Origin: a virus
Taxonomy: Duplodnaviria > Heunggongvirae > Uroviricota > Caudoviricetes
IMG/VR virus record: IMGVR_UViG_3300037280_000066
Location: 118,061-182,060 of that record
DNA: 64,000 nucleotides
Reading direction: 5' to 3' (one strand)
In this document: positions 1 to 64,000 of the stretch, one piece after another
Position numbering within the stretch: position 1 is the stretch's first letter
Layout of the letters: the number at the start of each line of letters is the position of its first letter
Notes under the pieces: generated by a model
Databases searched by the model: none
What the model saw: the letters and a program-made list of their open reading frames with translations, nothing else
Told to the model about the DNA's origin: nothing
Made by a program: the position numbers and the translations under genes

Positions 1-753
1 ATGTTGTGAATAAACACTACAATCACAATAAAGAGTAAATCCTGCATCTTTTACAGTTCTTGAGAAAGGTTCATCCTCTCCCTGTTTATTCCATGAATAC
101 TTTGCAACCCTACATACATCTAAGGAAGCTAAAAATACAGCTCCTGTAAAATCTGTCTCTACCAATGTTCCCACTGGATTAAGGTTTGGGTTTTTTACTT
201 TATAATTAACAATATGGGTATATCCATCCCTTACATTACCCTTTAATATATTAGGGTATTTGTAGGCATTAGCAACTGTGTCATAATTGCTAGAAGCATC
301 AAAAGGTCTAAACAAGTAACCATTATATATCAATCCTGCCACGAATGGCTTTTCATGCTCTAATAATCTTTTTAAGATATTAGGAGAAACTAAAATATCA
401 GAATCACAACTAAACAAATAATCATAACCCTTACTATAACACTCTTTCAACATTTTATTTCTTAATTCACTCAACCAATCATAGGTGTGTTTTTCTCTAA
501 TTTCTGTTACTCTCTCGTCCTTAAATTTGTTCCTGCTATTATATACTTCAATCTTTATACCACCATATTCTGCTTCATGATTAGCCTTAAATTCTTTTAA
601 GATTTCATGAGAATTATCAGTTGTATTGTTGATTATAAAATAAAAACATATCAAATCTTTTGGATAATCTATTTTTAAAATGTGATTTAAATAATGAGAA
701 AGTACCCATTCCCTGTTAGATACTGGACAGGCTATCAAAATCTTTTTATCCAT
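1..753 (-). CDS. glycosyltransferase-like protein, distal part outside window
   Basis: Minus-strand open frame from ATG 751-753 (AAAGGAG 8 nt upstream) to window edge without stop; DxD-like CDSDIL motif; absent from ORF track because unterminated. Confidence 0.45.
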   Translation of the reverse strand, partial: MDKKILIACPVSNREWVLSHYLNHILKIDYPKDLICFYFIINNTTDNSHEILKEFKANHEAEYGGIKIEVYNSRNKFKDERVTEIREKHTYDWLSELRNKMLKECYSKGYDYLFSCDSDILVSPNILKRLLEHEKPFVAGLIYNGYLFRPFDASSNYDTVANAYKYPNILKGNVRDGYTHIVNYKVKNPNLNPVGTLVETDFTGAVFLASLDVCRVAKYSWNKQGEDEPFSRTVKDAGFTLYCDCSVYSQH

Positions 754-838
754 CTTAAGCTCCTTTTATTCGTTTTATTAAAAAAAATAGAGGGGAATTA
801 CACCCCTCCATATATGAATCTTTAAAACTATGCAATTA

Positions 839-1648
839 TTACACTAATTCAAACATCTTCATGTAAACTTTGTCAGTTCCACCTGCTCCATCAGATTGTG
901 ATTCTGGATAAATATCAAATTCAATACTTAACTTAGTTGCTTCTGTTGGGGCCATTGTTAATGTCCAGTTGTTCTTTGGTTTAGCTTTGAAAATTTTGAA
1001 GATAGTTGGATAGTTGTTACCATCAACTTCATCAGAAATTATTCCATAACCATTCATAGAAACATATTTACAGAATTTGTCTGCTACCATTGTAATAGTT
1101 CTTGTTAATGCTGATACAGTAGTATAATTATAACTTACAACAAGTACTGTTCCTGCTGGTGCAGTAGTAGTATTTAATGTAATGATGTTATTTGCAATAC
1201 TGTATGTATTTGGTGTAGAACCAGGTGTACCAAGAGTTTGTTCTACTCCATTATCTCTATCTCCAACTAATAAGAACACTCTTAAAGCTCCTGCTGTTCC
1301 TGCTAATGGTGTAGCTGATAATGTTAAAGTAGGTGTTGCTCCCACTGTAGTAACAATTTCTCTTTTTGGCACTGTTACTGCACCAACTGCTAATGGTTTT
1401 CCTGATAAATAAGCAATGAATTCAAGGTCAACGATAGGTAATTCACATTTCATTGTCATGTTTTTTGTGTGGTCAAAACTCATGATTTTATAGTTACCTT
1501 GTCCCCCTCTTAAATCAAGTCTATCTGCTGTTGAGTCAATTGTTGTGTTTGTTGCATAATCTGCAAAAAACATTTGCTTACCAGTTACATAATCCATGAT
1601 TTCAAGATTAAGTACTTCTTTTATACCTAACTGTTTTGAAGCTGCCAT
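839..1648 (-). CDS. phage structural protein (possible major tail/tube protein)
   Basis: Track ORF 839-1666; start moved to ATG at 1648 (MAASKQ) behind GGAGGA; T/A/G/V-rich beta-type composition; lies downstream of head genes. Confidence 0.45.
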   Translation of the reverse strand: MAASKQLGIKEVLNLEIMDYVTGKQMFFADYATNTTIDSTADRLDLRGGQGNYKIMSFDHTKNMTMKCELPIVDLEFIAYLSGKPLAVGAVTVPKREIVTTVGATPTLTLSATPLAGTAGALRVFLLVGDRDNGVEQTLGTPGSTPNTYSIANNIITLNTTTAPAGTVLVVSYNYTTVSALTRTITMVADKFCKYVSMNGYGIISDEVDGNNYPTIFKIFKAKPKNNWTLTMAPTEATKLSIEFDIYPESQSDGAGGTDKVYMKMFELV

Positions 1649-1679
1649 ATTTCTTTCCTCCTTCAATTTTTATTATTGT

Positions 1680-2429
1680 TTATTTTTGTTTTGAAGACCA
1701 ATGAGATAGTTTAACTTCCTCACTAGAAGCACCATGCAATAAACTTTCTATATTGATAAAATATTCATCTATAGCATTTAGTCTTTTATATTGGTCAATC
1801 AATTGATATATTGATAAACTCCCAACATTAAATAAATTAATGGAAGGATGTTTAGCACTCACAGAAGATACTATATCTGACATATCTGTATCTTGTTTGT
1901 TATACTTAGCTCTGGCTTTATTTAATTGCCTATACATATCTTTTTCAGCTTCATTCTTTGGCTTTCTACGCTTATTAGTAGGCTTTTGTGGAATACAATT
2001 TTGCTCTTTTAATAAATCAATAAAGAAACTAAAATTAGCAATATGTATAAATCTACCCTCATTTATATCATGCACATAAAAATATCCACCTTTACAATAT
2101 TCATCTTCCATTATTTTGAAAAAATGAACATCTTCTTCAAGGAAAAATGATAAAGCTTGTTCCATTTTTATTTTAAAGTCTTCATTATTAACACAATTAC
2201 TTAAGATAAAATCAAATGGATTAATATCTTGAAAATCATCATTCATATCTAATATTTCATAAATATCATCAGATGTAAGACATAACATACTTAAATATTG
2301 ATTATATATATCAAAACCAATTTCTAGAAGACTATTAATAGTTTTAGGCTTTAAAACTCCAATCGTTGACAATTCAATAGGTTCACCTAACATCATTTTC
2401 ATGTTAACATCTTGTTCATTAAATATCAT
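1680..2429 (-). CDS. hypothetical protein (late operon)
   Basis: Track ORF 249 aa; AGGTGA-type RBS; tightly packed in leftward late operon. Confidence 0.55.
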   Translation of the reverse strand: MIFNEQDVNMKMMLGEPIELSTIGVLKPKTINSLLEIGFDIYNQYLSMLCLTSDDIYEILDMNDDFQDINPFDFILSNCVNNEDFKIKMEQALSFFLEEDVHFFKIMEDEYCKGGYFYVHDINEGRFIHIANFSFFIDLLKEQNCIPQKPTNKRRKPKNEAEKDMYRQLNKARAKYNKQDTDMSDIVSSVSAKHPSINLFNVGSLSIYQLIDQYKRLNAIDEYFINIESLLHGASSEEVKLSHWSSKQK

Positions 2430-2439
2430 GTTATATCAC

Positions 2440-2949
2440 CTACCTACTCTGCAATGGAAAATCTTTTGCTTCTAAGCAATATGAATATCCCCAAAAGTAA
2501 TCATTAAACTTTTGAAGTCTTCCACTTTTAAAATTGTTCTTACCTATACCAACAGTAGCTTTCCTTTTAAACGTTTTACTTAGTTCATCCCATATTCCAT
2601 TTACTCTTAGTTTTACCTCATTAGAACCATCATCTAGTTCCCATAATCTCACATTGCAAGCAATGATAAACTCAACAGTCATATCTTCATAATATTTTGT
2701 ATCACTATCTAGTTGAAAATCATTAATCATGATTGTTAAAGTTGTCTTTGTTTTATCTGTCACATCAACTGTAAATGGTGTAATGAAAATTTTTTGATTG
2801 TCTTTATCATCTTTTAAAACTTTTGTGTTTGCAATAGTTGCTTGTGCTAATGGATTTCTCACATCATAAAACAAATATTTGCATAAGTTTTGGTTTGCAT
2901 AAATTTTTGTTAAAATATCATTTAGATATTTATCAATACCTTCTGCCAT
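2440..2949 (-). CDS. hypothetical protein (late operon)
   Basis: Track ORF 169 aa; AAGGAGG RBS. Confidence 0.55.
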   Translation of the reverse strand: MAEGIDKYLNDILTKIYANQNLCKYLFYDVRNPLAQATIANTKVLKDDKDNQKIFITPFTVDVTDKTKTTLTIMINDFQLDSDTKYYEDMTVEFIIACNVRLWELDDGSNEVKLRVNGIWDELSKTFKRKATVGIGKNNFKSGRLQKFNDYFWGYSYCLEAKDFPLQSR

Positions 2950-2968
2950 AACTTACCTCCTTTAATCC

Positions 2969-3745
2969 TTAAAAATACTCTTGCCAAGCAATTCCATTAA
3001 CTAAATCATCCATACCTGTGTTGATTTCACTTAATTCTAATTGTAACTTAATAATACCACTATTCTCACTAGCTAAATTGTTATTAGTAGTTCTATTCAT
3101 AGTAATATTATCGAAAGATGTAGTTTTCCAGTTTTGGAATGGATTCCCCAATAAGAATCTAGTACCACCTCTGTCTGTATACTTTATTTTTCTACCATTT
3201 ATATCATTTGGAATTTGTACATTCAATTTGTTTTCTGGTAAAATAATAAACTGTTCTTCTTTTAAACCACGCATAATATATTTATTAGCACACCCATCAA
3301 CTTCAATAATGTTTGTGTTTAAAGGAGTACTTGTGGTAAATCTTAATTTAGCATTACATCTTTGAACTAGTACAGAGTTTGTTATAGAACTTATTTTGGA
3401 AGTATTTATAACCAACCATCTGTAATTTTGGAATTCAAAAACATCACCTAAATATACTTGATAATTAAAGTCTTTAAAGATTATATGAAAGAAATCATCT
3501 TTAATCATTGAAAGTTGTTTAATTTCAAATGGAACAACTAATCTAGCTCTTATATCTGTCCATTGCTCATGACTAGATGAATATTCATCAGTCAATTTTG
3601 TCCTGTGTTTTACTGTATAAATGTTACTTGATATCTCAAACACACTATCTGCTATAGCCTGTAAATGCCCCTGAAAGTATTCAACTGGACTAGATGATAT
3701 CAATGTATTGTAGGTTAAATAAGCATTATAAGATTCAAATCCCAT
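2969..3745 (-). CDS. hypothetical structural protein
   Basis: Track ORF 258 aa; GGAGGG RBS. Confidence 0.55.
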   Translation of the reverse strand: MGFESYNAYLTYNTLISSSPVEYFQGHLQAIADSVFEISSNIYTVKHRTKLTDEYSSSHEQWTDIRARLVVPFEIKQLSMIKDDFFHIIFKDFNYQVYLGDVFEFQNYRWLVINTSKISSITNSVLVQRCNAKLRFTTSTPLNTNIIEVDGCANKYIMRGLKEEQFIILPENKLNVQIPNDINGRKIKYTDRGGTRFLLGNPFQNWKTTSFDNITMNRTTNNNLASENSGIIKLQLELSEINTGMDDLVNGIAWQEYF

Positions 3746-3747
3746 AC

Positions 3748-4065
3748 TTATCCCTCCAATTCAAGTTCTAGTTTTTTAATTACTTTCTGACATATCGAAA
3801 TATTTTCCTTTATTATTGAATTGTGCAATGTGATATCATTAATTTCAAATAATGATTCAAGATTGAATATGATTTCAATAAATAAACTGTCAGATATTAT
3901 TAACCTATTCCCACCATGTAATTGTTGTATTAGTTTCATTAAATATCTATCATAAGTAGAATCTTTGTTTTCTTTCATAGGCATAAGCTTATATGATTGA
4001 TTAACAAGTCTCTTAAAATATAGTATTAAATCACTATTTGGTAATTCTCCATATTTAGTTTCCAT
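3748..4065 (-). CDS. hypothetical protein
   Basis: Track ORF 105 aa; GGGGGGAG RBS; 2-nt gap to neighbours. Confidence 0.5.
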   Translation of the reverse strand: METKYGELPNSDLILYFKRLVNQSYKLMPMKENKDSTYDRYLMKLIQQLHGGNRLIISDSLFIEIIFNLESLFEINDITLHNSIIKENISICQKVIKKLELELEG

Positions 4066-4068
4066 AAC

Positions 4069-4515
4069 TTAACTCCCCCCTAATAGTGAGAAATCAAGCG
4101 TAGCATATCCATATTGAGTTATGAGCTTGTCTGTTGATTCTCTTGTAGTTATCAATAAATCTTTTTTCTCACGCAAATTCTGTGATTCTGAGAACATTTT
4201 AAAATCAGTATCATTTAAAAATCTACGCAATTCCATAATACTATGTACCTCTTTTGAACACCACTCTACAACCATCATACTAGCTAATATTTCTTGTTCT
4301 AAATCTGTTAGAACAATATTAAACACTTGAGTGGTATCATCTCTTTGTGATAATTTTTGGTTACATTGTGTGAATTTAGGTATAGCACTCACTAAAAACC
4401 CTTTTACATAATTGTTATATGCAGGTGTGGATGCTAAATAAATCTTATCTAAGTTAAAATCAGTTACTTTCATGCTGAATCTTGAATATACATCGGTGAA
4501 AAGAGTGTTATTCAT
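4069..4515 (-). CDS. hypothetical protein
   Basis: Track ORF 148 aa; GGGACGGTGA RBS. Confidence 0.55.
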   Translation of the reverse strand: MNNTLFTDVYSRFSMKVTDFNLDKIYLASTPAYNNYVKGFLVSAIPKFTQCNQKLSQRDDTTQVFNIVLTDLEQEILASMMVVEWCSKEVHSIMELRRFLNDTDFKMFSESQNLREKKDLLITTRESTDKLITQYGYATLDFSLLGGS

Positions 4516-4530
4516 TTGCCATCACCGTCC

Positions 4531-5187
4531 CTACTTTATATCATATTCTTTTAAGTTTTTAGCCATAACGTCTAAATCTTTTCCGTAAATTTTACTAATG
4601 AAATCAATCTTATTTCTATCTTGATATGCAGGTTTATTTGCTTGAATACCTCTTACGATTATATCTACAATACTAACCTTGATATTCTTAGCAACTTTGT
4701 TATATATTTCTTCGATTTTCTCTTTTGGTAAACTGATTATATTTTCAATTTTCTTTGCATCTATAATCTTTTCATAAGCTTCGCTTAAATATAAAAGCTT
4801 AATGGCATTTTCACTATGAATGTAAAAATAACCTTCTTCTGCAAATGTCCTAGCATTAGAACATGCATGATTTAAATCTTCAAAAGTTATAGGCATTGTT
4901 TGTCCAAATCTTTCAAATCTAATAACTTTCCCTTGAGAACCTATTAAACTTAATCCACCAGTAAACAAAGATGTTACATTGATTAAGTGTTGTGGAGATA
5001 CCTGTACCTCTTCTACTTCATCAAATTGCGTATCTTTTTCTTCTTCTACAACTGATTTACCTGATGTTGTTTCCTGTGATTTTTGTTGGTTTTGACCCTG
5101 CAAAAATTGCATCATCATTGCCTTTAAATCATTTACATCATTTTTTAATTGCTCTTGCTCTACTTGTGCTTTTGTTTTTACTGCCAT
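4531..5187 (-). CDS. hypothetical protein
   Basis: Track ORF 218 aa; AAAGGGGGAA RBS. Confidence 0.55.
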   Translation of the reverse strand: MAVKTKAQVEQEQLKNDVNDLKAMMMQFLQGQNQQKSQETTSGKSVVEEEKDTQFDEVEEVQVSPQHLINVTSLFTGGLSLIGSQGKVIRFERFGQTMPITFEDLNHACSNARTFAEEGYFYIHSENAIKLLYLSEAYEKIIDAKKIENIISLPKEKIEEIYNKVAKNIKVSIVDIIVRGIQANKPAYQDRNKIDFISKIYGKDLDVMAKNLKEYDIK

Positions 5188-5229
5188 TTGTGTTTCCCCC
5201 TTTTATTCGCTTCAATTATGGTTTACCTA

Positions 5230-5266
5230 ATAAAAAAATAGGGGATAAGTCTAAGACCTATCCCCT
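5230..5266 (-). terminator. Rho-independent terminator after putative capsid gene
   Basis: Hairpin AGGGGATA...TATCCCCT at 5240-5266; plus-strand A-run 5231-5239 gives a U-run on the minus transcript. Confidence 0.6.
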
Positions 5267-5295
5267 AAATATAAAACAAAAAACCTATGGTAAGA

Positions 5296-6390
5296 TTAAA
5301 CTTTCATAATACCATATCTTGCAGATGTTGCAACTTTAACATCATATCTTTTTGAGATAGTGTAGTTGTAAGTTAAGTCAGCATTTCCTGCGAAATCTGT
5401 TACTTGATTTACTAAAGTTTCACCTTCGAAACCAATTTTAACTGGTTTATCTAATCCCATAGAGAAGAAATAAAGTGTGTTATCATCAATTCCAAATGTT
5501 AATGTGTTAGGAGCAATTTTTTGTGGAATTTCTAACAAATCAATACCCATGTAGTTTCCTAAGTGTCCTAATTTGTTATATTCTTCTCCAAGAGGGAATT
5601 TGAAGTAGTTGTCAGAAGGAATAACTCCTGCTAAAGCAGCTTTTGTTCCCATAACGTATACTTTTGTTCCTCTGTTTAATGCTTCAACTCTTGCAGCTAA
5701 TTTAACGAAAGTTGTTTGTGTGAATGAAGCTTCTTTTAAGTTAGTGTCTAATGCACCATATGTGTTGAAAATTGCGTTGTAAACATCAATAGAAATTTGT
5801 GTTTCTAATGATTGTGCAACTCTTGCGATTAACATACCCCAATCAACTTTACCTGCGATGATTCTGTAGAAATCTTCTTCAATTGTAATCATTCTAGTTT
5901 CTGGTAATAATACCATATCTGCTTCATACAATCTTTGTGGTTCATTTTGTCTAACTCCATTACTAACTTTAGACACAACAAATAATGAAGGGTTTGGGAT
6001 AGTGAACTTTAAGCTATCTCCCCATGCAATGTTTCTTGTTTCAGCAAGTCTGTAAAAATCAGTTAAAACTGTGTTTGGAACTATTACATCTAAAACTTCT
6101 GATACAAGTGCGAAAACTTCTTCTCTTACAGATGTTTTTGCAAATGCTTTTGCATCAGTTGCCTTTGAAGCAGGAAGACCTGCGTTTGTTACTGCTTGAA
6201 GCATAATTGCTTTATTAAATTTTTCATGTTTTGATTCATAACCTTCACCAGTTGCGAATTCTGCGTATCCTTGTCTTCCTTGATTATGTAAATAGTGTTT
6301 GTAAAGCTCAACACCTGCTTTTACAACATCTTTGTCCTCAGCAGAAAAGCTTCTGTATCTTGGTGTATCTAAAACTTCCATCTTAACCAT
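5296..6390 (-). CDS. putative major capsid protein
   Basis: 364 aa; AAGGAGG RBS; directly downstream (in transcription) of the scaffold-like gene; terminator follows; the capsid assignment rests on position and size only. Confidence 0.5.
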   Translation of the reverse strand: MVKMEVLDTPRYRSFSAEDKDVVKAGVELYKHYLHNQGRQGYAEFATGEGYESKHEKFNKAIMLQAVTNAGLPASKATDAKAFAKTSVREEVFALVSEVLDVIVPNTVLTDFYRLAETRNIAWGDSLKFTIPNPSLFVVSKVSNGVRQNEPQRLYEADMVLLPETRMITIEEDFYRIIAGKVDWGMLIARVAQSLETQISIDVYNAIFNTYGALDTNLKEASFTQTTFVKLAARVEALNRGTKVYVMGTKAALAGVIPSDNYFKFPLGEEYNKLGHLGNYMGIDLLEIPQKIAPNTLTFGIDDNTLYFFSMGLDKPVKIGFEGETLVNQVTDFAGNADLTYNYTISKRYDVKVATSARYGIMKV

Positions 6391-6458
6391 GTTTATTTCC
6401 TCCTTATCGAGTTTTTGAATAATTGTTATAGTACTTGTATTACATTGTTAAACTAAGA

Positions 6459-6980
6459 TTATACTGCTGTTTGAACTTCTAATCTCCATCCTGCAACTTG
6501 TTCTGTTCCTACAAAGAATAAATCAGACGCAATAACGTTGAATATAATCTTAGAACCTGTTGCTGATGCTGATGGTGTTAACTTGAATGAACCTGCTGTT
6601 GGAATTGCGTATTGTCCTGCTGTAGGTGCTGATACGAATCCAGTTGTTGATAGGTAGCAAGAATCTCCATGTAAAAGTTTTCTAGCTCTTGCAATTCTTC
6701 CTACTGGAACATAGAATTCTCTTGGGTCTACTACATCAATAGCATATGCTCCACCAATTAAGTTTCTGATAGGTTCGTCAATTACAAAAACCTCTTGTGC
6801 TGATGGTGTTGCAGGTGTTGAACAAATCCAAAGGTCACCTTGGTTAGCTACTAAACCATTTAAAACTACAAAACTACCATTGTCCATATCTACTGCGTTA
6901 TTGATTACATTTTTTAAGTAAGAATCAATGTGCTTAGATACCATTTGTCCTGCTTGAAAAAGAACGTGAGTTGTTGCCAT
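6459..6980 (-). CDS. hypothetical head-associated protein
   Basis: Track ORF 173 aa; AAGGAGG RBS; lies between scaffold-like and capsid-like genes. Confidence 0.55.
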   Translation of the reverse strand: MATTHVLFQAGQMVSKHIDSYLKNVINNAVDMDNGSFVVLNGLVANQGDLWICSTPATPSAQEVFVIDEPIRNLIGGAYAIDVVDPREFYVPVGRIARARKLLHGDSCYLSTTGFVSAPTAGQYAIPTAGSFKLTPSASATGSKIIFNVIASDLFFVGTEQVAGWRLEVQTAV

Positions 6981-7026
6981 AATTATTTCCTCCTTATACG
7001 TTTCTAATATTTGTTATTATATGTTA

Positions 7027-8622
7027 TTATTTAGATACTCTTTTTGTAATACGAGTCCATAAATTATCTTCTGTAGACTCTAATTCATCTGTAGCATCTA
7101 GATTTACTGCCATACTGCTAAACTGTTTTGCACTTGTAACATTTTTAGATTTTAAAAGTTTATCACATGCAAATGCCTTGATATCAGTCTCAAATACTTT
7201 TACATCTTGGTATTGTTCAGACTTAACTTTCCATTCATCAATTTCTTCTTTTGATAAAACATTAGTTAAAATTGAGAAAGTATCTTTTAGTTTTTCAGCC
7301 TTTTCTATCTTTTCAATATCAGCTTTGTAAGTTTGCAAAGTATCTAATTCCTTAGAAAATTTATCTTTTGCTTCATTTGCTGACATTAATTCAGAATTCA
7401 ATGATAATAGAGCTGTGTCTTTTTCAGCCATTTGTGCTTGAAGTGCTTCAAATTTTGCAAATAAATCTGCATATTTTGCTTTGAAATCTTCATCATCAAA
7501 TTTTTCTTCTTCATCTGATTTAGCCATTTTGTCCTTACCACAAGACATATCTTCTTCATCATCAGCAGACATTTTTTCTTTATCATCTTCCTTGGCTTCT
7601 TCCTCAGATGTTTCCTTCTTTTCTTCTTTAGGGTCTTCTTTAGCTTCTGCATCATCTGTTTTAGCCATTTCTTCCTTAGAAGCATCTTTATCAGCATTTT
7701 TTAAGTCTTTATCATCTGGAATCTCTTTAGCCATCTTATCTTTTTCATCTACTTCTTCCTCAGTCTTTTTGTTATCATTTACTGCCATTTCCTGTACCTC
7801 CTTCATAAAGTTTTCTATTTCCATATATTCAGATTTTGAAAAACCTAAAATGGAAAAATTATCTTGCGAAAGTTTTAATTCTTCATATTGCATCTTTATA
7901 TGAGAAACAGTTTCCTCTGAGATATTATTAATATCCTTTTGGGCTGTTTTAACCTCCTGAATAAACTGTCTATTCACTTTGTTTGTGTTTGATTTTCTGC
8001 TGTTTAATCTTTCAGAGCTAGATATTTTTTTATCTTTATCATTATGATTAATGAATGTACTCCACTCTTTATCTAATATATCAAGTGTCTTTTCTTTACT
8101 AAACTCAACAACTTGTGCTGTAGTTCTATACATTCCAGTTTCATATCTGCTTCCAAGTAAACATACTGCTAAATAAGCATAACTATCCAATTGGATAAAA
8201 TTATCTTCTTCACGTTTATGTTCCTCAAACACTTGTATTTCCATGCTTATTCCTTTGGTATTATCTCTTTCAAATATCTCTAACGTAGCACTACTATAAT
8301 ATTTCCATATAATTGCATCTACTACAAGATAGTTTCTACCACTGATTTCCTCATAATGAATATTGCTTCCTTCTTTAGGTATAAATCCTACAGGAATAAC
8401 ATCAGGTTCATGTTCTTCAAAATCAGTGCCAAACTTATTAAGTTTCATAATAATAGGTTTATTCCATAATGTATCTTCTGCCATTTTCATGCTATCTAGA
8501 GATATGTAAGACCCATTTTTATTATCTAAGTCATGACATACATAAAGTCTTAATTTGGCAAATTGACTATTATTAATCTCTTCTAATTCGTATTTGTCAA
8601 TTGAGAAGGATAACTTTTTCAC
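7027..8622 (-). CDS. scaffold-like protein with acidic coiled-coil tail (possible prohead protease-scaffold fusion)
   Basis: 531 aa; GTG start 8 nt after AAGGAGG; C-terminal 200 aa extremely E/D/K-rich with heptad-like repeats; located between portal and capsid. Confidence 0.55.
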   Translation of the reverse strand: MKKLSFSIDKYELEEINNSQFAKLRLYVCHDLDNKNGSYISLDSMKMAEDTLWNKPIIMKLNKFGTDFEEHEPDVIPVGFIPKEGSNIHYEEISGRNYLVVDAIIWKYYSSATLEIFERDNTKGISMEIQVFEEHKREEDNFIQLDSYAYLAVCLLGSRYETGMYRTTAQVVEFSKEKTLDILDKEWSTFINHNDKDKKISSSERLNSRKSNTNKVNRQFIQEVKTAQKDINNISEETVSHIKMQYEELKLSQDNFSILGFSKSEYMEIENFMKEVQEMAVNDNKKTEEEVDEKDKMAKEIPDDKDLKNADKDASKEEMAKTDDAEAKEDPKEEKKETSEEEAKEDDKEKMSADDEEDMSCGKDKMAKSDEEEKFDDEDFKAKYADLFAKFEALQAQMAEKDTALLSLNSELMSANEAKDKFSKELDTLQTYKADIEKIEKAEKLKDTFSILTNVLSKEEIDEWKVKSEQYQDVKVFETDIKAFACDKLLKSKNVTSAKQFSSMAVNLDATDELESTEDNLWTRITKRVSK

Positions 8623-8641
8623 CTTTTCACCTCCTTATACT

Positions 8642-8863
8642 TTACTTAAATGCTAATGTTCCATTTTGTTTATTATCTGACCACTCTGTTAAAGCTTTGT
8701 CTAACAAGGGTGTCTTCAAGAATATCCATACAAATTTAAAGTCTTGTTTCTTTTTATTTACATAAGATATACCATGATTTTCTGTTAGGAAAACTTTTAA
8801 TTTAGGACTCTTACAATAAAATAACTTTTCTTCCATCATTTTTTCTACATTTCTTATAAACAT
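8642..8863 (-). CDS. hypothetical protein
   Basis: Track ORF 73 aa; GAGGGTGG RBS. Confidence 0.45.
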   Translation of the reverse strand: MFIRNVEKMMEEKLFYCKSPKLKVFLTENHGISYVNKKKQDFKFVWIFLKTPLLDKALTEWSDNKQNGTLAFK

Positions 8864-8874
8864 TTATCCACCCT

Positions 8875-9363
8875 CTATAATGAAAAAGTATTATCATATA
8901 GTTGAATCATTATCATGCTGTCACCAACATTTGTTAATTGGTCAACTAATGTCTGAGCTACATTTTCCTCTTCAATTTGTTCTACAATTAAATCTTTCAT
9001 TAACCATTCATATGTTAATAAATCACCATCTGCCCATGCTTGTTGAACCATCTCTTTAAGCATTGAAGTTGTTTTTTGCTCTACAGATAACACTGCTTGT
9101 GCAATATCTAAAATATTATTATATTGGAGATTAACACTTTCAACTTGAATAAAGTCAACATCAATATTCCTATCTTCACAATAAGAAACTAACTTCTCAT
9201 GGTGTCCCACTTCACCATCAGCTTGACTTTTCATGAAAGCACCAAGTTTATTTAATCCAATATTAGATAATCTATTTCCAAAATATCTATATATTTGATG
9301 ATTATGCATCTCATGGGAGATTTGTCTTTCGAATAAAGTTTTCATTGTTTCGCTAATATTCAT
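8875..9363 (-). CDS. hypothetical protein with two ExxH pairs (ferritin-like?)
   Basis: Track ORF 162 aa; AAGGAG RBS; EMHNH and GHHEK motifs. Confidence 0.5.
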   Translation of the reverse strand: MNISETMKTLFERQISHEMHNHQIYRYFGNRLSNIGLNKLGAFMKSQADGEVGHHEKLVSYCEDRNIDVDFIQVESVNLQYNNILDIAQAVLSVEQKTTSMLKEMVQQAWADGDLLTYEWLMKDLIVEQIEEENVAQTLVDQLTNVGDSMIMIQLYDNTFSL

Positions 9364-9366
9364 ACT

Positions 9367-10998
9367 TTAATCTCCTTCATCACCATCATCACTTGCATCA
9401 CGACTAGTTTCACCAGAACCTGTTAACTCACTAGTTGGTTTCTTAGGTCTGCCATTAGCCCCTGCTCCTGCATCACCAGTTTGGAATGCAGACTGAATTG
9501 GTACAAGTTTTTCGGGCCATCCTTTTGCGTGTGAAGATGCTAATAATCTTTCCATTTGCCTTGCATTAAGACCTCTTGCAGAAGCTATTAAATCAATAGA
9601 TACAACCCCTATACTTGCTAAGTTTTGGGCATCTTGTTTTCTTTCTTCCTTATCAAAAATAGTACCTTGGAATTTTAGCATCATTTTATATTTAGGAGAA
9701 ACATTTTTAGCTAACAAGAGATTAATAATACCCTCTGCTTGTGCATACATATGAATAACAAAACTTTCATCAACTATTTGATTTGATTTTACACTTGATG
9801 CATTAGGTTTTTCATTTACACTTATTACCTGACTAGAACCAGAATTGTTTAAAAAATTCTTTAAAGCCACTCCTGTTACAGAGTTTTTAGTGTCAGCATT
9901 TTCAAAGTTAAAAGCTTCAACCTTTTCAAATGGTGTTACTTTAAAGTCTACACCAGAAGGTAATGCTCCTTTTAATAAAGCTGCGAATTTGGCAACTGTT
10001 GGTGCTGTTATCGCAAAATCATCTGACTTAGTTCCACTCTTAGTCTCTTTGTTTCTTGGAACTGTTCCTATTAATAATTTATAAGCATCTAAAGCACTCT
10101 TAGTCTTTTGTAAGCTTCTAAACTGTTCAATATTTACTGCATCCAAAAACAATCCTAATAATGGAGGGGTTAACCCTGCCACAATATTATTGAATTTAAA
10201 TGTAAATGCCTTATTAGGGTCTAACTGTCTCCAATAAAACCATTGACCTTCTTTTATTTCTACAATTACATCAGAAGTTTTTGTTCCACCCTTAGTTCTA
10301 TCATAGTTCATCATGTCCATATAATAATCTGTAAACTCTGGTGGATACTGGTCTAGACGAGTCCCTGGTCTAAAGAAATAAGTCATATTGAAAGATATCT
10401 CATAAGATATTTCATTCTTACCTGTAATTAGACAATAATCACTAGGTAGTTCTTGAAAAGTAGTACCATATTCACTATCTCTTAAATAATGAAATTTAGT
10501 ATCTTCCAATATAGAACCTTGCATCATTTCAGTAAACATTTTCTTAATATTCATTCCTTCAAGGAAATCATATACCTTGTTTTCAGCTTTCTTATATGCA
10601 GAACTTTTTAAATCTTTTTCTTCTACTTGAGGAATCAATACATAATCCCATGTAAGTATCTTTGCATAATAATCAATCATTCTCTTTATAGGAGCAATTG
10701 TATTTGCTAAATATTGAGATAACTGTCTAAGTGCTTTTTCATTATGTTTTGGGTCACGCAACAGTTTTTCAACTGTTTCATAATCCCTATATGCAGGATT
10801 CATATTGATATCTTTTAATATTTCACTTTGCAGAATTGGATGATACATTAAAGGATTATTTATCATGTTCAGCATTTCTCTCGCAAAAGTGTTAACATAG
10901 TCCATATCTTTTGAACTTAACGCAGATGTAGCTATTGTCTCATTTAGTAAAGCTTCTTGCTTATTTTTAGTACTTGTTCTCCTTGGCAAAAATATCAC
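9367..10998 (-). CDS. portal protein (putative)
   Basis: 543 aa ORF immediately downstream of large terminase; acidic Gly-rich C-terminus; start uncertain (GTG at 10998 or an internal ATG). Confidence 0.6.
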   Translation of the reverse strand: MIFLPRRTSTKNKQEALLNETIATSALSSKDMDYVNTFAREMLNMINNPLMYHPILQSEILKDINMNPAYRDYETVEKLLRDPKHNEKALRQLSQYLANTIAPIKRMIDYYAKILTWDYVLIPQVEEKDLKSSAYKKAENKVYDFLEGMNIKKMFTEMMQGSILEDTKFHYLRDSEYGTTFQELPSDYCLITGKNEISYEISFNMTYFFRPGTRLDQYPPEFTDYYMDMMNYDRTKGGTKTSDVIVEIKEGQWFYWRQLDPNKAFTFKFNNIVAGLTPPLLGLFLDAVNIEQFRSLQKTKSALDAYKLLIGTVPRNKETKSGTKSDDFAITAPTVAKFAALLKGALPSGVDFKVTPFEKVEAFNFENADTKNSVTGVALKNFLNNSGSSQVISVNEKPNASSVKSNQIVDESFVIHMYAQAEGIINLLLAKNVSPKYKMMLKFQGTIFDKEERKQDAQNLASIGVVSIDLIASARGLNARQMERLLASSHAKGWPEKLVPIQSAFQTGDAGAGANGRPKKPTSELTGSGETSRDASDDGDEGD

Positions 10999-11019
10999 CC
11001 ACTTCCTGTATTATTCATA

Positions 11020-12753
11020 TTATACGATTAGATAGCCAAATATGCTATCATCATCCTCTTCTTGATATGCTACATCTTCAAACATCTTAATATACCATAT
11101 GGCATATGATGTAGCTGAATATCTATCTTTGTTATACTTTTTAATAACTTTTTCAACTGTGTATTTACCACTTGGCAATTGCTTTAATTTTAAATTAGCA
11201 ACTTCCTCAATGAAAAAGTCTGTGTTTACAAATGGAAGTCTTTGCAGACTAACATCTTTATCTGTTATATCATAATCAGTAAAATGTCTCTTTTCCAATA
11301 CATGTAATTGATTACTTTCTACAGCATCAATAAATTTAACTATAATATCACTATTAGCAGACTGAGGTTTTAAATCATATACACATGTCTCGAATTCTTC
11401 CATCTCTGGTTCTTGTTCTGTGTTAAATGTTCCCCAACATCCTAAACTGTCACCAGTTATAGGGTCTATTGTGTCTTCTAATAATTTGTCTAATAATCCT
11501 TTACCAATACCATTTGAGTCAATTATTACTGCCTTTGCATTGTATAAATGCTTAGTTCTTTTTACCTCTACTGCTTGAGCAGAGAAGTTTAAAGCATTAG
11601 ATACATTTATTATGTTAACCAAGGACATGGTAGAAATTCTTCCACCTTTAACCCTCTTTATTTTAACCACTGCAATACTCGTTTGATTGTTACTTGTATC
11701 CTCAGAACGAGCAACGTCAACGCCCAATACGTATTCAGACTTACCATCACCTTTCAATTCTGATTTCACTAAGATTCTAGTATTCATTAATCTATTAATG
11801 TCTACCAATTGATTATCTACACTTCCAACCCATTTACTACCATAGTTCATAGCAAAGAATACTGGTGATAGTTTAGCTTTTTTATCTAATATTTGAGACT
11901 TGGTTTCACCTCTGCCATAAGCACAAGCTAATTGCCAATCTGCCCCAATTACTATTTTGCCTTTTAACTCTGCCATTTCATCTATCATTTTGATGTTTCT
12001 AGCAAATTCATCACTACCTTTGAAACCAGAAGTAGTAAAGAAATTCACCTGACCATTAAGTTCTTCTGGATTAACAACTGCTTGTTTACCAATTGTTCTT
12101 CTAGGAACATTAACTATAGGTTCTAATACATCTTGGAATAAATCATTATTCAACAATGCACTTTCTTCTATATTTATTCTCTTACGTCTAGCACCTTTAC
12201 TAGATTGATGATTTGCCATAATATCACATCTGCTTCCAGATACAAATATTACTTCTGCTGTGTCTTTTGAGAAGCTATATTTTGTAATTTCATTTGCAAT
12301 TAAAGGATAAAATTTAACAATTTCTCTATGTTTTTCTTCCATAAGTTTGGAAGCATTCTCTCTTGTTTGTGCTGTCATTGTTAATTCAATATCAGGAAAG
12401 AATATTGCAACTAAATACATTGCTAATATCTCAACAAATGTTTTACCATATCCTCTAGGAAATACTCCATATACAGATACAAATCTTACTGCACATCTTA
12501 AGAATACTCTTTGGTCTAAGTCAAGTCTAATTCCACCTGTTTCAGGAGTTATTAGGTCTAGAAATAAGTCAGGATAAAACCTTGCCCAACTAATAAAATC
12601 TATCCATTTAGGTAGATTCTTAGTGAAACTATCCATTTCATTATTACCTCTGACTTGTACTGACTGATTAAACTCTGGATTATAAATATCTGTTTGAGAT
12701 TCTTTTGTTGTATACTTCTTACCATCTGTCTGAAAATTTTGTCTGGATGCCAT
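11020..12753 (-). CDS. terL: terminase large subunit
   Basis: 577 aa; Walker A PRGYGKTF; nuclease-domain-like VDVARSED...IAVV; AGGAAGGGTGA RBS. Confidence 0.85.
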   Translation of the reverse strand: MASRQNFQTDGKKYTTKESQTDIYNPEFNQSVQVRGNNEMDSFTKNLPKWIDFISWARFYPDLFLDLITPETGGIRLDLDQRVFLRCAVRFVSVYGVFPRGYGKTFVEILAMYLVAIFFPDIELTMTAQTRENASKLMEEKHREIVKFYPLIANEITKYSFSKDTAEVIFVSGSRCDIMANHQSSKGARRKRINIEESALLNNDLFQDVLEPIVNVPRRTIGKQAVVNPEELNGQVNFFTTSGFKGSDEFARNIKMIDEMAELKGKIVIGADWQLACAYGRGETKSQILDKKAKLSPVFFAMNYGSKWVGSVDNQLVDINRLMNTRILVKSELKGDGKSEYVLGVDVARSEDTSNNQTSIAVVKIKRVKGGRISTMSLVNIINVSNALNFSAQAVEVKRTKHLYNAKAVIIDSNGIGKGLLDKLLEDTIDPITGDSLGCWGTFNTEQEPEMEEFETCVYDLKPQSANSDIIVKFIDAVESNQLHVLEKRHFTDYDITDKDVSLQRLPFVNTDFFIEEVANLKLKQLPSGKYTVEKVIKKYNKDRYSATSYAIWYIKMFEDVAYQEEDDDSIFGYLIV

Positions 12754-12759
12754 AATTTA

Positions 12760-13704
12760 TCACCCTTCCTCTTCTTCTGACTCTGATTCATCATCATGTT
12801 TTAATAAATTAGCCATTCTGTTTTCATAATCTTTCTTTCTTTGTTCATAAAACATATAAATATCCTCATATTCACAAGGAGGTAAATCTTTCATATCTCT
12901 AATGTAATTAATGAAACACCAAAGTGTAAAGTCTGGTTCATCTTGTGGTTGTTTCTTAAATTTTGGTAATATAGGAATAACATCTACTGCTTGCTCTACT
13001 ACCCTTGATAACTGTCCAAATGTTGTTAAACCATCTTGTAAGTCTGCCTTTGCTAACTGATTAGGATTTATCCTAGCTGCGGTTGCCGCATCCTTGGCTA
13101 AAGCTCCCCAAGACTTAGCATCTGCTACATTATTACCTGCTGTTGATAATTCTTCTTTTACGCTATACCTTATATACTTTAACAGGGCTTCTGTATGCAT
13201 AGAAGTCTTTTCTGGATAGTTGTTCTTAAGTAACTCATACTTTCTTTCAAAAGATTCATACTCTTCAAGCTTATATCCTGCTCCCCACTTACAAACAATT
13301 GCTTCTGTTATTTCAAAGTTTTTAGATGCAGAAAAAAATGTATCATAGTTTAACTTAGATACATTGTGTGATTCCAATTGTGAGTTTTCCCATGTTAGTA
13401 ATCTGTTGTGTTGTAATGAAAGATTTTTCATATAGTTCCCAAAAACATCCCCTCCACCATCAAGTGAAGTTTTCCATAAATCATATAAGAAAGGTCTGTT
13501 TATTAATTGCATTGTTTGCTTTAACTTATCCATTGAAACACTACCATTGTCATTACATATCATTAGCTTTAAACAATTTTTGCAATATGGAATTTTTCCA
13601 GATGAATGAAATTTATTATAGCTTATGTAAAAATCTTTATCTTTCCTCTTCATTTTTCCACATTGACCTGCACATTGCAATGTGTTATTTAGTTTTTCTA
13701 CCAA
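12760..13704 (-). CDS. terminase small subunit (putative)
   Basis: 314 aa directly upstream of terL; TTG start after AAAGGGGAGGA; N-terminal CxxC...CxxC zinc-ribbon-like cluster; acidic C-terminus. Confidence 0.5.
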   Translation of the reverse strand: MVEKLNNTLQCAGQCGKMKRKDKDFYISYNKFHSSGKIPYCKNCLKLMICNDNGSVSMDKLKQTMQLINRPFLYDLWKTSLDGGGDVFGNYMKNLSLQHNRLLTWENSQLESHNVSKLNYDTFFSASKNFEITEAIVCKWGAGYKLEEYESFERKYELLKNNYPEKTSMHTEALLKYIRYSVKEELSTAGNNVADAKSWGALAKDAATAARINPNQLAKADLQDGLTTFGQLSRVVEQAVDVIPILPKFKKQPQDEPDFTLWCFINYIRDMKDLPPCEYEDIYMFYEQRKKDYENRMANLLKHDDESESEEEEG

Positions 13705-13727
13705 TTAAATCCTCCCCTTTTATTCAC

Positions 13728-14039
13728 TTACTTTTTGAGTTTCAATAAACTTCTCAGCTTACCATCCAACAACATAATATGTGATGTTTCTAATTGAGAA
13801 TTTAAGTAGTCAAGTAATTCTTCACTTGCTTCCATCCATTCTCCATTTATTCGCTTGTAATGAGTATGTATATGATGTTCTAATGCTCTGTCACCTTCAA
13901 AATATCCAAGTAAATACAAAATAGCTGAATTACCAGTGTTTAACTGTTTCAGTCTTTTCTTTGGGTGTTTTGATATCCCAATCTTTATATTCTTGCCATC
14001 TGTTAATGCGTATACATATTCCACTTTAATCATCCTCAT
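13728..14039 (-). CDS. T5orf172/GIY-YIG-like domain protein
   Basis: 103 aa; VYALTDGKNIKIGISKHPKKRLKQLNTG matches the T5orf172-type GIY-YIG-like signature. Confidence 0.6.
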   Translation of the reverse strand: MRMIKVEYVYALTDGKNIKIGISKHPKKRLKQLNTGNSAILYLLGYFEGDRALEHHIHTHYKRINGEWMEASEELLDYLNSQLETSHIMLLDGKLRSLLKLKK

Positions 14040-14097
14040 TTTTTATTTTTAATACACAAGAATGTTCACTACTATTTCAAGTGAACATTGTTTTATA

Positions 14098-14505
14098 CTA
14101 AAATCCTATTTTTTTAATCTTATTTTTTATATATGTTTTCTTTTTACCCATAACCTTATTTTTAAAGAAGAAATACAAATTTCTTTTATCTACTTTTTTT
14201 GATTTATCCTCTTCTTCATCAGGCTCTAGTTCATCTGGTTCTTCATCTTCAAATTCATCTTCGTAAATTTCTTCTTCATTTGGTTCGAAATGAAATCCTA
14301 TTTTGGGACTATTATCTGGCATTCCTGCTTCTACTTCTTTTTTAAACTTAAATTGTTCTCTTTGTGTGTTAATTACTATTTTACTGGCAAATCCACCAAT
14401 CCAATAGCTTACAAGTTCTAATGTTACATCCAAAATTGGCATTAAGTACCTTACAATTACTCCACCTACAATAACTAACAATAAATATACAAATTCCATA
14501 GACAT
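14098..14505 (-). CDS. membrane protein with acidic tail
   Basis: 135 aa; hydrophobic N-terminus then DEEPDELEPDEEED run; AGGGGGT RBS. Confidence 0.5.
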   Translation of the reverse strand: MSMEFVYLLLVIVGGVIVRYLMPILDVTLELVSYWIGGFASKIVINTQREQFKFKKEVEAGMPDNSPKIGFHFEPNEEEIYEDEFEDEEPDELEPDEEEDKSKKVDKRNLYFFFKNKVMGKKKTYIKNKIKKIGF

Positions 14506-14526
14506 TACCCCCTAATGGTGTTTCTA

Positions 14527-15687
14527 TTAATTTAGCACAATATTGAAGCTACAAACCTTCCCATGTTTATCATAAATACATAATGTCTGGCAAGCATTCC
14601 CAATACGTCTAATATCTCTAGCATAATCATCTGTTCCAATTAAACTCCCTGACATTATTACATTTACTCCTTGAATTGTGTCTTCTGCATAATGATGTAA
14701 ATGACCTAAGAAACAAGATGTTGGTATCTCTCCAACCATCATAGTAAGATTCTGAACAACATTGGCAATTTTGTCTTTATCTCCATGGCTACCAAATATA
14801 GTATGTCCTTTAACCTTTGCTACAATAATATCTTTATCAATCTTGTTATCATGAATAGTCACATTAGTAACACCTTTTAATCTTGCTTTTAAATACCAAC
14901 TAATTAAATGTTCAAAATTTTCTCCTGTTATGGAATCTTCTTTTGATGCTGTAACTCTTCCATGATTACCTGTTGCTGAATAATAATCCACCACATCAAA
15001 CTCTTGTGACAATGCATGTAATGCTAATCCTATGTATTCTGCCACATCTTGTGTTTGTTTGATTATGTCTTCTGCGTTTGCAACTCTTAATGATACATGT
15101 ATGTTTCCAGAAACCACATCCCCCAAATTCATGACAACTATTCTTCTTACACCAAATTGTCTGCCAATTTCAATAACTTTTCCTATATATTTTGTTAATC
15201 TCTCAACAAATATATTGCTATCAAATTCATTCCAGTGATTACGCACAAATAAACCATAGTGGAAGTCACTAAAGCAAACTACCATCTCATGGTCTGAATC
15301 ATTCATAAATATTCTGTTTGTTCTATGTATTTTCAATTCAGCCAAGTTGCTTTCTTTAATTGCTTTTGTTATTTCCTCAATTATATTTTCATACCTTGCT
15401 GTCTCTCTTATCTTTTTGTTAAAAGCTGTTCTCTGGTCTTGTAATCTAACCTTTTCCTTCTTCAATTCAATTTTCTGCAAATCAAGTTCTTCAAGTTGTT
15501 CCTCTATATCAGCAGATATATTGTCATTTCGTGAAGGTAAAAGTCCAAGATTTTTTCGATATGCTTTATATGCACATCTTAAAGATTCTCCCTTACTATA
15601 ACCATTCTTTTGTGCTATGTAATCCCACGTTAAAGATATTTCTTTTTTAACCTTTTGTTCACATAACTCTAACAGTTTATTGTCCAC
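14527..15687 (-). CDS. calcineurin-like metallophosphoesterase
   Basis: Motifs CFSDFHYG, VMNLGDVV, GNHG, GHLHH; start set to GTG at 15685-15687 behind AAGGGGGA (the track ATG at 15720 has no RBS). Confidence 0.7.
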   Translation of the reverse strand: MDNKLLELCEQKVKKEISLTWDYIAQKNGYSKGESLRCAYKAYRKNLGLLPSRNDNISADIEEQLEELDLQKIELKKEKVRLQDQRTAFNKKIRETARYENIIEEITKAIKESNLAELKIHRTNRIFMNDSDHEMVVCFSDFHYGLFVRNHWNEFDSNIFVERLTKYIGKVIEIGRQFGVRRIVVMNLGDVVSGNIHVSLRVANAEDIIKQTQDVAEYIGLALHALSQEFDVVDYYSATGNHGRVTASKEDSITGENFEHLISWYLKARLKGVTNVTIHDNKIDKDIIVAKVKGHTIFGSHGDKDKIANVVQNLTMMVGEIPTSCFLGHLHHYAEDTIQGVNVIMSGSLIGTDDYARDIRRIGNACQTLCIYDKHGKVCSFNIVLN

Positions 15688-15729
15688 GCAAATCCCCCTT
15701 TTCCTCGTACTGCCTTGCATTTGTTACAA

Positions 15730-15801
15730 CATGCCATGAAGGAATCGAACCTTCTCTAATAGTTTTGGAGACTATTTTGCTAACCATTACAATAATGACA
15801 T
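15730..15801 (-). tRNA. tRNA-Trp (anticodon CCA)
   Basis: Cloverleaf folded by hand: T-arm GAAGG/AATCGAA/CCTTC (plus-strand view), anticodon loop CTCCAAA, D-loop with GG, U8 present, acceptor with one G-U. Confidence 0.7.
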
Positions 15802-15920
15802 ATATTTGTCTGGATATAGGGGAATCCAACCCCTATGTAAATTCAATACACTCTAGAATGCATTTGCCTTAAGACACAGAATTCAGTGACCAGAGTATAA
15901 TACTCTTCGCAGTATCCTTA

Positions 15921-15993
15921 TTGCGTAGGTGGGAATCGAACCCACTATTTTTAGGTTATGAGCCTAACGAGATAGCCATTTCTCTACATCGCA
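15921..15993 (-). tRNA. tRNA-Met/fMet/Ile2 (anticodon CAT), acceptor stem with 2 mismatches
   Basis: T-arm GTGGG/AATCGAA/CCCAC, anticodon arm TTAGG-TTATGAG-CCTAA, D-arm GAGA..TCTC; positions 5:68 and 6:67 unpaired. Confidence 0.55.
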
Positions 15994-15995
15994 AA

Positions 15996-16068
15996 TAGCA
16001 CTAGCAGGACTCGAACCTGCAACTTACACCTTATGAGGATGCCACTCTACCACTTGAGTTATAATGCT
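15996..16068 (-). tRNA. tRNA-Met/fMet/Ile2 (anticodon CAT)
   Basis: T-arm GCAGG/ACTCGAA/CCTGC, anticodon loop CTCATAA, D-arm ACTC..GAGT, full acceptor pairing with one G-U. Confidence 0.7.
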
Positions 16069-16090
16069 AAACGTATTACTAAGTTATTAA

Positions 16091-16162
16091 TAGTTGATAT
16101 TGGGATTGAACCAATGACCTACTGCGTGTAAAGCAGTTGCTCTCCCACTGAGCTAATCAACC
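16091..16162 (-). tRNA. tRNA-Val (anticodon TAC)
   Basis: T-arm ATTGG/GATTGAA/CCAAT, anticodon arm ACTGC-GTGTAAA-GCAGT, D-arm GCTC..GAGC. Confidence 0.75.
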
Positions 16163-16166
16163 AAAG

Positions 16167-16238
16167 GGTGAATAATGAAAATCGAATTCATGCTAAAGGG
16201 GTCACAGTCCTGTGTGCTACCACTACACCATACTCACC
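16167..16238 (-). tRNA. tRNA-His-like (anticodon GTG, encoded G-1), weak anticodon stem
   Basis: T-arm ATGAA/AATCGAA/TTCAT; acceptor GTGAGTA/TATTCAC with an extra 5' G opposite discriminator C (His hallmark); loop CTGTGAC; anticodon stem only 3 bp; possibly degenerate. Confidence 0.4.
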
Positions 16239-16259
16239 ATATATTATTTTGTTGCTAAG

Positions 16260-16333
16260 TACTCATAGGAAGATTCGAACTTCCCACCTACTGCGTATCA
16301 GACAGTTGCTCTAACCAAATGAGCTATATGAGC
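16260..16333 (-). tRNA. tRNA-Ile (anticodon GAT)
   Basis: T-arm GGAAG/ATTCGAA/CTTCC, anticodon loop CTGATAC, D-arm GCTC..GAGC. Confidence 0.75.
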
Positions 16334-16453
16334 ATATGAATTTGTGGCAGTAGGGCTTAACAGTCTCATTGGATAAACTATTCCTACTAGTATTGTGTGA
16401 ATATCCTCACCTATAATTACCTCTCTATTAAGCAGAGCTTGTACACCACAAAA

Positions 16454-16525
16454 TCTGAATGGCAGGACTCGAACCTGCAACAACGTGAACCCAAATCACG
16501 CAATCTACCATTGAAATACATCCAG
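16454..16525 (-). tRNA. tRNA-Pro (anticodon TGG)
   Basis: T-arm GCAGG/ACTCGAA/CCTGC, anticodon arm CGTGA-ACCCAAA-TCACG (G37), weak 2-bp D-stem. Confidence 0.6.
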
Positions 16526-16535
16526 TTATTACTAA

Positions 16536-16608
16536 TCTAAAGGGTGGGATTTGAACCCACAACCTCTTGCATCCAAAGCAAGCCATCCCCCAATTGAATT
16601 ACCTCTAG
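16536..16608 (-). tRNA. tRNA with anticodon TGG (second Pro-type copy, A37)
   Basis: T-arm GTGGG/ATTTGAA/CCCAC, anticodon arm CTTGC-ATCCAAA-GCAAG, weak D-stem. Confidence 0.55.
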
Positions 16609-16619
16609 TTTTATTGCTA

Positions 16620-16692
16620 TACTCCTACTAGGAATCGAACCTAGATTAACGAATTAGAAGTCCGTTGTACTGTTCCGTTGTACGATAAGAGC
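16620..16692 (-). tRNA. tRNA-Arg (anticodon TCT)
   Basis: T-arm CTAGG/AATCGAA/CCTAG, anticodon loop CTTCTAA, D-stem GTAC/GTAC. Confidence 0.7.
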
Positions 16693-16714
16693 AAATTTTG
16701 TCTTATATCTTCAA

Positions 16715-16786
16715 TGGACTTAGCAAGAATCGAACTTGCATCTTTGCATTCGTAGTGCGAAATTCTGTCCATTGAAATATAAGTCC
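16715..16786 (-). tRNA. tRNA-Arg (anticodon ACG)
   Basis: T-arm GCAAG/AATCGAA/CTTGC, perfect acceptor GGACTTA/TAAGTCC, loop CTACGAA, one C:A mismatch in anticodon stem. Confidence 0.6.
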
Positions 16787-16867
16787 TAGTGAAGAATTTT
16801 TTTGTACTGATACATCTTCATCATCAGCAGAGAACTTAATCTCAAGACAGAGAATTTAATCTCTAAA

Positions 16868-16940
16868 CTGGCAAGGCAGGACTCGAACCTGCAACCTTCT
16901 AGTTAACAGCTAGTTGCTCTACCTGTTGAGCTACAAACCA
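16868..16940 (-). tRNA. tRNA-Asn (anticodon GTT), acceptor stem with 2 U:U mismatches
   Basis: T-arm GCAGG/ACTCGAA/CCTGC, anticodon arm TCTAG-TTAACAG-CTAGT, D-arm GCTC..GAGC. Confidence 0.55.
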
Positions 16941-16957
16941 ATATATTTATTACCAAG

Positions 16958-17031
16958 TGAACCTAGACAGACTTGAACTGTCAACCTACGAGTTAAAAGC
17001 TCGTTGCTCTAGCCAGTTGAGCTATAAGTTC
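16958..17031 (-). tRNA. tRNA-Lys (anticodon TTT)
   Basis: T-arm GACAG/ACTTGAA/CTGTC, anticodon arm ACGAG-TTAAAAG-CTCGT, D-arm GCTC..GAGC. Confidence 0.75.
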
Positions 17032-17115
17032 ATATTTTAAATTAGGCTGAACTCCATGGTTTTTAATTTAACAGTTTACCATCTTTTTGACCACTGACCT
17101 AATTCTTTTACTACA

Positions 17116-17188
17116 TCCTCCATATTGGAATCGAACCAATGACCACTCGCATATAAGGCGAGAACTCTAACCACTGAGTTAATGGAGA
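17116..17188 (-). tRNA. tRNA-Ile (anticodon TAT, AUA-reading)
   Basis: T-arm ATTGG/AATCGAA/CCAAT, anticodon arm CTCGC-ATATAAG-GCGAG, D-arm ACTC..GAGT. Confidence 0.65.
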
Positions 17189-17195
17189 CTAGGAA

Positions 17196-17279
17196 CGGTA
17201 GATATGTGACTCGAACACATGAGGCTTTTACACCCACTTGTTTAGCAAACAAGCTCCTTACCAACTAGAATAATCTACC
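17196..17279 (-). tRNA. tRNA-Ser (anticodon GCT), long variable arm
   Basis: T-arm ATGTG/ACTCGAA/CACAT, perfect acceptor GGTAGAT/ATCTACC, anticodon arm CTTGT-TTGCTAA-ACAAG, 3-bp D-stem, 84 nt. Confidence 0.7.
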
Positions 17280-17283
17280 ATGA

Positions 17284-17371
17284 CGGAAGATATAGGATTC
17301 GAACCCATGATACCCTTTCAGATATGCTAGTTTTCAAGACTAGTGCAATAATCCATCTCTGCCAATCTTCC
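17284..17371 (-). tRNA. tRNA-Ser (anticodon TGA), long variable arm
   Basis: T-arm with G-U, perfect acceptor GGAAGAT/ATCTTCC, anticodon arm CTAGT-CTTGAAA-ACTAG, variable-arm stem ATATC/GGTAT, 88 nt. Confidence 0.7.
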
Positions 17372-17507
17372 ATTTTTATTACTGTTTTGTTCTTTGGTGT
17401 GCTATAATGCCAAAGTCATTATGATACGTCTATTGTTCACTGTACATTATGATTTTACGTTTACCAAACTTCACTCCTTAGATGATGGACACCTTCAATC
17501 CTACATT

Positions 17508-17555
17508 CCAAAAAACAAAAACTAAGTAGACCTACATTGAAGTAAGTCTACTTAA
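17508..17555 (-). terminator. Rho-independent terminator after HU gene (hairpin also followed by a T-run on the plus strand)
   Basis: 9-bp stem TAAGTAGAC/GTCTACTTA at 17524-17555; minus transcript continues into a U-run (plus-strand A-run 17509-17523). Confidence 0.6.
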
Positions 17556-17579
17556 TCTTTTTTATGTACTGGTTTGCGA

Positions 17580-17861
17580 TTAAGCGTTTACTTCTTCTTT
17601 TACACTCTTTGAGAATGTGAATACTGGTTTAACTCCTGCTGGTACTGCTACTGGCTCGCCAGTTCTTGGATTTCTAGCTGTTCTAGCATTTGTTGCTCTT
17701 ACTTTGAATGTTCCAAAGCCTGAAAGTGTTACCTTTTCTCCATTAGCAAGTGCTGTTTGGATGCTTGAGATTACTGCTTCTAATGCAATTTTGGAATCTT
17801 TCTTTGTAAATCCTGTAAGGCTTGCGATTGATGCTACTAAATTTTCTTTGTTTGTTTTCAT
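17580..17861 (-). CDS. HU/IHF-family histone-like DNA-binding protein
   Basis: 93 aa; GFGTFKVRATNARTARNPRTGEPV arm motif; GGGAGA RBS. Confidence 0.85.
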   Translation of the reverse strand: MKTNKENLVASIASLTGFTKKDSKIALEAVISSIQTALANGEKVTLSGFGTFKVRATNARTARNPRTGEPVAVPAGVKPVFTFSKSVKEEVNA

Positions 17862-18082
17862 TTTTAATTTCTCCCTTTTATTCGTTTATTTTTTATTTAT
17901 AAAGTGTTCAACCACCTTATATACTTATCTTACCACACTCTTTTTGATTTGTCAAGCTTTTTCAATACTTTTTTATTTTGTATTTTTATTTCGTTTGTTT
18001 CCTTCAAATTATAGCTACCACGCTTAATGGTAGCCATGTTTAGAAAGGAGGTTTATATGAAACAAAAATTTTATTGACTCTT

Positions 18083-18262
18083 TTATTCTGATACTTCATT
18101 CTTTAAACTGATAGTAATTTTTACATTCTCACCATCAAATTTCTCTAACAATTCTTTCAAAGGTTTTACTCCAATTTCATCAAATTCCATTGTCATACCA
18201 TCAACATTCAGAATCCCTGATAAAACTTTGCTGTGGCTCTCTGTTATAGGTGCTTTAGCCAT
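18083..18262 (-). CDS. small hypothetical protein (59 aa)
   Basis: Not in ORF track; ATG 18260-18262 behind AAAGGAGG; MAKAPITESHSKVL... Confidence 0.35.
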   Translation of the reverse strand: MAKAPITESHSKVLSGILNVDGMTMEFDEIGVKPLKELLEKFDGENVKITISLKNEVSE

Positions 18263-18277
18263 TATGTATTCCTCCTT

Positions 18278-18447
18278 TTATTCTTTAATTACCTTTACCT
18301 TGCTTTTACTGAACGCATTCATCAAAGCAACATATTGTTCTGGTTTACTTGCCCATAGGTAATCTCCTATAGTGTTTTTCCATTCATCCTGCTTAACTTC
18401 TTCCACTTTAGGTGCTACTTTCTTGTTGTTACTTACAAGCTGTGCCA
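18278..18447 (-). CDS. small hypothetical protein (56 aa)
   Basis: Track ORF trimmed to ATG 18447 (MAQLVSNNKK) behind AAAGGAG; the longer track version would overlap tRNA-Gln. Confidence 0.45.
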
Positions 18448-18489
18448 TAATCAATAATCTCCTTTTATCCATTTTATTTTTATTGCAAA

Positions 18490-18563
18490 CTACCAAGGTA
18501 GGATTCGAACCCACAAGCATCTAGAGTCAAAGTCTAGCGTTCCACCATTTGAACTACTTGGTA
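18490..18563 (-). tRNA. tRNA-Gln (anticodon TTG)
   Basis: T-arm GTAGG/ATTCGAA/CCCAC (G-U), perfect acceptor, anticodon arm CTAGA-GTCAAAG-TCTAG, D-arm GTTC..GAAC. Confidence 0.7.
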
Positions 18564-18757
18564 TTATACTCTTAGGAAGTGCCTAATTAAGCCGAGGTAA
18601 GCAAAGGCACTATTTTACATTCAACGGAGAATCACTCTTTAACCTATCTTGGAAACTTGTATGACGAGTTCTTTTTGTTTGTGAATCCTCTTGTCATACT
18701 CTAAAACCAACCTGAGATTTTAATTTTAACGCTGAATAACCTAAAAAACTTTCTGAG

Positions 18758-18831
18758 TGGACAGGATTGGAATTGAACCAACGAACACTTAGGTTTTCAG
18801 CCTAATGCTCTACCGACTGAGCTACCTGTCC
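18758..18831 (-). tRNA. tRNA-Phe (anticodon GAA)
   Basis: T-arm ATTGG/AATTGAA/CCAAC, perfect acceptor GGACAGG/CCTGTCC, anticodon arm TTAGG-TTTTCAG-CCTAA, D-arm GCTC..GAGC. Confidence 0.7.
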
Positions 18832-18844
18832 ATATTTATTACTA

Positions 18845-18916
18845 TAGCGAATACCAGAATCGAACTGGTGTTTCAGGGATGAAAACCCTGCTTCCTGACC
18901 ACTAAAAGAATTCGCC
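18845..18916 (-). tRNA. tRNA-Glu (anticodon TTC)
   Basis: T-arm ACCAG/AATCGAA/CTGGT, anticodon arm CAGGG-ATGAAAA-CCCTG, D-stem with G-U pairs. Confidence 0.65.
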
Positions 18917-18934
18917 ATTTATTACTTTGTTACA

Positions 18935-19007
<73 letters not shown>

Positions 19008-19014
19008 ATTGGTA

Positions 19015-19087
19015 CGACTCTGGTGGGAAGTTGAACCCACATCGCTTGCGTGACAGGCAAGAATAATAGCCTTTATACCACAGAGCC
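19015..19087 (-). tRNA. tRNA-Asp (anticodon GTC), 8-nt T-loop
   Basis: T-stem GTGGG/CCCAC around loop AAGTTGAA, anticodon arm CTTGC-GTGACAG-GCAAG, weak D-stem. Confidence 0.55.
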
Positions 19088-19101
19088 ATATTGTATTACT
19101 A

Positions 19102-19175
19102 AGCGAATAGTGGGATTCGAACCCACAACACCCTGCTTGGAAGGCAGGAACTCTAGCCAATTGAGTTATATTCGC
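19102..19175 (-). tRNA. tRNA-Gly (anticodon TCC)
   Basis: T-arm GTGGG/ATTCGAA/CCCAC, perfect acceptor GCGAATA/TATTCGC, anticodon arm CCTGC-TTGGAAG-GCAGG, D-arm ACTC..GAGT. Confidence 0.75.
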
Positions 19176-19298
19176 ATTTTGTATGGTGGAATTAATCTCA
19201 ATGATACCACTCCACCACACTGCAAGCCCACAAGTCATGCTTTATCAGCTTTTTCTGTTGTCTGTCAACGGTAAGCCCATACGTCTTACATTATATTG

Positions 19299-19814
19299 TC
19301 AAGGTTTTTTTCCATTTATCAAATCATATATCGTTAACCCATTCGTCCACTCAAAGTGTGATGAATCTACAAAAGATTTAAAATGTCCACCCCATGTCAA
19401 TCCTATTAATTTTTCTCCTATTGCTCCTACACTCTGGATAAGTCTTTCATCATACTTATCATAACCCTTCATGTTGATACAGAAATCAAATGCTAAACCC
19501 CAATTATGTTTACTATACCCTGCTCTAGTCATTGTTACTACTTGAGATTGGTCAATGATGTTTCCATCTTCATCCCTACCTCTTTGATATAGCTCTTTCT
19601 GTTCTTCACTACTTCTGTAACCTGACACAATTTGTAAAGTAATACCTTGTCTTCTGCATTCATTTACTAGCTGAATACACATCTTCCTTACTTTAGGATT
19701 CAATGAATTGATGATATCCCAATCCTGCTTTGTTAAAAAGTCAGGAATCTGCATCTGTACAATAGCAGGTGGTGGTGTTGCATAACCAAATATCTTTTTT
19801 ATGTATCTTAGCAT
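19299..19814 (-). CDS. peptidase M15 (VanY/L-Ala-D-Glu peptidase-like) cell-wall hydrolase
   Basis: 171 aa; SGYRS...ELY and HNWGLAFDF...SHFEW zinc-peptidase motifs; AGAGGTGA RBS. Confidence 0.7.
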   Translation of the reverse strand: MLRYIKKIFGYATPPPAIVQMQIPDFLTKQDWDIINSLNPKVRKMCIQLVNECRRQGITLQIVSGYRSSEEQKELYQRGRDEDGNIIDQSQVVTMTRAGYSKHNWGLAFDFCINMKGYDKYDERLIQSVGAIGEKLIGLTWGGHFKSFVDSSHFEWTNGLTIYDLINGKKP

Positions 19815-19844
19815 ATGTAGTCACCTCTGTTGCATAAACTTATG

Positions 19845-20027
19845 TTAGAATTTGTACCCACAATGGTTTACAAGATAATCAATTGCTGACAACTTCTTTA
19901 AACCAGTTGCTCCTGTCTCTGCTTTACCTTTAACCTTTGGTTTCTTGATAAACTTGCCAAGTGCTTCAAATCCATCATTATGTATTGTTGCTAAAGCATC
20001 TTTTTCAGTCCATTTTCTCATATACAA
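19845..20027 (-). CDS. hypothetical protein (60 aa)
   Basis: Track ORF; AAGGAGG RBS. Confidence 0.45.
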   Translation of the reverse strand: MYMRKWTEKDALATIHNDGFEALGKFIKKPKVKGKAETGATGLKKLSAIDYLVNHCGYKF

Positions 20028-20064
20028 TTCCTCCTTTTATTCATGTTACATTTTTTGTTGCTAG

Positions 20065-20138
20065 TACGAGTAAGAGGACTTGAACCTCCAAATTCTTGCT
20101 TCTAAGGCAAGTTCCTATGCCAATTCGGATATACTCGC
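20065..20138 (-). tRNA. class-I tRNA with Leu anticodon TAG (atypical)
   Basis: T-arm AGAGG/ACTTGAA/CCTCC, acceptor with one G-U, anticodon arm CTTGC-TTCTAAG-GCAAG, Leu-like 3-bp D-stem with GAATTGGCATA loop, but only a 5-nt variable region; A73. Confidence 0.55.
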
Positions 20139-20144
20139 ATATGA

Positions 20145-20218
20145 TGGGTCAAGAGGGATTCGAACCCTCACTGAACGGATTTTAAGTCCGTTTCCTCTGC
20201 CAGTTGGGATACTGACCC
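20145..20218 (-). tRNA. class-I tRNA with Leu anticodon TAA (atypical)
   Basis: T-arm GAGGG/ATTCGAA/CCCTC, acceptor GGGTCAG/TTGACCC, anticodon arm ACGGA-TTTTAAG-TCCGT, 5-nt variable region, poor D-stem; A73. Confidence 0.5.
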
Positions 20219-20237
20219 AATTCCTTACTACTCTCTT

Positions 20238-20266
20238 ATCTTACCACATACTCTTTAATTTGTCAA
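20238..20266 (-). promoter_or_regulatory. sigma-A-type promoter (TTGACA-17-TGgTAAGAT) driving the tRNA array
   Basis: Minus-strand read: TTGACAAATTAAAGAGTATGTGGTAAGAT. Confidence 0.6.
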
Positions 20267-20634
20267 CACATTTCTTTCATTTCTTTTTCTAATTGTTTTC
20301 GCATTTTCTTTTTTCCACATCTTCTATTCTTTTTACTAGCTTTACCTGTCTTTCCATGGTTAAAGTCTGAATAAAAATACTGATACTTCATTATAAATGC
20401 TCTTTGCTTTCGTTTTGCCATTGCAATCACCTCTTATTAGAAGACAATCACCTCTTTCTATGGTTGTTATTAAAAAGCATCTGTCTCTCCAGAATGTCAC
20501 CTTTATAAAACTTAGTCAAGTAATGGACAGTAAAGGTCTTCCCCTCGTCAACGCTTGATTCGCCCCTATCTCTTAATAGCACCTACATCGAGATAAAATT
20601 CTTCCTACCATTTCTGGCGAGTGCTTAAAATGAG

Positions 20635-20706
20635 TGGAGCTATAGGGACTCGAACCCTAAACCCTCTGCTTGCAAAGCAGATGCTCTCCCTTTGAGCTAT
20701 AGCCCC
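20635..20706 (-). tRNA. tRNA-Ala (anticodon TGC)
   Basis: T-arm TAGGG/ACTCGAA/CCCTA, anticodon arm TCTGC-TTGCAAA-GCAGA, D-arm GCTC..GAGC. Confidence 0.7.
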
Positions 20707-20906
20707 ATTTGTCGAAATTGTAAGGACTCGAACCTCCACCAATAAAATTACTTAGTATACTTTCATTTTATCAATCCGTAGCTTTCTCATTGAATTACTC
20801 ATATCTTGTTTATCTAGAAAACCTGATATTTTCACGCTACACCAATTCCATATGTAAAACTTTTTTGTTAGGCTTTAGTTCACTAAGAATTCCTAAAGCT
20901 CATTCA

Positions 20907-20978
20907 AGGTCAATATCTGAATCGAACAGATGATAACTTGGGTTGCAACCAAGAGCCTTACCACTTGGCTAATTGACC
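20907..20978 (-). tRNA. tRNA-Cys (anticodon GCA)
   Basis: T-arm ATCTG/AATCGAA/CAGAT, perfect acceptor GGTCAAT/ATTGACC, anticodon arm CTTGG-GTTGCAA-CCAAG. Confidence 0.75.
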
Positions 20979-21016
20979 ATTTGACTATTGTAATAGTCAG
21001 AACCTAACTCTCTAAA

Positions 21017-21100
21017 TGGGCAAGGTGTGATTCGAACACACAATGTTTCTTATGTCACAGTTTTACAGACTGCTTGCTTCACCAATTTGCATACCTACCC
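21017..21100 (-). tRNA. tRNA-Tyr (anticodon GTA), long variable region
   Basis: T-arm GTGTG/ATTCGAA/CACAC, acceptor with two G-U, anticodon loop CTGTAAA, 3-bp D-stem TGC/GCA, 84 nt; variable-arm stem poor. Confidence 0.55.
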
Positions 21101-21173
21101 TTATTTTTAAGATGTTGGTGATGGTCACACCCTTCGTTTAAGGCTTTTTGAGTCACCAACATCTTATGTATTT

Positions 21174-21202
21174 ATAATATCATGAATCTCTATCTTTGTC
21201 AA
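21174..21202 (-). promoter_or_regulatory. sigma-A-type promoter (TTGACA-17-TATTAT), leftward
   Basis: Minus-strand read: TTGACAAAGATAGAGATTCATGATATTATAAAT; the transcript would enter a 13-bp hairpin (21129-21168) and then the tRNA array. Confidence 0.5.
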
Positions 21203-21224
21203 CACTTTTTTAAAACTTTTTTAT

Positions 21225-22427
21225 TTAATCTAAAAGGTCTGATAAAGCGGCAGTATCACTACGTTCTACCTTATCTAACTTAACAAATCCAAATAACTTA
21301 TTTCCTGAAAGTCTATCAATAATTGCATTCAAACCACTATTGCTTGCAAAAATATGTTCATCTGTTTGCTTGAAATCTCCATTGAAGTAAATTATAGAAC
21401 CTTCTCCAACTCTTCCTATTAATAACTGAATATGCTCTTTTGTAAAGTTTTCAGCTTCTGAACAGTATATGATTGAGTTCTTTATGTCCCTTCCTCTTAT
21501 GAATCCAAAATGCTGTAACTCTATCTTCCTAGCATCTATCATCATCTTTAATCCCATTTCACCACCTAAATGGTCACTCATAGGACTTGCAAAAGGCATT
21601 AATTTCTCGTTGGCAGTTCCTGGCAAAAATCCGATATCCTTACTATTTCTAACCTGTACAGGGTTTCTTACCCATATTAATTTTTGATATTTCTCAGACT
21701 CTACTAAATTTAAAGCATGAGCTAACATACAAAAGTCTTTACCTGTTCCAAATTTACCTGTACATACTTTGATTGTTGTTTCTTTATCTTGCAACATATC
21801 AAATAATAATTCTTGATGTGGATTGATTGGTTTAATCTTTCCTACTGCCTTGCTAGATACTGGTGAGTACTTTATCATTACTAAACCATTATCTTCTGTC
21901 CATTTATATTTATCAATAATTTCTTGTGTGTCTGCATCTTTTATAAGTAGATATTGGTTGTGAACCATATCATAATCAACTTTTTCAATATTCTCATAGA
22001 ACCACGCTTGCTCTATATGATTTAACTCAACCTCTATGTAGCCTGTGTATTCTGTCTTCTTTTCCTTGGTATACTTCTCAGCATCAACACCTAAGATTTT
22101 AGCTTTAATTCTTACATTTAAATCATTACTAAATAACTTGGCTTGATTTTCTACTGCTGTAAGTATTATCTTATTGTCTCTTAAATCTGGATTCCATCCT
22201 GTTGGTACATTCTCATAAATGTCTTTTACAACAAACTCTACATTGGGGGAATTTTCAATTTTATGCGAAGCTCTTCTAGCTTTCCATCCAATTTCGTCAC
22301 TCTTCTTTAAACCATCAAGTTCTTCAATAACAGCTATAGGAAGAATGAAACTATAATCCAAATCTAAAACCTCTGGACTTTCTAATAATACATTTGTGTC
22401 AATAACACATTTTCCTAATTTCCCCAT
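21225..22427 (-). CDS. PIN-domain/PhoH-like ATPase (YlaK/PhoH2-type)
   Basis: N-terminal VIDTNVLL PIN signature; Walker A CTGKFGTGKDF; start set to the third ATG (MGKLGK), 9 nt after AAAGGG. Confidence 0.7.
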   Translation of the reverse strand: MGKLGKCVIDTNVLLESPEVLDLDYSFILPIAVIEELDGLKKSDEIGWKARRASHKIENSPNVEFVVKDIYENVPTGWNPDLRDNKIILTAVENQAKLFSNDLNVRIKAKILGVDAEKYTKEKKTEYTGYIEVELNHIEQAWFYENIEKVDYDMVHNQYLLIKDADTQEIIDKYKWTEDNGLVMIKYSPVSSKAVGKIKPINPHQELLFDMLQDKETTIKVCTGKFGTGKDFCMLAHALNLVESEKYQKLIWVRNPVQVRNSKDIGFLPGTANEKLMPFASPMSDHLGGEMGLKMMIDARKIELQHFGFIRGRDIKNSIIYCSEAENFTKEHIQLLIGRVGEGSIIYFNGDFKQTDEHIFASNSGLNAIIDRLSGNKLFGFVKLDKVERSDTAALSDLLD

Positions 22428-22464
22428 ATACATCATCCCTTTTCTGTTTATTCTTAAGCTCGAC

Positions 22465-22770
22465 CTACTTCTGTCTGTTTCTTAAATAATAAGCATAACT
22501 GTCTTCTACAAAGTAAGTTTTGCTTCTTGACATGTGTTCTTTATTACACACTACCAAGCCTACAAATCTTCCCTTAATATTTTTGATGTATCCCTTGCTG
22601 ATAAGCCAGTTCTTTTCATCTTGATTAATTCTAATCAAATAAATCTTCCTCTCGATTTTAAATTTTTTTATTTTCGACCTTGCATCGTTAAACTTCGACT
22701 TTAGGTATATTATGTAAATCAATAATCCACTTTTTGAGGTGGAGGAAATGTTGGTTATAATATATCTCAA
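22465..22770 (-). CDS. hypothetical protein
   Basis: Track ORF 101 aa. Confidence 0.4.
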   Translation of the reverse strand: MRYIITNISSTSKSGLLIYIIYLKSKFNDARSKIKKFKIERKIYLIRINQDEKNWLISKGYIKNIKGRFVGLVVCNKEHMSRSKTYFVEDSYAYYLRNRQK

Positions 22771-22771
22771 T

Positions 22772-23491
22772 CTAACAAGAATAATTTTTTATGTACCTTT
22801 TAAAAAACACACTAGAATCAAACTTATATTCATTAATACATATTTTGTAAATATTTATAAAGTGTTCTTCTAAACTTTCTGTATCTCCTACTGTATAAAT
22901 TACCTTTCTCACTTTAGGTAAATTTAACTTATATTTGTTAGGATGTTTATACACAACACCTTTGCTAAATGGATTATCACGCAATATCTTTTTTATCTGA
23001 TTTCTAGATATTATATCAATAAATTTACTTTCTTCTAATTTATTGATAACTCTCTCAATTTGCATCTCTTGCATTCCACTCAACTTCTCTAAAGACTTAT
23101 ATCTACAATAAAAGATACCCTCTTTATTAGCATATATTTTACTCAAAAACAATAAACAAAATGCTATCTTCCTCTCACCTTTTGTTACTAATTTATTTAT
23201 TGCTCTCATTTCTTCTAAGTATATCTTAACATTAACATCATCAATAAATTTGTAACTTCTATTGTATATAATATGTACAACCTCTATAACTTCCTCAATT
23301 ACTTCATTATATGGTGAGTCAATTTTTTGTGTTGTTAACCAACTCAATATATTATGAATACAACCTTCTTCTGTAGTATTAATATATTTATAATACTTGG
23401 ATAAAAGGGAGATGTTATACCCAAAAGTTAAATTTGGGTATAATCCATCTTTCAACATCTTTACTGCCCTATCCTTCTCACTAAACATCAA
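22772..23491 (-). CDS. hypothetical protein
   Basis: Track ORF 239 aa; overlaps the upstream gene by 11 nt. Confidence 0.5.
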   Translation of the reverse strand: MMFSEKDRAVKMLKDGLYPNLTFGYNISLLSKYYKYINTTEEGCIHNILSWLTTQKIDSPYNEVIEEVIEVVHIIYNRSYKFIDDVNVKIYLEEMRAINKLVTKGERKIAFCLLFLSKIYANKEGIFYCRYKSLEKLSGMQEMQIERVINKLEESKFIDIISRNQIKKILRDNPFSKGVVYKHPNKYKLNLPKVRKVIYTVGDTESLEEHFINIYKICINEYKFDSSVFFKRYIKNYSC

Positions 23492-25985
23492 ACAATTCCT
23501 CCATTCGATAATAATGACCTAAATACTCAGTATCATTCCTATCAAATGTCTCAGCAGGAAACATTATATTCATCTCCCTATTCTTCTCCAAATTCAAGAA
23601 TAAACCTTCCTCAGTTATTACCCAACAAAAGTTCTTAGCCTTACTTGGATACTTAATATAAGATAAATGTACTGCATAATTAGCTAATTCACTTGGGTTT
23701 GGAACAATAGCTTGTACAATAGCCTTATATTTCTCATATACAATATCCCAATTCACATCAGTACTTTGTATCTCTGCTTTACTATAACCCTCAAAAAATG
23801 ACTTGTATTGACTATAATTCTCAGCCATCCTGCTCTGCTTACCTAACTCTACCATCTCTTTATTGAATGCTATAAAAACTTTTTCAACTTCCTTATAAAG
23901 CCCATCATCCCAATCTTGACTTTTATCAATCATATATTCACTAGTGTCAGGACTCTTTCTTTTAAATCTTATACCCTTCTGCCATTTTTCAACATCCCAA
24001 CATAAATGATTAAGATTACAATTTGCCTTGGAAAACATCTTTAACTTGGAATAATAATATCCTGCATACTTCATGAAGTAAGGTAATGGTCTAGCATACT
24101 TAGCAATATGATAAGGTACTAACCATCTCATTCCTGTCTTAGCATAATCTATCTCCTTACCATTTATAACAGAAAGCAAGCAAACATAATCATTAAATCT
24201 TTCCTTAGTCTTTTCATCCTTGGTCTGCTTATTAAGGTAACAAGTGGCAACATTACTTATCTCACCAATCCTAGAATCAAGAGACATAAGCATATAATTG
24301 ATAACACCTTCTTTGTTATATTGAACATCTAACGCTGTTATCTTATCATCTACATCTATTACTATTGGTAGGTCACGCTGAACACCTTTACGCATTATCT
24401 CATTATTAGTAACAAATACAAGGTCACCATCTGTGTCTGCTCCATTTAATCTCTTAGTTGTTATGTCATAACTATTCAACATACAGACATTCTCTAAGTG
24501 ACTCAAGTAATCCCTTATCTGTGGACTAGATGTTTTAGCTAAAATAGTATGCTCAGATGGACATATGTGTGGATTCCTATCAATAAGATATTCTCCATTC
24601 TGCAATCCATAAGCATAAAACTCACCTTCTCCTAAACACCCTACTACTGGAAGTCCCCCTGCTGATTCCATCATCATAATAACATCAGGTATCAATATCT
24701 TGAAACAACCCTTTACCCACAACTTACCCATTTTGAATTCATCCATGTACTTCTTCAATAATGAGAATAGATACTCTTTAACCTTAAAATCTTGCAACAT
24801 TCCACTATGTAAAGTAATGGCTTTCATATATTTATTACTTGGATTGTTACCACCATTCTCCATGCCAAGAAATTTGTAAGTGTAAATAGGGTCACCTGTT
24901 ATTATATTCTCAGCCCACCTTTTACTATATTCTCCAAGTTCTATCATATCCTCTTTTTCAATCTTTAATGTTTGAAGATATTGATAATTTACTCTTGTGT
25001 ATAGAGGTTCTTCCTCAGTTAAGAAATTCCATTTAGCTATTCCTAAACAATGATTATGCTTATAAAATTTTGCTAAGTAGTTTTCCCAATCACTATAAGT
25101 ACCTGTCTTCTTGAAATACTTAACACCTTTATACATTGATTTAGTCCAAATGCATTCTACTTCATCAACACTATGTTCAACTCCCCATATATCCTTAATA
25201 TGAGTAATACCTTTGTTTCTGTAGAATCTTCTAAAATCAACCTCTATAGTTAATCCCTTTACAAAAGGCATTCTACACATAAATACACTTGGGTGTGTTG
25301 TTATACCTATTGCATCTGCCCACTTTTTTGACAATTCTGGTATATGCATTCCACTACCATCAGCAGGTGTTACTGGCACATCTTGATATCCCTCAAATAC
25401 ATTCTTAGTCTTACCATACTTAATCTCACCTGTTACTTTATCAACCCATGATGTATCTTCTTCTCTTACAGACTTAATGTGTTGGTTAGGTATCACTCTT
25501 TCAAAATCATCCACCACTATTATATAAGGAAGCTTTCCCTCAATGAAGAAACATGAGCTAAACATTAACCCTCTATATGCTGTATATTTGCTAATTACAG
25601 TTTTGTCAATCTCCAAGTCCATAGTGATTCTTTCATTTAATTTACCTTCAATCTCTTCATCAATAAATCCAATAATGGCATTTCTACACATTGATGCTGA
25701 CCTTTCAGTAAAAATAAACTTCTTACCATTTATACTAAACCCATCAGTCAATAACTTTCTCATGATATCAGTTTCATTTTGAAATCCCTTACAATCTATA
25801 AATACTATATAAGGATTAAATTCATTATCATAATCAGTAATTAACCTTATCTGCCTGAACATCATATTATCTTGTTGTTTTATGTAAAACATCTTCTCTT
25901 GTTCAAGGTTTAACTTCATTTTGTATTCTTGATTTAATACATCCCTTAACTTGAATTTTCTAATTATATATAACGTAGGAGACAT
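23481..25985 (-). CDS. large protein with NGADTDGD motif: candidate YonO-like single-subunit RNA polymerase (alternatively a primase/polymerase)
   Basis: 834 aa ORF; NGADTDGDLVFV resembles the NADFDGD Mg-binding motif of the multisubunit-RNAP beta-prime double-psi beta-barrel and of SPbeta YonO (about 839 aa); no polymerase-B or SF helicase motifs seen. Confidence 0.4.
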   Translation of the reverse strand: MSPTLYIIRKFKLRDVLNQEYKMKLNLEQEKMFYIKQQDNMMFRQIRLITDYDNEFNPYIVFIDCKGFQNETDIMRKLLTDGFSINGKKFIFTERSASMCRNAIIGFIDEEIEGKLNERITMDLEIDKTVISKYTAYRGLMFSSCFFIEGKLPYIIVVDDFERVIPNQHIKSVREEDTSWVDKVTGEIKYGKTKNVFEGYQDVPVTPADGSGMHIPELSKKWADAIGITTHPSVFMCRMPFVKGLTIEVDFRRFYRNKGITHIKDIWGVEHSVDEVECIWTKSMYKGVKYFKKTGTYSDWENYLAKFYKHNHCLGIAKWNFLTEEEPLYTRVNYQYLQTLKIEKEDMIELGEYSKRWAENIITGDPIYTYKFLGMENGGNNPSNKYMKAITLHSGMLQDFKVKEYLFSLLKKYMDEFKMGKLWVKGCFKILIPDVIMMMESAGGLPVVGCLGEGEFYAYGLQNGEYLIDRNPHICPSEHTILAKTSSPQIRDYLSHLENVCMLNSYDITTKRLNGADTDGDLVFVTNNEIMRKGVQRDLPIVIDVDDKITALDVQYNKEGVINYMLMSLDSRIGEISNVATCYLNKQTKDEKTKERFNDYVCLLSVINGKEIDYAKTGMRWLVPYHIAKYARPLPYFMKYAGYYYSKLKMFSKANCNLNHLCWDVEKWQKGIRFKRKSPDTSEYMIDKSQDWDDGLYKEVEKVFIAFNKEMVELGKQSRMAENYSQYKSFFEGYSKAEIQSTDVNWDIVYEKYKAIVQAIVPNPSELANYAVHLSYIKYPSKAKNFCWVITEEGLFLNLEKNREMNIMFPAETFDRNDTEYLGHYYRMEELFDV

Positions 25986-26368
25986 TAATTATCCTCCTTT
26001 TCACCTTCACAATATTTACTGAAATCTACATCCTCAATCTCAATAATGGCTTTCTTATCTATATTATTAAATATTACTGTTCCTAAATCATGTTTTCCAA
26101 CAAACCAATCATATACACCATTTGTCTTCATTTTTAATAACTCACCTTTACTAGAAAACACAGATACATAGTCTTCACTCTTATTGTTATAAACATATAA
26201 GTTTACATCAACATTACATGATGGTGACTGTTTATATATATTCTCCAAAACCTCTGTAATACTTAATAACTCAATATATGATGTTTTATTACTAAACACA
26301 CAATACTCAAATCTGTTAACTGGTATTACTAATTGCCCCTCAAGCGTATGTATTTTTGAATTTGACAT
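25985..26368 (-). CDS. hypothetical protein
   Basis: 127 aa; AAGGAGGG RBS. Confidence 0.55.
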   Translation of the reverse strand: MSNSKIHTLEGQLVIPVNRFEYCVFSNKTSYIELLSITEVLENIYKQSPSCNVDVNLYVYNNKSEDYVSVFSSKGELLKMKTNGVYDWFVGKHDLGTVIFNNIDKKAIIEIEDVDFSKYCEGEKEDN

Positions 26369-26458
26369 AATGCCTTTCCCTCCTTATATGAAAAAAATTG
26401 CAGAGGTAAAATTACCTCTGCAATCATTATATCATAGTCTACATAAATCTGTCAACAA

Positions 26459-28432
26459 CTATTTTTTCTTTTCTGCAACAACTTTATTTTCATCTTTTAT
26501 CTTTAAACTATCTCTCTTCTTCTTTATCTTTTCATCAATCATATTTTTGTCAAATATATCATACAAAAACTCACTTGGTATTGTGTCTCTTCTATTATAT
26601 AGGAGAGTGCTAGATAGGTGTAAAATTTTCTCAGCCCTAGTACATAACACATATAAAAGCCTACGTTCTTCCCCTGTTTCTCTTGCCCTGTAATGTGGGA
26701 ATAGCCCCCCATTGATACTAATACCAAACACATACTTGAATTCTAATCCTTTTGATTTATGCCCTGTCATTAACTGAACACTATTAATCTTATCATAATT
26801 CTTTCTGTCTTGTTGCTTCTCTTCTTTAGCCATGATAATCTTTTCAATGTCCTCTAGAAATTTCTCAGCATCAACATAATGACTAGCTTGCTCACATAAC
26901 ATCTCTAAATTTTCAACCTTTTCACAACTTCCTTCTTCTCCTGCCACTTCCTTGCTTATGTAAGAATCATAACCTGTCATTTCTCTAATGGTTCTTAGGA
27001 TATCTCCTATATTACATTTACCTAGCATTTGACTAATTTTACGATGTATATTCTCTAAATCTGCAATTCCACTCCTGTATTTATAAGCTATCTTTGTGTC
27101 AAGGTTTTTTATGGAATCAAAGCAATTAGTATTATTAGTATTGGCTATTTGTGCAACCTCTTCTAAGAAAGCTTTTCCTAACCACCTTGGAGGAACACAA
27201 TATATCCTTTCAAATGCACTATCATCTTTTTTCATTCCTAACTTTAAAAATGCTAATATATCTTGTATCTCCTTTGCTTCAAAGAATGACCTTGCTCCAC
27301 CATAAATAACATAAGGTATTCCCATTTCACTAAATACTCTCTCCAAAGAACATGTTTGTGCATTCACTCTATATATGATTGCTATGTCCTTCCATTGCAA
27401 TTTCTTATCTCCTGCCATTAATTCCTGTATCCTAGTTCCAATTTGTTCAGCTTCTTCCATACCATCTAAATATATCTTAAACTCAGGCTCATGCTCATAT
27501 GTACTATGTGCTTCTGCATCTGTATAATACTTATGACTCTTTTCCTCTGACTTCTCCAATAATTTATTACTGATATCCACAATACTCTTGGAACATCTAT
27601 AGTTTGTTTTCATATGTATAATCTTGGCATCTTTAAATATCTTTTCAAAGTTCATAATAAACTTTGGTGAACTTCCTCTAAACGCATATATAGACTGTCT
27701 GAAATCTCCTACCCAAAACATCTGTTCATGACTGTTTAACATCTTCAAGAAATCAATCTGGTTTTCATTTGTATCTTGACCTTCATCAACTAATATGTAT
27801 TTGTACTGATTTCTATACTTCTCAAGTACTCTTGGTTTAGCCTTTAACATCCTTACACAATAATACTGCATATCATCAAAATCTAAATAACCTTGACGTA
27901 TCTTATCTAATTCATACTCCCTGTAAATTTCTCTCATTACTTCCATTGTGAAAGGCTGTTCCTCTACAAATAGCAAATCCTTATCAGTATAATACTTCAT
28001 ATTTGCTTTCTGTATACTGATGAAGTTTAGAATGTTGGGAACATCTACATCTGAATCTTTCGTCAAAATACGCAATGACCTTACAACAATATCACATATA
28101 AACTTCTTCTTCACATAATCTTTCATTATCTTTGCTTTAGAAAAGAATGCATCTTCATTCTTCAATATGTTGTAGCAGACACTATGGAATGTACCAATGT
28201 TTACATCATTCTCTCCAATAGCTTCAAATAACTTCTTAGTCATATTATCTGTTGCTTTTCTAGAAAATGTAATTAGTAAAATATTGTCCTGATTAACTCC
28301 ACTATCTGTTAAATCTTCTGTCCTACCAATCAATAAGGTGGTTTTACCAGAACCTGCACTAGCTAAAACACAAACATTTCCTCTTGATTTGATAGCTTCT
28401 ATTTGTACTTTACTATATTTCTTTAAATCCAC
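26459..28432 (-). CDS. UvrD/PcrA/Rep-family SF1 DNA helicase
   Basis: 657 aa; ASAGSGKT Walker A, LVDEGQDTN, VGDFRQSIYAFRG, TNYRCS, LMTGHKSKGLEFKYVF, LLYVLCTRAEK; GTG start after AGGAG. Confidence 0.85.
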   Translation of the reverse strand: MDLKKYSKVQIEAIKSRGNVCVLASAGSGKTTLLIGRTEDLTDSGVNQDNILLITFSRKATDNMTKKLFEAIGENDVNIGTFHSVCYNILKNEDAFFSKAKIMKDYVKKKFICDIVVRSLRILTKDSDVDVPNILNFISIQKANMKYYTDKDLLFVEEQPFTMEVMREIYREYELDKIRQGYLDFDDMQYYCVRMLKAKPRVLEKYRNQYKYILVDEGQDTNENQIDFLKMLNSHEQMFWVGDFRQSIYAFRGSSPKFIMNFEKIFKDAKIIHMKTNYRCSKSIVDISNKLLEKSEEKSHKYYTDAEAHSTYEHEPEFKIYLDGMEEAEQIGTRIQELMAGDKKLQWKDIAIIYRVNAQTCSLERVFSEMGIPYVIYGGARSFFEAKEIQDILAFLKLGMKKDDSAFERIYCVPPRWLGKAFLEEVAQIANTNNTNCFDSIKNLDTKIAYKYRSGIADLENIHRKISQMLGKCNIGDILRTIREMTGYDSYISKEVAGEEGSCEKVENLEMLCEQASHYVDAEKFLEDIEKIIMAKEEKQQDRKNYDKINSVQLMTGHKSKGLEFKYVFGISINGGLFPHYRARETGEERRLLYVLCTRAEKILHLSSTLLYNRRDTIPSEFLYDIFDKNMIDEKIKKKRDSLKIKDENKVVAEKKK

Positions 28433-28500
28433 AATAACATCTCCTATCCTTATTATTTTATCATCATTATATTGGTAAAACTCATTCTTACCACCTTATT

Positions 28501-28529
28501 ATTATACAACATAACGGTATTCTTGTCAA
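28501..28529 (-). promoter_or_regulatory. consensus sigma-70/sigma-A promoter (TTGACA-17-TATAAT) for the helicase operon
   Basis: Minus-strand read: TTGACAAGAATACCGTTATGTTGTATAAT. Confidence 0.65.
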
Positions 28530-28578
28530 TAACTTTTTAAGTTTATTCCAAATTTTAGTCCATTTTTTCTCGTGTACG

Positions 28579-28625
28579 GATTTTTTAAAAAAAAGTCGTT
28601 TTTTCCGTACACGAGTGTTTTGTTA
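28579..28625. repeat. hairpin repeat copy 1 (CTCGTGTACGG-A/T loop-CCGTACACGAG)
   Basis: 11-bp inverted arms around ATTTTTTAAAAAAAAGTCGTTTTTT; repeated at 28690-28732; related GTACGGATTTT..AAAAAA units at 60971-61122. Confidence 0.7.
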
Positions 28626-28689
28626 CCTAGAGCCATTTTAAGCCTTTTTTGACCAAATTTTCGTCCGAATTTCTTACCTCTCGTGTACG

Positions 28690-28732
28690 GATTTTTTAAA
28701 AAAAAGTCGTTTTTTCCGTACATAGATATATA
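28690..28732. repeat. hairpin repeat copy 2
   Basis: Near-identical to 28579-28625 with a shorter stem (TGTACGG/CCGTACA). Confidence 0.7.
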
Positions 28733-28842
28733 TAATACGACAGTCGGTAGAGCCGTATAATATAGATAACACCACAGGTTTAGCCCCCTACGGGTGCTGA
28801 ACACTGCTAACAATCACAAAAACCAAATAATCACGTTTGAAA

Positions 28843-29892
28843 TTAACGGTATATTGCGAACTGCTCAATTTGGTACATGTACTTATCCCTATCTTTAGTG
28901 TTCAGATTATCTCTGTATTGCTCCAATATCTGCATGTAATATTCCATTATGTAAAGATAGTTTTTGTTATGTAGTAAAGATTGATTGCTACTATATGCTA
29001 TCTTCTCAAATCCACCAATACTGTTAATATAATCTCTATACTTATACTGTTCCTCATTTAAATGCAGATATATATTATGATACACCCACTCTATACGTTC
29101 TAATATAGGTATACGGTATCTATTATTCCCACCTCTAATATATTTGTCACCATGAAATACTGCATCTGTATGTATTATTTTAATCAGATTGTATTTGTGT
29201 TCACCTAACTCTTTTATTGTTAAGTTTATAGTTTCTTTATTGATGCCAAGACTTTCTCCTATTTGTCTTTGCGTTGGATAAGCATAATGTTCCCTATAGT
29301 AATGATAGATAGGTTCTCCTGTCTCTGCATCAGGTGTTGTCCATACTCCAAAAAAAGAATAATTAACCAACATCATTGAATAAACTGCCCACTGTGTACT
29401 GCTTAACATTGGTAAGATATTCTTTAAAAATTCTACAGGCATTGCTATGTAACCATTACCCTCTTTTACTGTTGTGTTGAGATAATTACAGTCTGAATTA
29501 TACAATATACATACATTCAATGGTGTGTTGTTCTTAATGTCATTTACCGTACCATCTTCTGATACAATGCATATTACACCCTTGTTATGTAACAATAATA
29601 GTATATCTTTTACTTTTGTTGCCCTGATTCCAGTGAATTCAGTTATCATATTGATTGTTGTGGTTGCATAATAAGCATTATTGCTACTGCTCATAAGCCA
29701 GAATAACACATACCACCCATCTACAGTATATAAATCTCTAATAAAATTCTTATTTATACTGTCATATTTGATTTTCAAGAACTTTTTGTAATCTATCCCC
29801 TTATTATCCATCTCTTTATCCCTGTAAATGTAATTAGGTTCTTTCTTACCATATAAATCCATGATATCCTCCACACTTCCGATTTTGTTCAC
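28843..29892 (-). CDS. HTH-containing protein, paralog of 59836-60864 (candidate replication initiator or regulator)
   Basis: 349 aa; GTG start behind AGGAGGG; aligns over its full length (about one-third identity by eye) with the 342-aa protein encoded in opposite orientation at 59836; HTH-like YAYPTQRQIGESLGINKETINLTIKEL. Confidence 0.7.
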   Translation of the reverse strand: MNKIGSVEDIMDLYGKKEPNYIYRDKEMDNKGIDYKKFLKIKYDSINKNFIRDLYTVDGWYVLFWLMSSSNNAYYATTTINMITEFTGIRATKVKDILLLLHNKGVICIVSEDGTVNDIKNNTPLNVCILYNSDCNYLNTTVKEGNGYIAMPVEFLKNILPMLSSTQWAVYSMMLVNYSFFGVWTTPDAETGEPIYHYYREHYAYPTQRQIGESLGINKETINLTIKELGEHKYNLIKIIHTDAVFHGDKYIRGGNNRYRIPILERIEWVYHNIYLHLNEEQYKYRDYINSIGGFEKIAYSSNQSLLHNKNYLYIMEYYMQILEQYRDNLNTKDRDKYMYQIEQFAIYR

Positions 29893-29953
29893 TTCTTACA
29901 TCCCTCCTATTTCTTGTCTATGTTTGTATATTATACTACACCCTACCTTCTTC

Positions 29954-29984
29954 ATTATACTACCTATATTGTCCATTTGTCAAG
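29954..29984 (-). promoter_or_regulatory. sigma-A-type promoter (TTGACA-18/19-TATAAT) for paralog 1
   Basis: Minus-strand read: TTGACAAATGGACAATATAGGTAGTATAAT. Confidence 0.45.
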
Positions 29985-30128
29985 TTGTTGTTATAAATTT
30001 GCCTTAAATCAACACCATTATTAATAATAACCGATAATATGATGAAAAGTGTTGAAAAATAATGAAAAACTACTAATAATAATCAAAAAACATACAAAAA
30101 TCATTGAAAAATATTTCTTGACTTTCTA

Positions 30129-30157
30129 TTATTGGCATGATATAATTGATTTGTATA
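30129..30157 (+). promoter_or_regulatory. sigma-70-type promoter (TTGACT-17-TATAAT) of the SIR2 cassette
   Basis: TTGACTTTCTATTATTGGCATGATATAAT, then AAGGAGGG RBS. Confidence 0.6.
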
Positions 30158-30179
30158 AGATAACTTAAGGAGGGAAAAG

Positions 30180-31007
30180 ATGTTACCTAGTGAAGCGTTA
30201 AATAAATTTGCTATAAAAGATATACAATCAGTGAGTATTAAAAATATGACTACTGGTGAGACAGTTATGCACTTTGACTACCCTTATGATAAGAATGATA
30301 ACTTGACTGATACTATTATTAAACAAAGTATTAATACATATGTTAGGAGAATTGTTAATGATGGTATTTCTGATACATCTATTCTAAAAGGGGTAGTAGA
30401 GGATGGCTATCATGATAACTATATTGACCAACAAAGAGTTTATAAATTTTCTACTAATGATAGTAATAGAAAGTTTGCTATTGCTATCCCTATACCTCAC
30501 AGCTTCTCTCCCCATATTAGAAATACCTTTGGTGAGATTATGGTAAATGCAGAGAGATATAATATTCCTACATTTAAATCTAGAATGCAAGAGGAAGAAT
30601 ATAAACAAAATAACTATAAAATAATTACTGATTATATTAAGTTTCAACAAAAATGTGAAGAGGGAATGTCACAACTTAGAAATAAACCCATACCTCCTTT
30701 TCCTATACCTCTTGATAATGTTATTATTCATGAGAGGTTTGAATTACCTAAAGTACTTAATAACATATTGCCTAAGTGTAAGTTCTGTGGCAAGAGACAT
30801 TTCTTCTGGATGAATGGTTACAAAAATAATATTGATGAAACTTGCTTATGTAAGAAATGTTGTGTATCATATGGTATCACTGGCAGTAAACAATATAAAG
30901 AAAATAGATTCTATGCCATTGAGAAAATTAGACAACATGTGAAAGACCATGTAAAAGATGATTTTCCTAGCAGTAAACTAATTAATTTTGAAGAGGATGG
31001 AGAATAA
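30180..31007 (+). CDS. hypothetical protein with C-terminal Cys cluster (cassette gene 1)
   Basis: 275 aa; AAGGAGGG RBS; CKFCGKRH...CLCKKCC. Confidence 0.65.
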   Translation: MLPSEALNKFAIKDIQSVSIKNMTTGETVMHFDYPYDKNDNLTDTIIKQSINTYVRRIVNDGISDTSILKGVVEDGYHDNYIDQQRVYKFSTNDSNRKFAIAIPIPHSFSPHIRNTFGEIMVNAERYNIPTFKSRMQEEEYKQNNYKIITDYIKFQQKCEEGMSQLRNKPIPPFPIPLDNVIIHERFELPKVLNNILPKCKFCGKRHFFWMNGYKNNIDETCLCKKCCVSYGITGSKQYKENRFYAIEKIRQHVKDHVKDDFPSSKLINFEEDGE

Positions 31008-31008
31008 A

Positions 31009-31335
31009 ATGGATGCCAAACAGTTAAGTGAATTACAAGAAAAGTTAAAGGAAGCAGAAAAGATAAAAGGCATAATTAATAAGATTCAACAAGTGAAAGA
31101 GATTTACACTAAGAGAGATTTAGATGTAGGTAATATACAACTTACATATGATGTTTCTGAATCATCAGGTTGGGGCAGTGATGAATATGAAAAAGATGTT
31201 TCTCATTTATTTAACTTCAATGCTACACAACTTGGCATAAGTCAACAAGAATTCACTGAGTTATATAAAACAGTTATAATGCTCACATTGAAAGAATTTG
31301 AAAAAAGATTGATTGCTTACTATGATACTATTTAA
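31009..31335 (+). CDS. hypothetical coiled-coil protein (cassette gene 2)
   Basis: Track ORF trimmed to ATG 31009 (MDAKQLSELQEK), 6 nt after GGAG; immediately after the stop of gene 1. Confidence 0.55.
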   Translation: MDAKQLSELQEKLKEAEKIKGIINKIQQVKEIYTKRDLDVGNIQLTYDVSESSGWGSDEYEKDVSHLFNFNATQLGISQQEFTELYKTVIMLTLKEFEKRLIAYYDTI

Positions 31336-31365
31336 GATAGGATGGAGAAAGGGAAGGGATAAGAA

Positions 31366-32037
31366 ATGAAAACTGGATACAGTGGTATGACTAAATCAGA
31401 AACTAGAGAGTGGAGAAATAACCTTACATATAAAGAACAATTACAGTTTGATATGGACAACATAGATACAGACTCAGAGCCATTACCTCAACACCACAGA
31501 CTGATATGTTTAACAGGGGCAGGTATTAGTAAGGAATCTGGAATTAATACTTTTGAAGAATTCCCTGAGTTGAGAGATAAACTCCATAGACATTATGCTT
31601 ATACTCATAAGGAAGATTATGAGAAAACTATTCAAGAATTCATGAAGATGATAGAAGGAAAAGAACCAAACTCTGCTCACTATGCTATGGCTCAATCTCC
31701 TTTTCAGCAAGTACCAATCATTACCCAAAATGTTGATGGACTCCATCAATTGGCAGGGAGTGAAAATGTTATAGAACTACATGGTAGACTGCCTGATACC
31801 ATAGTCCTTTATGGAGACTCAGCCCCCATGTATCAAGTTGCTATTGATTGTGTTAAAGACCTTAAGTATAATGATTCATACTTTGTTATTGTGGGAACTT
31901 CATTTACAACAACCATTGCTTCTGACTTACTGAAAATTGCTAAACAGAAAAAAGCTAAAGTATTTGTGATTAATGATAACGCAGGTGAGAGAGTACCAAA
32001 AATATTAAGTAACATTAGGCATGAATTGGGATGGTAG
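31366..32037 (+). CDS. SIR2-like (sirtuin-fold) NAD-binding protein, minimal form without Zn module
   Basis: 223 aa; LTGAGISKESGINTF, ITQNVDGLH and VIELHG motifs; no CxxC..CxxC insertion between the last two. Confidence 0.7.
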   Translation: MKTGYSGMTKSETREWRNNLTYKEQLQFDMDNIDTDSEPLPQHHRLICLTGAGISKESGINTFEEFPELRDKLHRHYAYTHKEDYEKTIQEFMKMIEGKEPNSAHYAMAQSPFQQVPIITQNVDGLHQLAGSENVIELHGRLPDTIVLYGDSAPMYQVAIDCVKDLKYNDSYFVIVGTSFTTTIASDLLKIAKQKKAKVFVINDNAGERVPKILSNIRHELGW

Positions 32038-32039
32038 TG

Positions 32040-32335
32040 AATATAATAAAAGGGTAGGTGAAGTGGGTATGGTATGGGTGTTAGCGTTAGTAGGGGCTGT
32101 TAGTGTTGTGGGTGCATTGAGTTACTATGGGTTGCTAGATGTTTGTGACTTGATTGAAGCATTGTGTGATGTGCTGAGTGAAATTGATTTTGATTAATGG
32201 TTGGAGGATGGAGTTAGGTAGGTGAAGTTTTTATGTGGTATGTTTTATTGTTTGTGCTTTTATTGTTTGATGAATAGGTAAGTGGTAAGTAGGGGCATGA
32301 TTTTTCAGGGCTAGAAATGGAAGTACCATGGTGGG
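32040..32335 (+). other. C-depleted (G+T+A) strand-skewed segment
   Basis: About 300 nt with only a few C on the plus strand; mirror counterpart (G-depleted) at 36520-36840. Confidence 0.6.
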
Positions 32336-32340
32336 GCGTT

Positions 32341-32572
32341 GGGAAATTATGTCACCTAATTATGTAAACCAGGGGCTACCATATTATGTAAACAATTTTC
32401 TTCCATATTATGTAAACCAAATATTATGTAAACAATTTCCATAAAATTATGTCAACTTTATTATGTAAACTTTATCCATTTATTATGTAACCCATATTAT
32501 GTAAACTAAAAAATAGACAAAAAAAAGAGGTATTATGTCACCCCTTTTAATTTTATTATGTCAAGTATTATG
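32341..32572 (+). repeat. iteron cluster 1: about 11 direct copies of ATTATGTAAAC (variants GTCAAC/GTCACC)
   Basis: Copies at about 32345, 32361, 32385, 32409, 32425, 32447, 32462, 32483, 32497, 32533 and 32556 with irregular 4-25 nt spacers. Confidence 0.8.
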
Positions 32573-32789
32573 GTAAATTATTTATGAAATCAAATATTTC
32601 TGTATAATGTTTTAATCTGTTAATATCATCCAAAAATAGATGTTTTTTCCTTCTCTTTTCAGCTTCCTTTAATTTGTTTTCTATTTCCTCTATCTGTATT
32701 AAAAGGTAATTTTTAACAGTGTTAATAGTTGCCATATATTGTAAACCTCCATTGTAAATTATTGTTAATAGTAGAATGTCAATAGCTAA

Positions 32790-33683
32790 TTAATGAATTT
32801 TACATAAATGGATTTTACCTTTATTAGTGTAGCAATTACGGCACTTCTTACACTTGCCAGCACAATTGACTATATCGTCAACACTTAAATTATGTTTACT
32901 AATAAATGTTAATACATCATCATAATTAGAATACGTTAAATAGATGTTAACATTTCCCTTTTTTAATAGGTCTTTTGGTATCTCATAACTACATAATGCA
33001 TCGAATGAAAGTTGTAAAGTAAAGTTTTTTGGTAACTTCTTTATGTCTTCAAACAATTCAAATTGTTTTGTATAGCTGTAAAATGTAACATTCTTATTAT
33101 CTTTAATTACTTTTAACCATTGGTTTAAATACTCTTTATTAAAGAAGTCCCCTTCTGTATGAATTCGTATTAAGTCGATATCATCGTGTAATATTTGCGT
33201 GTTTATTCTGGTAAAAAATTTGTTGCTATCTGTCAAGTATGAAAGTAAAACATTAAACCGACTTGACATATTATTTTTATAAAATTTGGACTTTTCACAG
33301 TAACAATATTTAGAGCATACCGAACAACGTTCTTTATGGCAGATATTGTTATTTTTGGTAAAATCTGATAATAGTTGAATCTCACTATTAACGTTGTCAT
33401 TAGTTAACATAAATTCATTGAATGCAGTAATACTGTTAATATTTGGAATAAAGAAGTAATAAGATTCCATTTTTTTATTCATTCCATTTTTTAGGATATC
33501 AAGTTTAGGATTATATTTCATTAACATAATTTCTTTACTTAATTTGTCTACTAATACACTTTGTTTTTGTTCTTCTGTTTTGGCAATGTATCCAGTTGTT
33601 ACCTTCTTTGTTACTACCTTTGTTGTTACTGTTTTTGTTGTTACTACCTTTGTTGTTTTAGTTGACATTGTTTTAGTTGACAT
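32790..33683 (-). CDS. Cys-rich protein with N-terminal T/K/V repeats (putative Fe-S or Zn protein)
   Basis: 297 aa; GAAGGAG RBS; MSTKT x2 then TKVVTTKTVTTKVVTKKVTT; clusters CHKERCSVCSKYCYC and CAGKCKKCRNC. Confidence 0.6.
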   Translation of the reverse strand: MSTKTMSTKTTKVVTTKTVTTKVVTKKVTTGYIAKTEEQKQSVLVDKLSKEIMLMKYNPKLDILKNGMNKKMESYYFFIPNINSITAFNEFMLTNDNVNSEIQLLSDFTKNNNICHKERCSVCSKYCYCEKSKFYKNNMSSRFNVLLSYLTDSNKFFTRINTQILHDDIDLIRIHTEGDFFNKEYLNQWLKVIKDNKNVTFYSYTKQFELFEDIKKLPKNFTLQLSFDALCSYEIPKDLLKKGNVNIYLTYSNYDDVLTFISKHNLSVDDIVNCAGKCKKCRNCYTNKGKIHLCKIH

Positions 33684-33773
33684 AATATCTCCTTCTGGGT
33701 AAACCTGTTACCCTTGCCACGTTGGGCATTATTTTTTATTTTATGTTAATGTTATATTGTTACTTCTTTATGT

Positions 33774-34307
33774 TTACCAACAACACCTTTGCAAGTTGGC
33801 ACGTTTGGCACGTTCACGAATTGCGTTATAAGAATAATGATTTTCCCATACACTGGAATTTAATCCATAATCAATAATTACATAATTTCCCTTTTTATTA
33901 AGTCCCCAACTTCTAGCACATTTTATGTCACCCTCTAATAAATCATAGTTGGTTTTCATATCCTGTAAAAAATCGGTAAAATATCTTTCAATTTCCTTTT
34001 TTGTGAGATTTGTTTCATTATCAACATTGAATGCAACATAATTTTTTATTGCGTTGATACCTTTGACCTTTTCGCAATGTTCACATATAACATAAGTGTA
34101 ACATGATGATATTTCAATTACTGGGTTCAAATATTTGCTTTCACCTGATAACGTGTATTCGGTTTGGTTTTGGTCATAACCTTTATTGTTAAACGCTACT
34201 TTACAAACTAAACCAGATTTTAAAAGATATACTTTTCTAGATGTTCCCTTTCCTATCAATAACCCTTCTTTGATTTCATCAACGATATTATCCAAATTAT
34301 AACCCAT
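33774..34307 (-). CDS. small protein-kinase-like protein
   Basis: Start at the second ATG (MGYNLDN) behind AAAGGAG; glycine-rich loop IGKGTSRKVY plus VCKV lysine; YVIIDYG DFG-like motif. Confidence 0.5.
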   Translation of the reverse strand: MGYNLDNIVDEIKEGLLIGKGTSRKVYLLKSGLVCKVAFNNKGYDQNQTEYTLSGESKYLNPVIEISSCYTYVICEHCEKVKGINAIKNYVAFNVDNETNLTKKEIERYFTDFLQDMKTNYDLLEGDIKCARSWGLNKKGNYVIIDYGLNSSVWENHYSYNAIRERAKRANLQRCCW

Positions 34308-34362
34308 TGTTTTATTCTCCTTTGTATGTTGCACCTAGCAACGTTTATTATTGTTTAACTTG

Positions 34363-34425
34363 TTACCCTCTATATATCGACAAACTTTTTAAATACCTTA
34401 ATACTTTTTTTAAAAATTATTCACT
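34363..34425 (-). promoter_or_regulatory. upstream element copy 1 (ATATATCGACAAACTT...AATACTTTTTT...) for the kinase-like gene
   Basis: About 60-nt motif repeated at 34935-35000 upstream of the methyltransferase gene; no TTGACA/TATAAT on the minus strand. Confidence 0.45.
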
Positions 34426-34429
34426 ATTT

Positions 34430-34912
34430 TTATAAAATTAAATAACCCCCATTTATTAAGCCCTTTTGTATTTTTGCAGTTGGGAAAAATTGTAAATATT
34501 CCTTTGTTAATTCGTTTCTTTGATAGCAATCTTTTTTACTTTGTTTTCCTTTGTTGGTTTTGTCCCCTTCATAGACTTGTACAATATAGGGAACGTTAAA
34601 ACTTGTTATCAGGTGGGCAATGTCTTTTATTGTGTCGGTGGAATCAATAACATTTAAAACATTATTACAAATAATCAAAGAAGGTTCACAATGTAAAGCC
34701 CTTTGATTGTCTTCATTGGTTCGATTAAATTTGTCATAAATGAATAAATCAATGTTGTATTCCTGTTTTAAAAAGTCTTTTAAATTGTCGAATTTTCCCC
34801 CTCCAATGTCGAGAACCTTTGAACCCTGAAAAGCATAAAAAGGAATTTTTTTCGTTGATGCAGGTAACTTGTTTTTGTTTATTGATGTTGTGGCACTTGT
34901 TAATATTTGCAT
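34430..34912 (-). CDS. SAM-dependent methyltransferase (small)
   Basis: 160 aa; motif I VLDIGGGKF; GGAGGG RBS. Confidence 0.65.
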   Translation of the reverse strand: MQILTSATTSINKNKLPASTKKIPFYAFQGSKVLDIGGGKFDNLKDFLKQEYNIDLFIYDKFNRTNEDNQRALHCEPSLIICNNVLNVIDSTDTIKDIAHLITSFNVPYIVQVYEGDKTNKGKQSKKDCYQRNELTKEYLQFFPTAKIQKGLINGGYLIL

Positions 34913-34934
34913 TGTTTAACCCTCCATATAATAA

Positions 34935-35000
34935 TTTTTTTGTTCTCTTAATATATCGGCAAACTTAATAAATACATTAATACTTTTTAAAAAATATTCA
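34935..35000 (-). promoter_or_regulatory. upstream element copy 2 (ATATATCGGCAAACTT...AATACTTTTTAAAAAA)
   Basis: Shares about 45 of 60 nt with 34363-34425. Confidence 0.45.
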
Positions 35001-35077
35001 TGTTTCTAAAATATTTTTTAGTATTCCATATACTTATTATTAACTAATATAATATAATTATGTTAACCAATAATTCC

Positions 35078-35232
35078 CTGTCATGACATGTTTTAACATG
35101 TTATTTTTTGTCATGACATATTCACCCATATAAAATTTTAAAATGTTTTCAATTGCGTATTTCTGTAAAGCCTTGATACTGTCAAAAAAATGATACCCCT
35201 ATAATATATCATTATCATGACATCATGACAAG
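35078..35232. promoter_or_regulatory. operator-like palindromes TGTCATGACA (x2) and TCATGACATCATGACA
   Basis: Perfect 10-bp palindromes at 35080-35089 and 35110-35119; tandem half-sites at 35213-35229; intergenic between the leftward cassette and the rightward RHH gene. Confidence 0.55.
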
Positions 35233-35369
35233 CTTTATTTTTTCAACTTTTTAAATTTTATACATGATTTTAATATTTATTTTTTCATTTATTAGTAGAG
35301 AAATAATATACATTTTTTCCCTATCATGATATAATGATTTATAAAATTTTATAGTGAGGTGTTTTTTAT

Positions 35370-35555
35370 ATGGAAACAATGGAAATGTCAAAAGGTCAAG
35401 ATGAAAAAATGAAAAAATATCAATTTTACTTATTGCCAACAACTGTAAAAACCTTGAAAAATTTACTAGTATTCAAAGAAGAGGACACAAAGGAAACAAT
35501 GACAGATTTTGTAAGAATTGCCATTGAAAGGGAAATACAAAACAGAAACAATTGA
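35370..35555 (+). CDS. ribbon-helix-helix (CopG/Arc-like) DNA-binding protein
   Basis: 61 aa; KKYQFYLLPTTVKTLKNL...DFVRIAIEREI has an RHH-like pattern; GTGAGGTG RBS; extended -10 TGATATAAT at 35326. Confidence 0.5.
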   Translation: METMEMSKGQDEKMKKYQFYLLPTTVKTLKNLLVFKEEDTKETMTDFVRIAIEREIQNRNN

Positions 35556-35922
35556 TAATATATTTTTTACTTTTATTCCCTTATTTAAATAACCTTCAAA
35601 AGGTTATTTTTTATTTATGCTCATTTTATATTATTGTAAACTTTTTATGCTCTTTAAATATTAAATCATAATAGCATAAAGTCATTTAATATTTAAATCA
35701 TATTATATCAAATACCCTAAAATATTTAGGTAAAAAGGCAATATTGCATCAAATCAATTTTTATTGATATAGTAGTATAATAACACCCCTTTAATATTAA
35801 CGTGCCTTAAATAGCTTCTAGTAAGCGAATAATGGCAGGTAAACGAATTATGTTAACTAGTTGATTCCCTTATTATTCCATGCTATAATTATCATGATAG
35901 ATTTTATTAGGAGGTGTTAAAA

Positions 35923-36096
35923 AATGGAAAAGGAAAAAATTGACAATGAGTATAGAAGTTACGAACAAATGTTTAACTTCCTTATGTATACTGATTTTGT
36001 CAACTTGAAAGATGATAAAAAAATGAAAGTCATTAAAGAGATTCAAAATATTAAAATGGAAAAATTGCAATTGATACCACATAATAAGAATACATA
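35923..36096 (+). CDS. small hypothetical protein (57 aa)
   Basis: Not in track; TTAGGAGGTG RBS; TTGATT-17-TATAAT promoter at 35863-35891; supersedes the antisense track ORF 35873-36130. Confidence 0.45.
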
Positions 36097-36182
36097 ATAA
36101 AGGGGAAAAATACAAATGAGCATAAAACAAACAAACGAAAAAAACATGGTTATAATTTACAAGTTTATCAGGTTTTTAATAA

Positions 36183-36207
36183 AAAGGGTAACAAACCCTT
36201 TTTTTAT
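36183..36207 (+). terminator. Rho-independent terminator
   Basis: AAGGGTAACAAACCCTT hairpin followed by TTTTTTAT. Confidence 0.5.
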
Positions 36208-36214
36208 ATCGTAA

Positions 36215-36445
36215 AGTTATTATGTAAACTGATAAGTGTAGAGGGATTATGTAAACTCATTATGTTAAGTTATTATGTAAAGTGATTATGTCAACTCATT
36301 ATGGAAATTTTTTATGTCAACCCCTGGCTAGGTGGCTCATAGTGCGAATTCTATGTCTTATTTACAGCAACTACAAAAACAAGCATGAGGTAAAATGGAT
36401 TCCCTACGTTTTGAAGAGGGATTATGTAAATTAAAATCCTATGTT
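36215..36445 (+). repeat. iteron cluster 2: about 7 copies of ATTATGTAAAC-type repeats plus 2 copies of TATGTYWTATTTACAGCAA
   Basis: Copies at about 36219, 36248, 36263, 36275, 36288, 36316 and 36422; secondary repeat at 36352 and 36437. Confidence 0.75.
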
Positions 36446-36519
36446 ATATTTACAGCAAGCGTTTTGTAAACCACACAAATAAATAATTTACATAACTCGC
36501 AGGGGTAACAGAATTTACC

Positions 36520-36840
36520 AAGGGAGCGTGTTTCAAAATAAAATAACCAAAACCAAATTAAACAAACACCTTATTCCCCTCACCTCTAATTACCTTTACA
36601 CACCAACAAATAACTCCACTCTTCTCTTAATCCACACCCACAATTTTCCTCTCTATAATTTCCACTCCCTCCCTCTTCCCTCACACTTCAACATGAACAC
36701 ATATAAACTCATTCTACACAACACTTTCCTTATCTTAATCACCTCCAAAAATAACAAATACTCACCTATGCTTCGCCACATTTTTATCCTCTCTCAGACC
36801 TCTGTATATCCATATAATAAGCCAAACTAAAAACTACATT
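36520..36840 (+). other. G-depleted (C+A+T) strand-skewed segment
   Basis: About 320 nt nearly devoid of G on the plus strand; inverse composition to 32040-32335. Confidence 0.6.
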
Positions 36841-36934
36841 TCATATATAAAATAATGATAACTCACGAAGATTACAATTGACTACATCTAACATTACAAA
36901 TAAAAACTAAAAAAGTAAAATAGTAAAATAGGTA

Positions 36935-36964
36935 TTGACAATGTTATTATAGGCATGATACAAT
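36935..36964 (+). promoter_or_regulatory. early promoter (TTGACA-N18-TGATACAAT)
   Basis: GTATTGACAATGTTATTATAGGCATGATACAAT. Confidence 0.55.
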
Positions 36965-36994
36965 TAACACAATAAACTTAAGGAGGTTGAGTGT

Positions 36995-37216
36995 ATGTTG
37001 AATCATAGAGAGATAAGTAAAGGACTGGTCTTATATATTAATGATGAAAGGTTGCATTTGAGGGACAATGGCACACAGATAGAGGACACAACAACTGATA
37101 AATTGTTTGTATCATTTGCTCAATGGTTAGAAGAGTGTTTTAATATAAGTCTAGAAGCGTATAATGAAACACTTAAGCTATATAATATAATAGAGAATGA
37201 GGTGCGTAAGGTATGA
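36995..37216 (+). CDS. hypothetical early protein
   Basis: 73 aa; AAGGAGG RBS. Confidence 0.6.
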   Translation: MLNHREISKGLVLYINDERLHLRDNGTQIEDTTTDKLFVSFAQWLEECFNISLEAYNETLKLYNIIENEVRKV

Positions 37217-37614
37217 GTGAAAGAGGTATGAGAGAGTTAGTTGCTATAGGCAAGATGGAAGAAGTGTTTAAGATAGGTAATATAGTAACTCTAAGGTGTC
37301 CTAACACTATAGGTTATTTACAGTATGAAGGTGAGAGAATTTTTACTGGACTTGTTTTTGACTCTGGAATAATTACAACAACAGGACGTATATATTGGTT
37401 TAACCATGATATAGAAAAGTTAACACAAAATGAGTATGGTTGTACTATTCCATATTCAGTAATAGAAGCAGTATCATTTTTGTTAAATGATACAAAGAAT
37501 AATAAGTTTAGTAATATGTGTTCTATTGCATCATGGACAAGAGCATTATCTATAGGCATAGAGACAGCACATGATGCAGGGAAGTTAATGGATTATAAAA
37601 AAATAGAACTATAA
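37213..37614 (+). CDS. hypothetical early protein
   Basis: 133 aa; ATGA start/stop overlap with the upstream gene. Confidence 0.55.
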   Translation: MSERGMRELVAIGKMEEVFKIGNIVTLRCPNTIGYLQYEGERIFTGLVFDSGIITTTGRIYWFNHDIEKLTQNEYGCTIPYSVIEAVSFLLNDTKNNKFSNMCSIASWTRALSIGIETAHDAGKLMDYKKIEL

Positions 37615-37640
37615 TAATATAAGAAAGGAGGACAGCACTT

Positions 37641-37892
37641 ATGGGTATAATATTAAGCAGTCAGATATTAGAGGTAGAAGAAATAGTAAAGAAGACACAG
37701 GCAAAAATGTTTAAAAGTTTGAAAGTAGGCAATAAAATAGTAATAACTATTCCTATAATGAGAGATGCAGGGAGAAGGGGAGTAACAGCTAGTTACTTGA
37801 CAGCCACAAACTTAATAACATATGAGGAAAATGTTTCATCATTCAAACAGATGGATACCATATTACAATGTTTTAAGTTTAAGGCAGTATAA
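37641..37892 (+). CDS. hypothetical early protein
   Basis: 83 aa; AAGGAGG RBS. Confidence 0.6.
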   Translation: MGIILSSQILEVEEIVKKTQAKMFKSLKVGNKIVITIPIMRDAGRRGVTASYLTATNLITYEENVSSFKQMDTILQCFKFKAV

Positions 37893-37922
37893 TAAACTTA
37901 TACATACACATACTTATTCAAA

Positions 37923-37950
37923 CCTCTCATTCTGAGAGGTTTGTTTTTTA
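37923..37950 (+). terminator. Rho-independent terminator
   Basis: CCTCTCATTCTGAGAGG hairpin followed by TTTGTTTTTT. Confidence 0.7.
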
Positions 37951-37972
37951 TGTTTAAAATTGAATAAAAGTA

Positions 37973-38001
37973 TTGACAATATCAAACAATAAGAGTAAGA
38001 T
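37973..38001 (+). promoter_or_regulatory. early promoter (TTGACA-17-TAAGAT)
   Basis: TTGACAATATCAAACAATAAGAGTAAGAT. Confidence 0.55.
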
Positions 38002-38037
38002 GTATATATGATGATTAATATTAAATTGGAGGAATTG

Positions 38038-38430
38038 AGTATGATAAGATTTTGGAGTATGGGAGGTATCCTTATAGTTAAGGGTACAATACATTTTATA
38101 ACAGTAATGGAAAGTGGTTTTGATAATATAACTAAGATATCAGCAGGTAAATGTGGCTCTTTAACTGATATATTAGAAGTTAACCATAATACTAAGTGCA
38201 TCACAGCAATATACAATTATCCATCATCATTAGAGTATATAGCAGATTGGGCTAAAAATCTTTACCATGAATACCTACAAGCAGATGATAAGGTTGTGCA
38301 TAATGGTTTTGGAGTAGGTAAGATTGAGTGTTTCCATAAGACAAAAGCATATGTAGAGTTTAGTAAGATAGGTAAGGAGCGTAATGTCTCTTTATGGATT
38401 GAATCAAGTGAATTAACAAAAATGAGATAG
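38038..38430 (+). CDS. hypothetical early protein
   Basis: Track ORF trimmed to ATG 38038 (MIRFWSMGG), 7 nt after GGAGGA. Confidence 0.55.
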   Translation, partial: SMIRFWSMGGILIVKGTIHFITVMESGFDNITKISAGKCGSLTDILEVNHNTKCITAIYNYPSSLEYIADWAKNLYHEYLQADDKVVHNGFGVGKIECFHKTKAYVEFSKIGKERNVSLWIESSELTKMR

Positions 38431-38449
38431 TATAAGGAGGATAAGTAAA

Positions 38450-39043
38450 ATGTGTACAGCCAGATGCAATAACTGTAATATTGAGGAAGGTGAAGAATGT
38501 ACAAGGTTATTCAAACATATAAATGATTGTGATGAATGTCCATTTCAAGATGATAGAGAATATTGTAGTCATTCCCCTGATGGATATCATCCATGTGAGT
38601 TTAGAGAGGACTTTGGAGAGAAGACAGTAGAAGAGGTTCAGAGTCATATATCTAGTGGGATAAGAGCCTATGAAGAGCATGAGGATAGAATGTATGAGAA
38701 GGAACAGGAGAAAAAGAGAAAGGATAAGGAAGCAAAAGAGAAGAGAGACAGAACAAGGTGGGATAACTACCTATTAAATAAAGAGTTAACAAAGTTAAAA
38801 AAGGCAATAAGAAATAAGAAACAGTTTTTGAGTAGATTATCTGCCTTTAGTTCAGCAGTAGCCATAACAAATCATATGTTTAGTATGAATGATACAGAGA
38901 TAAGTATACCAGAACCAAAAGCAAAACATCCATTTGAGATTCAAATTGAGCAACATAATGAGCGTATACTTGAGATAAACAAAGAGAAGAAAGAGAAAGC
39001 AAAACAAAGAAGGATAAAAAATAAGGAGGGCAAAGAAAAATGA
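38450..39043 (+). CDS. Cys-rich N-terminus plus K/E-rich coiled-coil protein
   Basis: 197 aa; AAGGAGG RBS; CTARCNNCN...CTRLFKHINDCDECPF...CSHSPDGYHPC. Confidence 0.6.
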   Translation: MCTARCNNCNIEEGEECTRLFKHINDCDECPFQDDREYCSHSPDGYHPCEFREDFGEKTVEEVQSHISSGIRAYEEHEDRMYEKEQEKKRKDKEAKEKRDRTRWDNYLLNKELTKLKKAIRNKKQFLSRLSAFSSAVAITNHMFSMNDTEISIPEPKAKHPFEIQIEQHNERILEINKEKKEKAKQRRIKNKEGKEK

Positions 39044-39447
39044 ACAATAACTTTAAGGCATGGGATAAGGTTAACAAAAAAATTGAGGACATAGATGGTT
39101 GTCATTTGTACTTAGCAGATGGAAAGGTGTATGAGGTATATGAACAAGGTGGATGGTCAAGTTATATGGAGAAACGTAACATGGAAGACAGATACATCCC
39201 TCTTCAAGGGCTTGACATATGCGACATAACAGGACAGTTATTGTTTGAAGGTTATACTGTTAGATGCATACAGACAGGGCATGTAGGCAAGATAGCATTT
39301 AGGAAATACTATTGGACAGTCAAAGGTTATAAGAATTCAAACTTTGATATACCATTCATGGCATTTTCAGAAGATGAAACATTTGAAATAGTAAGTACTG
39401 ATATTGATTATGATATAGAGGGAGGAAAACATAATGTTTCTGAATAG
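39040..39447 (+). CDS. hypothetical early protein
   Basis: 135 aa; AAGGAGGG RBS; start overlaps the upstream stop. Confidence 0.55.
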   Translation: MNNNFKAWDKVNKKIEDIDGCHLYLADGKVYEVYEQGGWSSYMEKRNMEDRYIPLQGLDICDITGQLLFEGYTVRCIQTGHVGKIAFRKYYWTVKGYKNSNFDIPFMAFSEDETFEIVSTDIDYDIEGGKHNVSE

Positions 39448-39724
39448 TTATGATATAGTTTTACAGGCTAATGGCATGTATGGAATAGTTATAGCCAATG
39501 AAATATTTTGTTTAGATGGTCAGCATTATGAACTTAAGAACTTTAGGCAGAACCTAACATTTAAAGGCAGTCAAATATGTAATATAGTAGCCATTTACAA
39601 AGCCAGAGAACAATATGCACCTAGTCAATTAGCAATGTCAATTTACAGGAATTTTAATCCTGTAAGAGAGATAGAAAGGTGTTATGATAAGTTCTTAACT
39701 GGTAATGATGGCAATAACAGTTAA
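39434..39724 (+). CDS. hypothetical early protein
   Basis: 96 aa; GAGGGAGG RBS. Confidence 0.5.
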   Translation: MFLNSYDIVLQANGMYGIVIANEIFCLDGQHYELKNFRQNLTFKGSQICNIVAIYKAREQYAPSQLAMSIYRNFNPVREIERCYDKFLTGNDGNNS

Positions 39725-39751
39725 AATAAAAATTTAATTTAACGAATAGTA

Positions 39752-39780
39752 TTGACAGTATTGCGAAATACTGTTATTAT
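39752..39780 (+). promoter_or_regulatory. early promoter (TTGACA-17-TATTAT)
   Basis: AATAGTATTGACAGTATTGCGAAATACTGTTATTAT. Confidence 0.55.
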
Positions 39781-39813
39781 TATATTATCAAATAAATTGT
39801 GGAGGTTATGAAT

Positions 39814-40008
39814 ATGTTGAAAGAGATTAATAGAACAATGCATGTGTGTAGATTACCAGAAAAAGCACAAGAGAAAATTGCTAGGTATTTAATGGATATG
39901 CCAGAAACAACTATTCATGGACTTAATAATATGATGGATGGACGTATCTGTGATATGGAAGAGGTTGTAAGTTTTTCTAAAATTTTGGAATTAATAAAGG
40001 AGGTTTAA
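39814..40008 (+). CDS. hypothetical early protein
   Basis: Track ORF trimmed to ATG 39814 (MLKEINRT), 8 nt after GGAGG. Confidence 0.5.
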   Translation: MLKEINRTMHVCRLPEKAQEKIARYLMDMPETTIHGLNNMMDGRICDMEEVVSFSKILELIKEV

Positions 40009-40015
40009 GTATTTC

Positions 40016-40258
40016 ATGAACAAGTCAATAGGTGTTAAGTGTGTGTTAGGTGATTTAGTAAAAGTTGTAGGAGGAAGGAACAAAGGCAAGTTAGGTTATG
40101 TAGTAGGTATTAGTGTTGTAGAATGTGAGGGAGCAAATATCCTTGACCAGAAGATAACCTATACTGTTGATGCATATGTAGACATGAGAGGATTTATCAA
40201 GAAGAAGATAAAAGTTGTTGAAGATAACCTGATGGACTTAGGTGGGAGTAGTATATGA
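40016..40258 (+). CDS. hypothetical protein with KOW-like motif
   Basis: 80 aa; AAGGAGG RBS; GDLVKVVGGRNKGKLGYVVGI. Confidence 0.55.
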   Translation: MNKSIGVKCVLGDLVKVVGGRNKGKLGYVVGISVVECEGANILDQKITYTVDAYVDMRGFIKKKIKVVEDNLMDLGGSSI

Positions 40259-40464
40259 AATTTTTTGTAGAAGTTTATGTAAAGAGTGCCAAAAAAGGTG
40301 TTATATTTGAATGGAGGAAGGTAAGACCATCATTACAGGAAGAACCTTATGAGTTTGACACTGTAAAAAAAGCTGTAGACATGGTTGAGAGATGTTATCC
40401 TGAACCTTGTGGTAAGGTAAGAATTGTTGATTCAAATGGTGAGGAATGGAAACATTTTCTTTAA
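40255..40464 (+). CDS. hypothetical early protein
   Basis: 69 aa; GGTGGGAG RBS; 4-nt overlap with the upstream gene. Confidence 0.5.
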   Translation: MKFFVEVYVKSAKKGVIFEWRKVRPSLQEEPYEFDTVKKAVDMVERCYPEPCGKVRIVDSNGEEWKHFL

Positions 40465-40484
40465 AATAAATTTGAAAAATAGTA

Positions 40485-40514
40485 TTGACAGTATTATTAT
40501 TTTTATGATAAGAT
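40485..40514 (+). promoter_or_regulatory. early promoter (TTGACA-18-TGATAAGAT)
   Basis: AATAGTATTGACAGTATTATTATTTTTATGATAAGAT. Confidence 0.6.
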
Positions 40515-40555
40515 ATAGAGGTAGCAAACAAACTAACTAATAGGAGCGTGTGAGT

Positions 40556-40771
40556 ATGATTAAAATTGAGATAACTAGTGCATCAAAAGAAGATTTACAG
40601 GCAGTTTATGATTTTCTAAATAACCTTGATGGTCTTGTGTGGGAAAGTGATGATAGCGAAGGTATAGTAACAATAGAGTTAGATGATGATACAATGATGC
40701 ATTGTGACTTTTGTGATTTCACTGAATTGCTTAATGATTTAGATATAGAGTGGGAGGAATTGGAAAACTAA
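40556..40771 (+). CDS. small highly acidic protein (possible DNA mimic)
   Basis: Start at ATG 40556 (MIKIEITS) after GGAGCGTG; about 30 percent D/E residues. Confidence 0.5.
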   Translation: MIKIEITSASKEDLQAVYDFLNNLDGLVWESDDSEGIVTIELDDDTMMHCDFCDFTELLNDLDIEWEELEN

Positions 40772-40835
40772 GATACATAGAAAGGAGGAATATTTTACTT
40801 CACTACACACTACATTATATAGGAGGTTTATAGAT

Positions 40836-41141
40836 ATGGACAATTTGAATTTTAAAAGAACAGAGCATTTACTAAAAACAGTATTGCAACAGATTAATGA
40901 GATTCAGGAACTAACCAAGAGTATTGAGAGTAAGAGCATAGCCAACAGAATAGCTGAGATGGATGTAGAAGCAGGGGATATAGTAATTGTAGCACCAACA
41001 GGCAACAGAGAGGAAGATTTCAAGGCAACATTTGTTGCATGGGATAATGAGGATAAGACAAAGCCAATTGATACAGGTGTTTGTATGGATGAAAAAGGTG
41101 GATTAATATATGTACATGTATGGAGCTTAACCAAGGCTTAA
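40836..41141 (+). CDS. hypothetical early protein
   Basis: 101 aa; TAGGAGG RBS. Confidence 0.6.
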   Translation: MDNLNFKRTEHLLKTVLQQINEIQELTKSIESKSIANRIAEMDVEAGDIVIVAPTGNREEDFKATFVAWDNEDKTKPIDTGVCMDEKGGLIYVHVWSLTKA

Positions 41142-41169
41142 TAAGATAAATATAATATAAGGATATAAA

Positions 41170-41203
41170 AGATAGTGGGTAAATTGCCTACTATCTTTTT
41201 TGC
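41170..41203 (+). terminator. Rho-independent terminator (loop GGGTAAATTGCC, shared with the 46030 terminator)
   Basis: AGATAGT...ACTATCT stem followed by TTTTTTGC. Confidence 0.6.
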
Positions 41204-41337
41204 ATATTGTGTTGACAGGGCTTAATATGTATGATAGAATAAAGAAAGAGACTCACGCAAGGAGAATGTTGGGGGAGAAACACTCAACTTGCACTTTTTT
41301 AAAAAGAGGTTAAAAAATTAAAGATGAATAAATGATA

Positions 41338-41367
41338 TTGACAATACATATAATACTATGGTAAGAT
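41338..41367 (+). promoter_or_regulatory. early promoter (TTGACA-18-TGGTAAGAT)
   Basis: GATATTGACAATACATATAATACTATGGTAAGAT. Confidence 0.6.
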
Positions 41368-41408
41368 ATAAGAGTAGAAAATATCAAATGAGCGAAGGAG
41401 TGTTGAAT

Positions 41409-41711
41409 ATGTTATTATCAACTAAATTAGCAAATAAGCTTAAGGCTTTATCAGGTGACTTAGACATTCAGTTAAAGAACATTAGAATAAATGGTGAAGC
41501 AAGAGGTTGTAGTGGTTTTGTAACTTGCAAATTAACAGGTAACATTGTCTATGTTAATACCGAAAAGTCATGTTACAGTCCACTTGCACATAAGAATTTG
41601 TATAGGTCAGCAAAAAACACTAAAGACTATACAGGTGGCATAAATCAATTTGCTACTGATGAAGATATTGCAGAATCAATTATCAAATGGTTAAAGAGAG
41701 GTTATATTTAA
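41409..41711 (+). CDS. hypothetical early protein
   Basis: Track ORF started inside the -10 box; trimmed to ATG 41409 (MLLSTK) behind GAAGGAG. Confidence 0.55.
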   Translation: MLLSTKLANKLKALSGDLDIQLKNIRINGEARGCSGFVTCKLTGNIVYVNTEKSCYSPLAHKNLYRSAKNTKDYTGGINQFATDEDIAESIIKWLKRGYI

Positions 41712-41725
41712 AGGAGGTAGTAATA

Positions 41726-41851
41726 TGTGTAATTGTTCAGATATGTACAATTGTTGTGATTGTGGAGGTAATGGCTGTGGTTGTCCTTATTGTTGGAGTT
41801 GTAATGCATGTGAGGAATGTTTAGAAGAAGAAGAAAAAGAAAATAAATAAA
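41726..41851 (+). CDS. 41-aa Cys-rich peptide (MCNCSDMYNCCDCGGNGCGCPYCWSCNACEEC...)
   Basis: Not in track; AAAGGAGG RBS 7 nt upstream; 13 Cys; acidic tail. Confidence 0.5.
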
Positions 41852-41867
41852 AAATGAATAATAATAT

Positions 41868-41896
41868 TGACAATATCATATAATAAGCGTATACTT
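41868..41896 (+). promoter_or_regulatory. early promoter (TTGACA-17-TATACT)
   Basis: AATAATATTGACAATATCATATAATAAGCGTATACT. Confidence 0.5.
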
Positions 41897-41902
41897 AAAG
41901 AG

Positions 41903-41952
41903 TGGTCAGGCAAGCGTAAATCCTTCCTTGCAAGTGTAGTTGCCTGACTACA
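41903..41952 (+). promoter_or_regulatory. conserved 5'-leader hairpin element, copy A
   Basis: GTGGTCAGGCAAG-CGTAAATCCTTCC-TTGCAAGTGTAGTTGCCTGAC: covarying stem, conserved loop; starts at the predicted +1. Confidence 0.6.
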
Positions 41953-41983
41953 ACAAAATAAAAATCACATGGAGGTCATGTAT

Positions 41984-42544
41984 ATGTTGACAAGAGAAGA
42001 TTTAACCAGAGGTATTAAGAACTTAGAGAACTACTTAGCAACAGGCAAGGATGGTAAGGCAATAGTAGTAGGTACAGAAGAGCATGTTAACATGAACAAA
42101 GCAATTGATGTACTTGCAAATCTACTTAAGGATATGGATGTAGCAGAAGTAATAGTGCCAGTTCTTCCAGTACCAGCAGTAGAGAAAGTTAAGAAGGAAA
42201 GAAAACCAAGAGCTAAAAAAGTAAAGCCAGAGTTGAAATGGAACAAAGACAACATAAAGGATTTACTTTCCAAGTATAACACAATGGTAGAGAGGTCAAT
42301 AGTTCAGTTGTATGAGAGACAAACAGCAGATGAAAAGCAGACTGCAAGTACAAATCATGAGAATGGAATAGGTTTTAATGGTTCAGATGCACCTATTATG
42401 TCAAGTTTTGCTAAACAGGTAATGAGAGGTGTTGTTCTTTCCCCTAAACAATTGGATATAGCTAGACCAAAGATAATGAAGTATGCAGGGCAGTTAGCAC
42501 ATATAGGCAATGAGATAGAAGCTACAAAGGCAAAAGGGCAATAA
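41984..42544 (+). CDS. hypothetical early protein
   Basis: Start ATG 41984 (MLTREDL), 8 nt after GGAGG in the CATGGAGGTCATGTATATG context. Confidence 0.6.
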   Translation: MLTREDLTRGIKNLENYLATGKDGKAIVVGTEEHVNMNKAIDVLANLLKDMDVAEVIVPVLPVPAVEKVKKERKPRAKKVKPELKWNKDNIKDLLSKYNTMVERSIVQLYERQTADEKQTASTNHENGIGFNGSDAPIMSSFAKQVMRGVVLSPKQLDIARPKIMKYAGQLAHIGNEIEATKAKGQ

Positions 42545-42576
42545 GCCCTTCCCTGCATTAATAGGAGGAAGAGAGT

Positions 42577-42897
42577 ATGAGATTAAATGTTACACAAATA
42601 ACACAAGAAGTAAAGAACACATTTTGTTTAATGTTAGGAGAACAGGAAATATTAGAACTAAAAGAGATGGAGAAAGAATATATCCCTTTGAAATTCAGCG
42701 TATATGTGTGTAGACAGAAAGCAGAATGGGTGTATTATTTTATCATCAAAGGATATAAACAAGAGTTTGAGACTGACTTAGGCATTGAAACTTTGTATGA
42801 TGGTTTAATTCAGGAAACAAATAAATTCAATACAGTTAAAGAAATGGTGTTACATATCATTAATAACTGTGATTCATTAAGTATATCACCACTATAA
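42577..42897 (+). CDS. hypothetical early protein
   Basis: 106 aa; TAGGAGG RBS. Confidence 0.6.
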   Translation: MRLNVTQITQEVKNTFCLMLGEQEILELKEMEKEYIPLKFSVYVCRQKAEWVYYFIIKGYKQEFETDLGIETLYDGLIQETNKFNTVKEMVLHIINNCDSLSISPL

Positions 42898-42913
42898 AAG
42901 GAGGAATGTTATT

Positions 42914-43237
42914 GTGTTAGATACAGTTGATAAGGTTGTTACTAAGATTGAACTTTCACCATATGTAAAGGAAAGAATCAAGGCAAAGTTAGAATTGATT
43001 GAGAGCAAAAATGTTGTACCTATGGAGCAGTTAAGGCAGTTGTTGAACTTTGTATGTCCTAATGTGGTTAAGTTGATTAAACCACCAAATAGGTTTCAAT
43101 ATGGCTCAACAGATGAAGCAATTGTTTTATATATGAAAGCTTCTAGTGAGTGCATGTTTGAGAATTCACAGTTTAATTTTCCATATACTAATGAAAGTCT
43201 AGAGCAGTTGAAAAAGTATATAAAAGAAATTAAGTAA
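42914..43237 (+). CDS. hypothetical early protein
   Basis: 107 aa; GTG start 9 nt after AAAGGAGG. Confidence 0.5.
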   Translation: MLDTVDKVVTKIELSPYVKERIKAKLELIESKNVVPMEQLRQLLNFVCPNVVKLIKPPNRFQYGSTDEAIVLYMKASSECMFENSQFNFPYTNESLEQLKKYIKEIK

Positions 43238-43243
43238 ATAGTA

Positions 43244-43273
43244 TTGACAGTATTACTATTTATATGGTAGAAT
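43244..43273 (+). promoter_or_regulatory. early promoter (TTGACA-18-TGGTAGAAT)
   Basis: AATAGTATTGACAGTATTACTATTTATATGGTAGAAT. Confidence 0.6.
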
Positions 43274-43279
43274 GTATTT

Positions 43280-43334
43280 GTGGTCAGGACAACGTAATTT
43301 ATTCCTTCCTCGTAAGTGTTGTTATCCTGACTGC
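43280..43334 (+). promoter_or_regulatory. conserved 5'-leader hairpin element, copy B
   Basis: GTGGTCAGGACAA-CGTAATTTATTCCTTCC-TCGTAAGTGTTGTTATCCTGAC. Confidence 0.6.
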
Positions 43335-43370
43335 AAACAAACAAAAATAAAAACATGGAGGTCATGTATT

Positions 43371-43811
43371 ATGATGGATAAGAATGGTATTGAGTTGAAA
43401 GTGGGACAGATAGTTAAAATTGAAGGTGGATTTTTCAAGGCTGATAATGGTTTATTTAGAATTTCACATGCACCTGAAAATGAAAATTGGAGTGGTACAG
43501 ACTACTGTTTGAAAAAGGTTAACAAGGATTTTTCAGATAGCAAGAGCAAGTATAGCACAGCGTTTTTTCCTTTAATGGTTACAGTTAGCAAGAGAGAGAC
43601 AAGATTACAAGCTAGAGAACACAACAAGACCAATGCTACAATAGAAGTTGTTGGTAGTGTTAAGATATATAAAATCAAAGAAACTCATGATACATGGAGT
43701 GTAAGAGATAATATTGATTATGTAACAGAATCAGAACTTGAAGAGTGCAAAAAGAGTTCCAGATTTGAGTTTGAACTATTGGAAATATTAAATTGTGAAG
43801 TTGAAAAATAG
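43371..43811 (+). CDS. hypothetical early protein
   Basis: Track ORF began in the promoter; trimmed to ATG 43371 (MMDKNGIELK), 9 nt after GGAGG. Confidence 0.6.
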   Translation: MMDKNGIELKVGQIVKIEGGFFKADNGLFRISHAPENENWSGTDYCLKKVNKDFSDSKSKYSTAFFPLMVTVSKRETRLQAREHNKTNATIEVVGSVKIYKIKETHDTWSVRDNIDYVTESELEECKKSSRFEFELLEILNCEVEK

Positions 43812-43813
43812 TA

Positions 43814-43842
43814 TTGACAGTATCATGGTAGTGTGGTAATAT
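43814..43842 (+). promoter_or_regulatory. early promoter (TTGACA-17-TGGTAATAT)
   Basis: AATAGTATTGACAGTATCATGGTAGTGTGGTAATAT. Confidence 0.55.
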
Positions 43843-43879
43843 AAGAGGGTAGACAAAATAAAACTGTGGAGGTCACATT

Positions 43880-44386
43880 ATGAAGAAGAGTGAAATTTTA
43901 AAGGCTGAACTTGCAACATTGAATGCAGACAATGAAAAGGCAATGCAGGAAATTAGAAGCTTAGTACCTAACCATACAGCTAAGTATAATGAGTATTGGA
44001 ATGGCAAGGGCAAGAATTATTTTCAAAGGGAAAGAGAATTGAAAGATGGAATAATCAGAGAGGAAAGAAGAGAAGTTGAAGTTGGAGATGGTGTTACAGT
44101 TTGTTTGTATAGTGATAGACATGCAGGGACAGTTATAAAGAGGACTAAATGTACTATCACAGTACAGAGGGACAAAGCTACACTTAATCCTGATTTCAAG
44201 CCAGAGGTAGTTGCAGGGGGTTTTGCAGGACATTGTACAAATCAGGATGAACAGACATACACCTATGAGAGAGATTCAAAGGGTAGTATTGAAACATATA
44301 GATGGTCAGAAAAGCGTGGTATATTTCAGAATGACAGTATCAAAGTAATAAATGGTAGAAGAGAGTTTTATGATTACAATTTTTAA
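43880..44386 (+). CDS. hypothetical early protein
   Basis: 168 aa; TGGAGGTCACATTATG start context. Confidence 0.6.
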   Translation: MKKSEILKAELATLNADNEKAMQEIRSLVPNHTAKYNEYWNGKGKNYFQRERELKDGIIREERREVEVGDGVTVCLYSDRHAGTVIKRTKCTITVQRDKATLNPDFKPEVVAGGFAGHCTNQDEQTYTYERDSKGSIETYRWSEKRGIFQNDSIKVINGRREFYDYNF

Positions 44387-44399
44387 TTTGCAAATAGTA

Positions 44400-44429
44400 T
44401 TGACAGTATTAAGCTTTATGTGGTAAGAT
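44400..44429 (+). promoter_or_regulatory. early promoter (TTGACA-18-TGGTAAGAT)
   Basis: AATAGTATTGACAGTATTAAGCTTTATGTGGTAAGAT. Confidence 0.6.
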
Positions 44430-44435
44430 GTACTT

Positions 44436-44492
44436 GTGGTTAAGAGATAACGTAAATAAATCCTTCCCTGAAAGTGTTGTTATCTCTTCACC
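44436..44492 (+). promoter_or_regulatory. conserved 5'-leader hairpin element, copy C
   Basis: GTGGTTAAGAGATAA-CGTAAATAAATCCTTCCCTGAAAGTGTTGT-TATCTCTTCACC. Confidence 0.6.
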
Positions 44493-44531
44493 TAAGACTT
44501 GAAAGAAAATAATGAAATGATGAATAAATGA

Positions 44532-44560
44532 TTGACAAATGAGGTAAACTAAGGTAAGAT
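44532..44560 (+). promoter_or_regulatory. early promoter (TTGACA-17-TAAGAT), tandem to the 44400 promoter
   Basis: ATTGACAAATGAGGTAAACTAAGGTAAGAT. Confidence 0.5.
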
Positions 44561-44611
44561 AAGGATAACAACTAACAACAAATTTTAAATTAAAAAAGGA
44601 GAATGATTATT

Positions 44612-45763
44612 ATGTTTAAGAAGACACAGCTTTCAATGAATTATTTAGGTTTGGTTAAGAAGGTAGTATCAGGAGCAGTAAGGTTTGATTTGGAAATACA
44701 AAGAAGAGCAGTATGGACAGAGAAACAGAAGCAAGACCTGATTGACTCATTAATTTTTGATTTCCCTGTTCCTCCATTGTACTTTGTAGATTTGAAAGAT
44801 GATTTCAAATGGGCATTAGATGGACAGCAAAGGTCAAGAGCTATGACAGAATTCTTCCAAGGCAAGTTTGTTTTGAGTGATGAACTTGACAACTATGTTG
44901 ATGATGATGGAGCAGAATACATGGTGGCAGGATTGAGCTATGCAGAACTTCCACAAACTGTACAAACTAAGTTGAATAGTACAAACGTTAACACATACAC
45001 ATTCTCTGATATATCAGAAGACGAAATAACCATTATGTTCCAAAGATTGAATGCAGGAACAGCCTTTAAGAAGATTGAGCTTATCAGAATTGACATGCCT
45101 ACAGCGTTTACAGCATTCATTAATGAAGTATCAAGAGATTCCTTCTTTGCTGATAAGGTGGCTATAAGTGACAAAGCAAGGGTACATTTTTCAGACCAAG
45201 AACTTATCCTTCAAACACTTATTATGTTCTCTAATGCTGATTCAGGCTTTACAGGTAAAGAGATTCAAGATTTTGTATCATATTACACATTGGAAGATGA
45301 TGTAAAGGACAGATTCAGAGAAGTTTTAACTTACCTTAACAAAGCATTTGTATTGAGTGAGAAGCTACTTAAAAAGACTGCTGTGCCTGTAATATTCAAG
45401 GTAGCAGAAATAGCAATAATTGAAAAAGTACAGCCAGAAGAGTTCTATACATGGACAGTTGACTTCTTCAAAGCTCAAAAAACTGGTGGCGAATATGGAA
45501 GAACAGTAAGTGCAGGAAGTGCAAGAAAAGAAAATGTAAAGAGAAGACTTGAAGTTTTACGCAATGCATTTACAAAGGAAGTTCCTGAACTCAAAAAGAT
45601 TCAAGTAATTAGAGAAAAGGCAGAAGCAAAAGCAAGAGCAGAAGCCATCAAGAACCCTCCTGTAGTAGCACCTGTAGTATCTGACATAATAACAGACCTT
45701 GCAGACGATAAGGACGTAATATTGCCAGTAGTAGCAGGACAAACTCAACAGGCACAGGTGTAA
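44612..45763 (+). CDS. DUF262/ParB-like nuclease-domain protein
   Basis: Start ATG 44612 (MFKKTQ), 10 nt after AAGGAG; LEIQRRAVWTEKQKQDLIDSLIFDFPVPPLYF...LDGQQRSRAM matches the DUF262 (GmrSD N-terminal/ParB-like) signature. Confidence 0.6.
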   Translation: MFKKTQLSMNYLGLVKKVVSGAVRFDLEIQRRAVWTEKQKQDLIDSLIFDFPVPPLYFVDLKDDFKWALDGQQRSRAMTEFFQGKFVLSDELDNYVDDDGAEYMVAGLSYAELPQTVQTKLNSTNVNTYTFSDISEDEITIMFQRLNAGTAFKKIELIRIDMPTAFTAFINEVSRDSFFADKVAISDKARVHFSDQELILQTLIMFSNADSGFTGKEIQDFVSYYTLEDDVKDRFREVLTYLNKAFVLSEKLLKKTAVPVIFKVAEIAIIEKVQPEEFYTWTVDFFKAQKTGGEYGRTVSAGSARKENVKRRLEVLRNAFTKEVPELKKIQVIREKAEAKARAEAIKNPPVVAPVVSDIITDLADDKDVILPVVAGQTQQAQV

Positions 45764-45764
45764 T

Positions 45765-46004
45765 ATGCCAAAACCAAAAGTATTTCAAATAAACTTTGAT
45801 TCCACAAGTACTTATGGCATTGATGTAGTTGTTTGTGAGAAACAAGAACAAATACAAAGTGTTATGGAGTCTAGAGGTTATACAAAGGTAGTAGTTGAAG
45901 AGGTTAAAGAGTTATCCTTGCAACAAATCAAGGTAGAACATTTAACAGTAGGTGACTTACTTAAGCTTATACAAGCAATGAACAGGCATGAGATAACACC
46001 ATAG
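45765..46004 (+). CDS. hypothetical early protein
   Basis: 79 aa; begins 1 nt after the upstream stop. Confidence 0.5.
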   Translation: MPKPKVFQINFDSTSTYGIDVVVCEKQEQIQSVMESRGYTKVVVEEVKELSLQQIKVEHLTVGDLLKLIQAMNRHEITP

Positions 46005-46029
46005 TAATATAAAATATATGAAACTAAGA

Positions 46030-46066
46030 AAAACAGAGGGTAAATTGCCTTCTGTTTTTTTATTTT
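46030..46066 (+). terminator. Rho-independent terminator (loop GGGTAAATTGCC)
   Basis: ACAGAGGGTAAATTGCCTTCTGT followed by TTTTTTTATTTTC. Confidence 0.55.
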
Positions 46067-46086
46067 CAAAAAGTGAATAAATGATA

Positions 46087-46116
46087 TTGACAATACATAT
46101 ACTATCATGGTAAGAT
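46087..46116 (+). promoter_or_regulatory. early promoter (TTGACA-18-TGGTAAGAT)
   Basis: GATATTGACAATACATATACTATCATGGTAAGAT. Confidence 0.6.
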
Positions 46117-46163
46117 ATAAGAGTGGAAAGCACACAATAATGAATAACGTGGAGGTCACGCAT

Positions 46164-47393
46164 ATGATGAATCAAGAATTGAGCAAATTGCCAGAGGTTA
46201 GTGAAGTAGTAGAGGTAGTAGCACCAAGAGTTAACTTTACAATTTATAGTGAGAACCTAGAGAAGTTTGAAAGTAAAATGAAAATGCTTACAAAGAAGTC
46301 AGTAAAGATAGGCAATGGCAACATAGGTTACAAGGTTACTGATGAAGAGTTTGTTAAGATAGATGATATATGGCACAAAATGATTCACATAGAAATTACT
46401 GGTTCAGAAGTACCTAGAATCAATGGTTGGGAGTTTGTAGCAACAATAGACCACATGAGTCTTGATAATGGAAACATCATAAACAAGATTCCAACATTTG
46501 AAGGTGAGATACCTGAAAGATTCAGAACAACAGGTCAGTATTGCGAACATTGCAACAGCTACAGAAGAAGGAATGATACTTATATCCTCTTCAATGAAAG
46601 CACAGGAGAGTTTAAGCAGATAGGGAAAAATTGTTTGAAGGATTTCTTAGGACATAACAGCCCTGAACACTACGCTAGATACGCTGAATACTTAATGGAG
46701 ATGAAAGAACAGGAAGAAGAGTTATGCAGGGGATTGAGTAATATACCAAAGTACACATTGTTGATAGATTGGGTAGCACAAAGTCAGTCAGTAATTCGCA
46801 CTATGGGTTATGTATCAAGAAGCAATGCAGAAGAATTTGGCAAGAGAGCAACAACTGATGAAGTGTACGAACAGATGTTTGAACAAGAGGGCATGAAAGA
46901 AAAGGATATAATAGCTGTAACACAGGAAGACAAAGACCTTGCAGTTAAAGTAATAGAGTACATCAAAGGTATAGAAACAAAAACAGATTATGAGGAAAAT
47001 TTGAAACTTATTTCTATAAGTGAATGTATAGCATTGAGGGTAAAGGGGTATGCTACTAGCATGATACCTTACTACATGAAAGCAATGGAGCTTTTGAAAG
47101 TAAAAGAAGTAGAGATACCATCGAAGCATATAGGTACAGTAGGACAAAAGATAGAAGTTGAATTAACAGTTGAAAAAGTTGTAGTATGGGAAAATGCATT
47201 TGGAGTTGTAAGGCTTCACCTGATGAAAGATAAGGAAGGGAATGTCTTTACATGGAAGACTTCATCAAAGTCTCTTATGGAGGGTTCAGAGGTCAAATTG
47301 AAGGGTACAATTCAGGAACATACAGAGTACTATGGTGCTAATAGGTCAAACTTGACATTACAAACACAATTGACTAGATGTAAAGTACTTTAA
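46164..47393 (+). CDS. hypothetical protein with internal CxxC zinc-finger-like motif
   Basis: Trimmed to ATG 46164 (MMNQELSKL) after GGAGGTCACGCAT; 409 aa; CEHCNSYRRRND. Confidence 0.6.
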   Translation: MMNQELSKLPEVSEVVEVVAPRVNFTIYSENLEKFESKMKMLTKKSVKIGNGNIGYKVTDEEFVKIDDIWHKMIHIEITGSEVPRINGWEFVATIDHMSLDNGNIINKIPTFEGEIPERFRTTGQYCEHCNSYRRRNDTYILFNESTGEFKQIGKNCLKDFLGHNSPEHYARYAEYLMEMKEQEEELCRGLSNIPKYTLLIDWVAQSQSVIRTMGYVSRSNAEEFGKRATTDEVYEQMFEQEGMKEKDIIAVTQEDKDLAVKVIEYIKGIETKTDYEENLKLISISECIALRVKGYATSMIPYYMKAMELLKVKEVEIPSKHIGTVGQKIEVELTVEKVVVWENAFGVVRLHLMKDKEGNVFTWKTSSKSLMEGSEVKLKGTIQEHTEYYGANRSNLTLQTQLTRCKVL

Positions 47394-47630
47394 TTCAAAT
47401 AGGTTGGCAGTGAGCCATAAACTGCCCTCTAAGGAGGTTTTATATTTGTATATCAAAGAGTAATTGGACAGCCTTACACACGCACTAGCAACGTAATAAA
47501 GACCAGTAAGGCATTGGAGGTAGGAAAGTTTACAACATATCATCAACATGGAATAAACAGGGCAAGGGTAGATAGGTGTGTATTCTGTCCTAAAGAGTTT
47601 AAAGTTTTTATAACAATTTCAAGATAGATG

Positions 47631-47660
47631 TTGACAGCATTATTCTTTTCATGATAGACT
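47631..47660 (+). promoter_or_regulatory. early promoter (TTGACA-18-TGATAGACT)
   Basis: GTTGACAGCATTATTCTTTTCATGATAGACT. Confidence 0.5.
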
Positions 47661-47690
47661 GTAATAGTAGAAAATATTTAGGAGGAAACC

Positions 47691-48023
47691 ATGTCACAAA
47701 CAGATAAAGTATTCAATGAACTATATAATGAAGGTATTAAGTCAGGTATTGATGGCAGGACAGCTTCTATTCATGCATTATGTAAGTTGTATAGCCTGAA
47801 AGCAGAAACACTTAAGAAAACAGTTGAGCTTGCTATGGAAAAGGCTAAGATATATGGTAGTAAGAAGAGTAAGGCAACAGTAGCATTTGTTATAACAAAT
47901 GACCAGACAGCGTATGATAAGAATATGGTTATGATTGATGAAAAGTATAATCTCTTAGCTTCTGAATGGTTTATATTAAAAAAGTTCAATGAAACAATTC
48001 AATATATCAGTTTTATAAAATAG
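47691..48023 (+). CDS. hypothetical early protein
   Basis: 110 aa; TAGGAGG RBS. Confidence 0.6.
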   Translation: MSQTDKVFNELYNEGIKSGIDGRTASIHALCKLYSLKAETLKKTVELAMEKAKIYGSKKSKATVAFVITNDQTAYDKNMVMIDEKYNLLASEWFILKKFNETIQYISFIK

Positions 48024-48045
48024 ATAAAAAACTTTTCAAATAGTA

Positions 48046-48075
48046 TTGACAGTATCATTATTTTCATGGTAAGAT
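48046..48075 (+). promoter_or_regulatory. early promoter (TTGACA-18-TGGTAAGAT)
   Basis: AATAGTATTGACAGTATCATTATTTTCATGGTAAGAT. Confidence 0.6.
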
Positions 48076-48129
48076 GTAAGAGTGCTAGAGACACTAACAC
48101 AAATCATACAAAACAGGAGCGTGTTTATT

Positions 48130-48690
48130 ATGTGGAATAGAAGAATAGCAGGTCTAAAGACTAGGTATATACCTACAGGAGCAGTTGAGAAGTTATATCC
48201 AGAAGTTAATGCAGTAGTATATCTTACTGGTGAAAAAGGTGCAATTGGCTATACTGGTAAAGCTAACACACACAGTTTTCATTATGGTTTTCAAACTCCT
48301 GCCAGAAGAGATGAATACATTGCAAATTGGATGGAAGGATTGAAGAAGAAACAGGTAACAAAGGCACAAAAGCAAGAAGAAAGAAAACTGCCACATACAC
48401 TTGTTGTTGGTGATATAATGGTGTACAGTTGGGGATATGACCAGACCAACATAGATTTCTATCAGGTTATCTCTGTGACACCAAAGACAGTAAAGGTACA
48501 AAAGATATATGGACAGGCAGTAGATGGCTCAGAAGGGTTTATGTGTTGCAATGTTGTACCTGTAAAGAGTAAGTTTATAAGTAAAGAGGTATTGACTAAG
48601 AAAGTTGATAAGAATGGTTATGCTTCAATGTCTTTTGGATGCATGAGCAAATGGGATGGCAGACCTAGATATCAAAGTTGGTACGCTTAA
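48130..48690 (+). CDS. hypothetical early protein
   Basis: Trimmed to ATG 48130 (MWNRRIAG) after CAGGAGCGTG. Confidence 0.55.
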   Translation: MWNRRIAGLKTRYIPTGAVEKLYPEVNAVVYLTGEKGAIGYTGKANTHSFHYGFQTPARRDEYIANWMEGLKKKQVTKAQKQEERKLPHTLVVGDIMVYSWGYDQTNIDFYQVISVTPKTVKVQKIYGQAVDGSEGFMCCNVVPVKSKFISKEVLTKKVDKNGYASMSFGCMSKWDGRPRYQSWYA

Positions 48691-48730
48691 TATACAGTAG
48701 GGCAAATAAGCAGGAAGGGAGGTATTCTTG

Positions 48731-48910
48731 ATGCAAATAGTACTTATGAAACTGATATCTAATTCTGATGGAGTACAATTCTATAATCAGTTAAACAGTA
48801 CAATCATAAATTTCCAGAATCAGGGAGCAATTTTAGAAATACAATATTCTTATACTGGACATTACTTTACAGCATTGGTTCTAGGAAGAAAACCAGAAGA
48901 AAAAGCCTAA
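48731..48910 (+). CDS. hypothetical early protein
   Basis: ATG 48731, 8 nt after GGGAGG. Confidence 0.4.
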   Translation: MQIVLMKLISNSDGVQFYNQLNSTIINFQNQGAILEIQYSYTGHYFTALVLGRKPEEKA

Positions 48911-49064
48911 CATATCTCAAAATAAATCAGAAAGGGGATAATACATATATCAACTAAAAATCAAGAATTAGCTAATGGACTTAAGAAAGCAGGGCTTCCA
49001 GTAAAGACAGAAGGAAATAGAATAATCATTAACCCACAGCCTAAAAAATAATTTGCAAATAGTA

Positions 49065-49094
49065 TTGACAGTATTAATGATTGTATGGTAAGAT
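49065..49094 (+). promoter_or_regulatory. early promoter (TTGACA-18-TGGTAAGAT)
   Basis: AATAGTATTGACAGTATTAATGATTGTATGGTAAGAT. Confidence 0.6.
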
Positions 49095-49100
49095 ATAAGA

Positions 49101-49153
49101 GTGGTCAGGGCAACGTAAATAAATCCTTCGTTGAAAGTGTTGTTCTCCTGACC
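49101..49153 (+). promoter_or_regulatory. conserved 5'-leader hairpin element, copy D
   Basis: GTGGTCAGGGCAA-CGTAAATAAATCCTTCGTTGAAAGTGTTGTT-CTCCTGACC. Confidence 0.6.
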
Positions 49154-49185
49154 TACATATTCTAAATAAAATAAAAAATAGGAGC

Positions 49186-49878
49186 GTGTATAGTATGTGT
49201 AAAGTTTATGATGTAGTTAAGTACAAGACAACAAGAGTAGGTTTAGTATCAACAGTATGGGCAATAGTTAAAGGTGAACAGAATGATACAGGAGCTGTAG
49301 CAATTGGCTACCTAGACATAGCACCTAGCAAGAGAGAAGTAAAGGCTATATTAGATGGTGGCGAACTTGTTTGTAAAGTTGGCACATGTACAGATGCAAA
49401 GTCAAGATTGATAGCTCAGTTTGAAAAGATGCAGAAAGAAACAAAAGAAATTTCCGAAAAAATGAAAAATGATATTGACAATACAATCAATAAGGACTAT
49501 AATAAAGAGGTAGCAAACAAACAAAATAAAAATGAAAAGGGGAACGAGACTATGAAAAAGACTTCAACAGCAGGTAAAGGTAAGACTTCAACAGCAGGTA
49601 ATGTTAAGATTGTTAGCAAGGTAGATGCATTCTCTAAGACAAGAGAAACAGAAGAACAGATGAAAGTTGTTATGCAACCAACGTATGCAGAAGTTGTCTC
49701 AGGCTCTGGCAGTAAATACATTGTAACAAGAGAGTCTTGCACATGTTCAGACCACTTTTTCAGAGGTCATGACAGAGAAGACAAGAATGGTAATTTTGTC
49801 CAAGGTACAGTTTGCAGACACAGAACAGCAGTAGCCGATGTAGTCAAGGCTATTAACAATAGTGCTAAATACTGGTAA
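49186..49878 (+). CDS. hypothetical protein with C-terminal CxC...CxH (SWIM-like) zinc finger
   Basis: 230 aa; TAGGAGCGTG RBS; CTCSDHFFRG...CRHRTAV. Confidence 0.6.
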   Translation: MYSMCKVYDVVKYKTTRVGLVSTVWAIVKGEQNDTGAVAIGYLDIAPSKREVKAILDGGELVCKVGTCTDAKSRLIAQFEKMQKETKEISEKMKNDIDNTINKDYNKEVANKQNKNEKGNETMKKTSTAGKGKTSTAGNVKIVSKVDAFSKTRETEEQMKVVMQPTYAEVVSGSGSKYIVTRESCTCSDHFFRGHDREDKNGNFVQGTVCRHRTAVADVVKAINNSAKYW

Positions 49879-49950
49879 GACTGTTTCAAAAATACAATAC
49901 AGCAGACCATAAAAAAATCAAGTGGTCTGCTGTGAGAGGGAGAATAAACC

Positions 49951-50199
49951 ATGACTAAACAAGAGTTTAAGAGGATATACACTACATCACAGGAACAGCA
50001 AGTCCTGTCACCAGAAGAGCAAGAACAGGCAATTGTGGCTCTAGGAGGAATTGCTTATGGTACAGATAGAAGACTTGCAACAACTAAACAATGTGCGTGG
50101 TGGGTTAGATATCATTGCTTATTCATTAATGGTTCATGGGATATGCAGGAGCTAGAGAACCACCAGATTTACTTTAGGAAAGTTGACTTGTTAGATTAA
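49951..50199 (+). CDS. hypothetical early protein
   Basis: 82 aa; GAGGGAG RBS. Confidence 0.5.
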   Translation: MTKQEFKRIYTTSQEQQVLSPEEQEQAIVALGGIAYGTDRRLATTKQCAWWVRYHCLFINGSWDMQELENHQIYFRKVDLLD

Positions 50200-50217
50200 A
50201 ATTTGATGGAGGTAATT

Positions 50218-50424
50218 ATGTATACAGCAACTAATTTTAAAACCAAGAAAGCTTTTAAAGAAGCAGTAGCAAAAGGGGAACAAGTAACGCTTTACTCCCC
50301 TTGTGGACTTGGAGAACCACCAGTAAATGGTAAATGTTGTGTAGAAGGCCCACACTACCCAAAACCTCACACATGGTATGCAGAGGTAGTTGTAGCGAAT
50401 GGTGTTGTCACTAAAGTAAGCTAG
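50218..50424 (+). CDS. hypothetical early protein
   Basis: Trimmed to ATG 50218 (MYTATNFK), 5 nt after GGAGG. Confidence 0.55.
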   Translation: MYTATNFKTKKAFKEAVAKGEQVTLYSPCGLGEPPVNGKCCVEGPHYPKPHTWYAEVVVANGVVTKVS

Positions 50425-50437
50425 GAGGTGTATTAAG

Positions 50438-50605
50438 GTGGAAGATGATAACAAAGTTGTGTTACCTTGCCCTGTATGTGGCAGGAAGTTTAGAGTAATA
50501 AACCCAAATGGTATGGTTAATGTTATAAACTTAGCAGTAATTGACTGTGATTGTGGTGTAATGCTTGAATATGTACAAGCAACAGGAACACTAGAAAAAG
50601 TATAG
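50438..50605 (+). CDS. 55-aa zinc-ribbon protein (CPVCG...CDCG)
   Basis: Not in track; GTG start 8 nt after AGGAGG. Confidence 0.4.
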   Translation: MEDDNKVVLPCPVCGRKFRVINPNGMVNVINLAVIDCDCGVMLEYVQATGTLEKV

Positions 50606-50616
50606 GAGGTCTGGTT

Positions 50617-50817
50617 ATGGATTTGTCAAAGCTTAGTTATTGGCAGTTATGGGTATTAGAGAAGCAAGTAGGGTTTGAGATGTGGAGAAGGGCATGGATG
50701 ATGTTACTGTTTATTATCGCAATACTTGTTGTTATAATTACAGTAATTGCTTTTAAGGAAGTATTAATCAAAGAAGTAAAAAGGAGGTTTAGAGCAAATG
50801 GAACTAACAAACGTTAA
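50617..50817 (+). CDS. small membrane protein (single TM, basic tail)
   Basis: 66 aa; TAGGAGG RBS. Confidence 0.55.
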   Translation: MDLSKLSYWQLWVLEKQVGFEMWRRAWMMLLFIIAILVVIITVIAFKEVLIKEVKRRFRANGTNKR

Positions 50818-51313
50818 TCTATATGCAGAAGGTCATTATTCACATAAAGTGAAAGAGGAAAATGTCTTCATTACTACTGAAAGCTTTTTAAAGATGGAAA
50901 ATAATATCAATGGAATAGTAGTCCACTTCCATGAATTAGATGGCAAGCATTCATGTACAGAGGGTGACGTAAGTGCCACATCATATACAGAAGAGGAATT
51001 GCTTGTAATGAATATTGAAGAAGACTTCAAATCTAATTGTGATAGGTTAGAAGAAGTGCTTGAAGAGATATTTGATGAACATGAGTTAGATTTCAAGGCA
51101 GAAAAAGAGAAGGTTAAGGAATATTTAGCCACCTTAGATAACATAGTTGAAGTAAGTGTAAAACTTAAGAAGTCACAGCTTACTGAAATTCAGACACTTA
51201 CAACAGACCTTGATACTTTACTTAAAGAATATGTTGCATTGAAGGAAAACGCTTCTAGGGACGAATGCCATGATTGTGAATATAAATATAGATTGACTAA
51301 TGGTGAAGGATAG
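50798..51313 (+). CDS. acidic hypothetical protein
   Basis: 171 aa; AAAGGAGG RBS. Confidence 0.6.
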   Translation: MELTNVNLYAEGHYSHKVKEENVFITTESFLKMENNINGIVVHFHELDGKHSCTEGDVSATSYTEEELLVMNIEEDFKSNCDRLEEVLEEIFDEHELDFKAEKEKVKEYLATLDNIVEVSVKLKKSQLTEIQTLTTDLDTLLKEYVALKENASRDECHDCEYKYRLTNGEG

Positions 51314-51435
51314 TATAATATGTAGGAGTAAGGGGAGGGTAACCTTCCCTGAAAGTACTTTGGTAATATGACTTGATGTTTCAATGCTTGAAATATCAAT
51401 TGATGTTATTAAAAAAATATTAGGAGGAAAAAGTA

Positions 51436-51729
51436 ATGCATAATTTAATTGTTTCAGTAATTTCAGTAGGAGTTTTGTTGGTTTTATTTGTGTGGGTTGG
51501 TAACATGGGAAAAAGAAAGGCTGAAATAGACCATAAAGAAAGAGAACAAGCCATAATATCAACATCACAGGCTATTCTAGATGAATTTGAGGACTTGTTA
51601 GAGGAACATAATATAACAATTCCTGATGAATTCAGGACAGGAGAAGAAAGCGAAGCAAGGCTATTTGGAGATGGTTATGTTACCCTTGAATGTAAGATTG
51701 TAGAACTACTAAAAAGATTAGATACATAG
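51436..51729 (+). CDS. small membrane-anchored protein
   Basis: 97 aa; TTAGGAGG RBS; N-terminal TM helix. Confidence 0.6.
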   Translation: MHNLIVSVISVGVLLVLFVWVGNMGKRKAEIDHKEREQAIISTSQAILDEFEDLLEEHNITIPDEFRTGEESEARLFGDGYVTLECKIVELLKRLDT

Positions 51730-51740
51730 GAGGTGTAGTT

Positions 51741-52055
51741 ATGCATACAGGTATGACAGAAACACAGATAGATGTGTTCAAGAGAGCAAACAGTAAAAAC
51801 CTTAATTTCATGACAGCACATTACAATGAAAGAGTAAGTGGTTTAAGAAGTTTTGAAAGGTTTGATGTTGTAGAGTTAATCTTGAAGTTTGAAAGAAAAG
51901 GCTATTTGTTAGGTGATTATCTAGTAATGGCTGATGTAAAGTCCTTGTATTATAGGTTTGATATACTTATCTTGCTTAATGAGATTAGTGAGACACAATG
52001 GGAAGTAAGAATGCCAGACTTAAGAGAGATTAGGCTAATTAAGAAGACCTATTGA
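51741..52055 (+). CDS. hypothetical early protein
   Basis: 104 aa; TAGGAGGTG RBS. Confidence 0.6.
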   Translation: MHTGMTETQIDVFKRANSKNLNFMTAHYNERVSGLRSFERFDVVELILKFERKGYLLGDYLVMADVKSLYYRFDILILLNEISETQWEVRMPDLREIRLIKKTY

Positions 52056-52107
52056 AGTCATAGATAAAATGGATTATATTAACAACAAACAATATTTGAA
52101 AAAAGTA

Positions 52108-52136
52108 TTGACAGTATAATCATTTTCCTATATAAT
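52108..52136 (+). promoter_or_regulatory. early promoter (TTGACA-17-TATAAT)
   Basis: AAAAGTATTGACAGTATAATCATTTTCCTATATAAT. Confidence 0.55.
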
Positions 52137-52192
52137 TATAAATGTGGGCAAGAGATAATGCCTAACACATTAAACCATGGAGGGTTATATTA

Positions 52193-52345
52193 TGTTGAAA
52201 ATTGGAAGTGTTATTAAGTTGAATGGCAAAAATGGAACTGTATTGACTGTAGGGACTGACGAAGTGTTAGTATTAAAAGAAGGTACAAAACAGCCAGAAT
52301 GGATGAAGCTAGACTACTTAAGGATATTCAACAAAGGGATTTAAC
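52193..52345 (+). CDS. 50-aa hypothetical protein
   Basis: Not in track; GGAGGG RBS; MLKIGSVIKLNGKNGTVLTVG... Confidence 0.4.
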
Positions 52346-52387
52346 ACAATATAACTATTCACATTAAATTATGAAAAGGAGAATGAT

Positions 52388-52855
52388 ATGTCTAAGAAAT
52401 TTCAAGTAGGTATGGTGTTGTTAATGGTAGTTTTGTTTATGAATTTACTTCTTGCACTTAACAGTACAGCTTGTACGGACGAGATTAAGGTAGTGTACAA
52501 TAACAAAGCAGTCCAGTTTAAAAATGGTTATCCTATTATCTATAAGGGCAGAATGTTCCTTGGATTGAGAGCAACAGGGGAGATGTTGGGACTAGATGTA
52601 TCATGGGACAAAGAGAATCAGATAGCATTTGTTCATAATGCAGACCGTACAACAGAAATTCGTATACAGATGAAGCAAGGACAATCATATGTAAATGATG
52701 AACTTGCATATTCACCAGAAGCAATGATGATAGATAATCGAATATTTGTTCCTGTCAGGTTCATTGCAGAAGTATTTAGTAAGAAGGTAGTATATGTGCC
52801 AGAGACAAGGATAGTACACATTAACGATACTGATATGAATCAGCAGTTGTGGTAG
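52388..52855 (+). CDS. secreted protein with copper-amine-oxidase-N-terminal-like (stalk) domain repeats
   Basis: 155 aa; signal peptide/lipobox-like MSKKFQVGMVLLMVVLFMNLLLALNSTAC; RMFLGLRATGEMLGLDVSWD and IFVPVRFIAEVFSKKVVYV motifs. Confidence 0.6.
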   Translation: MSKKFQVGMVLLMVVLFMNLLLALNSTACTDEIKVVYNNKAVQFKNGYPIIYKGRMFLGLRATGEMLGLDVSWDKENQIAFVHNADRTTEIRIQMKQGQSYVNDELAYSPEAMMIDNRIFVPVRFIAEVFSKKVVYVPETRIVHINDTDMNQQLW

Positions 52856-52866
52856 GAGGGAATGAG

Positions 52867-53076
52867 TTGACAATAAGTGATGGAGAAACAATCGTTTACC
52901 AGATAAAAGAAATAGAGGAATGGGCAAAAGGCTTTGCTGTAAGGTTAGAAGAAGAATTTACTACTGCAAATGGTTATGACAAGAGAATGTTTGACCAAGT
53001 GAGTGAGGTATTGAAAAATTACAAATGGGCTTTACAAGCAAAAATAGGTAATGCCAAGGATAAAACAGAGATATAG
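52867..53076 (+). CDS. hypothetical early protein (start uncertain, TTG)
   Basis: Track ORF; TTG 8 nt after GGAGGG. Confidence 0.35.
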   Translation: MTISDGETIVYQIKEIEEWAKGFAVRLEEEFTTANGYDKRMFDQVSEVLKNYKWALQAKIGNAKDKTEI

Positions 53077-53087
53077 GAGGTGTTGAG

Positions 53088-53180
53088 ATGCAGATAGAAG
53101 TTGGAGATAATGTTGCAGGATTAATTGCTTTAGCTCTTACATTTGCGTTTTTAATAGTAGTATATGTAAAAAGAAAATAG
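53088..53180 (+). CDS. 30-aa hydrophobic peptide
   Basis: Not in track; TAGGAGGTG RBS; MQIEVGDNVAGLIALALTFAFLIVVYVKRK. Confidence 0.35.
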   Translation: MQIEVGDNVAGLIALALTFAFLIVVYVKRK

Positions 53181-53191
53181 GAGGTGTTGAA

Positions 53192-53407
53192 ATGCAGTTA
53201 ACAGCTAAACAGATAAGAGAGTTAGTAACTATCATGGAAGGTGAAATAAGGTTTACAAAGCAAAACTTAGAAAATCCTACAAATCTTGATTATTTTAGCT
53301 CTGAGAGATACATAAAAGGAGCTAATAGAAAGATAGAAGCATTTCAAGCGTTTGTAGATGAAGCAAAACAAGAGACAGAGATGATTCAGGTAAAGATTAT
53401 AAGATAG
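53192..53407 (+). CDS. hypothetical early protein
   Basis: 71 aa; TAGGAGGTG RBS. Confidence 0.55.
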   Translation: MQLTAKQIRELVTIMEGEIRFTKQNLENPTNLDYFSSERYIKGANRKIEAFQAFVDEAKQETEMIQVKIIR

Positions 53408-53420
53408 AAAGGATGGTTTA

Positions 53421-53633
53421 ATGAATCCATTTGGAAGGGTAATAAAAGAAACTACAGTAAAAACCAATTTAGAATTCATTTTAAATAGGTTGACAAAATT
53501 TGAAGATGAACAGATACAAGCATTGAATCAAATGTTAAAAGATGGACATGTGATAACTGGTTTTCATCAATACAGTTCAGAACCTAACATACTCCATATA
53601 AATTTGCAGTATGATAAAAAGGAAGATAATTAA
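53421..53633 (+). CDS. hypothetical early protein
   Basis: 70 aa; AAAGGATGG RBS. Confidence 0.45.
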   Translation: MNPFGRVIKETTVKTNLEFILNRLTKFEDEQIQALNQMLKDGHVITGFHQYSSEPNILHINLQYDKKEDN

Positions 53634-53653
53634 AATTGAAAAACGTATAAGGT

Positions 53654-53706
53654 AGAAAACCAGAGTATGAGGGAGCTAATCTCTCTAAATCGACTCTGGT
53701 TTTCTT
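53654..53706 (+). terminator. Rho-independent terminator
   Basis: 10-bp stem AAACCAGAGT/ACTCTGGTTT followed by TCTTG. Confidence 0.6.
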
Positions 53707-53740
53707 GTAAAATATTGCTTTCATGGGATTAAAAATAATA

Positions 53741-53769
53741 TTGACAGTATTCAAATTCTGTGGTAACAT
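53741..53769 (+). promoter_or_regulatory. early promoter (TTGACA-17-TGGTAACAT)
   Basis: AATAATATTGACAGTATTCAAATTCTGTGGTAACAT. Confidence 0.55.
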
Positions 53770-53789
53770 ATAGGTATGGAGGTGATGGC

Positions 53790-53981
53790 ATGAGCCACAA
53801 CAAATATCAAACAGGAGAAGGTCAGCCTGAAAGATGGACTATCGACAGAGAGTTCTTAAGGAAATGTGTTAGAAGTAAATGCCCTCACATGTCTTGGGGA
53901 ACTTGCCTGAAACCTAAATGTGTCCTATTCCCTAAAGAAGAGAAATCTAAATGTCAAATAATAGAATTTAAAAGGAGGTAG
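53790..53981 (+). CDS. small Cys-containing basic protein
   Basis: Trimmed to ATG 53790 (MSHNKYQ), 8 nt after GGAGG. Confidence 0.5.
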   Translation: MSHNKYQTGEGQPERWTIDREFLRKCVRSKCPHMSWGTCLKPKCVLFPKEEKSKCQIIEFKRR

Positions 53982-53984
53982 CAA

Positions 53985-54236
53985 GTGAAGAGTGCAAATA
54001 AAATCATGTCTGAAACAAATAGTAATGAGCTAGGTTTGGCATTAATATACATTGAGTATGAAAGACAAATGTGTACTTGTATGAGACACAATGACCACGC
54101 TGAAACTGCAAGACTAGAAGGATTAATGCAAGGTATTTTAATTGCCACAAAGCTTTTAGGCATTAAAGACTTCTATGGAACTACAATAAGTAATTTACGT
54201 TACGCAATTCAAGAAGAGAGGAAGGAAAAAGAATAA
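53985..54236 (+). CDS. hypothetical early protein
   Basis: 83 aa; GTG start 6 nt after AAAGGAGG. Confidence 0.5.
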   Translation: MKSANKIMSETNSNELGLALIYIEYERQMCTCMRHNDHAETARLEGLMQGILIATKLLGIKDFYGTTISNLRYAIQEERKEKE

Positions 54237-54829
54237 TGCCAATAGGAGTTTTTTTAGCAAGAATGCAACCAATGCATAATGCACATCTCTATGTTGTAGA
54301 GAAAATGTGTAAAGAGAATCGTAGAGCAATAATTATTTTAGGAAGTTCTAATAAAGAAAGTATGTTGAGAAACCCTTTCCCCATAGAACTTAGAATCAAG
54401 TTCCTAAAAGAAGCCATTACAACCAATATAGGCAAACAGTATGCAGATAAGATTGAGGTGTATGAACTGCCAGATTGGACTCAAGAAGGTGATATTCAAA
54501 ATGTTAAGGAATGGGGAAAATACCTTTACTATAACATTGTAAGCAGGATTAAGTCAAAAAAGTTTGGTATGTATTTTAGTGATACACCAGAAATTATGTT
54601 AAACTGGTTTGATGCTGATATTCAGGCAAGAATTGACTTCATTTTTATGGAAAGAAGCACTATTTTTGAAGGTCTAAGTGCTACTAAAATCAGACAGGCT
54701 TTTGAAGACAATGACTTAGATTACATAAAAAAGTACTGTCCACCAGTTATTGTAGATGCATTTCCAAGTCTTAGAAACGCTTGGCTTAGAGTTTTAAAGT
54801 ATCCAATAAATGATTTTAGTATGAGTTAG
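54236..54829 (+). CDS. NMN/NaMN adenylyltransferase-like nucleotidyltransferase (cytidylyltransferase fold)
   Basis: 197 aa; GVFLARMQPMHNAHL resembles the GxFxGRFQPxHxGH motif (HNAH in place of HxGH); LSATKIR resembles ISSTxIR; start overlaps the upstream stop. Confidence 0.6.
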   Translation: MPIGVFLARMQPMHNAHLYVVEKMCKENRRAIIILGSSNKESMLRNPFPIELRIKFLKEAITTNIGKQYADKIEVYELPDWTQEGDIQNVKEWGKYLYYNIVSRIKSKKFGMYFSDTPEIMLNWFDADIQARIDFIFMERSTIFEGLSATKIRQAFEDNDLDYIKKYCPPVIVDAFPSLRNAWLRVLKYPINDFSMS

Positions 54830-54840
54830 GAGGAAGAAAG

Positions 54841-55191
54841 ATGAATAACTGTTTTGATTGTAAATATAAACAAGTAGTATTTACAGATTCAAATGAGGAA
54901 GAAATAATGACTGCTCAGATAAATAAATTCAGGAGTCAGGGCATGGAAGAAATAAATGAGGTGTTGTTTGGACACCTTATGTTTGGTAAGTGTTTAATAG
55001 GACATACAAGGGTTTTTATTGAGTTTTATAAGCAAAGAGGTAAATTACCTAAGACTGAATCAGAAACACTTAAATTATCCTGCTATGAGCCTACAGAGGG
55101 TATGAAGAAAATAGATGATTTAATATCTCAAATAGATAATATGTTAGATAAAAGGGATAATGCGAAATCAGATATACAAAAAAATCAATGA
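54841..55191 (+). CDS. hypothetical protein, frame-0 product upstream of an A7 slippery run
   Basis: 116 aa; TTAGGAGG RBS; ends CAAAAAAATCAATGA. Confidence 0.55.
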   Translation: MNNCFDCKYKQVVFTDSNEEEIMTAQINKFRSQGMEEINEVLFGHLMFGKCLIGHTRVFIEFYKQRGKLPKTESETLKLSCYEPTEGMKKIDDLISQIDNMLDKRDNAKSDIQKNQ

Positions 55192-55585
55192 GCTTAGAGT
55201 TAGAACAGGCTGTAGCTTAATGGAATGTAAAAGGGCTATAAATATATGTCAAGGTGATGTTGCTGTGGCATATGAGTTTGTTAAAATGAAAGGTCAGGCA
55301 GTATTTAGACGTAGAACAGATGGTCAACAATGGACAGATGATGATTACTTAGCAGAAGCTACTAAAATTGCTAAACCTTACCTTGACTACTCTAAATTTA
55401 TATGTAAGTGTAGTTCTAATGGTGCTAATGACTGTGAGGAAAACATAGAAAAAGTATGTTGTATGTCCTGTACTTCATATAAGTCATGTGTAGAAAAAAG
55501 ATGGACTTGCGTTCACCTTGACAAAAAAGATTATCCTCAGAACTGCAAAGAATTATATCTTAAGAATAGGGAGGTAACAGAATAA
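55160..55585 (+). CDS. EF-Ts-N-terminal (UBA-like) domain plus Cys-rich region; +1-frame ORF probably expressed by recoding from 54841
   Basis: KINELRVRTGCSLMECKRAIN resembles the EF-Ts N-terminal motif ([20 protein letters not shown]); its own ATG lacks an RBS; overlaps the upstream gene by 32 nt. Confidence 0.45.
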   Translation: MRNQIYKKINELRVRTGCSLMECKRAINICQGDVAVAYEFVKMKGQAVFRRRTDGQQWTDDDYLAEATKIAKPYLDYSKFICKCSSNGANDCEENIEKVCCMSCTSYKSCVEKRWTCVHLDKKDYPQNCKELYLKNREVTE

Positions 55586-56310
55586 TGTGTGTTACAGTTA
55601 ATGGCGTAGAATGTGAATATGAGCAAAGTGTTTTATCTCAGAACTCAGTTTGTCTTCATTGTATTGATTGTCATTTGTTTACACCTAAGACACCAGTAAA
55701 GATTAAGAAATTTCCACCAAGACCAGTAGGTGAAATTAATCAACAAGTCATAAAGGTGTCAGGGAAACCATTTAAGTCTGGCAATACTGTTAATACCATT
55801 AAAGGATATATGGAACATCCTCAAATACCTAATGAAAAAGCGTATACTTTTTATGAAGATGATTCATATGTAGAGGTAAGAAGATGTTTAATACTAAGTA
55901 CTGCCAAAACTTTATCATTCAATGTTGAAGATAAAGACCTTGCATATCTAAAAAATATGATGAAAGAAATTGATGATTTAAAGCAATTAGTTAGTAAACA
56001 AATTATGAAACTATGTGAGTTAGGCAGTTTTCAGGAAAGGTTTGACAACTGGTTAGAGTTTGCAATTAAAGAAGACCTTCCTTGGCTTCAATCAGCAGGA
56101 GAAAAAGTTAGATACTTATTAGTAGAAGAACGTGATTACAATAGGTGTGAAACTATTGATATCACAACAATTATGGATTGGATTTATGATGATGAATCTT
56201 ACTGTACATGGGACGAAGAAGGTAAGGTATCCACATTTACACAAAAAGGTATTGATATTGCATCAGACCTTATGGAATATAATCTTGGTTCAATAACTAT
56301 TGATTGGTAA
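55585..56310 (+). CDS. hypothetical early protein
   Basis: 241 aa; start overlaps the upstream stop (TAATG). Confidence 0.55.
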   Translation: MCVTVNGVECEYEQSVLSQNSVCLHCIDCHLFTPKTPVKIKKFPPRPVGEINQQVIKVSGKPFKSGNTVNTIKGYMEHPQIPNEKAYTFYEDDSYVEVRRCLILSTAKTLSFNVEDKDLAYLKNMMKEIDDLKQLVSKQIMKLCELGSFQERFDNWLEFAIKEDLPWLQSAGEKVRYLLVEERDYNRCETIDITTIMDWIYDDESYCTWDEEGKVSTFTQKGIDIASDLMEYNLGSITIDW

Positions 56311-56369
56311 TTCACTATATAACAGAAAAAGACAAATCATTACTGGTTTGTCTTTTTCTGTTATATAGT
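56311..56369 (+). terminator. 25-bp perfect inverted repeat (bidirectional terminator or site)
   Basis: TTCACTATATAACAGAAAAAGACAAA-tcattactgg-TTTGTCTTTTTCTGTTATATAGTGAA. Confidence 0.6.
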
Positions 56370-56401
56370 GAATAATATTAATAAAAACGATAATAATAAT
56401 A

Positions 56402-56431
56402 TTGACAACACTATCTTACCTGTGATACAAT
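56402..56431 (+). promoter_or_regulatory. early promoter (TTGACA-18-TGATACAAT)
   Basis: AATAATATTGACAACACTATCTTACCTGTGATACAAT. Confidence 0.55.
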
Positions 56432-56472
56432 GTATTTAGGTTCACAAAACAAATTCACAGGAGGTTATGGTT

Positions 56473-56616
56473 ATGGCAAAGAAAGTAGCATATTGTGTAG
56501 AATGTGGAAAGGTTGATAAGTGTTTAGAAGATAAGAAGTGTCAACTGCCAAACTGTAAGACAGGTAAAGCCAAGAAGTGTTTGTCAAATAATGACTGTAA
56601 AAAATGTGTTCATTAA
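56473..56616 (+). CDS. 47-aa Cys/Lys-rich peptide
   Basis: Not in track; AGGAGG 8 nt upstream; CVECGKVDKC...CQLPNCKTGKAKKC...CKKC. Confidence 0.45.
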   Translation: MAKKVAYCVECGKVDKCLEDKKCQLPNCKTGKAKKCLSNNDCKKCVH

Positions 56617-56627
56617 GGAGGAAGCTA

Positions 56628-56756
56628 TGAAAAATTTAAGATTTAACAAGAAAAAGTTTTTTGATAACGTAGGATTTCCTTTGATTGTAGGTGTCTTGTT
56701 GGCTTTAGTTTTATGGTATATTGCTGAACATCCTGAAATATATTTGTTATATTAAG
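56628..56756 (+). CDS. 42-aa membrane peptide
   Basis: Not in track; TAAGGAGG RBS. Confidence 0.4.
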
Positions 56757-56767
56757 GAAGGTGTAGG

Positions 56768-56914
56768 ATGAATAAGTGGTGGGTTATATTCTTAGCAGAT
56801 GGAACTTACATACAAGTACAGGCAGAAGATAAGGATGAAGCCAAAAGGCTTGCTTGGGAAAATTTTAATATCCCATGGTATAACATGGTTAAGTTTGAAC
56901 TATACTATAAATAG
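56768..56914 (+). CDS. 48-aa hypothetical protein
   Basis: Not in track; AAGGAAGGTG RBS. Confidence 0.4.
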   Translation: MNKWWVIFLADGTYIQVQAEDKDEAKRLAWENFNIPWYNMVKFELYYK

Positions 56915-56925
56915 GAGGTTAATAT

Positions 56926-57066
56926 ATGTTAAGGTGGAAAGTAATTTTAGATAATGGAAGTGAGTACATAGTATCTGCAACTGATAAGTCAGGGGCAATA
57001 CATGAAGCAATAAGAGTATATCATATTCTTTTAAAAGAAGTTGATAAAGTAAATCAAATAACTTAG
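56926..57066 (+). CDS. 46-aa hypothetical protein
   Basis: Not in track; TAGGAGG RBS. Confidence 0.4.
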   Translation: MLRWKVILDNGSEYIVSATDKSGAIHEAIRVYHILLKEVDKVNQIT

Positions 57067-57090
57067 GAGTTGAAAGGGGAAAGGGTAAGT

Positions 57091-57537
57091 ATGCAAAACA
57101 GCAATTTGTTAGAAGTATTAACAAAGTATAAACAAACAGATATGAAGGTGATGAAAACAAATCTAAAAAATGCATGTAAGGGACTGCTTCAAGAGTATGG
57201 CACTAGACAAGATATTGCTGATTTAGTGGGAATGGAGATTAATTCTTTTCAGAGTTGTTTAAATGTCTCTCATGCATCAGTATTAACATTTGAAAACTTA
57301 GTTAAAATGTGTGGGGTTTTGAACTTAGACATTAATGATATGTTTAAAGACACACAAGTTATAACTAAAAGCACCAGAGCAAAAAAGATATGGACTGTTG
57401 AAAACAAAAGGGATTTACTGGATAGGTTTAGTAATGGTGGTGTTGATTTAGTACAGAAGAAATATGACTTAAGCAAAAAAACAATACTGCATTACTATAA
57501 TTTATTCAGTAGGGAGCTTGTAAAAAATAATATGTGA
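57091..57537 (+). CDS. XRE-family HTH protein
   Basis: Trimmed to ATG 57091 (MQNSNLL); TRQDIADLVGMEINSFQSCLN helix-turn-helix. Confidence 0.55.
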   Translation: MQNSNLLEVLTKYKQTDMKVMKTNLKNACKGLLQEYGTRQDIADLVGMEINSFQSCLNVSHASVLTFENLVKMCGVLNLDINDMFKDTQVITKSTRAKKIWTVENKRDLLDRFSNGGVDLVQKKYDLSKKTILHYYNLFSRELVKNNM

Positions 57538-57544
57538 AATAATA

Positions 57545-57573
57545 TTGACAACATCATCTATAAGTGATAAGAT
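57545..57573 (+). promoter_or_regulatory. early promoter (TTGACA-17-TGATAAGAT)
   Basis: AATATTGACAACATCATCTATAAGTGATAAGAT. Confidence 0.6.
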
Positions 57574-57611
57574 ATAAGAGTGGTCAAACAAATTAGATGA
57601 TGGAGGTCAAT

Positions 57612-58124
57612 ATGACAATTACCCAATTGACAAGAAAATGTAAAGAGTTTGCACTAAAGAATTGGAACATGGAATTCAACTTACCTGTAGAGATAAGTAC
57701 TAAGATGTTCAAAAAACTAGGATATTATCAATACAGAAAGGATGTAAATGTTGGAATCAAAATGGTATTTGCCCAATTACTTTTTTCAGGATATTACAAA
57801 GAGGAAACTATTGATAGCGTAATACATCATGAACTTACACATTGGGCATTACATATTATGGAGAAACCTTTTAAAGATAAACATCCAGTATTTGAAGCTG
57901 AATTAAGAAGGGTTGGTGGTTCATCAACAAAGACAATAAAAATTGCAGGTAAGTTACATAATATAGTGTGTTGCAGATGTGGTGAAACAATTGCTTTTAC
58001 AACAGAAACAGGAGCAAGAAACATGTTAAAAAGAATTGATAAAGATGTTACAATTTGTTGTAGGGCTAGATATAAACACGCAGGAATTGTTGAAGTAGAA
58101 GATACTTATGAGTTAAGGAGGTAA
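57612..58124 (+). CDS. SprT-like zinc metalloprotease-domain protein
   Basis: Trimmed to ATG 57612 (MTITQLTRK), 6 nt after GGAGG; HHELTHWALH HExxH motif; C-terminal CCRCGE...CCRARYKH zinc ribbon. Confidence 0.65.
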   Translation: MTITQLTRKCKEFALKNWNMEFNLPVEISTKMFKKLGYYQYRKDVNVGIKMVFAQLLFSGYYKEETIDSVIHHELTHWALHIMEKPFKDKHPVFEAELRRVGGSSTKTIKIAGKLHNIVCCRCGETIAFTTETGARNMLKRIDKDVTICCRARYKHAGIVEVEDTYELRR

Positions 58125-58129
58125 TGGCT

Positions 58130-58285
58130 ATGTTTACAATTTACGCTAAAGTTCAACAGGATGATGGAAGTTATGCAGATGTTGTTAGAAGTATCCCTGC
58201 AAGCTCAAAGGAAGAAGCAAAGAATGTTTTTGCTACACAGTTCATAGGCAGAAAGTATTCAATTTACAATGTTGTTAAGGTATAG
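58130..58285 (+). CDS. 51-aa hypothetical protein
   Basis: Not in track; AAGGAGG 8 nt upstream. Confidence 0.4.
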   Translation: MFTIYAKVQQDDGSYADVVRSIPASSKEEAKNVFATQFIGRKYSIYNVVKV

Positions 58286-58294
58286 GAGGTAGTC

Positions 58295-58441
58295 ATGATT
58301 CAATGCAATTTAACAGAGTCAGAAATTGAACAGATAATTGATGCATTGAAAAATAATAAGGAGTCTTCACAATATAATAGAACACTTCTTAATTATTTTG
58401 AGAACAAACTTAAAGCTTTAAAGTGTTATAAGAGTGAATAG
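58295..58441 (+). CDS. 48-aa hypothetical protein
   Basis: Not in track; TAGGAGG RBS. Confidence 0.4.
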   Translation: MIQCNLTESEIEQIIDALKNNKESSQYNRTLLNYFENKLKALKCYKSE

Positions 58442-58450
58442 GAGGTAACC

Positions 58451-58639
58451 ATGGTAAGAAAGAAAAATGGTAAGAAGAAGCTCAAAAAGAAGGTACTATC
58501 CTCATATGAGATATCGAAGACAGTCAGAGGTAGTTGGCATGGAGTAGTGCCTGTTACAAAGGTGGAGCAAGATGAAAGACTTGACACTACAAAACGTAGA
58601 CAGGCTGAGAAAAAGCTAATACAGCACACACAAGAATAA
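58451..58639 (+). CDS. small basic protein
   Basis: 62 aa; TAGGAGG RBS; KKNGKKKLKKK. Confidence 0.5.
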   Translation: MVRKKNGKKKLKKKVLSSYEISKTVRGSWHGVVPVTKVEQDERLDTTKRRQAEKKLIQHTQE

Positions 58640-58657
58640 TCGAGAGGTGAATGTAAA

Positions 58658-59038
58658 ATGATACCAAATCTTAGACAGCTTATACCACAGAAAAGGGTTA
58701 GTAGTGATAATATGTTTATCAGTGTGTTATCTACTGCCTTTACCACATTTGTTGTTGTTATAATTATAGGTGCTATATTTGTATGGGCAGGAATGACAGA
58801 TATTTATAATAAACAACACATGCAAACTCAAACACTTAACATAACATATCAACATGACAATAATAAAGAAAATTGGCAAAAGTTTCCTGATATCAAATGT
58901 GAATATCAGGGAAAAATCTATACAACATGTATATTTCATGGTTATATGGACTTATCTAAGAACAAGGCAAAGTTCAACATTTATTCTGATACTGAAAGAG
59001 GTGTATATAAAGTAGAATTTGGCAGTTATGAAAACTAA
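58658..59038 (+). CDS. membrane protein (single TM)
   Basis: 126 aa; GAGAGGTGA RBS. Confidence 0.55.
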   Translation: MIPNLRQLIPQKRVSSDNMFISVLSTAFTTFVVVIIIGAIFVWAGMTDIYNKQHMQTQTLNITYQHDNNKENWQKFPDIKCEYQGKIYTTCIFHGYMDLSKNKAKFNIYSDTERGVYKVEFGSYEN

Positions 59039-59052
59039 GGAGATGATTAGTT

Positions 59053-59328
59053 ATGATGATATTAGTGATAATAGGTGTTTGTGATGGGAAGATGATAAGA
59101 CCAAGAACATTTACAGATGAAAATGTGGCTATGACTGAATTAAGAAACATGTATGCTAAGAAATTAGCTGAATATGTTGATATGGTAAAAGATAATGATA
59201 GTTATATCCAACATTCAGGAATAACTGATGATAGAGCTTTCATTGGTTCAGGATTTACCACTATTGGAGAAGGATTTACTAGGGAGCATTACTATGAAAT
59301 ACAATTACATACTACCATGGTAAGATAG
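59053..59328 (+). CDS. hypothetical early protein
   Basis: 91 aa; AAGGAG 9 nt upstream. Confidence 0.5.
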   Translation: MMILVIIGVCDGKMIRPRTFTDENVAMTELRNMYAKKLAEYVDMVKDNDSYIQHSGITDDRAFIGSGFTTIGEGFTREHYYEIQLHTTMVR

Positions 59329-59338
59329 GAGCAGGATT

Positions 59339-59632
59339 ATGAGTGTAAAGGTTAAGATTGAAGTATTAACAGCAGACATAAAGAAACAAATCAATAATGG
59401 TATTGACCAGTTATTTGAGAAAAAGATAAAAGAATTAGAGATAGATTCCTGTCCTCCTGATGTATTTTTTGAGATTCTAAAAGACAAAGGTATTGATATT
59501 GATAGTGATGAATGGGACACAAATGGATGGCAGTATGACTACTGGCAAAATTTCACTCACAATGATATTAAATATCAGGTAAGTGGTGGTGGATACTATG
59601 GAAAATTATCCCTAACAGAATATAGAGATTAA
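59339..59632 (+). CDS. hypothetical early protein
   Basis: 97 aa; TAGGAGCAGG RBS. Confidence 0.5.
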   Translation: MSVKVKIEVLTADIKKQINNGIDQLFEKKIKELEIDSCPPDVFFEILKDKGIDIDSDEWDTNGWQYDYWQNFTHNDIKYQVSGGGYYGKLSLTEYRD

Positions 59633-59635
59633 AAC

Positions 59636-59664
59636 TTGACAAACTATTCAAGGTGTGGTAAGAT
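59636..59664 (+). promoter_or_regulatory. promoter (TTGACA-17-TGGTAAGAT) for a short non-coding transcript
   Basis: AAACTTGACAAACTATTCAAGGTGTGGTAAGAT. Confidence 0.55.
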
Positions 59665-59665
59665 G

Positions 59666-59773
59666 AAAATGTACATTAATTCGTGTACAAACTTCTTTGA
59701 GTAATAAAACTATTTTTCTTATTTATTTTATGTCAAATCCCTTGTCTATGTAGGTAGGCAAGGTTCTTTTTTT
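59666..59773 (+). ncRNA. candidate small RNA (promoter-to-terminator unit without ORF)
   Basis: About 105 nt between the 59636 promoter +1 and the CCTTG...CAAGG-TTCTTTTTTT terminator (59740-59773); no RBS or ORF; contains GTACATTAATTCGTGTAC. Confidence 0.4.
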
Positions 59774-59776
59774 AAC

Positions 59777-59805
59777 TTGACAGTAAAAAATTGATATGGT
59801 ATGAT
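59777..59805 (+). promoter_or_regulatory. promoter (TTGACA-17-TGGTATGAT) for paralog 2
   Basis: ACTTGACAGTAAAAAATTGATATGGTATGAT. Confidence 0.55.
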
Positions 59806-59835
59806 AAATATAATCTGTACTAGAAGGAGTTATTT

Positions 59836-60864
59836 ATGAAGGAATTCAAATCACTACAAGACATTCATACATATTTTAGCCATAAATCAGCTAAATACAT
59901 ATTCAAAGACAAAGTGTTTGATTCTAGAGGGATTACCTATAGTCAATTTGTCAAGTTAAAATATGACAGCATCAACAATTCGTTGGTCAGGGACTACTAT
60001 ACTTTCGATGGATGGTATATTATGTTCTGGCTTATGACAAAAACAAATAATCCATATTTCATTACAACAAATATCAATTTAATATCGGATAGTGTTAACA
60101 TAAGACCTGCCAAGATAAAAGAGGTTTTACTGCATTTACACTCTAATCATATCATTTCTATTGAACATAATGAGGAAGATATTAAGGGTTCTACAACACT
60201 TAATATTGCCATCATCTACAATACAAACTATAGTGAGGAAGAACAAGGCTACATCTCTTTACCTTTAGAGTTTATTAGGATTATCCTACCAGACTTAAAG
60301 CCTAATGAATGGGCTATATATTGTTATGTGTTAGTAAGGTATTCATATTTTACAGTATCTAATGAAGAAGATGATTCAGGTAACATAATATATAAATATA
60401 TGCGTACTCATTATGCTTTTCCTACATATGACCAGATAGCAGATAAATTAAGAATGTCAAAAGAAACTATTAGTCAGGCTTTCAATGCTTTAATAGATAG
60501 TAAATATAAGCTCTTAGATAAGGTTACATCTGATAAGGTGTTTACAACGCTTGATAATGGTAAATCGAGTTATGCTTCTGGTGGTAATAATAGATATAAA
60601 ATACCTATTATGGAGCATATTGAGTATGTTTATCATAACATATATAAGCCTATTACAGATAAGAAACGTCAAGAATATGCTGATATAAAACAAATCGGTT
60701 TTGAGAATATAGCAAGAAGCCCACAACAAAGGATATTAACAGGAAAGAAGTATTTGTACATATTAGAGTATTATGAAGACCTGATGTTGAAATATGAGAA
60801 ATGTCTACAGACCAAGGATGTTGAAGGTTATAATTATTTGAAGGATGAAAGAATCACGTTTTAA
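59836..60864 (+). CDS. HTH-containing protein, paralog of 28843-29892
   Basis: 342 aa; GAAGGAG RBS; full-length alignable with the leftward 349-aa protein; HTH-like YAFPTYDQIADKLRMSKETISQAFNAL. Confidence 0.7.
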   Translation: MKEFKSLQDIHTYFSHKSAKYIFKDKVFDSRGITYSQFVKLKYDSINNSLVRDYYTFDGWYIMFWLMTKTNNPYFITTNINLISDSVNIRPAKIKEVLLHLHSNHIISIEHNEEDIKGSTTLNIAIIYNTNYSEEEQGYISLPLEFIRIILPDLKPNEWAIYCYVLVRYSYFTVSNEEDDSGNIIYKYMRTHYAFPTYDQIADKLRMSKETISQAFNALIDSKYKLLDKVTSDKVFTTLDNGKSSYASGGNNRYKIPIMEHIEYVYHNIYKPITDKKRQEYADIKQIGFENIARSPQQRILTGKKYLYILEYYEDLMLKYEKCLQTKDVEGYNYLKDERITF

Positions 60865-60970
60865 TTCCTCTCAGGTGTCCCACACCTAAAACTGTTGAGT
60901 TATGATTTCTTTAAAACTGTTGTATTATATATATTTATGGAAGTTGCAATATAATATCTTTATAGTACTC

Positions 60971-61122
60971 CTTTCGTCAGTTTTTTGAAAAATCCGTACC
61001 GTTGACTACCTCACGTTTTTTGCAAAAACCGTACTGTTGACTCCCACTTTTTACTTTTTGAGTCGAGTTTTAAAACCTGAAAACACAGTCTAGGAAATGA
61101 TTTTTCAATAGTACGGATTTTG
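60971..61122. repeat. repeat group TTTTTTGAAAAATCCGTACCGTTGACT / TTTTTTGCAAAAACCGTACTGTTGACT / inverted TAGTACGGATTTTGCAAAAAACG
   Basis: Two direct 27-30 nt copies (60971-61000, 61005-61034) and one inverted copy (61100-61122); share the GTACGG-ATTTTT-AAAAAA core with the 28579-28732 repeats. Confidence 0.65.
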
Positions 61123-61245
61123 CAAAAAACGTTATTTTTAAGAGTAGTAAAACTTCATTTGAGGGGTGTTAAGGTGTTTAAAAGTCCTATTCATGCCAAA
61201 TGTATATCGTTTCACTATATTATACATAAAAATAAAAGAAATGTA

Positions 61246-61273
61246 TTGACAATTAGTTTGAAAGTGATATAAT
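61246..61273 (+). promoter_or_regulatory. promoter (TTGACA-16-TGATATAAT)
   Basis: GTATTGACAATTAGTTTGAAAGTGATATAAT. Confidence 0.5.
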
Positions 61274-61313
61274 GAAACTGTTAGAAGATTTCACAGAGAA
61301 AGGAGATATTAAA

Positions 61314-61472
61314 ATGCCATTAACGTTTGTAGTGTTATTTGTTTTGATAATCTTCGTATTTATTTTAATCTGGTGGATATGTGCAGGAATCTTTAGATGG
61401 CTTGGTAAGATATTTAATGATGATGTACAAAAATTCAAAAAAAATTGGAACGAAGAAAAGGAGAGCGAATAA
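61314..61472 (+). CDS. 52-aa membrane protein
   Basis: Trimmed to ATG 61314 (MPLTFVVLFV) behind AAAGGAG. Confidence 0.5.
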   Translation: MPLTFVVLFVLIIFVFILIWWICAGIFRWLGKIFNDDVQKFKKNWNEEKESE

Positions 61473-61474
61473 TT

Positions 61475-62362
61475 ATGTTTAAAACAGGTGGATATTTAGT
61501 AGGTGCAATATTGATTTTGATATTTATTACATGTTGCATGTGTCTCACAACAATAGGTGCAGGATATGTAGGTGTAGTTTATAACACAAATGGTGGAGTT
61601 GAAGAAAAAACTCTTAGTCAAGGATGGCATATAATGTCACCATGGCAACATGTTACTGAGTATCCTGTAAGTACTGAAACAGTTTATTTGTCAAAGGACA
61701 CAAAAGAAGGTAGTAAAGAAGATGATTCAATTAATGTTGGTACAGCAGATGGTAAGCCAGTAAGTGTAGATGTTTCGTATACATATCATTTTGAACCTAC
61801 TAAATTGCAACATGTCTTCAATAAATTTAGAGGACAAGAAGCAAAAGCAATTGCAGATACATATATTAGAAGGTTTGTAAAAGATAATATGAATGCAGTA
61901 AGCACACAGTATGGTATCTTTGATATCTATGGTGGTAAAAGACCAGAAGTAGCAATGAAAGCTTATAAGATGTTGTCTGAGTCATTATTACCAGATGGAA
62001 TATTAATTGAAGGTTTAAGTATTGTTGATGTTAGACCTGATGAAGCAACAAAACAAGCAATACAGGCTAAAGTAAATGCTATACAAGGCTTACAACAGAT
62101 TGAAGTTGAAAAGTCAAGGTCAGTAATTGAAGCTGAGAAGAAAAAGATTGATGCAGATGGAGAAGCAACAAAGAAAAGAATTGAAGCAGATGCAGTAGCT
62201 TATTCAAACGCTAAGATTCAAGCATCAGCTACAACACAAGTTATTGCATTAGAATGGATTAAGAAATGGGATGGTAAGGTTTCTGCTGTACAAAGTGGAA
62301 ATGGAAATAGTATGGTTCAAATCCCACCAGAAGTACTTAATGCATTATCTCCTGCTAAATAA
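61475..62362 (+). CDS. SPFH/band-7 (prohibitin/HflK-like) membrane protein
   Basis: Trimmed to ATG 61475 (MFKTGGYL) behind AAAGGAGAG; TM helix then GYVGVVYNTNGGVEEKTLSQGWHIMSPW...; coiled-coil tail. Confidence 0.7.
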   Translation: MFKTGGYLVGAILILIFITCCMCLTTIGAGYVGVVYNTNGGVEEKTLSQGWHIMSPWQHVTEYPVSTETVYLSKDTKEGSKEDDSINVGTADGKPVSVDVSYTYHFEPTKLQHVFNKFRGQEAKAIADTYIRRFVKDNMNAVSTQYGIFDIYGGKRPEVAMKAYKMLSESLLPDGILIEGLSIVDVRPDEATKQAIQAKVNAIQGLQQIEVEKSRSVIEAEKKKIDADGEATKKRIEADAVAYSNAKIQASATTQVIALEWIKKWDGKVSAVQSGNGNSMVQIPPEVLNALSPAK

Positions 62363-62395
62363 TAACAAAATGGCTCTAGAAATAACATATTCACC

Positions 62396-62426
62396 GAGTA
62401 GACAAATACTGTCTACTCTTTTTTTT
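62396..62426 (+). terminator. Rho-independent terminator
   Basis: GTAGACA-aatac-TGTCTAC followed by TCTTTTTTTTAT. Confidence 0.7.
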
Positions 62427-62448
62427 ATGCTGTTTTTGGCAAAATATA

Positions 62449-62477
62449 TTGACAATACTTTATTCATAGTGTACAAT
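62449..62477 (+). promoter_or_regulatory. promoter (TTGACA-17-TGTTACAAT)
   Basis: ATATATTGACAATACTTTATTCATAGTGTACAAT. Confidence 0.55.
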
Positions 62478-62508
62478 GAATAGGTAACCAAAAATAAGGA
62501 GGTAGAAC

Positions 62509-62886
62509 ATGTTAAAGAAGATATTAAGTATAGGGTTGCTAAGTGCTTTTATATTAGGTAATTCTATATTTGTAAGGGCTGAACAGAGTTTTACAGCTAC
62601 AGTTACAGCGTATACCCTAGCTTTTAGTGAATGTGGTAAGTTGCCAAGTGATAAAGGCTATGGCATTACCACAAGTGGTAGGAGGGCAGTAGAGGGAACT
62701 ACTATTGCAATGGATAGAAAGTACAAGTTTGGAACTAAAGTAAGGATAGAGGGTTTCAAATACATATTTACTGTACAGGATAGGGGTGGAGCTATTGTAG
62801 GTAACCGAATTGATATTTATATGAATAACAGAAAGGTTGCCTTGAAGTTCGGAAAGCAAAAATTGAAAGTCACCATTTTAGATTAA
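62509..62886 (+). CDS. secreted 3D-domain (YocH/MltA-C-terminal-like) cell-wall-binding protein
   Basis: 125 aa; signal peptide; TAYTLAFSECGKLPSDKGYGITTSG...VQDRGGAIVGNRIDIYM has three conserved Asp in 3D-domain-like spacing; AAGGAGG RBS. Confidence 0.7.
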   Translation: MLKKILSIGLLSAFILGNSIFVRAEQSFTATVTAYTLAFSECGKLPSDKGYGITTSGRRAVEGTTIAMDRKYKFGTKVRIEGFKYIFTVQDRGGAIVGNRIDIYMNNRKVALKFGKQKLKVTILD

Positions 62887-62904
62887 AAGAAATAAGAAAA
62901 AGTG

Positions 62905-62933
62905 TTGACATTCAAAAGCTTATGTGGTAAGAT
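62905..62933 (+). promoter_or_regulatory. promoter (TTGACA-17-TGGTAAGAT)
   Basis: AAAAGTGTTGACATTCAAAAGCTTATGTGGTAAGAT. Confidence 0.6.
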
Positions 62934-62940
62934 AGTAAAT

Positions 62941-63000
62941 GTAGACAGGGCAAGCGTAAAAATTATTTCCCTTCTTTGAAAGTGTTGTTGCCTTGGATAC
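62941..63000 (+). promoter_or_regulatory. conserved 5'-leader hairpin element, copy E (no downstream ORF within about 1 kb)
   Basis: GTAGACAGGGCAAG-CGTAAAAATTATTTCCCTTCTTTGAAAGTGTTGTT-GCCTTGGATAC. Confidence 0.55.
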
Positions 63001-63031
63001 AGTGACTAAAGTACATAAGCAAGAAAAAAGC

Positions 63032-63060
63032 TTGACAAAAGAAATAAGGTATGGTAAGAT
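63032..63060 (+). promoter_or_regulatory. promoter (TTGACA-17-TGGTAAGAT)
   Basis: AAGCTTGACAAAAGAAATAAGGTATGGTAAGAT. Confidence 0.55.
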
Positions 63061-63125
63061 AAAAGAGTACTAAGCAATGCAACTTATAACCAAAAAATAT
63101 ACAAACAGAAGAGTATAAAAAAGTG

Positions 63126-63154
63126 TTGACAAGTACAAAATGATATGGTAAGAT
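63126..63154 (+). promoter_or_regulatory. promoter (TTGACA-17-TGGTAAGAT)
   Basis: AAAGTGTTGACAAGTACAAAATGATATGGTAAGAT. Confidence 0.55.
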
Positions 63155-63822
63155 AAGAGAGTGGAAATGAACTTTGAAAAATTAATATTTGCTAAATTAA
63201 GTATCTTGAGACTGCGAGTTTGAAATTGTCGAATTTGAGTTATGAGAATACTTAAATAATACTTATTGATGTTTGATTCTTATGTTAATATGCTAATACA
63301 TAAGTTAATAAAAATAAGAGAGATTAAGCTCCCTGCATAGCCAAAAAGAGTGAACAGACCTATACCTAACGCATATTATGTATAATAAAGTTCTGCAAGG
63401 TATTTAATTTAGCGAATATTAGTGAGCAAAGAGTACTATGACCTTTGAAAATTTAATATAGTGTGTTATAATATGCGAGTGGTCAATCACAAAAAGTTCA
63501 TCAGCATAGCAATAGGGATAAATACCTATACTATATAAATGGAGAGGATTATCTTACCTTGTGTAATTGATAAATACCCATTAGTCAATGGACGCATTAT
63601 CTGAGCTTTGCCCTTACTTTATTTGTCAAGCCCACTCCCATATTATAACACATTAAAATAAGATAGAGTAGTGTAGTCAAGAGTTACTTCAAATTATTGT
63701 AAAAATTTAGGTCTTGGTTCGAATCCGAGTGTGGTGGATAAAACCATCATATGGTGTAATGGTAGCAAAAACTGACTCTTAGCGTTTTTCTCTCTAATCT
63801 TATAAAAAAGAAAAATAAAATG

Positions 63823-63851
63823 TTGACAAACAAAACAGTACATGATATACT
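63823..63851 (+). promoter_or_regulatory. promoter (TTGACA-17-TGATATACT)
   Basis: AAATGTTGACAAACAAAACAGTACATGATATACT. Confidence 0.5.
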
Positions 63852-63970
63852 AAGTAAGTAGTTAACGAACATTGAAAATTCAGTAAACAAGGGATAGTGC
63901 AGAATAGAAGTTCTTCACTTTTAATGACGAGGTTGTGGGTTCGAGTCCCATCATGACAGGCTTTACGCTT

Positions 63971-64000
63971 GTTGTGTAACTCAATTGGCAGAGTACGATA
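63971..64000 (+). tRNA. 5' part of a plus-strand tRNA, truncated by the window end
   Basis: TGTTGTG-TA-ACTC-AATTGGCA-GAGT-A-CGATA: acceptor 5' strand, U8, perfect D-arm with GG; the rest lies outside the window. Confidence 0.4.

Follow-up and report, generated by a model that had tools for sequence, protein, structure and literature searches.

What is the role of a 4.8-kb block in the genome of a large gut-type phage in which a set of genes lies between two arms of opposite strand composition? The block occupies positions 32040-36840 of the window (the whole 64-kb stretch of phage DNA that was analysed), and an earlier note on this DNA had read it as skewed arm, repeats, genes, repeats and inverse arm, proposing an origin or partition region, a hitch-hiking element or C-poor structured RNAs. 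This layout is correct, the full order being arm, conserved 16-mer, array, cargo, array and arm, and its recurrence in other phages indicates a conserved architecture and not chance. What had been overlooked is that the repeat, as judged from its match to known sites, is the XerD arm of dif. Our best reading, to which we give a probability of only about 0.4, is that XerC-independent XerD platforms with polar spacers bound a swappable early-gene module.

The repeat clusters claimed beside the arms are real, with 12 copies of the ATTATGTAAAC type on the left and 8 on the right (20 sites, anchored on TTATG, at 32346-32577 and 36219-36431), and both arrays have the same orientation on the plus strand. 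The left array consists of head-to-tail copies of ATTATGTAAAC and the variants GTCACC, GTCAAC and GTAACC at an irregular spacing of 13-24 nt, and the right one of seven repeats with a 13-nt period (36219-36321) and one further copy at 36421. Allowing up to one mismatch, ATTATGTAAAC is matched 25 times in the window when 5.1 matches are expected, and its exact copies, all on the plus strand, are confined to 32359-32506 or 36219-36256. The dif sites listed in PMC2731167 terminate in ...ATTATGTAAACT or C, and the repeat, ATTATGTAAAC(T), matches their right (XerD) arm at 11 of 11 positions, which identifies the arrays, by this match, as head-to-tail copies of the 11-bp dif arm recognised by XerD (ATTATGTAAAC[T]). 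Between the left arm and its array lies the conserved motif GGTACTTCCATTTCTAG (32311-32327, minus strand), whose 16-nt core GGTACTTCCATTTCTA is identical and in the same relative position in three related phages (L163, L165 and L259); the other database matches to this 16-mer are mostly due to chance.

Neither a XerC arm nor a 6-8-bp central region is present in the block, so that the arrays are not recombination sites. In fact, when we searched the block for an arm followed by 5-9 bp and an inverted arm, with at most four mismatches in total, only a weak site at 33676 with a 9-bp spacer was found. Two other identities were rejected for the arrays: transposon ends, as the arms have no common sequence, the arrays are made of direct repeats and the window yielded no tyrosine recombinase, and classical replication iterons, as the motif is common to unrelated phages and host chromosomes and there is no Rep-like gene or other initiator in the block.

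A genome scan for the motif returned mostly Clostridia. In 45 of the 61 Clostridia loci with TTATGTAAAC-N3-4-TTATGTAAAC, an array is located about 140 nt upstream of spoIIM-xerD; these host arrays are also head-to-tail, with the same 13-14-nt spacing, and the gene beside them encodes XerD (NCBIfam TIGR02225, 353 bits versus a cut-off of 329.6). Furthermore, phi29-like podophage contigs carry four to five repeats within their inverted terminal repeats, 25-85 nt from each terminus, and in two of them (L009 and L032) the arrays adjoin both termini and early promoters. Neither the window nor the IMG/VR phage loci that bear the motif (L001-L032) contained a tyrosine recombinase by phmmer, and blastp revealed no small protein that the window shares with these loci. 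Because the window has no detected recombinase and the same arrays are found at spoIIM-xerD and at podophage termini, host XerD is most likely the protein that would bind the phage arrays. This assumes that the specificity of XerD is conserved in the host of the phage, and the real binder could instead be another host protein that regulates the spoIIM-xerD operon. The phage belongs to a lineage of large phages with a YonO-type RNA polymerase that probably infects Clostridia.

The two arms are as extreme as had been claimed. The left arm (32040-32335, plus strand; A69 C14 G102 T111) is a G/T-rich spacer with 4.7% C whose G-rich strand reads rightward into the block, and the right arm (36520-36840, minus strand; A113 C103 G12 T93) is C/A-rich with 3.7% G on the plus strand, its G-rich strand reading leftward into the block. 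GC skew in 300-nt windows peaks in them at +0.79 and -0.89, while the 0.1 and 99.9 percentiles of the 64-kb distribution are -0.81 and +0.75, the arms being the two most extreme regions of the window. They share no sequence (local alignment score of 23 versus 24.9 +/- 3.7 in shuffles), and only composition is common to them, with the G-rich strands always converging. In the relatives, homologous arm sequence was not found either, only the same composition. Such mirror-image extreme composition is present in at least three unrelated sequences that lack sequence similarity, suggesting selection on composition itself, and we conclude that the arms are mostly non-coding, fast-evolving spacers in which strand composition alone is conserved.

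It is improbable, in our opinion, that the arms are nothing out of the ordinary (small hydrophobic peptide genes, or neutral spacers produced by slippage), that the repeats bind another regulator and that the dif match is coincidental. In the left arm, good ribosome-binding sites (TAGGTGAAGT in both cases) precede two short ORFs, one for a hydrophobic peptide of 43 residues (32069-32197) and one of 14 residues (32235-32279), and part of its composition may therefore come from coding of hydrophobic peptides. Moreover, decaying short tandem repeats can be seen to make up the arms in L165, L027 and L259, and the region from Sir2 to the array in L259 appears, on reading its sequence, to be mostly filled with ORFs. 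However, G is enriched in the left arm (34% versus about 20%) besides the loss of C, so simple C-to-T decay is insufficient as an explanation, and the mirror-image composition of unrelated sequences also argues against ordinary arms. As for coincidence, the identity of all 11 XerD-arm positions together with the linkage to xerD at 45 of 61 host loci makes it very unlikely.

The outward-reading strands of the arms contain only short, unconvincing ORFs without convincing starts, and RNAs leaving the block through such arms would have a median C/G ratio of 4-20, with 7-20 for the arms of the window, when the 95th percentile of the background is 3.2. A Rho-dependent terminator calls for a C-rich, G-poor, untranslated RNA of some 80 nt or more, which outward transcripts of the arms would provide. 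RNA of this kind, C-rich, G-free and untranslated, is the textbook loading substrate of Rho. The C-poor structured RNAs proposed before are not supported, since the arms had no Rfam match and folded no better than shuffles (z-scores of +0.56 and -1.09). The FtsK/SpoIIIE guiding motifs (KOPS, SRS) GGGNAGGG, GAGAAGGG and GAAGAAG, which are those of E. coli, B. subtilis and L. lactis and may not be those of the host, were not enriched in the arms beyond shuffles; the translocase-guiding motifs of Firmicutes are not conserved (PMC5357621).

Could the block be a replication origin, with the repeats acting as iterons or as auxiliary host-XerD sites (as NFI/Oct-1 sites in adenovirus) and the arms as unwinding or loading zones? 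The repeats are direct and clustered in mostly non-coding DNA, they lie 2-7 kb from the genome-wide skew minimum and the divergence of gene orientation at about 30 kb, and the podophage arrays are found where protein-primed origins lie; in addition, a strand free of G or C cannot pair with itself through G-C and would stay unstructured once unwound. We nevertheless regard an origin as unlikely, and found nothing specific for it, as the block has no initiator gene (two DnaD-like genes are located at 28843-29892 and 59836-60864) and the motif, present also in unrelated phages and in host chromosomes, lacks the replicon specificity of iterons. Besides, the converging G/T-rich strands are terminus-like under the usual leading-strand rule, and the arms have a GC content of 37%, higher than the 32% of the genome, a misfit with an AT-rich unwinding element.

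Between the arrays, the three leftward genes of the earlier note are all present. The Cys-rich one (32790-33683, minus strand) encodes a GP88-family protein (Pfam GP88, E 1.7e-23) with an invariant C115-x4-C120-x2-C123 motif, probably radical-SAM-like. The second (33774-34334, minus strand) encodes a 186-aa protein that matches phrog_4301, of unknown function (E 1e-19), and had no Pfam or PDB match; it is kinase-like by motifs only (the protein-kinase-like GKGTSRKV, DIK and DYG, read from the translation). The methyltransferase assignment of the third, a 160-aa protein (34430-34912, minus strand), corresponds to a weak Methyltransf_23 match (E 0.004), and homologs with 50-62% identity are found in the modules of L165 and L163. 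A 55-aa gene (32568-32735, minus strand) always follows the GP88 gene, with counterparts of the same size and position in L163 and L164, a 70-aa gene in its place in L165 and a comparable small ORF next to the array in L259 (read by eye, without alignment). The leftward operon ends in an intrinsic-terminator-like hairpin (32523-32548, minus strand) within the left array, immediately past the two degenerate copies that lie innermost.

The divergent control region (35079-35222) contains the TGTCATGACA palindromes that had been taken for operators, with exactly two perfect copies (35079 and 35109) and one with a single mismatch; they are probable operators of the adjacent 61-aa Arc/RHH-like protein (35370-35555, plus strand), for which the claimed RHH identity corresponds to a weak Arc-like match (phrog_2639, E 0.036). 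Two small rightward ORFs of 57 and 32 aa (35924-36214, plus strand; ORF list and sequence) are followed by a weak hairpin and T-run around 36183-36206, as read from the sequence. Both cargo operons end in terminator-like hairpins at or just before the arrays, so that little read-through may reach the arms. The upstream elements at 34372-34415 and 34951-34994 had been described as non-sigma-A, but they are homologous to TTTTAAAATAGTATTGACAAT...TATAAT, the near-consensus sigma-A promoters that precede each cargo gene of L165. Immediately right of the block, a strong backbone promoter (36935-36964) has the right arm upstream of it. The cargo differs from the backbone in composition, with a GC content of 26% versus 32% and a coding-strand skew near 0 for the GP88 and methyltransferase-like genes and up to 0.25 in the other island genes, compared with 0.36 in backbone genes such as YonO and the helicase.

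The comparison with related phages showed that the whole kit recurs in four other uncultivated phages, whereas the cultured relative TR-TP1 has neither arrays nor arms. The reverse complement of L165 is collinear with the window and comprises both arms, one G/T-rich (skew +0.92) and one C/A-rich, together with arrays, the 16-mer and homologs of the methyltransferase and GP88 genes, a Zeta/AAA_33 kinase standing in place of the non-homologous 186-aa protein. In L259, Sir2 (62% identity) is accompanied by a G-free repeat, the 16-mer and an array, with a small ORF at the place of the 55-aa gene; L163 has a short C/A arm and an extra GP88 paralog; and L027 has arrays, a G/T arm, a palindromic Xer-like site and a C/A arm followed by a consensus promoter. 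Thus the cargo varies among the relatives while arms, arrays and 16-mer persist. This exchange of cargo (the kinase of L165, the GP88 paralog of L163), together with its atypical composition, would fit a Xer-driven or repeat-driven mobile cassette, a counterpart of IMEX or of the Acinetobacter pdif modules in which the arrays are recombination sites that move cargo between phages. Furthermore, in L008 and L025 cassettes are set apart by inverted XerD arms around GC-rich hairpins, resembling attC or the attP of CTXphi, and full-length dif-like sites are present in L025 and L027. This explanation is doubtful for the window, because its block has no complete site apart from the weak one at 33676 and half-site arrays in a single orientation cannot support the known Xer strand exchange. 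Moreover, in the 62%-identity relative L259 the block occupies the same locus beside Sir2, so it is not a recent insertion and must be old there. The hitch-hiking element or partition region of the earlier note consequently stands in one respect, as the unit recurs with different cargo and on different backbones and its genes are unlike the backbone in composition, but not in the other, as there are no evident transposase or recombinase, inverted ends or complete Xer sites and L259 argues against recent insertion.

In T5 and SPO1, the pre-early host-takeover genes are located in the direct terminal repeat of the packaged genome. The block could likewise be a terminal repeat or first-step-transfer region whose limits are marked by the arrays and arms, which might bind a host protein and signal, for instance, where injection stops or where ends are processed. 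The strong sigma-A promoter of each cargo gene (clearest in L165) and the strong promoter right of the block would agree with it. Three of the four contigs carrying the exact GP88 protein are island-only, and one of them (L034) covers exactly 32556-36528 when the backbone contigs of the same sample are of about 1.3 kb, as might be expected if the coverage of the block were doubled. Nevertheless, the left ends of the island-only contigs vary (32475, 32556 and 32598) and define no fixed boundary, and the 182-kb assembly is continuous across both junctions, which leaves a terminal repeat with a slim chance.

Returning to the reading that we prefer, the sequence data suggest that the phage may recruit host XerD in a manner not previously described. 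The phage would load host XerD onto the XerD-arm arrays, where, with no XerC arm or 6-8-bp central region, it would act non-recombinationally, as a DNA-bound protein. To our knowledge, cooperative head-to-tail binding by XerD is unprecedented. The XerD-coated arrays and the polar arms would together form a two-sided boundary that shields the early accessory genes, each with its own promoter (the radical-SAM-like GP88, methyltransferase-like and kinase-like genes and the small regulators), against neighbouring operons and motors that track along DNA, and that would also permit exchange of the cassette set between phages. The polarity of the arms is fixed, with G/T-rich strands converging on the arrays, and any transcripts leaving through the arms would be C-rich, G-free and untranslated. 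The downstream effect could be that DNA motors are stopped or unloaded, insulation by Rho, or help in replication.

Several known systems resemble parts of this arrangement. Iteron-type origins also have non-coding clusters of direct repeats about 11 bp long, but the phage motif is not replicon-specific, its spacing is irregular (13-24 nt), no initiator is adjacent and the polarity is terminus-like. The arms resemble Rho-dependent terminators (rut sites) in that each would yield 300 nt of untranslated, C-rich, almost G-free outward RNA, although they are far longer and more extreme than the rut sites described and form a mirror-image pair. Among linear genomes, phi29 carries Spo0A boxes and parS-like sites and the terminal repeats of adenovirus carry NFI/Oct-1 sites, comparable to the arrays beside the termini and early promoters of L009 and L032; we know of no report of XerD as a host factor at the termini of protein-primed genomes, and the large phage, as far as is visible, is not protein-primed. 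IMEX (CTXphi, VGJphi, TLCphi and the gonococcal island) and the Acinetobacter pdif/dif modules likewise exploit the host Xer machinery and have accessory genes between Xer-type sites, but their 28-bp sites are complete and they insert at dif or are shuffled among plasmids, whereas the block, located within a phage genome, has only half-site arrays, both pointing the same way.

The repeat is identical to the XerD arm of chromosomal dif (XerC/XerD, FtsK), and its converging G-rich flanks recall the GC-skew switch and translocase-guiding sequences around dif. Unlike dif, the feature is in a phage genome, has 8-12 head-to-tail copies instead of one inverted pair, lacks the XerC arm and central region, and shows no enrichment of known guiding motifs, from which those of the host may differ. 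At XDS, XerD binds independently of XerC and unloads SMC in B. subtilis and S. aureus (Karaboja 2021, as related in PMC9226527 and PMC11894783); the layout of these sites is described as dif-like, with a degenerate centre of 5-6 bp and, of the partner arm, the five bases nearest to it (PMC9226527). Known XerD sites (dif and XDS) have a XerD arm and, 5-6 bp away, a partner arm of which at least the inner 5 bases are present, whereas the phage arrays are partnerless, direct and tandem and are accompanied by polar arms. As in XDS, the phage has, by sequence match, a bona fide XerD-binding arm away from dif, where XerD is predicted to occupy specific DNA sites with no involvement of XerC and no recombination.

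The overall layout described in an earlier note, with strand-skewed arms and repeat clusters bounding a block of genes (window 32040-36840), holds. The repeats, taken at that time for iterons, were recovered as ATTATGTAAAC with at most one mismatch (25 matches versus 5 expected), and the exact copies are confined to two clusters, on one strand throughout. Sites anchored on TTATG number 12 in the left array (32346-32577) and 8 in the right array (36219-36431), where the period is a regular 13 nt. A full-text literature search with the motif led from the repeat to dif: in many bacteria the XerD-binding arm that ends the dif site reads ...ATTATGTAAACT or C (PMC2731167). Because dif sites end in this same sequence, the "iteron" is, judged by its sequence, the XerD arm of dif. 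In B. subtilis, dif reads ACTTCCTAGAA-TATATA-TTATGTAAACT.

No complete Xer site (arm, 5-9 bp and inverted arm) was found in the block and the left and right arrays have identical orientation, and therefore Xer recombination as currently understood cannot act there. An origin, one of the options raised earlier, is not tenable as one of the classical iteron type, since the motif is shared beyond a single replicon and has no initiator gene next to it. The block contains no parS sites and shows no transposon features, and no tyrosine recombinase was detected in the window.

The same arrays are present in other phages and in bacterial chromosomes. A scan of IMG/VR for two adjacent repeat copies returned 32 loci (L001-L032), several of which are contigs of 14-15 kb with the repeats at their extreme ends. 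One of these, L009, encodes a protein-primed-type polymerase, collar proteins and an encapsidation ATPase and is a phi29-like podovirus; its inverted terminal repeats contain 4-5 repeat copies, 25-85 nt from each end. Terminal sequences with 2-5 XerD-arm repeats were seen in L009 (1-90 and 14830-14917), L032 (1-60 and 14720-14781), L002, L022 and L028; these contigs are podophage-sized (about 14-15 kb), phi29-like status being confirmed for L009. L002, L009 and L028 have in common the terminal sequence GTGGTAG..., and the repeats are located just inboard of it.

In bacteria, where one genome per species was scanned, at least 120 loci carry the repeats; most belong to Clostridia, among them Oscillospiraceae, Lachnospiraceae and Acutalibacteraceae. 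A 3-4-nt spacer separates the repeats at 61 loci, and at 45 of these a conserved operon follows about 140 nt downstream of the array. It encodes SpoIIM and XerD, the latter scoring 353 bits on TIGR02225 (cut-off 329.6). Host and phage arrays are built alike: both open with a degenerate site, TTTTGT(A/C)A, and continue with canonical copies at intervals of 13-14 nt. Many Clostridia (host loci L045-L159) also have, in front of spoIIM-xerD, a non-coding element of about 250 nt that is conserved; in L152, for instance, it extends from about -130 to +130 relative to the array. It comprises a promoter-like TTGACG-17-TAATAT, ATCAAGG and four XerD-arm repeats in direct orientation, followed by a stem-loop whose base (AAGATATGG...CCATATCTT) is conserved and whose top varies. 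It has no Rfam family and could be an XerD autoregulatory operator or a small RNA. Separately, the related phage contig L164 carries at 4690-4940, beside XerD-arm repeats, several copies of TTTACGTCAAGATA(C/T), which resembles the host xerD-upstream elements GTTGACGTAAA and CAAGATAT but was not detected in the window.

As the array binder, a recombinase encoded by the phage itself, or a DNA-binding protein common to the loci, was considered and rejected: neither the window nor the motif-bearing phage loci L001-L032 encode a tyrosine recombinase, and no small DNA-binding protein common to them was found. Host XerD fits this role because no phage candidate is available, the array architecture is host-like and XerC-independent binding of XerD at non-dif sites, where it unloads SMC, is described for B. 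subtilis and S. aureus (PMC9226527). We infer that host XerD binds the arrays without XerC.

No 300-nt windows in the 64 kb are more strongly skewed than those of the arms (+0.79 and -0.89), and their status as compositional outliers was borne out, with 14 C in the 296 nt of the left arm (32040-32335) and 12 G in the 321 nt of the right arm (36520-36840). They are not inverted repeats, their alignment score being no higher than that of shuffles, so that the likeness is one of composition alone, and no shared k-mers were found in the arms. The suggestion that they encode structured RNAs was rejected by Rfam searches and by folding against shuffles. An origin as degenerate iterons was discarded as well, TTATG enrichment being limited to the left arm of the related contig L165, and C-to-T deamination or decay cannot account for the arms because G is strongly enriched. 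The arms show no enrichment of KOPS, SRS or L. lactis motifs, which is not decisive because guiding motifs are not conserved in Firmicutes (PMC5357621). In relatives the arms are visibly assembled from short tandem repeats in decay, and only composition and polarity are conserved across them.

In the window block, in its relatives and in a different phage (L027), the G/T arm is the left one and the C/A arm the right one, so that the G-rich strands converge. Around dif, G-rich guiding sequences steer FtsK or SpoIIIE towards XerD, and at the DNA level the polarity of the arms would fit, by analogy, a mimic of this skew switch. At the RNA level, RNAs reading outward through the window arms have a median C/G ratio of 7-20, compared with a background 95th percentile of 3.2. 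Such predicted transcripts, C-rich, nearly G-free and untranslated, would fit an ideal Rho substrate, and so the arms could serve as polar insulators.

The interior genes are as previously described, with caveats: the Cys-rich protein (32790-33683, minus strand) belongs to Pfam GP88, weak hits underlie both the methyltransferase and the RHH assignments, and the "kinase-like" label is a motif-level assignment. GP88 was discarded as an initiator or DNA binder, as its predicted model resembles radical SAM enzymes. The 5' end of its gene (33596-33667) carries a 15-nt tandem repeat that gives N-terminal low-complexity repeats of the (T/V)TTK(V) type, and residues 1-31 are disordered in the model (pLDDT below 50). 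Both cargo operons end in terminator-like hairpins at or just before the arrays, and strong promoters are located just outside the C/A arm in the window and in L027; therefore, arrays and arms fall in gaps between transcription units where the module begins and ends.

The source phage is large (about 182 kb, 32% GC; its contig is from a Logan assembly of SRR11847931). The window encodes a YonO-type single-subunit RNA polymerase (23481-25985) with 36-39% identity to homologues from Thomasclavelia phages TR-TP1/TP2 and a human-gut contig and 26% to SPbeta YonO; the relatives' versions carry the annotation "RNA-dependent RNA polymerase". Other genes specify a helicase, two DnaD-like proteins, terminase and portal. 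Genes run leftward until about 30 kb and rightward beyond, and the coding strand has more G than C (skew about 0.3). A cluster of 26 tRNA genes representing most amino acids occupies 15729-21100 on the minus strand. A protein with a GmrSD_N domain, kin to type IV restriction enzymes, is encoded at 44603-45763 amid the rightward genes.

Neither near-identical nor protein-level relatives of the island genes were found among INPHARED phages, an IMG/VR search for related loci with the island and flanking proteins gave no relatives, and arrays and arms are both missing from the cultured relative TR-TP1. A GP88 homology search yielded three further contigs and a conserved 16-mer a fourth, L259. The window block is collinear with the reverse complement of L165 (6 kb, 38% identity), which has a 1-kb, C-free G/T left arm (skew +0.92), XerD-arm arrays, the motif GGTACTTCCATTTCTAGCC, a C/A arm and a near-consensus promoter before each of its methyltransferase-like and GP88 genes. 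The 16-mer, GGTACTTCCATTTCTA, is invariant and lies between array and arm on the GP88 side of the module; it is found at 32311-32327 (minus strand) in the window, at 7271 in L163, at 5547 in L165 and at about 3914-3929 in L259. It occurs once in the window, being absent from the other end of the block, and its matches as a search probe were mostly due to chance, L259 being the sole new instance. There, a Sir2 gene whose product is 62% identical to the window Sir2 is followed by G-free (ATATCAAAT)x9, the 16-mer, about 12 XerD-arm repeats and a small ORF in the position of the window's 55-aa gene (32568-32735, minus strand); therefore, the block is old at this locus in the lineage. L027, with no detectable proteins in common, shows arrays, small leftward genes, more arrays and a C-free G/T arm. 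Next comes a 250-bp spacer in which an Xer-like site forms a palindrome (ATTTACATAA-acaattgt-TTATTTAAAG); a C/A arm free of G and a promoter matching the consensus at 12/12 positions complete the series. The kit of arm, 16-mer, array and cargo is conserved.

We propose that arrays and arms would act together as a boundary on both sides of an exchangeable module of early accessory genes. Candidate downstream effects are the stopping or unloading of SMC or FtsK-type motors, Rho insulation, an aid to replication or the marking of a terminal repeat. A more daring and improbable reading (roughly 15%) is that the phage builds a mini chromosome terminus, with converging polar arms and XerD-loaded sites, to control host DNA motors. 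Its targets would be FtsK/SpoIIIE translocases, SMC-family loop extruders and possibly Wadjet-type defence complexes, and the motors would be stopped or unloaded, or the phage DNA tethered at the septum or pumped into forespores. If this were true, head-to-tail XerD filaments would be a general, undescribed mode of XerD, extending to podophage termini and host xerD.

XerD is known as a recombinase at dif and, more lately, for unloading SMC at a small number of sites on the chromosome (PMC9226527). Large phages carry dense head-to-tail arrays of its binding arm; small protein-primed phages have them at their ends, and many Clostridia in front of xerD. This distribution points to a non-recombinational, possibly filament-like use of XerD and to the exploitation by phages of a universally conserved host protein. 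Furthermore, XerD-arm arrays, mirror-image arms depleted in one base and GGTACTTCCATTTCTA provide a signature for early accessory-gene modules in uncultivated gut phages. No description of such arrays in phages was found in the searchable literature.

Finally, two other large-phage contigs contain small, individually promoted gene cassettes. Between these are GC-rich spacers of about 35-65 bp that form hairpins and are bracketed by inverted XerD arms (TTATGTAAAC ... GTTTACATAA), located at 40-135, 651-719 and 1608-1678 in L008 and at 1-190, 1120-1215, 5170-5320 and 6640-6720 in L025. These spacers may point to Xer-linked cassette shuffling in phage genomes, a possibility that we flag here, and they look like integron attC sites or the folded attP of CTXphi.

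What the first reader, a model, noticed from the sequence alone, without database searches (positions are those of the whole stretch)
41903..41952. Conserved structured leader element family (copy A shown; copies at 43280, 44436, 49101, 62941; partial at 51320)
Five transcripts begin, at the predicted +1 just after the TGnTAAGAT -10 box, with a roughly 50-nt hairpin. The stem sequence differs between copies but stays complementary (examples: GUCAGGCAAG/CUUGCCUGAC, UUAAGAGAUAA/UUAUCUCUUCA, CAGGGCAA/UUGCCUUG). The internal loop is nearly invariant: CGUAAAU(A)AAUCCUUCC..(U)GAAAGUGUUGUU. Stem covariation around a conserved loop is the signature of a functional RNA structure. The loop contains an anti-Shine-Dalgarno-like UCCUUCC that could pair with the downstream GGAGGUCA ribosome-binding sites. 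Copy E has no ORF downstream, so the element may also function alone. I do not recognise it as a known riboswitch, thermometer or T-box.
Basis: seen in the sequence. Interest (0 to 1): 0.7.

Follow-up and report, generated by a model that had tools for sequence, protein, structure and literature searches.

The report
Conserved-loop hairpin heading phage early transcripts
Five early transcripts of an uncultured 182-kb phage are predicted to start with the same unclassified RNA hairpin, whose stem sequence varies while staying paired and whose large loop is conserved; it matches no known RNA family and its function is still unknown.

Summary
Five + strand sites (41902-41951, 43279-43335, 44436-44493, 49101-49156, 62940-63001) each lie 5-9 nt after the -10 box of a TTGACA-N17/18-TAnnnT promoter. 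Each folds into a 12-16 bp stem closing a 26-33 nt loop: C-GUAA-(A/U spacer)-CCU(U/C)C-NNN-GNRA-GUGU(U/A)G.

A related phage supplies three more copies at syntenic positions, giving 8 distinct sequences.
- 88.6% of stem cells pair.
- 10 of 16 pairs change on both sides (0/500 shuffles reach this).
- Loop identity is 84%, against about 60% for the arms.
- G.U outnumbers A.C 14:2, which points to the + strand RNA.

There is no Rfam match even at E<=10. Pattern scans of IMG/VR, JGI metagenome contigs and 185,579 GTDB species genomes added only that second phage. More distant relatives lack the element.

The "partial copy" at 51320 is not a member. Put-like antitermination lacks terminators to act on.

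My best guess (0.4) is a 5'-terminal protective stem that displays a conserved loop to a trans-acting factor controlling stability or translation. The promoter+hairpin units also sit at gene-indel boundaries, like T4 PeSL cassettes. The motif is real and new, but lineage-restricted, and its function is unproven.

The parts
41902..41951 (+). Copy A. Stem GUGGUCAGGCAA/UUGCCUGACUAC (12 bp); shortest loop, 26 nt. Lies 19 nt upstream of GGAGG and the 186-aa gene starting at 41984.
   Evidence: dG -19.8, z -3.2; 45.3 bits; 60 bits
41867..41895 (+). Promoter of copy A: TTGACA-17-TATACT.
43279..43335 (+). Copy B. 15-bp stem with one C.A mismatch; 27-nt loop that can form an inner AUUUAU/GUAAGU helix. 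Upstream of the 146-aa gene at 43371.
   Evidence: dG -21.1, z -6.0; 81.3 bits
43244..43273 (+). Promoter of copy B: TTGACA-18-TAGAAT, with TG.
44436..44493 (+). Copy C. Stem GGUUAAGAGAUAAC/GUUAUCUCUUCACC, entirely different in sequence from A/B/D. Followed 40 nt later by a second promoter, not an ORF.
   Evidence: dG -15.1, z -5.0; 50.6 bits; 72.5 bits
44400..44429 (+). Promoter of copy C: TTGACA-18-TAAGAT.
44532..44560 (+). Second promoter downstream of copy C; it has no hairpin and drives the GmrSD_N/DUF262 gene (44612-45763). In the relative, a 150-aa ORF lies between the hairpin and this promoter.
49101..49156 (+). Copy D. Stem GGUCAGGGCAAC/GUUCUCCUGACC with one C.C mismatch. Upstream of the gene starting near 49195.
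   Evidence: dG -15.9, z -2.3; 76.7 bits
49065..49094 (+). Promoter of copy D: TTGACA-18-TAAGAT.
62940..63001 (+). Copy E. Stem CAGGGCAA/UUGCCUUG plus GUA/UAC; longest loop, 33 nt. No ORF follows; it heads a cluster of promoters and tRNA-like/Y-RNA-like genes upstream of a Ro60 (TROVE) gene.
   Evidence: dG -15.7, z -2.0; 34 bits; 58 bits
62905..62933 (+). Promoter of copy E: TTGACA-17-TAAGAT.
63032..63060 (+). Second promoter about 30 nt after copy E. The orthologous copy H in the relative has the same arrangement.
51326..51358 (+). Possible degenerate relic, not a member. The leader after promoter 51293-51321 contains CCUUCCCUGAAAGU, identical to 14 nt of the loop of copy C, but here it is paired with an upstream GGGGAGGG.
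   Evidence: E=0.75; not found

Best explanation
The element is a lineage-specific structured RNA that forms the extreme 5' end of five sigma-A-type early transcripts. It is a 12-16 bp stem of free sequence closing a 26-33 nt conserved loop.

The most likely function is a modular 5'-leader element with two jobs:
- The terminal stem leaves essentially no single-stranded 5' tail. In Firmicutes that blocks 5'-end-dependent decay (RppH/RNase J1), so it would stabilise the transcript.
- The invariant loop nucleotides (GUAA ... CCUYC-NNN-GNRA-GUGU) are displayed as a docking site for a trans-acting factor. This is most plausibly a host or phage RNA-binding protein or ribonuclease, which would put this subset of early transcripts under common post-transcriptional control of stability, processing or translation.

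Shown here: the fold, its covariation, strand specificity, loop conservation, fixed position after the promoter, and conservation across two phages even where the downstream gene differs. Inferred: the transcription start, the stabilising effect, and the existence and identity of the factor.
For: Structure under selection. On 8 distinct sequences, 88.6% of stem cells pair, 10/16 pairs change on both sides, 0/500 shuffles reach the observed values, and slid registers give 33-65% pairing.

Loop conservation. The loop is 84% identical against 62% and 58% for the arms. That is the reverse of what neutral decay of a duplicated cassette would give.

Strand. G.U pairs number 14 against 2 A.C (7 against 2 without the invariant pair). 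The fold therefore belongs to the + strand transcript, not to a symmetric DNA feature.

Position. All eight stems start 5-9 nt after a strong -10 box.

Conservation independent of cargo. The B/F homology is a ~120-bp island (43205-43323 against L223 3493-3609) with non-homologous genes on both sides. C/G homology stops at the end of the loop, within the hairpin. This argues for a generic expression function rather than a gene-specific one.

Exclusions. There is no specific RNA partner: loop-to-own-RBS pairing is not better than chance in 5/6 copies, and no outstanding complementary site exists in 73 kb. No known RNA family matches.

Background knowledge (my own, not tested here): 5'-terminal stem-loops stabilise mRNAs, as in E. 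coli ompA and in B. subtilis aprE and ermC model transcripts.
Against: - No transcript data exist; +1 is predicted only.
- Protection alone would not need a conserved loop, and no binding protein has been identified.
- Only 5 of 29 similar early promoters carry the element. Close relatives do without it at the same loci (65% identical neighbouring protein in L310, 64% in L314), so it is dispensable.
- Only 8 sequences from 2 phages support the statistics, and they are related. The alignment was fitted to the model, which favours pairing.
- In C, E and H the hairpin is followed by another promoter rather than a gene. That fits a stand-alone RNA as well as it fits a leader.
Confidence: 0.4

Rival explanations
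1. Cis-acting anti-Shine-Dalgarno switch. The pyrimidine tract CCU(U/C)C in the loop pairs with the downstream GGAGG as a loop-to-RBS pseudoknot and represses translation until a factor or condition releases it.
For: CCUUC can pair with GGAGG with one G.U. The relative's copy F has CCUCCUUU, identical to the 16S anti-SD tail, and 9 perfect pairs with its own RBS (AUUCCUCCU/AGGAGGAAU): -22.6 kcal/mol against -14.0 +/- 3.1 for other RBSs, 0/300 shuffles. In the relic at 51326 the same tract is paired with GGGGAGGG.
Against: For A, B, C, D and G the duplex with the copy's own RBS is no better than with 39 other early RBSs or with shuffled loops; D is worse than all of them. Seven of eight copies keep CCUUC rather than the optimal CCUCC. 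C, E and H have no RBS nearby. The idea leaves GUAA, GNRA and GUGUUG conservation unexplained.
Confidence: 0.12
2. Endoribonuclease processing site, comparable to the RNase III sites of the T7 and SP82 early regions. Stem plus conserved loop is recognised and cut by a host or phage RNase, either to remove the protective 5' end at a set time or to release a small hairpin RNA.
For: Several copies lie in one early region, with variable stems and a conserved non-helical part. The overall rod-like shape resembles those sites if the loop flanks stack (A20-U44 and U24-A42 are invariant). T7 and SP82 early RNase III sites share this logic (my own knowledge, not tested here). The phages carry RNA-repair genes (Ro60; RtcB in the relative), which shows an investment in RNA-end biology.
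Against: An inner helix is formed only in B and F (54.5% of cells pair, no double-sided change), so there is no continuous ~20-bp duplex. The sites are at 5' ends rather than between cistrons. No cleavage data exist.
Confidence: 0.15
3. Trans-acting small RNA or decoy. The ~60-nt hairpin is the functional product (a 5'-UTR-derived sRNA). Its C/U-rich loop targets Shine-Dalgarno regions or titrates a host factor, as the C-rich loops of Firmicute sRNAs such as RsaE/RoxS do.
For: Copies C, E and H have no gene of their own and are followed directly by another promoter. The loop is pyrimidine-rich and generally complementary to GGAGG-type RBSs (background energies -9 to -14 kcal/mol). Multiple strong promoters would give a high dose.
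Against: No terminator follows any copy, so a discrete small RNA would need processing. No conserved complementary target was found in 73 kb. The orphan state of C is explained by loss of an ORF that is present in the relative.
Confidence: 0.12
4. DNA-level element: a promoter+hairpin recombination cassette (PeSL-like) that mediates gene shuffling, or a recognition site or promoter for the phage's own YonO-like RNA polymerase.
For: Homology islands confined to promoter+hairpin, with indel and replacement breakpoints in or near the hairpin's 3' arm, mirror the PeSL cassettes of T4-type phages (PMC2839356, PMC4122927). The phage encodes a non-canonical RNAP.
Against: Double-strand recombination or protein binding does not require compensatory stem changes. 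The 14:2 excess of G.U over A.C is strand-specific. The spacing between the conserved loop blocks varies by 8 nt (A against E), which is unlike a two-box promoter. The PeSL stem-loop is a GC-rich terminator, described as blocking transcription initiated upstream of the cassette; here a 27-nt loop with no U-tract lies downstream of the promoter.
Confidence: 0.08
5. Put-like processive antitermination RNA that modifies the host RNA polymerase which has just transcribed it.
For: The location is promoter-proximal, the structure covaries, and no protein partner is needed in the HK022 precedent (my own knowledge).
Against: It is a single hairpin rather than the two-stem put architecture. No intrinsic terminators were found within or after the element-bearing units: only one strong terminator-like site lies in 36-56 kb, at 37919, upstream of all copies.
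Confidence: 0.05

Closest known systems
PeSL (promoter-early stem-loop) cassettes of T4-type phages (PMC2839356, PMC4122927)
   Same: Repeated units of a near-consensus sigma-70 early promoter plus an adjacent stem-loop, found in the variable early region and sitting at the boundaries of inserted, deleted or replaced ORFans.
   Different: The PeSL stem-loop is a short GC-rich terminator, described as attenuating transcription that starts upstream of the cassette. Here the hairpin is transcribed from the promoter, has a 26-33 nt conserved loop and no U-tract. It also shows RNA-type covariation with a conserved loop, which was not reported for PeSLs.
RNase III processing hairpins of phage T7 and B. 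subtilis phage SP82 early mRNAs (my own knowledge)
   Same: Several copies in one early region, variable paired arms, and a conserved non-Watson-Crick part.
   Different: Those sites lie between cistrons and have two coaxial helices around an internal loop. Here the position is 5'-terminal and a second helix is not conserved. Cleavage was not tested.
5'-terminal stabiliser stem-loops (E. coli ompA; B. subtilis aprE and ermC-type leaders; my own knowledge)
   Same: A stable stem starting within 0-2 nt of the predicted 5' end.
   Different: Stabilisers need no conserved loop sequence and are not repeated families within one genome.
HK022 put RNAs
   Same: Promoter-proximal, cis-encoded structured RNA in phage early transcripts, with stems that covary between copies.
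   Different: Put has two stem-loops and acts on downstream terminators. Here there is one hairpin and no terminators.
C/U-rich-loop regulatory RNAs of Firmicutes that target Shine-Dalgarno sequences (RsaE/RoxS type; my own knowledge)
   Same: A pyrimidine-rich tract presented in a loop and complementary to GGAGG.
   Different: Those are independent terminated sRNAs with CCCC/UCCC motifs. No target or terminator is present here, and Rfam finds no similarity.

Membership tests
Any Rfam 15 family (riboswitches, T-box, thermometers, ribozymes, leaders, sRNAs) | Covariance-model score at or above the family's gathering threshold | tested here: not met
   Whole window at gathering gave only 26 tRNAs. 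Region 41000-64000 at E<=10 gave no hit overlapping any copy.
PeSL cassette | Strong sigma-70-like early promoter directly adjacent to a stem-loop | tested here: met
   All eight copies lie 5-9 nt after a TTGACA-N17/18-TAnnnT promoter.
PeSL cassette | The stem-loop is an effective terminator/attenuator (GC-rich stem) for transcription initiated upstream of the cassette | tested here: not met
   The hairpin is downstream of the promoter, has a 26-33 nt loop and is not followed by a U-run.
PeSL cassette | Located at the boundaries of ORFan insertions, deletions or replacements between related phages | tested here: met
   B/F is a ~120-bp homology island with non-homologous flanks. A 150-aa ORF is present only in the relative, between the copy C/G hairpin and the next promoter.
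Cis anti-SD translational repressor | Complementarity of the element to its own ribosome-binding site beyond chance, conserved across copies | tested here: not met
   Only F is exceptional. A, B, C, D and G are not better than 39 other RBSs or 300 shuffled loops.
HK022 put-type antiterminator RNA | Two adjacent stem-loops (~65-70 nt) | tested here: not met
   A single helix is supported; an inner helix is not conserved.
HK022 put-type antiterminator RNA | Terminators downstream in the same transcription unit | tested here: not met
   No terminator-like site on the + strand after 38087 within 36000-55900.
RNase III-type phage processing site | About two turns of coaxial double helix around an internal loop | tested here: inconclusive
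   Helix 1 has 12-16 bp. The putative helix 2 pairs in only 54.5% of cells; it is Watson-Crick in B and F only.
RNase III-type phage processing site | Specific cleavage by RNase III | not testable with these tools
   Needs an in vitro cleavage assay or in vivo end mapping.
5'-terminal mRNA stabiliser hairpin | Stable stem within a few nt of the transcript's 5' end | tested here: met
   The stem starts 5-9 nt after the -10 hexamer in all copies, with dG -15 to -26 kcal/mol. The start site is predicted, not measured.
5'-terminal mRNA stabiliser hairpin | Increases mRNA half-life | not testable with these tools
   Needs rifampicin chase or reporter experiments.
Bacterial Y RNA / YrlA (Ro60 partner) | GNCGAAN0-1G Ro-binding motif near the 5' end, plus a tRNA-like domain (PMC4201824) | tested here: not met
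   Neither motif nor tRNA-like domain is present in the element. The loop profile has no significant similarity to the neighbouring Y-like modules. Only short words (AGUGU[A/U]G, pyrimidine tract) are shared.

The most novel reading that the evidence does not exclude
The conserved loop is the recognition tag of a previously unknown phage post-transcriptional regulon. A phage- or host-encoded RNA-binding protein or RNase reads the tag on a chosen subset of early transcripts, including the precursor of the Ro60-associated Y-RNA/tRNA-like cluster. It would either mark them as 'self' during phage-induced RNA turnover or time their decay or translation. This would be a new class of phage riboregulatory element, with a portable promoter+tag cassette that new genes acquire by recombination.
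Probability: 0.15. Interest if true: 0.75.

Novelty: new variant of a known kind. Interest (0 to 1): 0.5.

Why it matters
Early regions of large phages are full of unknown genes, and how those genes are controlled after transcription is barely understood. This is a compact motif of about 58 nt that is clearly under selection. It is attached to strong host-type promoters, moves with them as a cassette, and is kept even when the downstream gene is swapped.

If the loop binds a factor, it defines a phage regulon and gives a handle (a ready-made bait RNA) for finding a new RNA-binding regulator or nuclease in gut Firmicute phages. As a portable 5' module it could also be useful for expression engineering.

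If it proves to be only a stabiliser, it is a neat but ordinary example. Its narrow distribution (two phages) limits its general importance.

Tried and rejected
Searches for more copies:
- Three pattern scans of IMG/VR gave only chance hits. All lay in coding regions without flanking stems.
- A strict loop pattern against metagenome contigs and genome contigs found true copies only in SESB01 contigs of one related phage. The hits in Paraglaciecola, Aequorivita, TARA and a Clostridia MAG lie in unrelated sequence with no flanking stem or promoter and were taken as chance.
- Protein-guided searches through three neighbouring genes fetched about 100 related loci. Only the same second phage carries the element.
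- Megablast of the region against INPHARED phages found no match.

Ideas tested and dropped:
- Link to the adjacent Y-RNA/Ro60 cluster. The Y-like modules are framed by UAGUGUAG and GUUUUUCUCC, words that resemble the two halves of the loop, which suggested a circularly permuted mimic. The loop profile finds no significant match there, and the published Ro-binding motif is absent. Dropped as unsupported.
- An inner helix or GNRA hairpin within the loop. The four variants GAAA, GCAA, GUAA and GUGA all fit GNRA, but no closing helix is conserved.
- A trans RNA target. Only scattered 9-12-mers complementary to the loop were found, as chance would give.
- A terminator reading on either strand. There is no U-run after the stem and the loop is far too large.
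- A CRISPR-repeat mimic (RNA anti-CRISPR). Considered from memory only; the architecture does not fit and it was not pursued.

Full report
**What is there**

At the five stated positions the + strand carries the same composite unit. A near-consensus sigma-70/sigma-A promoter comes first: TTGACA, a 17-18 nt spacer, then TAAGAT (C, D, E), TAGAAT (B) or TATACT (A). A hairpin follows 5-9 nt after the -10 box.

The hairpin has a 12-16 bp stem and a 26-33 nt loop. The loop consensus is C-GUAA-(A/U-rich, 2-10 nt)-CCU(U/C)C-NNN-G-N-R-A-GUGU(U/A)G.

An ungapped loop pattern hits exactly these five sites, with 0.12 expected by chance. Each copy folds more stably than its dinucleotide shuffles, with z from -2.0 to -6.0. 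The region 36-64 kb holds 29 such promoters on the + strand, and only five carry the hairpin.

The remaining early leaders are short. They consist of GU(A/G)G, an A/C-rich linker, and GGAGGUCA or AGGAGCG. The hairpin therefore looks like a module inserted just after the start site.

**Genomic setting**

The window belongs to a 181,836-bp Logan contig (SRR11847931_1200889). The same phage is present in a JGI metagenome (L221).

It is a large phage of a low-GC Firmicute-like host. It has 26 tRNA genes and a YonO-like single-subunit RNA polymerase that is 36-39% identical to those of Thomasclavelia phages TR-TP1/TP2. Its long + strand early region is made of small genes of unknown function.

The genes downstream of the copies are unrelated to one another:
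- A: a 186-aa protein (phrog_21015).
- B: a 146-aa ORFan.
- C: a GmrSD_N/DUF262 protein, reached through a second promoter.
- D: a ~227-aa protein.
- E: about 3 kb of tRNA-like and YrlA-like RNA genes followed by a Ro60/TROVE gene.

**Is it known?**

No Rfam 15 family matches, either at gathering thresholds over the whole window or at E<=10 over 41-64 kb. Megablast against INPHARED phages finds nothing.

**Relatives**

Pattern scans of IMG/VR gave only chance matches. A strict loop pattern was run against the JGI metagenome collection and against one genome for each of 185,579 species. True copies turned up only in SESB01 contigs. These belong to a second phage that is also found in Logan runs SRR8517160/61 and in assemblies SESC/SESG.

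That second phage has three copies at syntenic positions:
- F corresponds to B.
- G corresponds to C. The flanking 168-aa gene is 65% identical.
- H corresponds to E. The flanking 3D-domain gene is 78% identical.

Two covariance models were built: R1 from four copies and R2 from all eight. They recover exactly these copies and nothing else in the following:
- the window and the 9 kb beyond it;
- Thomasclavelia phage TR-TP1;
- the IMG/VR loci encoding the 168-aa homologue (all 80 with R1, 31 of them again with R2);
- the closest Logan/ENA/JGI relatives (46-65% identical neighbouring proteins).

The family is therefore real but narrow, with 8 distinct sequences in 2 phages. About 109 kb of the source genome could not be read with the tools available.

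**Structure test**

On the model-based alignment of the eight sequences:
- 88.6% of stem cells form standard pairs.
- 10 of 16 pairs show changes on both sides, and 17 cells do.
- None of 500 column shuffles reaches the observed pairing, double-change counts or covariation score.
- Sliding the 3' partners by 1-3 columns drops pairing to 33-65%.

Orthologous pairs show clean compensation. For example, C has GAGAUAA/UUAUCUC and G has GAGACAG/CUGUCUC.

Mean pairwise identity is 84% in the loop, against 62% and 58% in the 5' and 3' arms. This is the opposite of neutral decay of a duplicated cassette.

G.U pairs outnumber A.C oppositions 14 to 2, or 7 to 2 without the invariant G.U. The selected fold is therefore that of the + strand RNA, not a symmetric DNA cruciform or the antisense RNA.

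A second, inner helix (AUUUAU/GU[A/G]AGU) exists only in B and F. Across the family it pairs in 54.5% of cells with no double-sided change.

Caveats: there are only eight related sequences, and the alignment was fitted to the model.

**Testing the proposed mechanisms**

*(a) Anti-Shine-Dalgarno pairing in cis.* CCUUC can pair with GGAGG with one wobble. Copy F carries CCUCCUUU and has 9 perfect pairs with its own RBS. Its duplex energy is -22.6 kcal/mol, against -14.0 +/- 3.1 for 39 other early RBSs, and 0/300 shuffled loops reach it.

For A, B, C, D and G the duplex with the copy's own RBS is no better than with other RBSs or with shuffled loops. D is worse than all of them. C, E and H have no RBS nearby. 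The idea is therefore not a general explanation.

*(b) Put-like antitermination.* There is a single hairpin, and no terminator-like site on the + strand after 38087 within 36-56 kb.

*(c) RNase III-type processing.* The shape is suggestive, but a continuous two-turn helix is not conserved. Cleavage cannot be tested here.

*(d) Trans-acting RNA.* No terminator follows any copy, and no outstanding complementary site exists in 73 kb.

*(e) Relation to the neighbouring Y-like RNAs and Ro60.* The Y-like modules are framed by UAGUGUAG...GUUACUUC and GUUUUUCUCC. These words resemble the two loop halves in a circularly permuted arrangement. However, a loop profile finds no significant match there, and the published Ro-binding motif GNCGAAN0-1G (PMC4201824) is absent. 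I record this as an unproven lead only.

*(f) DNA-level cassette.* DNA comparison with the second phage shows that B/F homology is confined to ~120 bp of promoter plus hairpin (43205-43323 against L223 3493-3609). The flanks on both sides are non-homologous.

C/G homology ends at the end of the loop, within the hairpin (44486), and resumes at the next promoter (44515). In the relative a 150-aa ORF sits in between. This explains why C is an "orphan" hairpin followed by a promoter.

It also parallels the PeSL promoter/stem-loop cassettes that mediate modular shuffling in T4-type phages (PMC2839356, PMC4122927). PeSL stem-loops, though, are GC-rich terminators thought to act on transcription coming from upstream of the cassette. 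Recombination alone would not produce compensatory stem changes, a strand-specific G.U excess or a conserved loop.

**Best reading**

The element is a portable 5'-leader RNA module. The stem at the very 5' end most likely shields the transcript from 5'-end-dependent decay. That rests on established behaviour of 5'-terminal stem-loops in E. coli and B. subtilis, which is my own knowledge and was not tested here.

The conserved loop most likely serves as a recognition site for a trans-acting factor, either a protein or a nuclease from host or phage. That factor would give these transcripts a common post-transcriptional fate.

What is shown: the fold, covariation, strand, loop conservation, fixed promoter-proximal position, cross-phage conservation independent of the downstream gene, and absence from known families. 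What is inferred: the start site, the stabilising effect and the factor. I give this reading 0.4. Processing site (0.15), cis anti-SD switch (0.12), trans sRNA or decoy (0.12), DNA-level function (0.08) and put-like antitermination (0.05) remain open.

**Verdict**

Structured RNA with covariation and no Rfam match is right; the anti-SD mechanism is not general.

The motif is a new, unclassified RNA element of a known general kind, namely a phage promoter-proximal structured leader or cassette. It is restricted to one small phage lineage and its function is unproven.

Noticed in passing
window 62900-64000, continuing in L220 10380-13380 (3 kb); Ro60 gene at L220 13380-14861: A gene-free cluster with 3-4 sigma-A promoters encodes about a dozen tRNA-like and YrlA-like modules. 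Rfam gives tRNA at 40-46 bits and YrlA at 29-34 bits, the latter below gathering. Each module is framed by UAGUGUAG..GUUACUUC at the 5' side and GUUUUUCUCC at the 3' side, and the cluster sits directly upstream of a TROVE/Ro60 gene. The related phage also has RtcB ligase just upstream (L315 8117-9343). This looks like a phage RNA-repair/Y-RNA module with an unusually large Y-like RNA array.
   Followed up: partly
window 15730-21100, - strand: An array of 26 tRNA genes (51-72 bits each).
   Followed up: no
window 23481-25985, - strand: An 834-aa YonO-like single-subunit (two-barrel) RNA polymerase. It is 36-39% identical to genes of Thomasclavelia phages TR-TP1/TP2 that are annotated there as 'RNA-dependent RNA polymerase'.
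   Followed up: partly
window 36210-36300: Iteron-like direct repeats (TTATGTAAAC / TTATGTTAAG / TTATGTCAAC) at the junction where the + strand early region begins. This may be a replication origin or a regulatory array.
   Followed up: no
window 41212-41310: Promoter TTGACA-17-TAGAAT drives a ~70-nt ORF-less transcript ending in a hairpin plus U6 (GCAAG...CUUGC-ACUUUUUU). The region is 75% identical to L223 2059-2211, so this is a probable small RNA gene.
   Followed up: partly
window 56310-56373: A perfect 30-bp hairpin (dG -41 kcal/mol, z -13) right after the gene ending at 56310 and before promoter 56402. It gave only spurious sub-threshold miRNA-type Rfam hits.
   Followed up: partly
window 36000-64000, + strand promoters: The 29 early promoters share more than the hexamers: an AT-rich upstream block (often AATAGTATTGACAGTATTA), an initial transcribed sequence (A/G)AGAGU(A/G)G, and an extended SD GGAGGUCA(U/C)G. 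This suggests duplication or recombination of whole promoter cassettes.
   Followed up: partly
L223 4672-4705 (= L180 1135-1170): Tandem repeats CAAGATACCACG/TAAGATACCACG lie immediately after copy G, in the leader of the 150-aa ORF that the window phage lacks.
   Followed up: no
window 51326-51358: The leader after promoter 51293 forms a hairpin GGGGAGGG-UAA-CCUUCCC(U). Its 3' half plus the following bases (CCUUCCCUGAAAGU) is identical to 14 nt of the loop of copy C. This may be a relic of the element with its pyrimidine tract captured by an SD-like purine run.
   Followed up: partly
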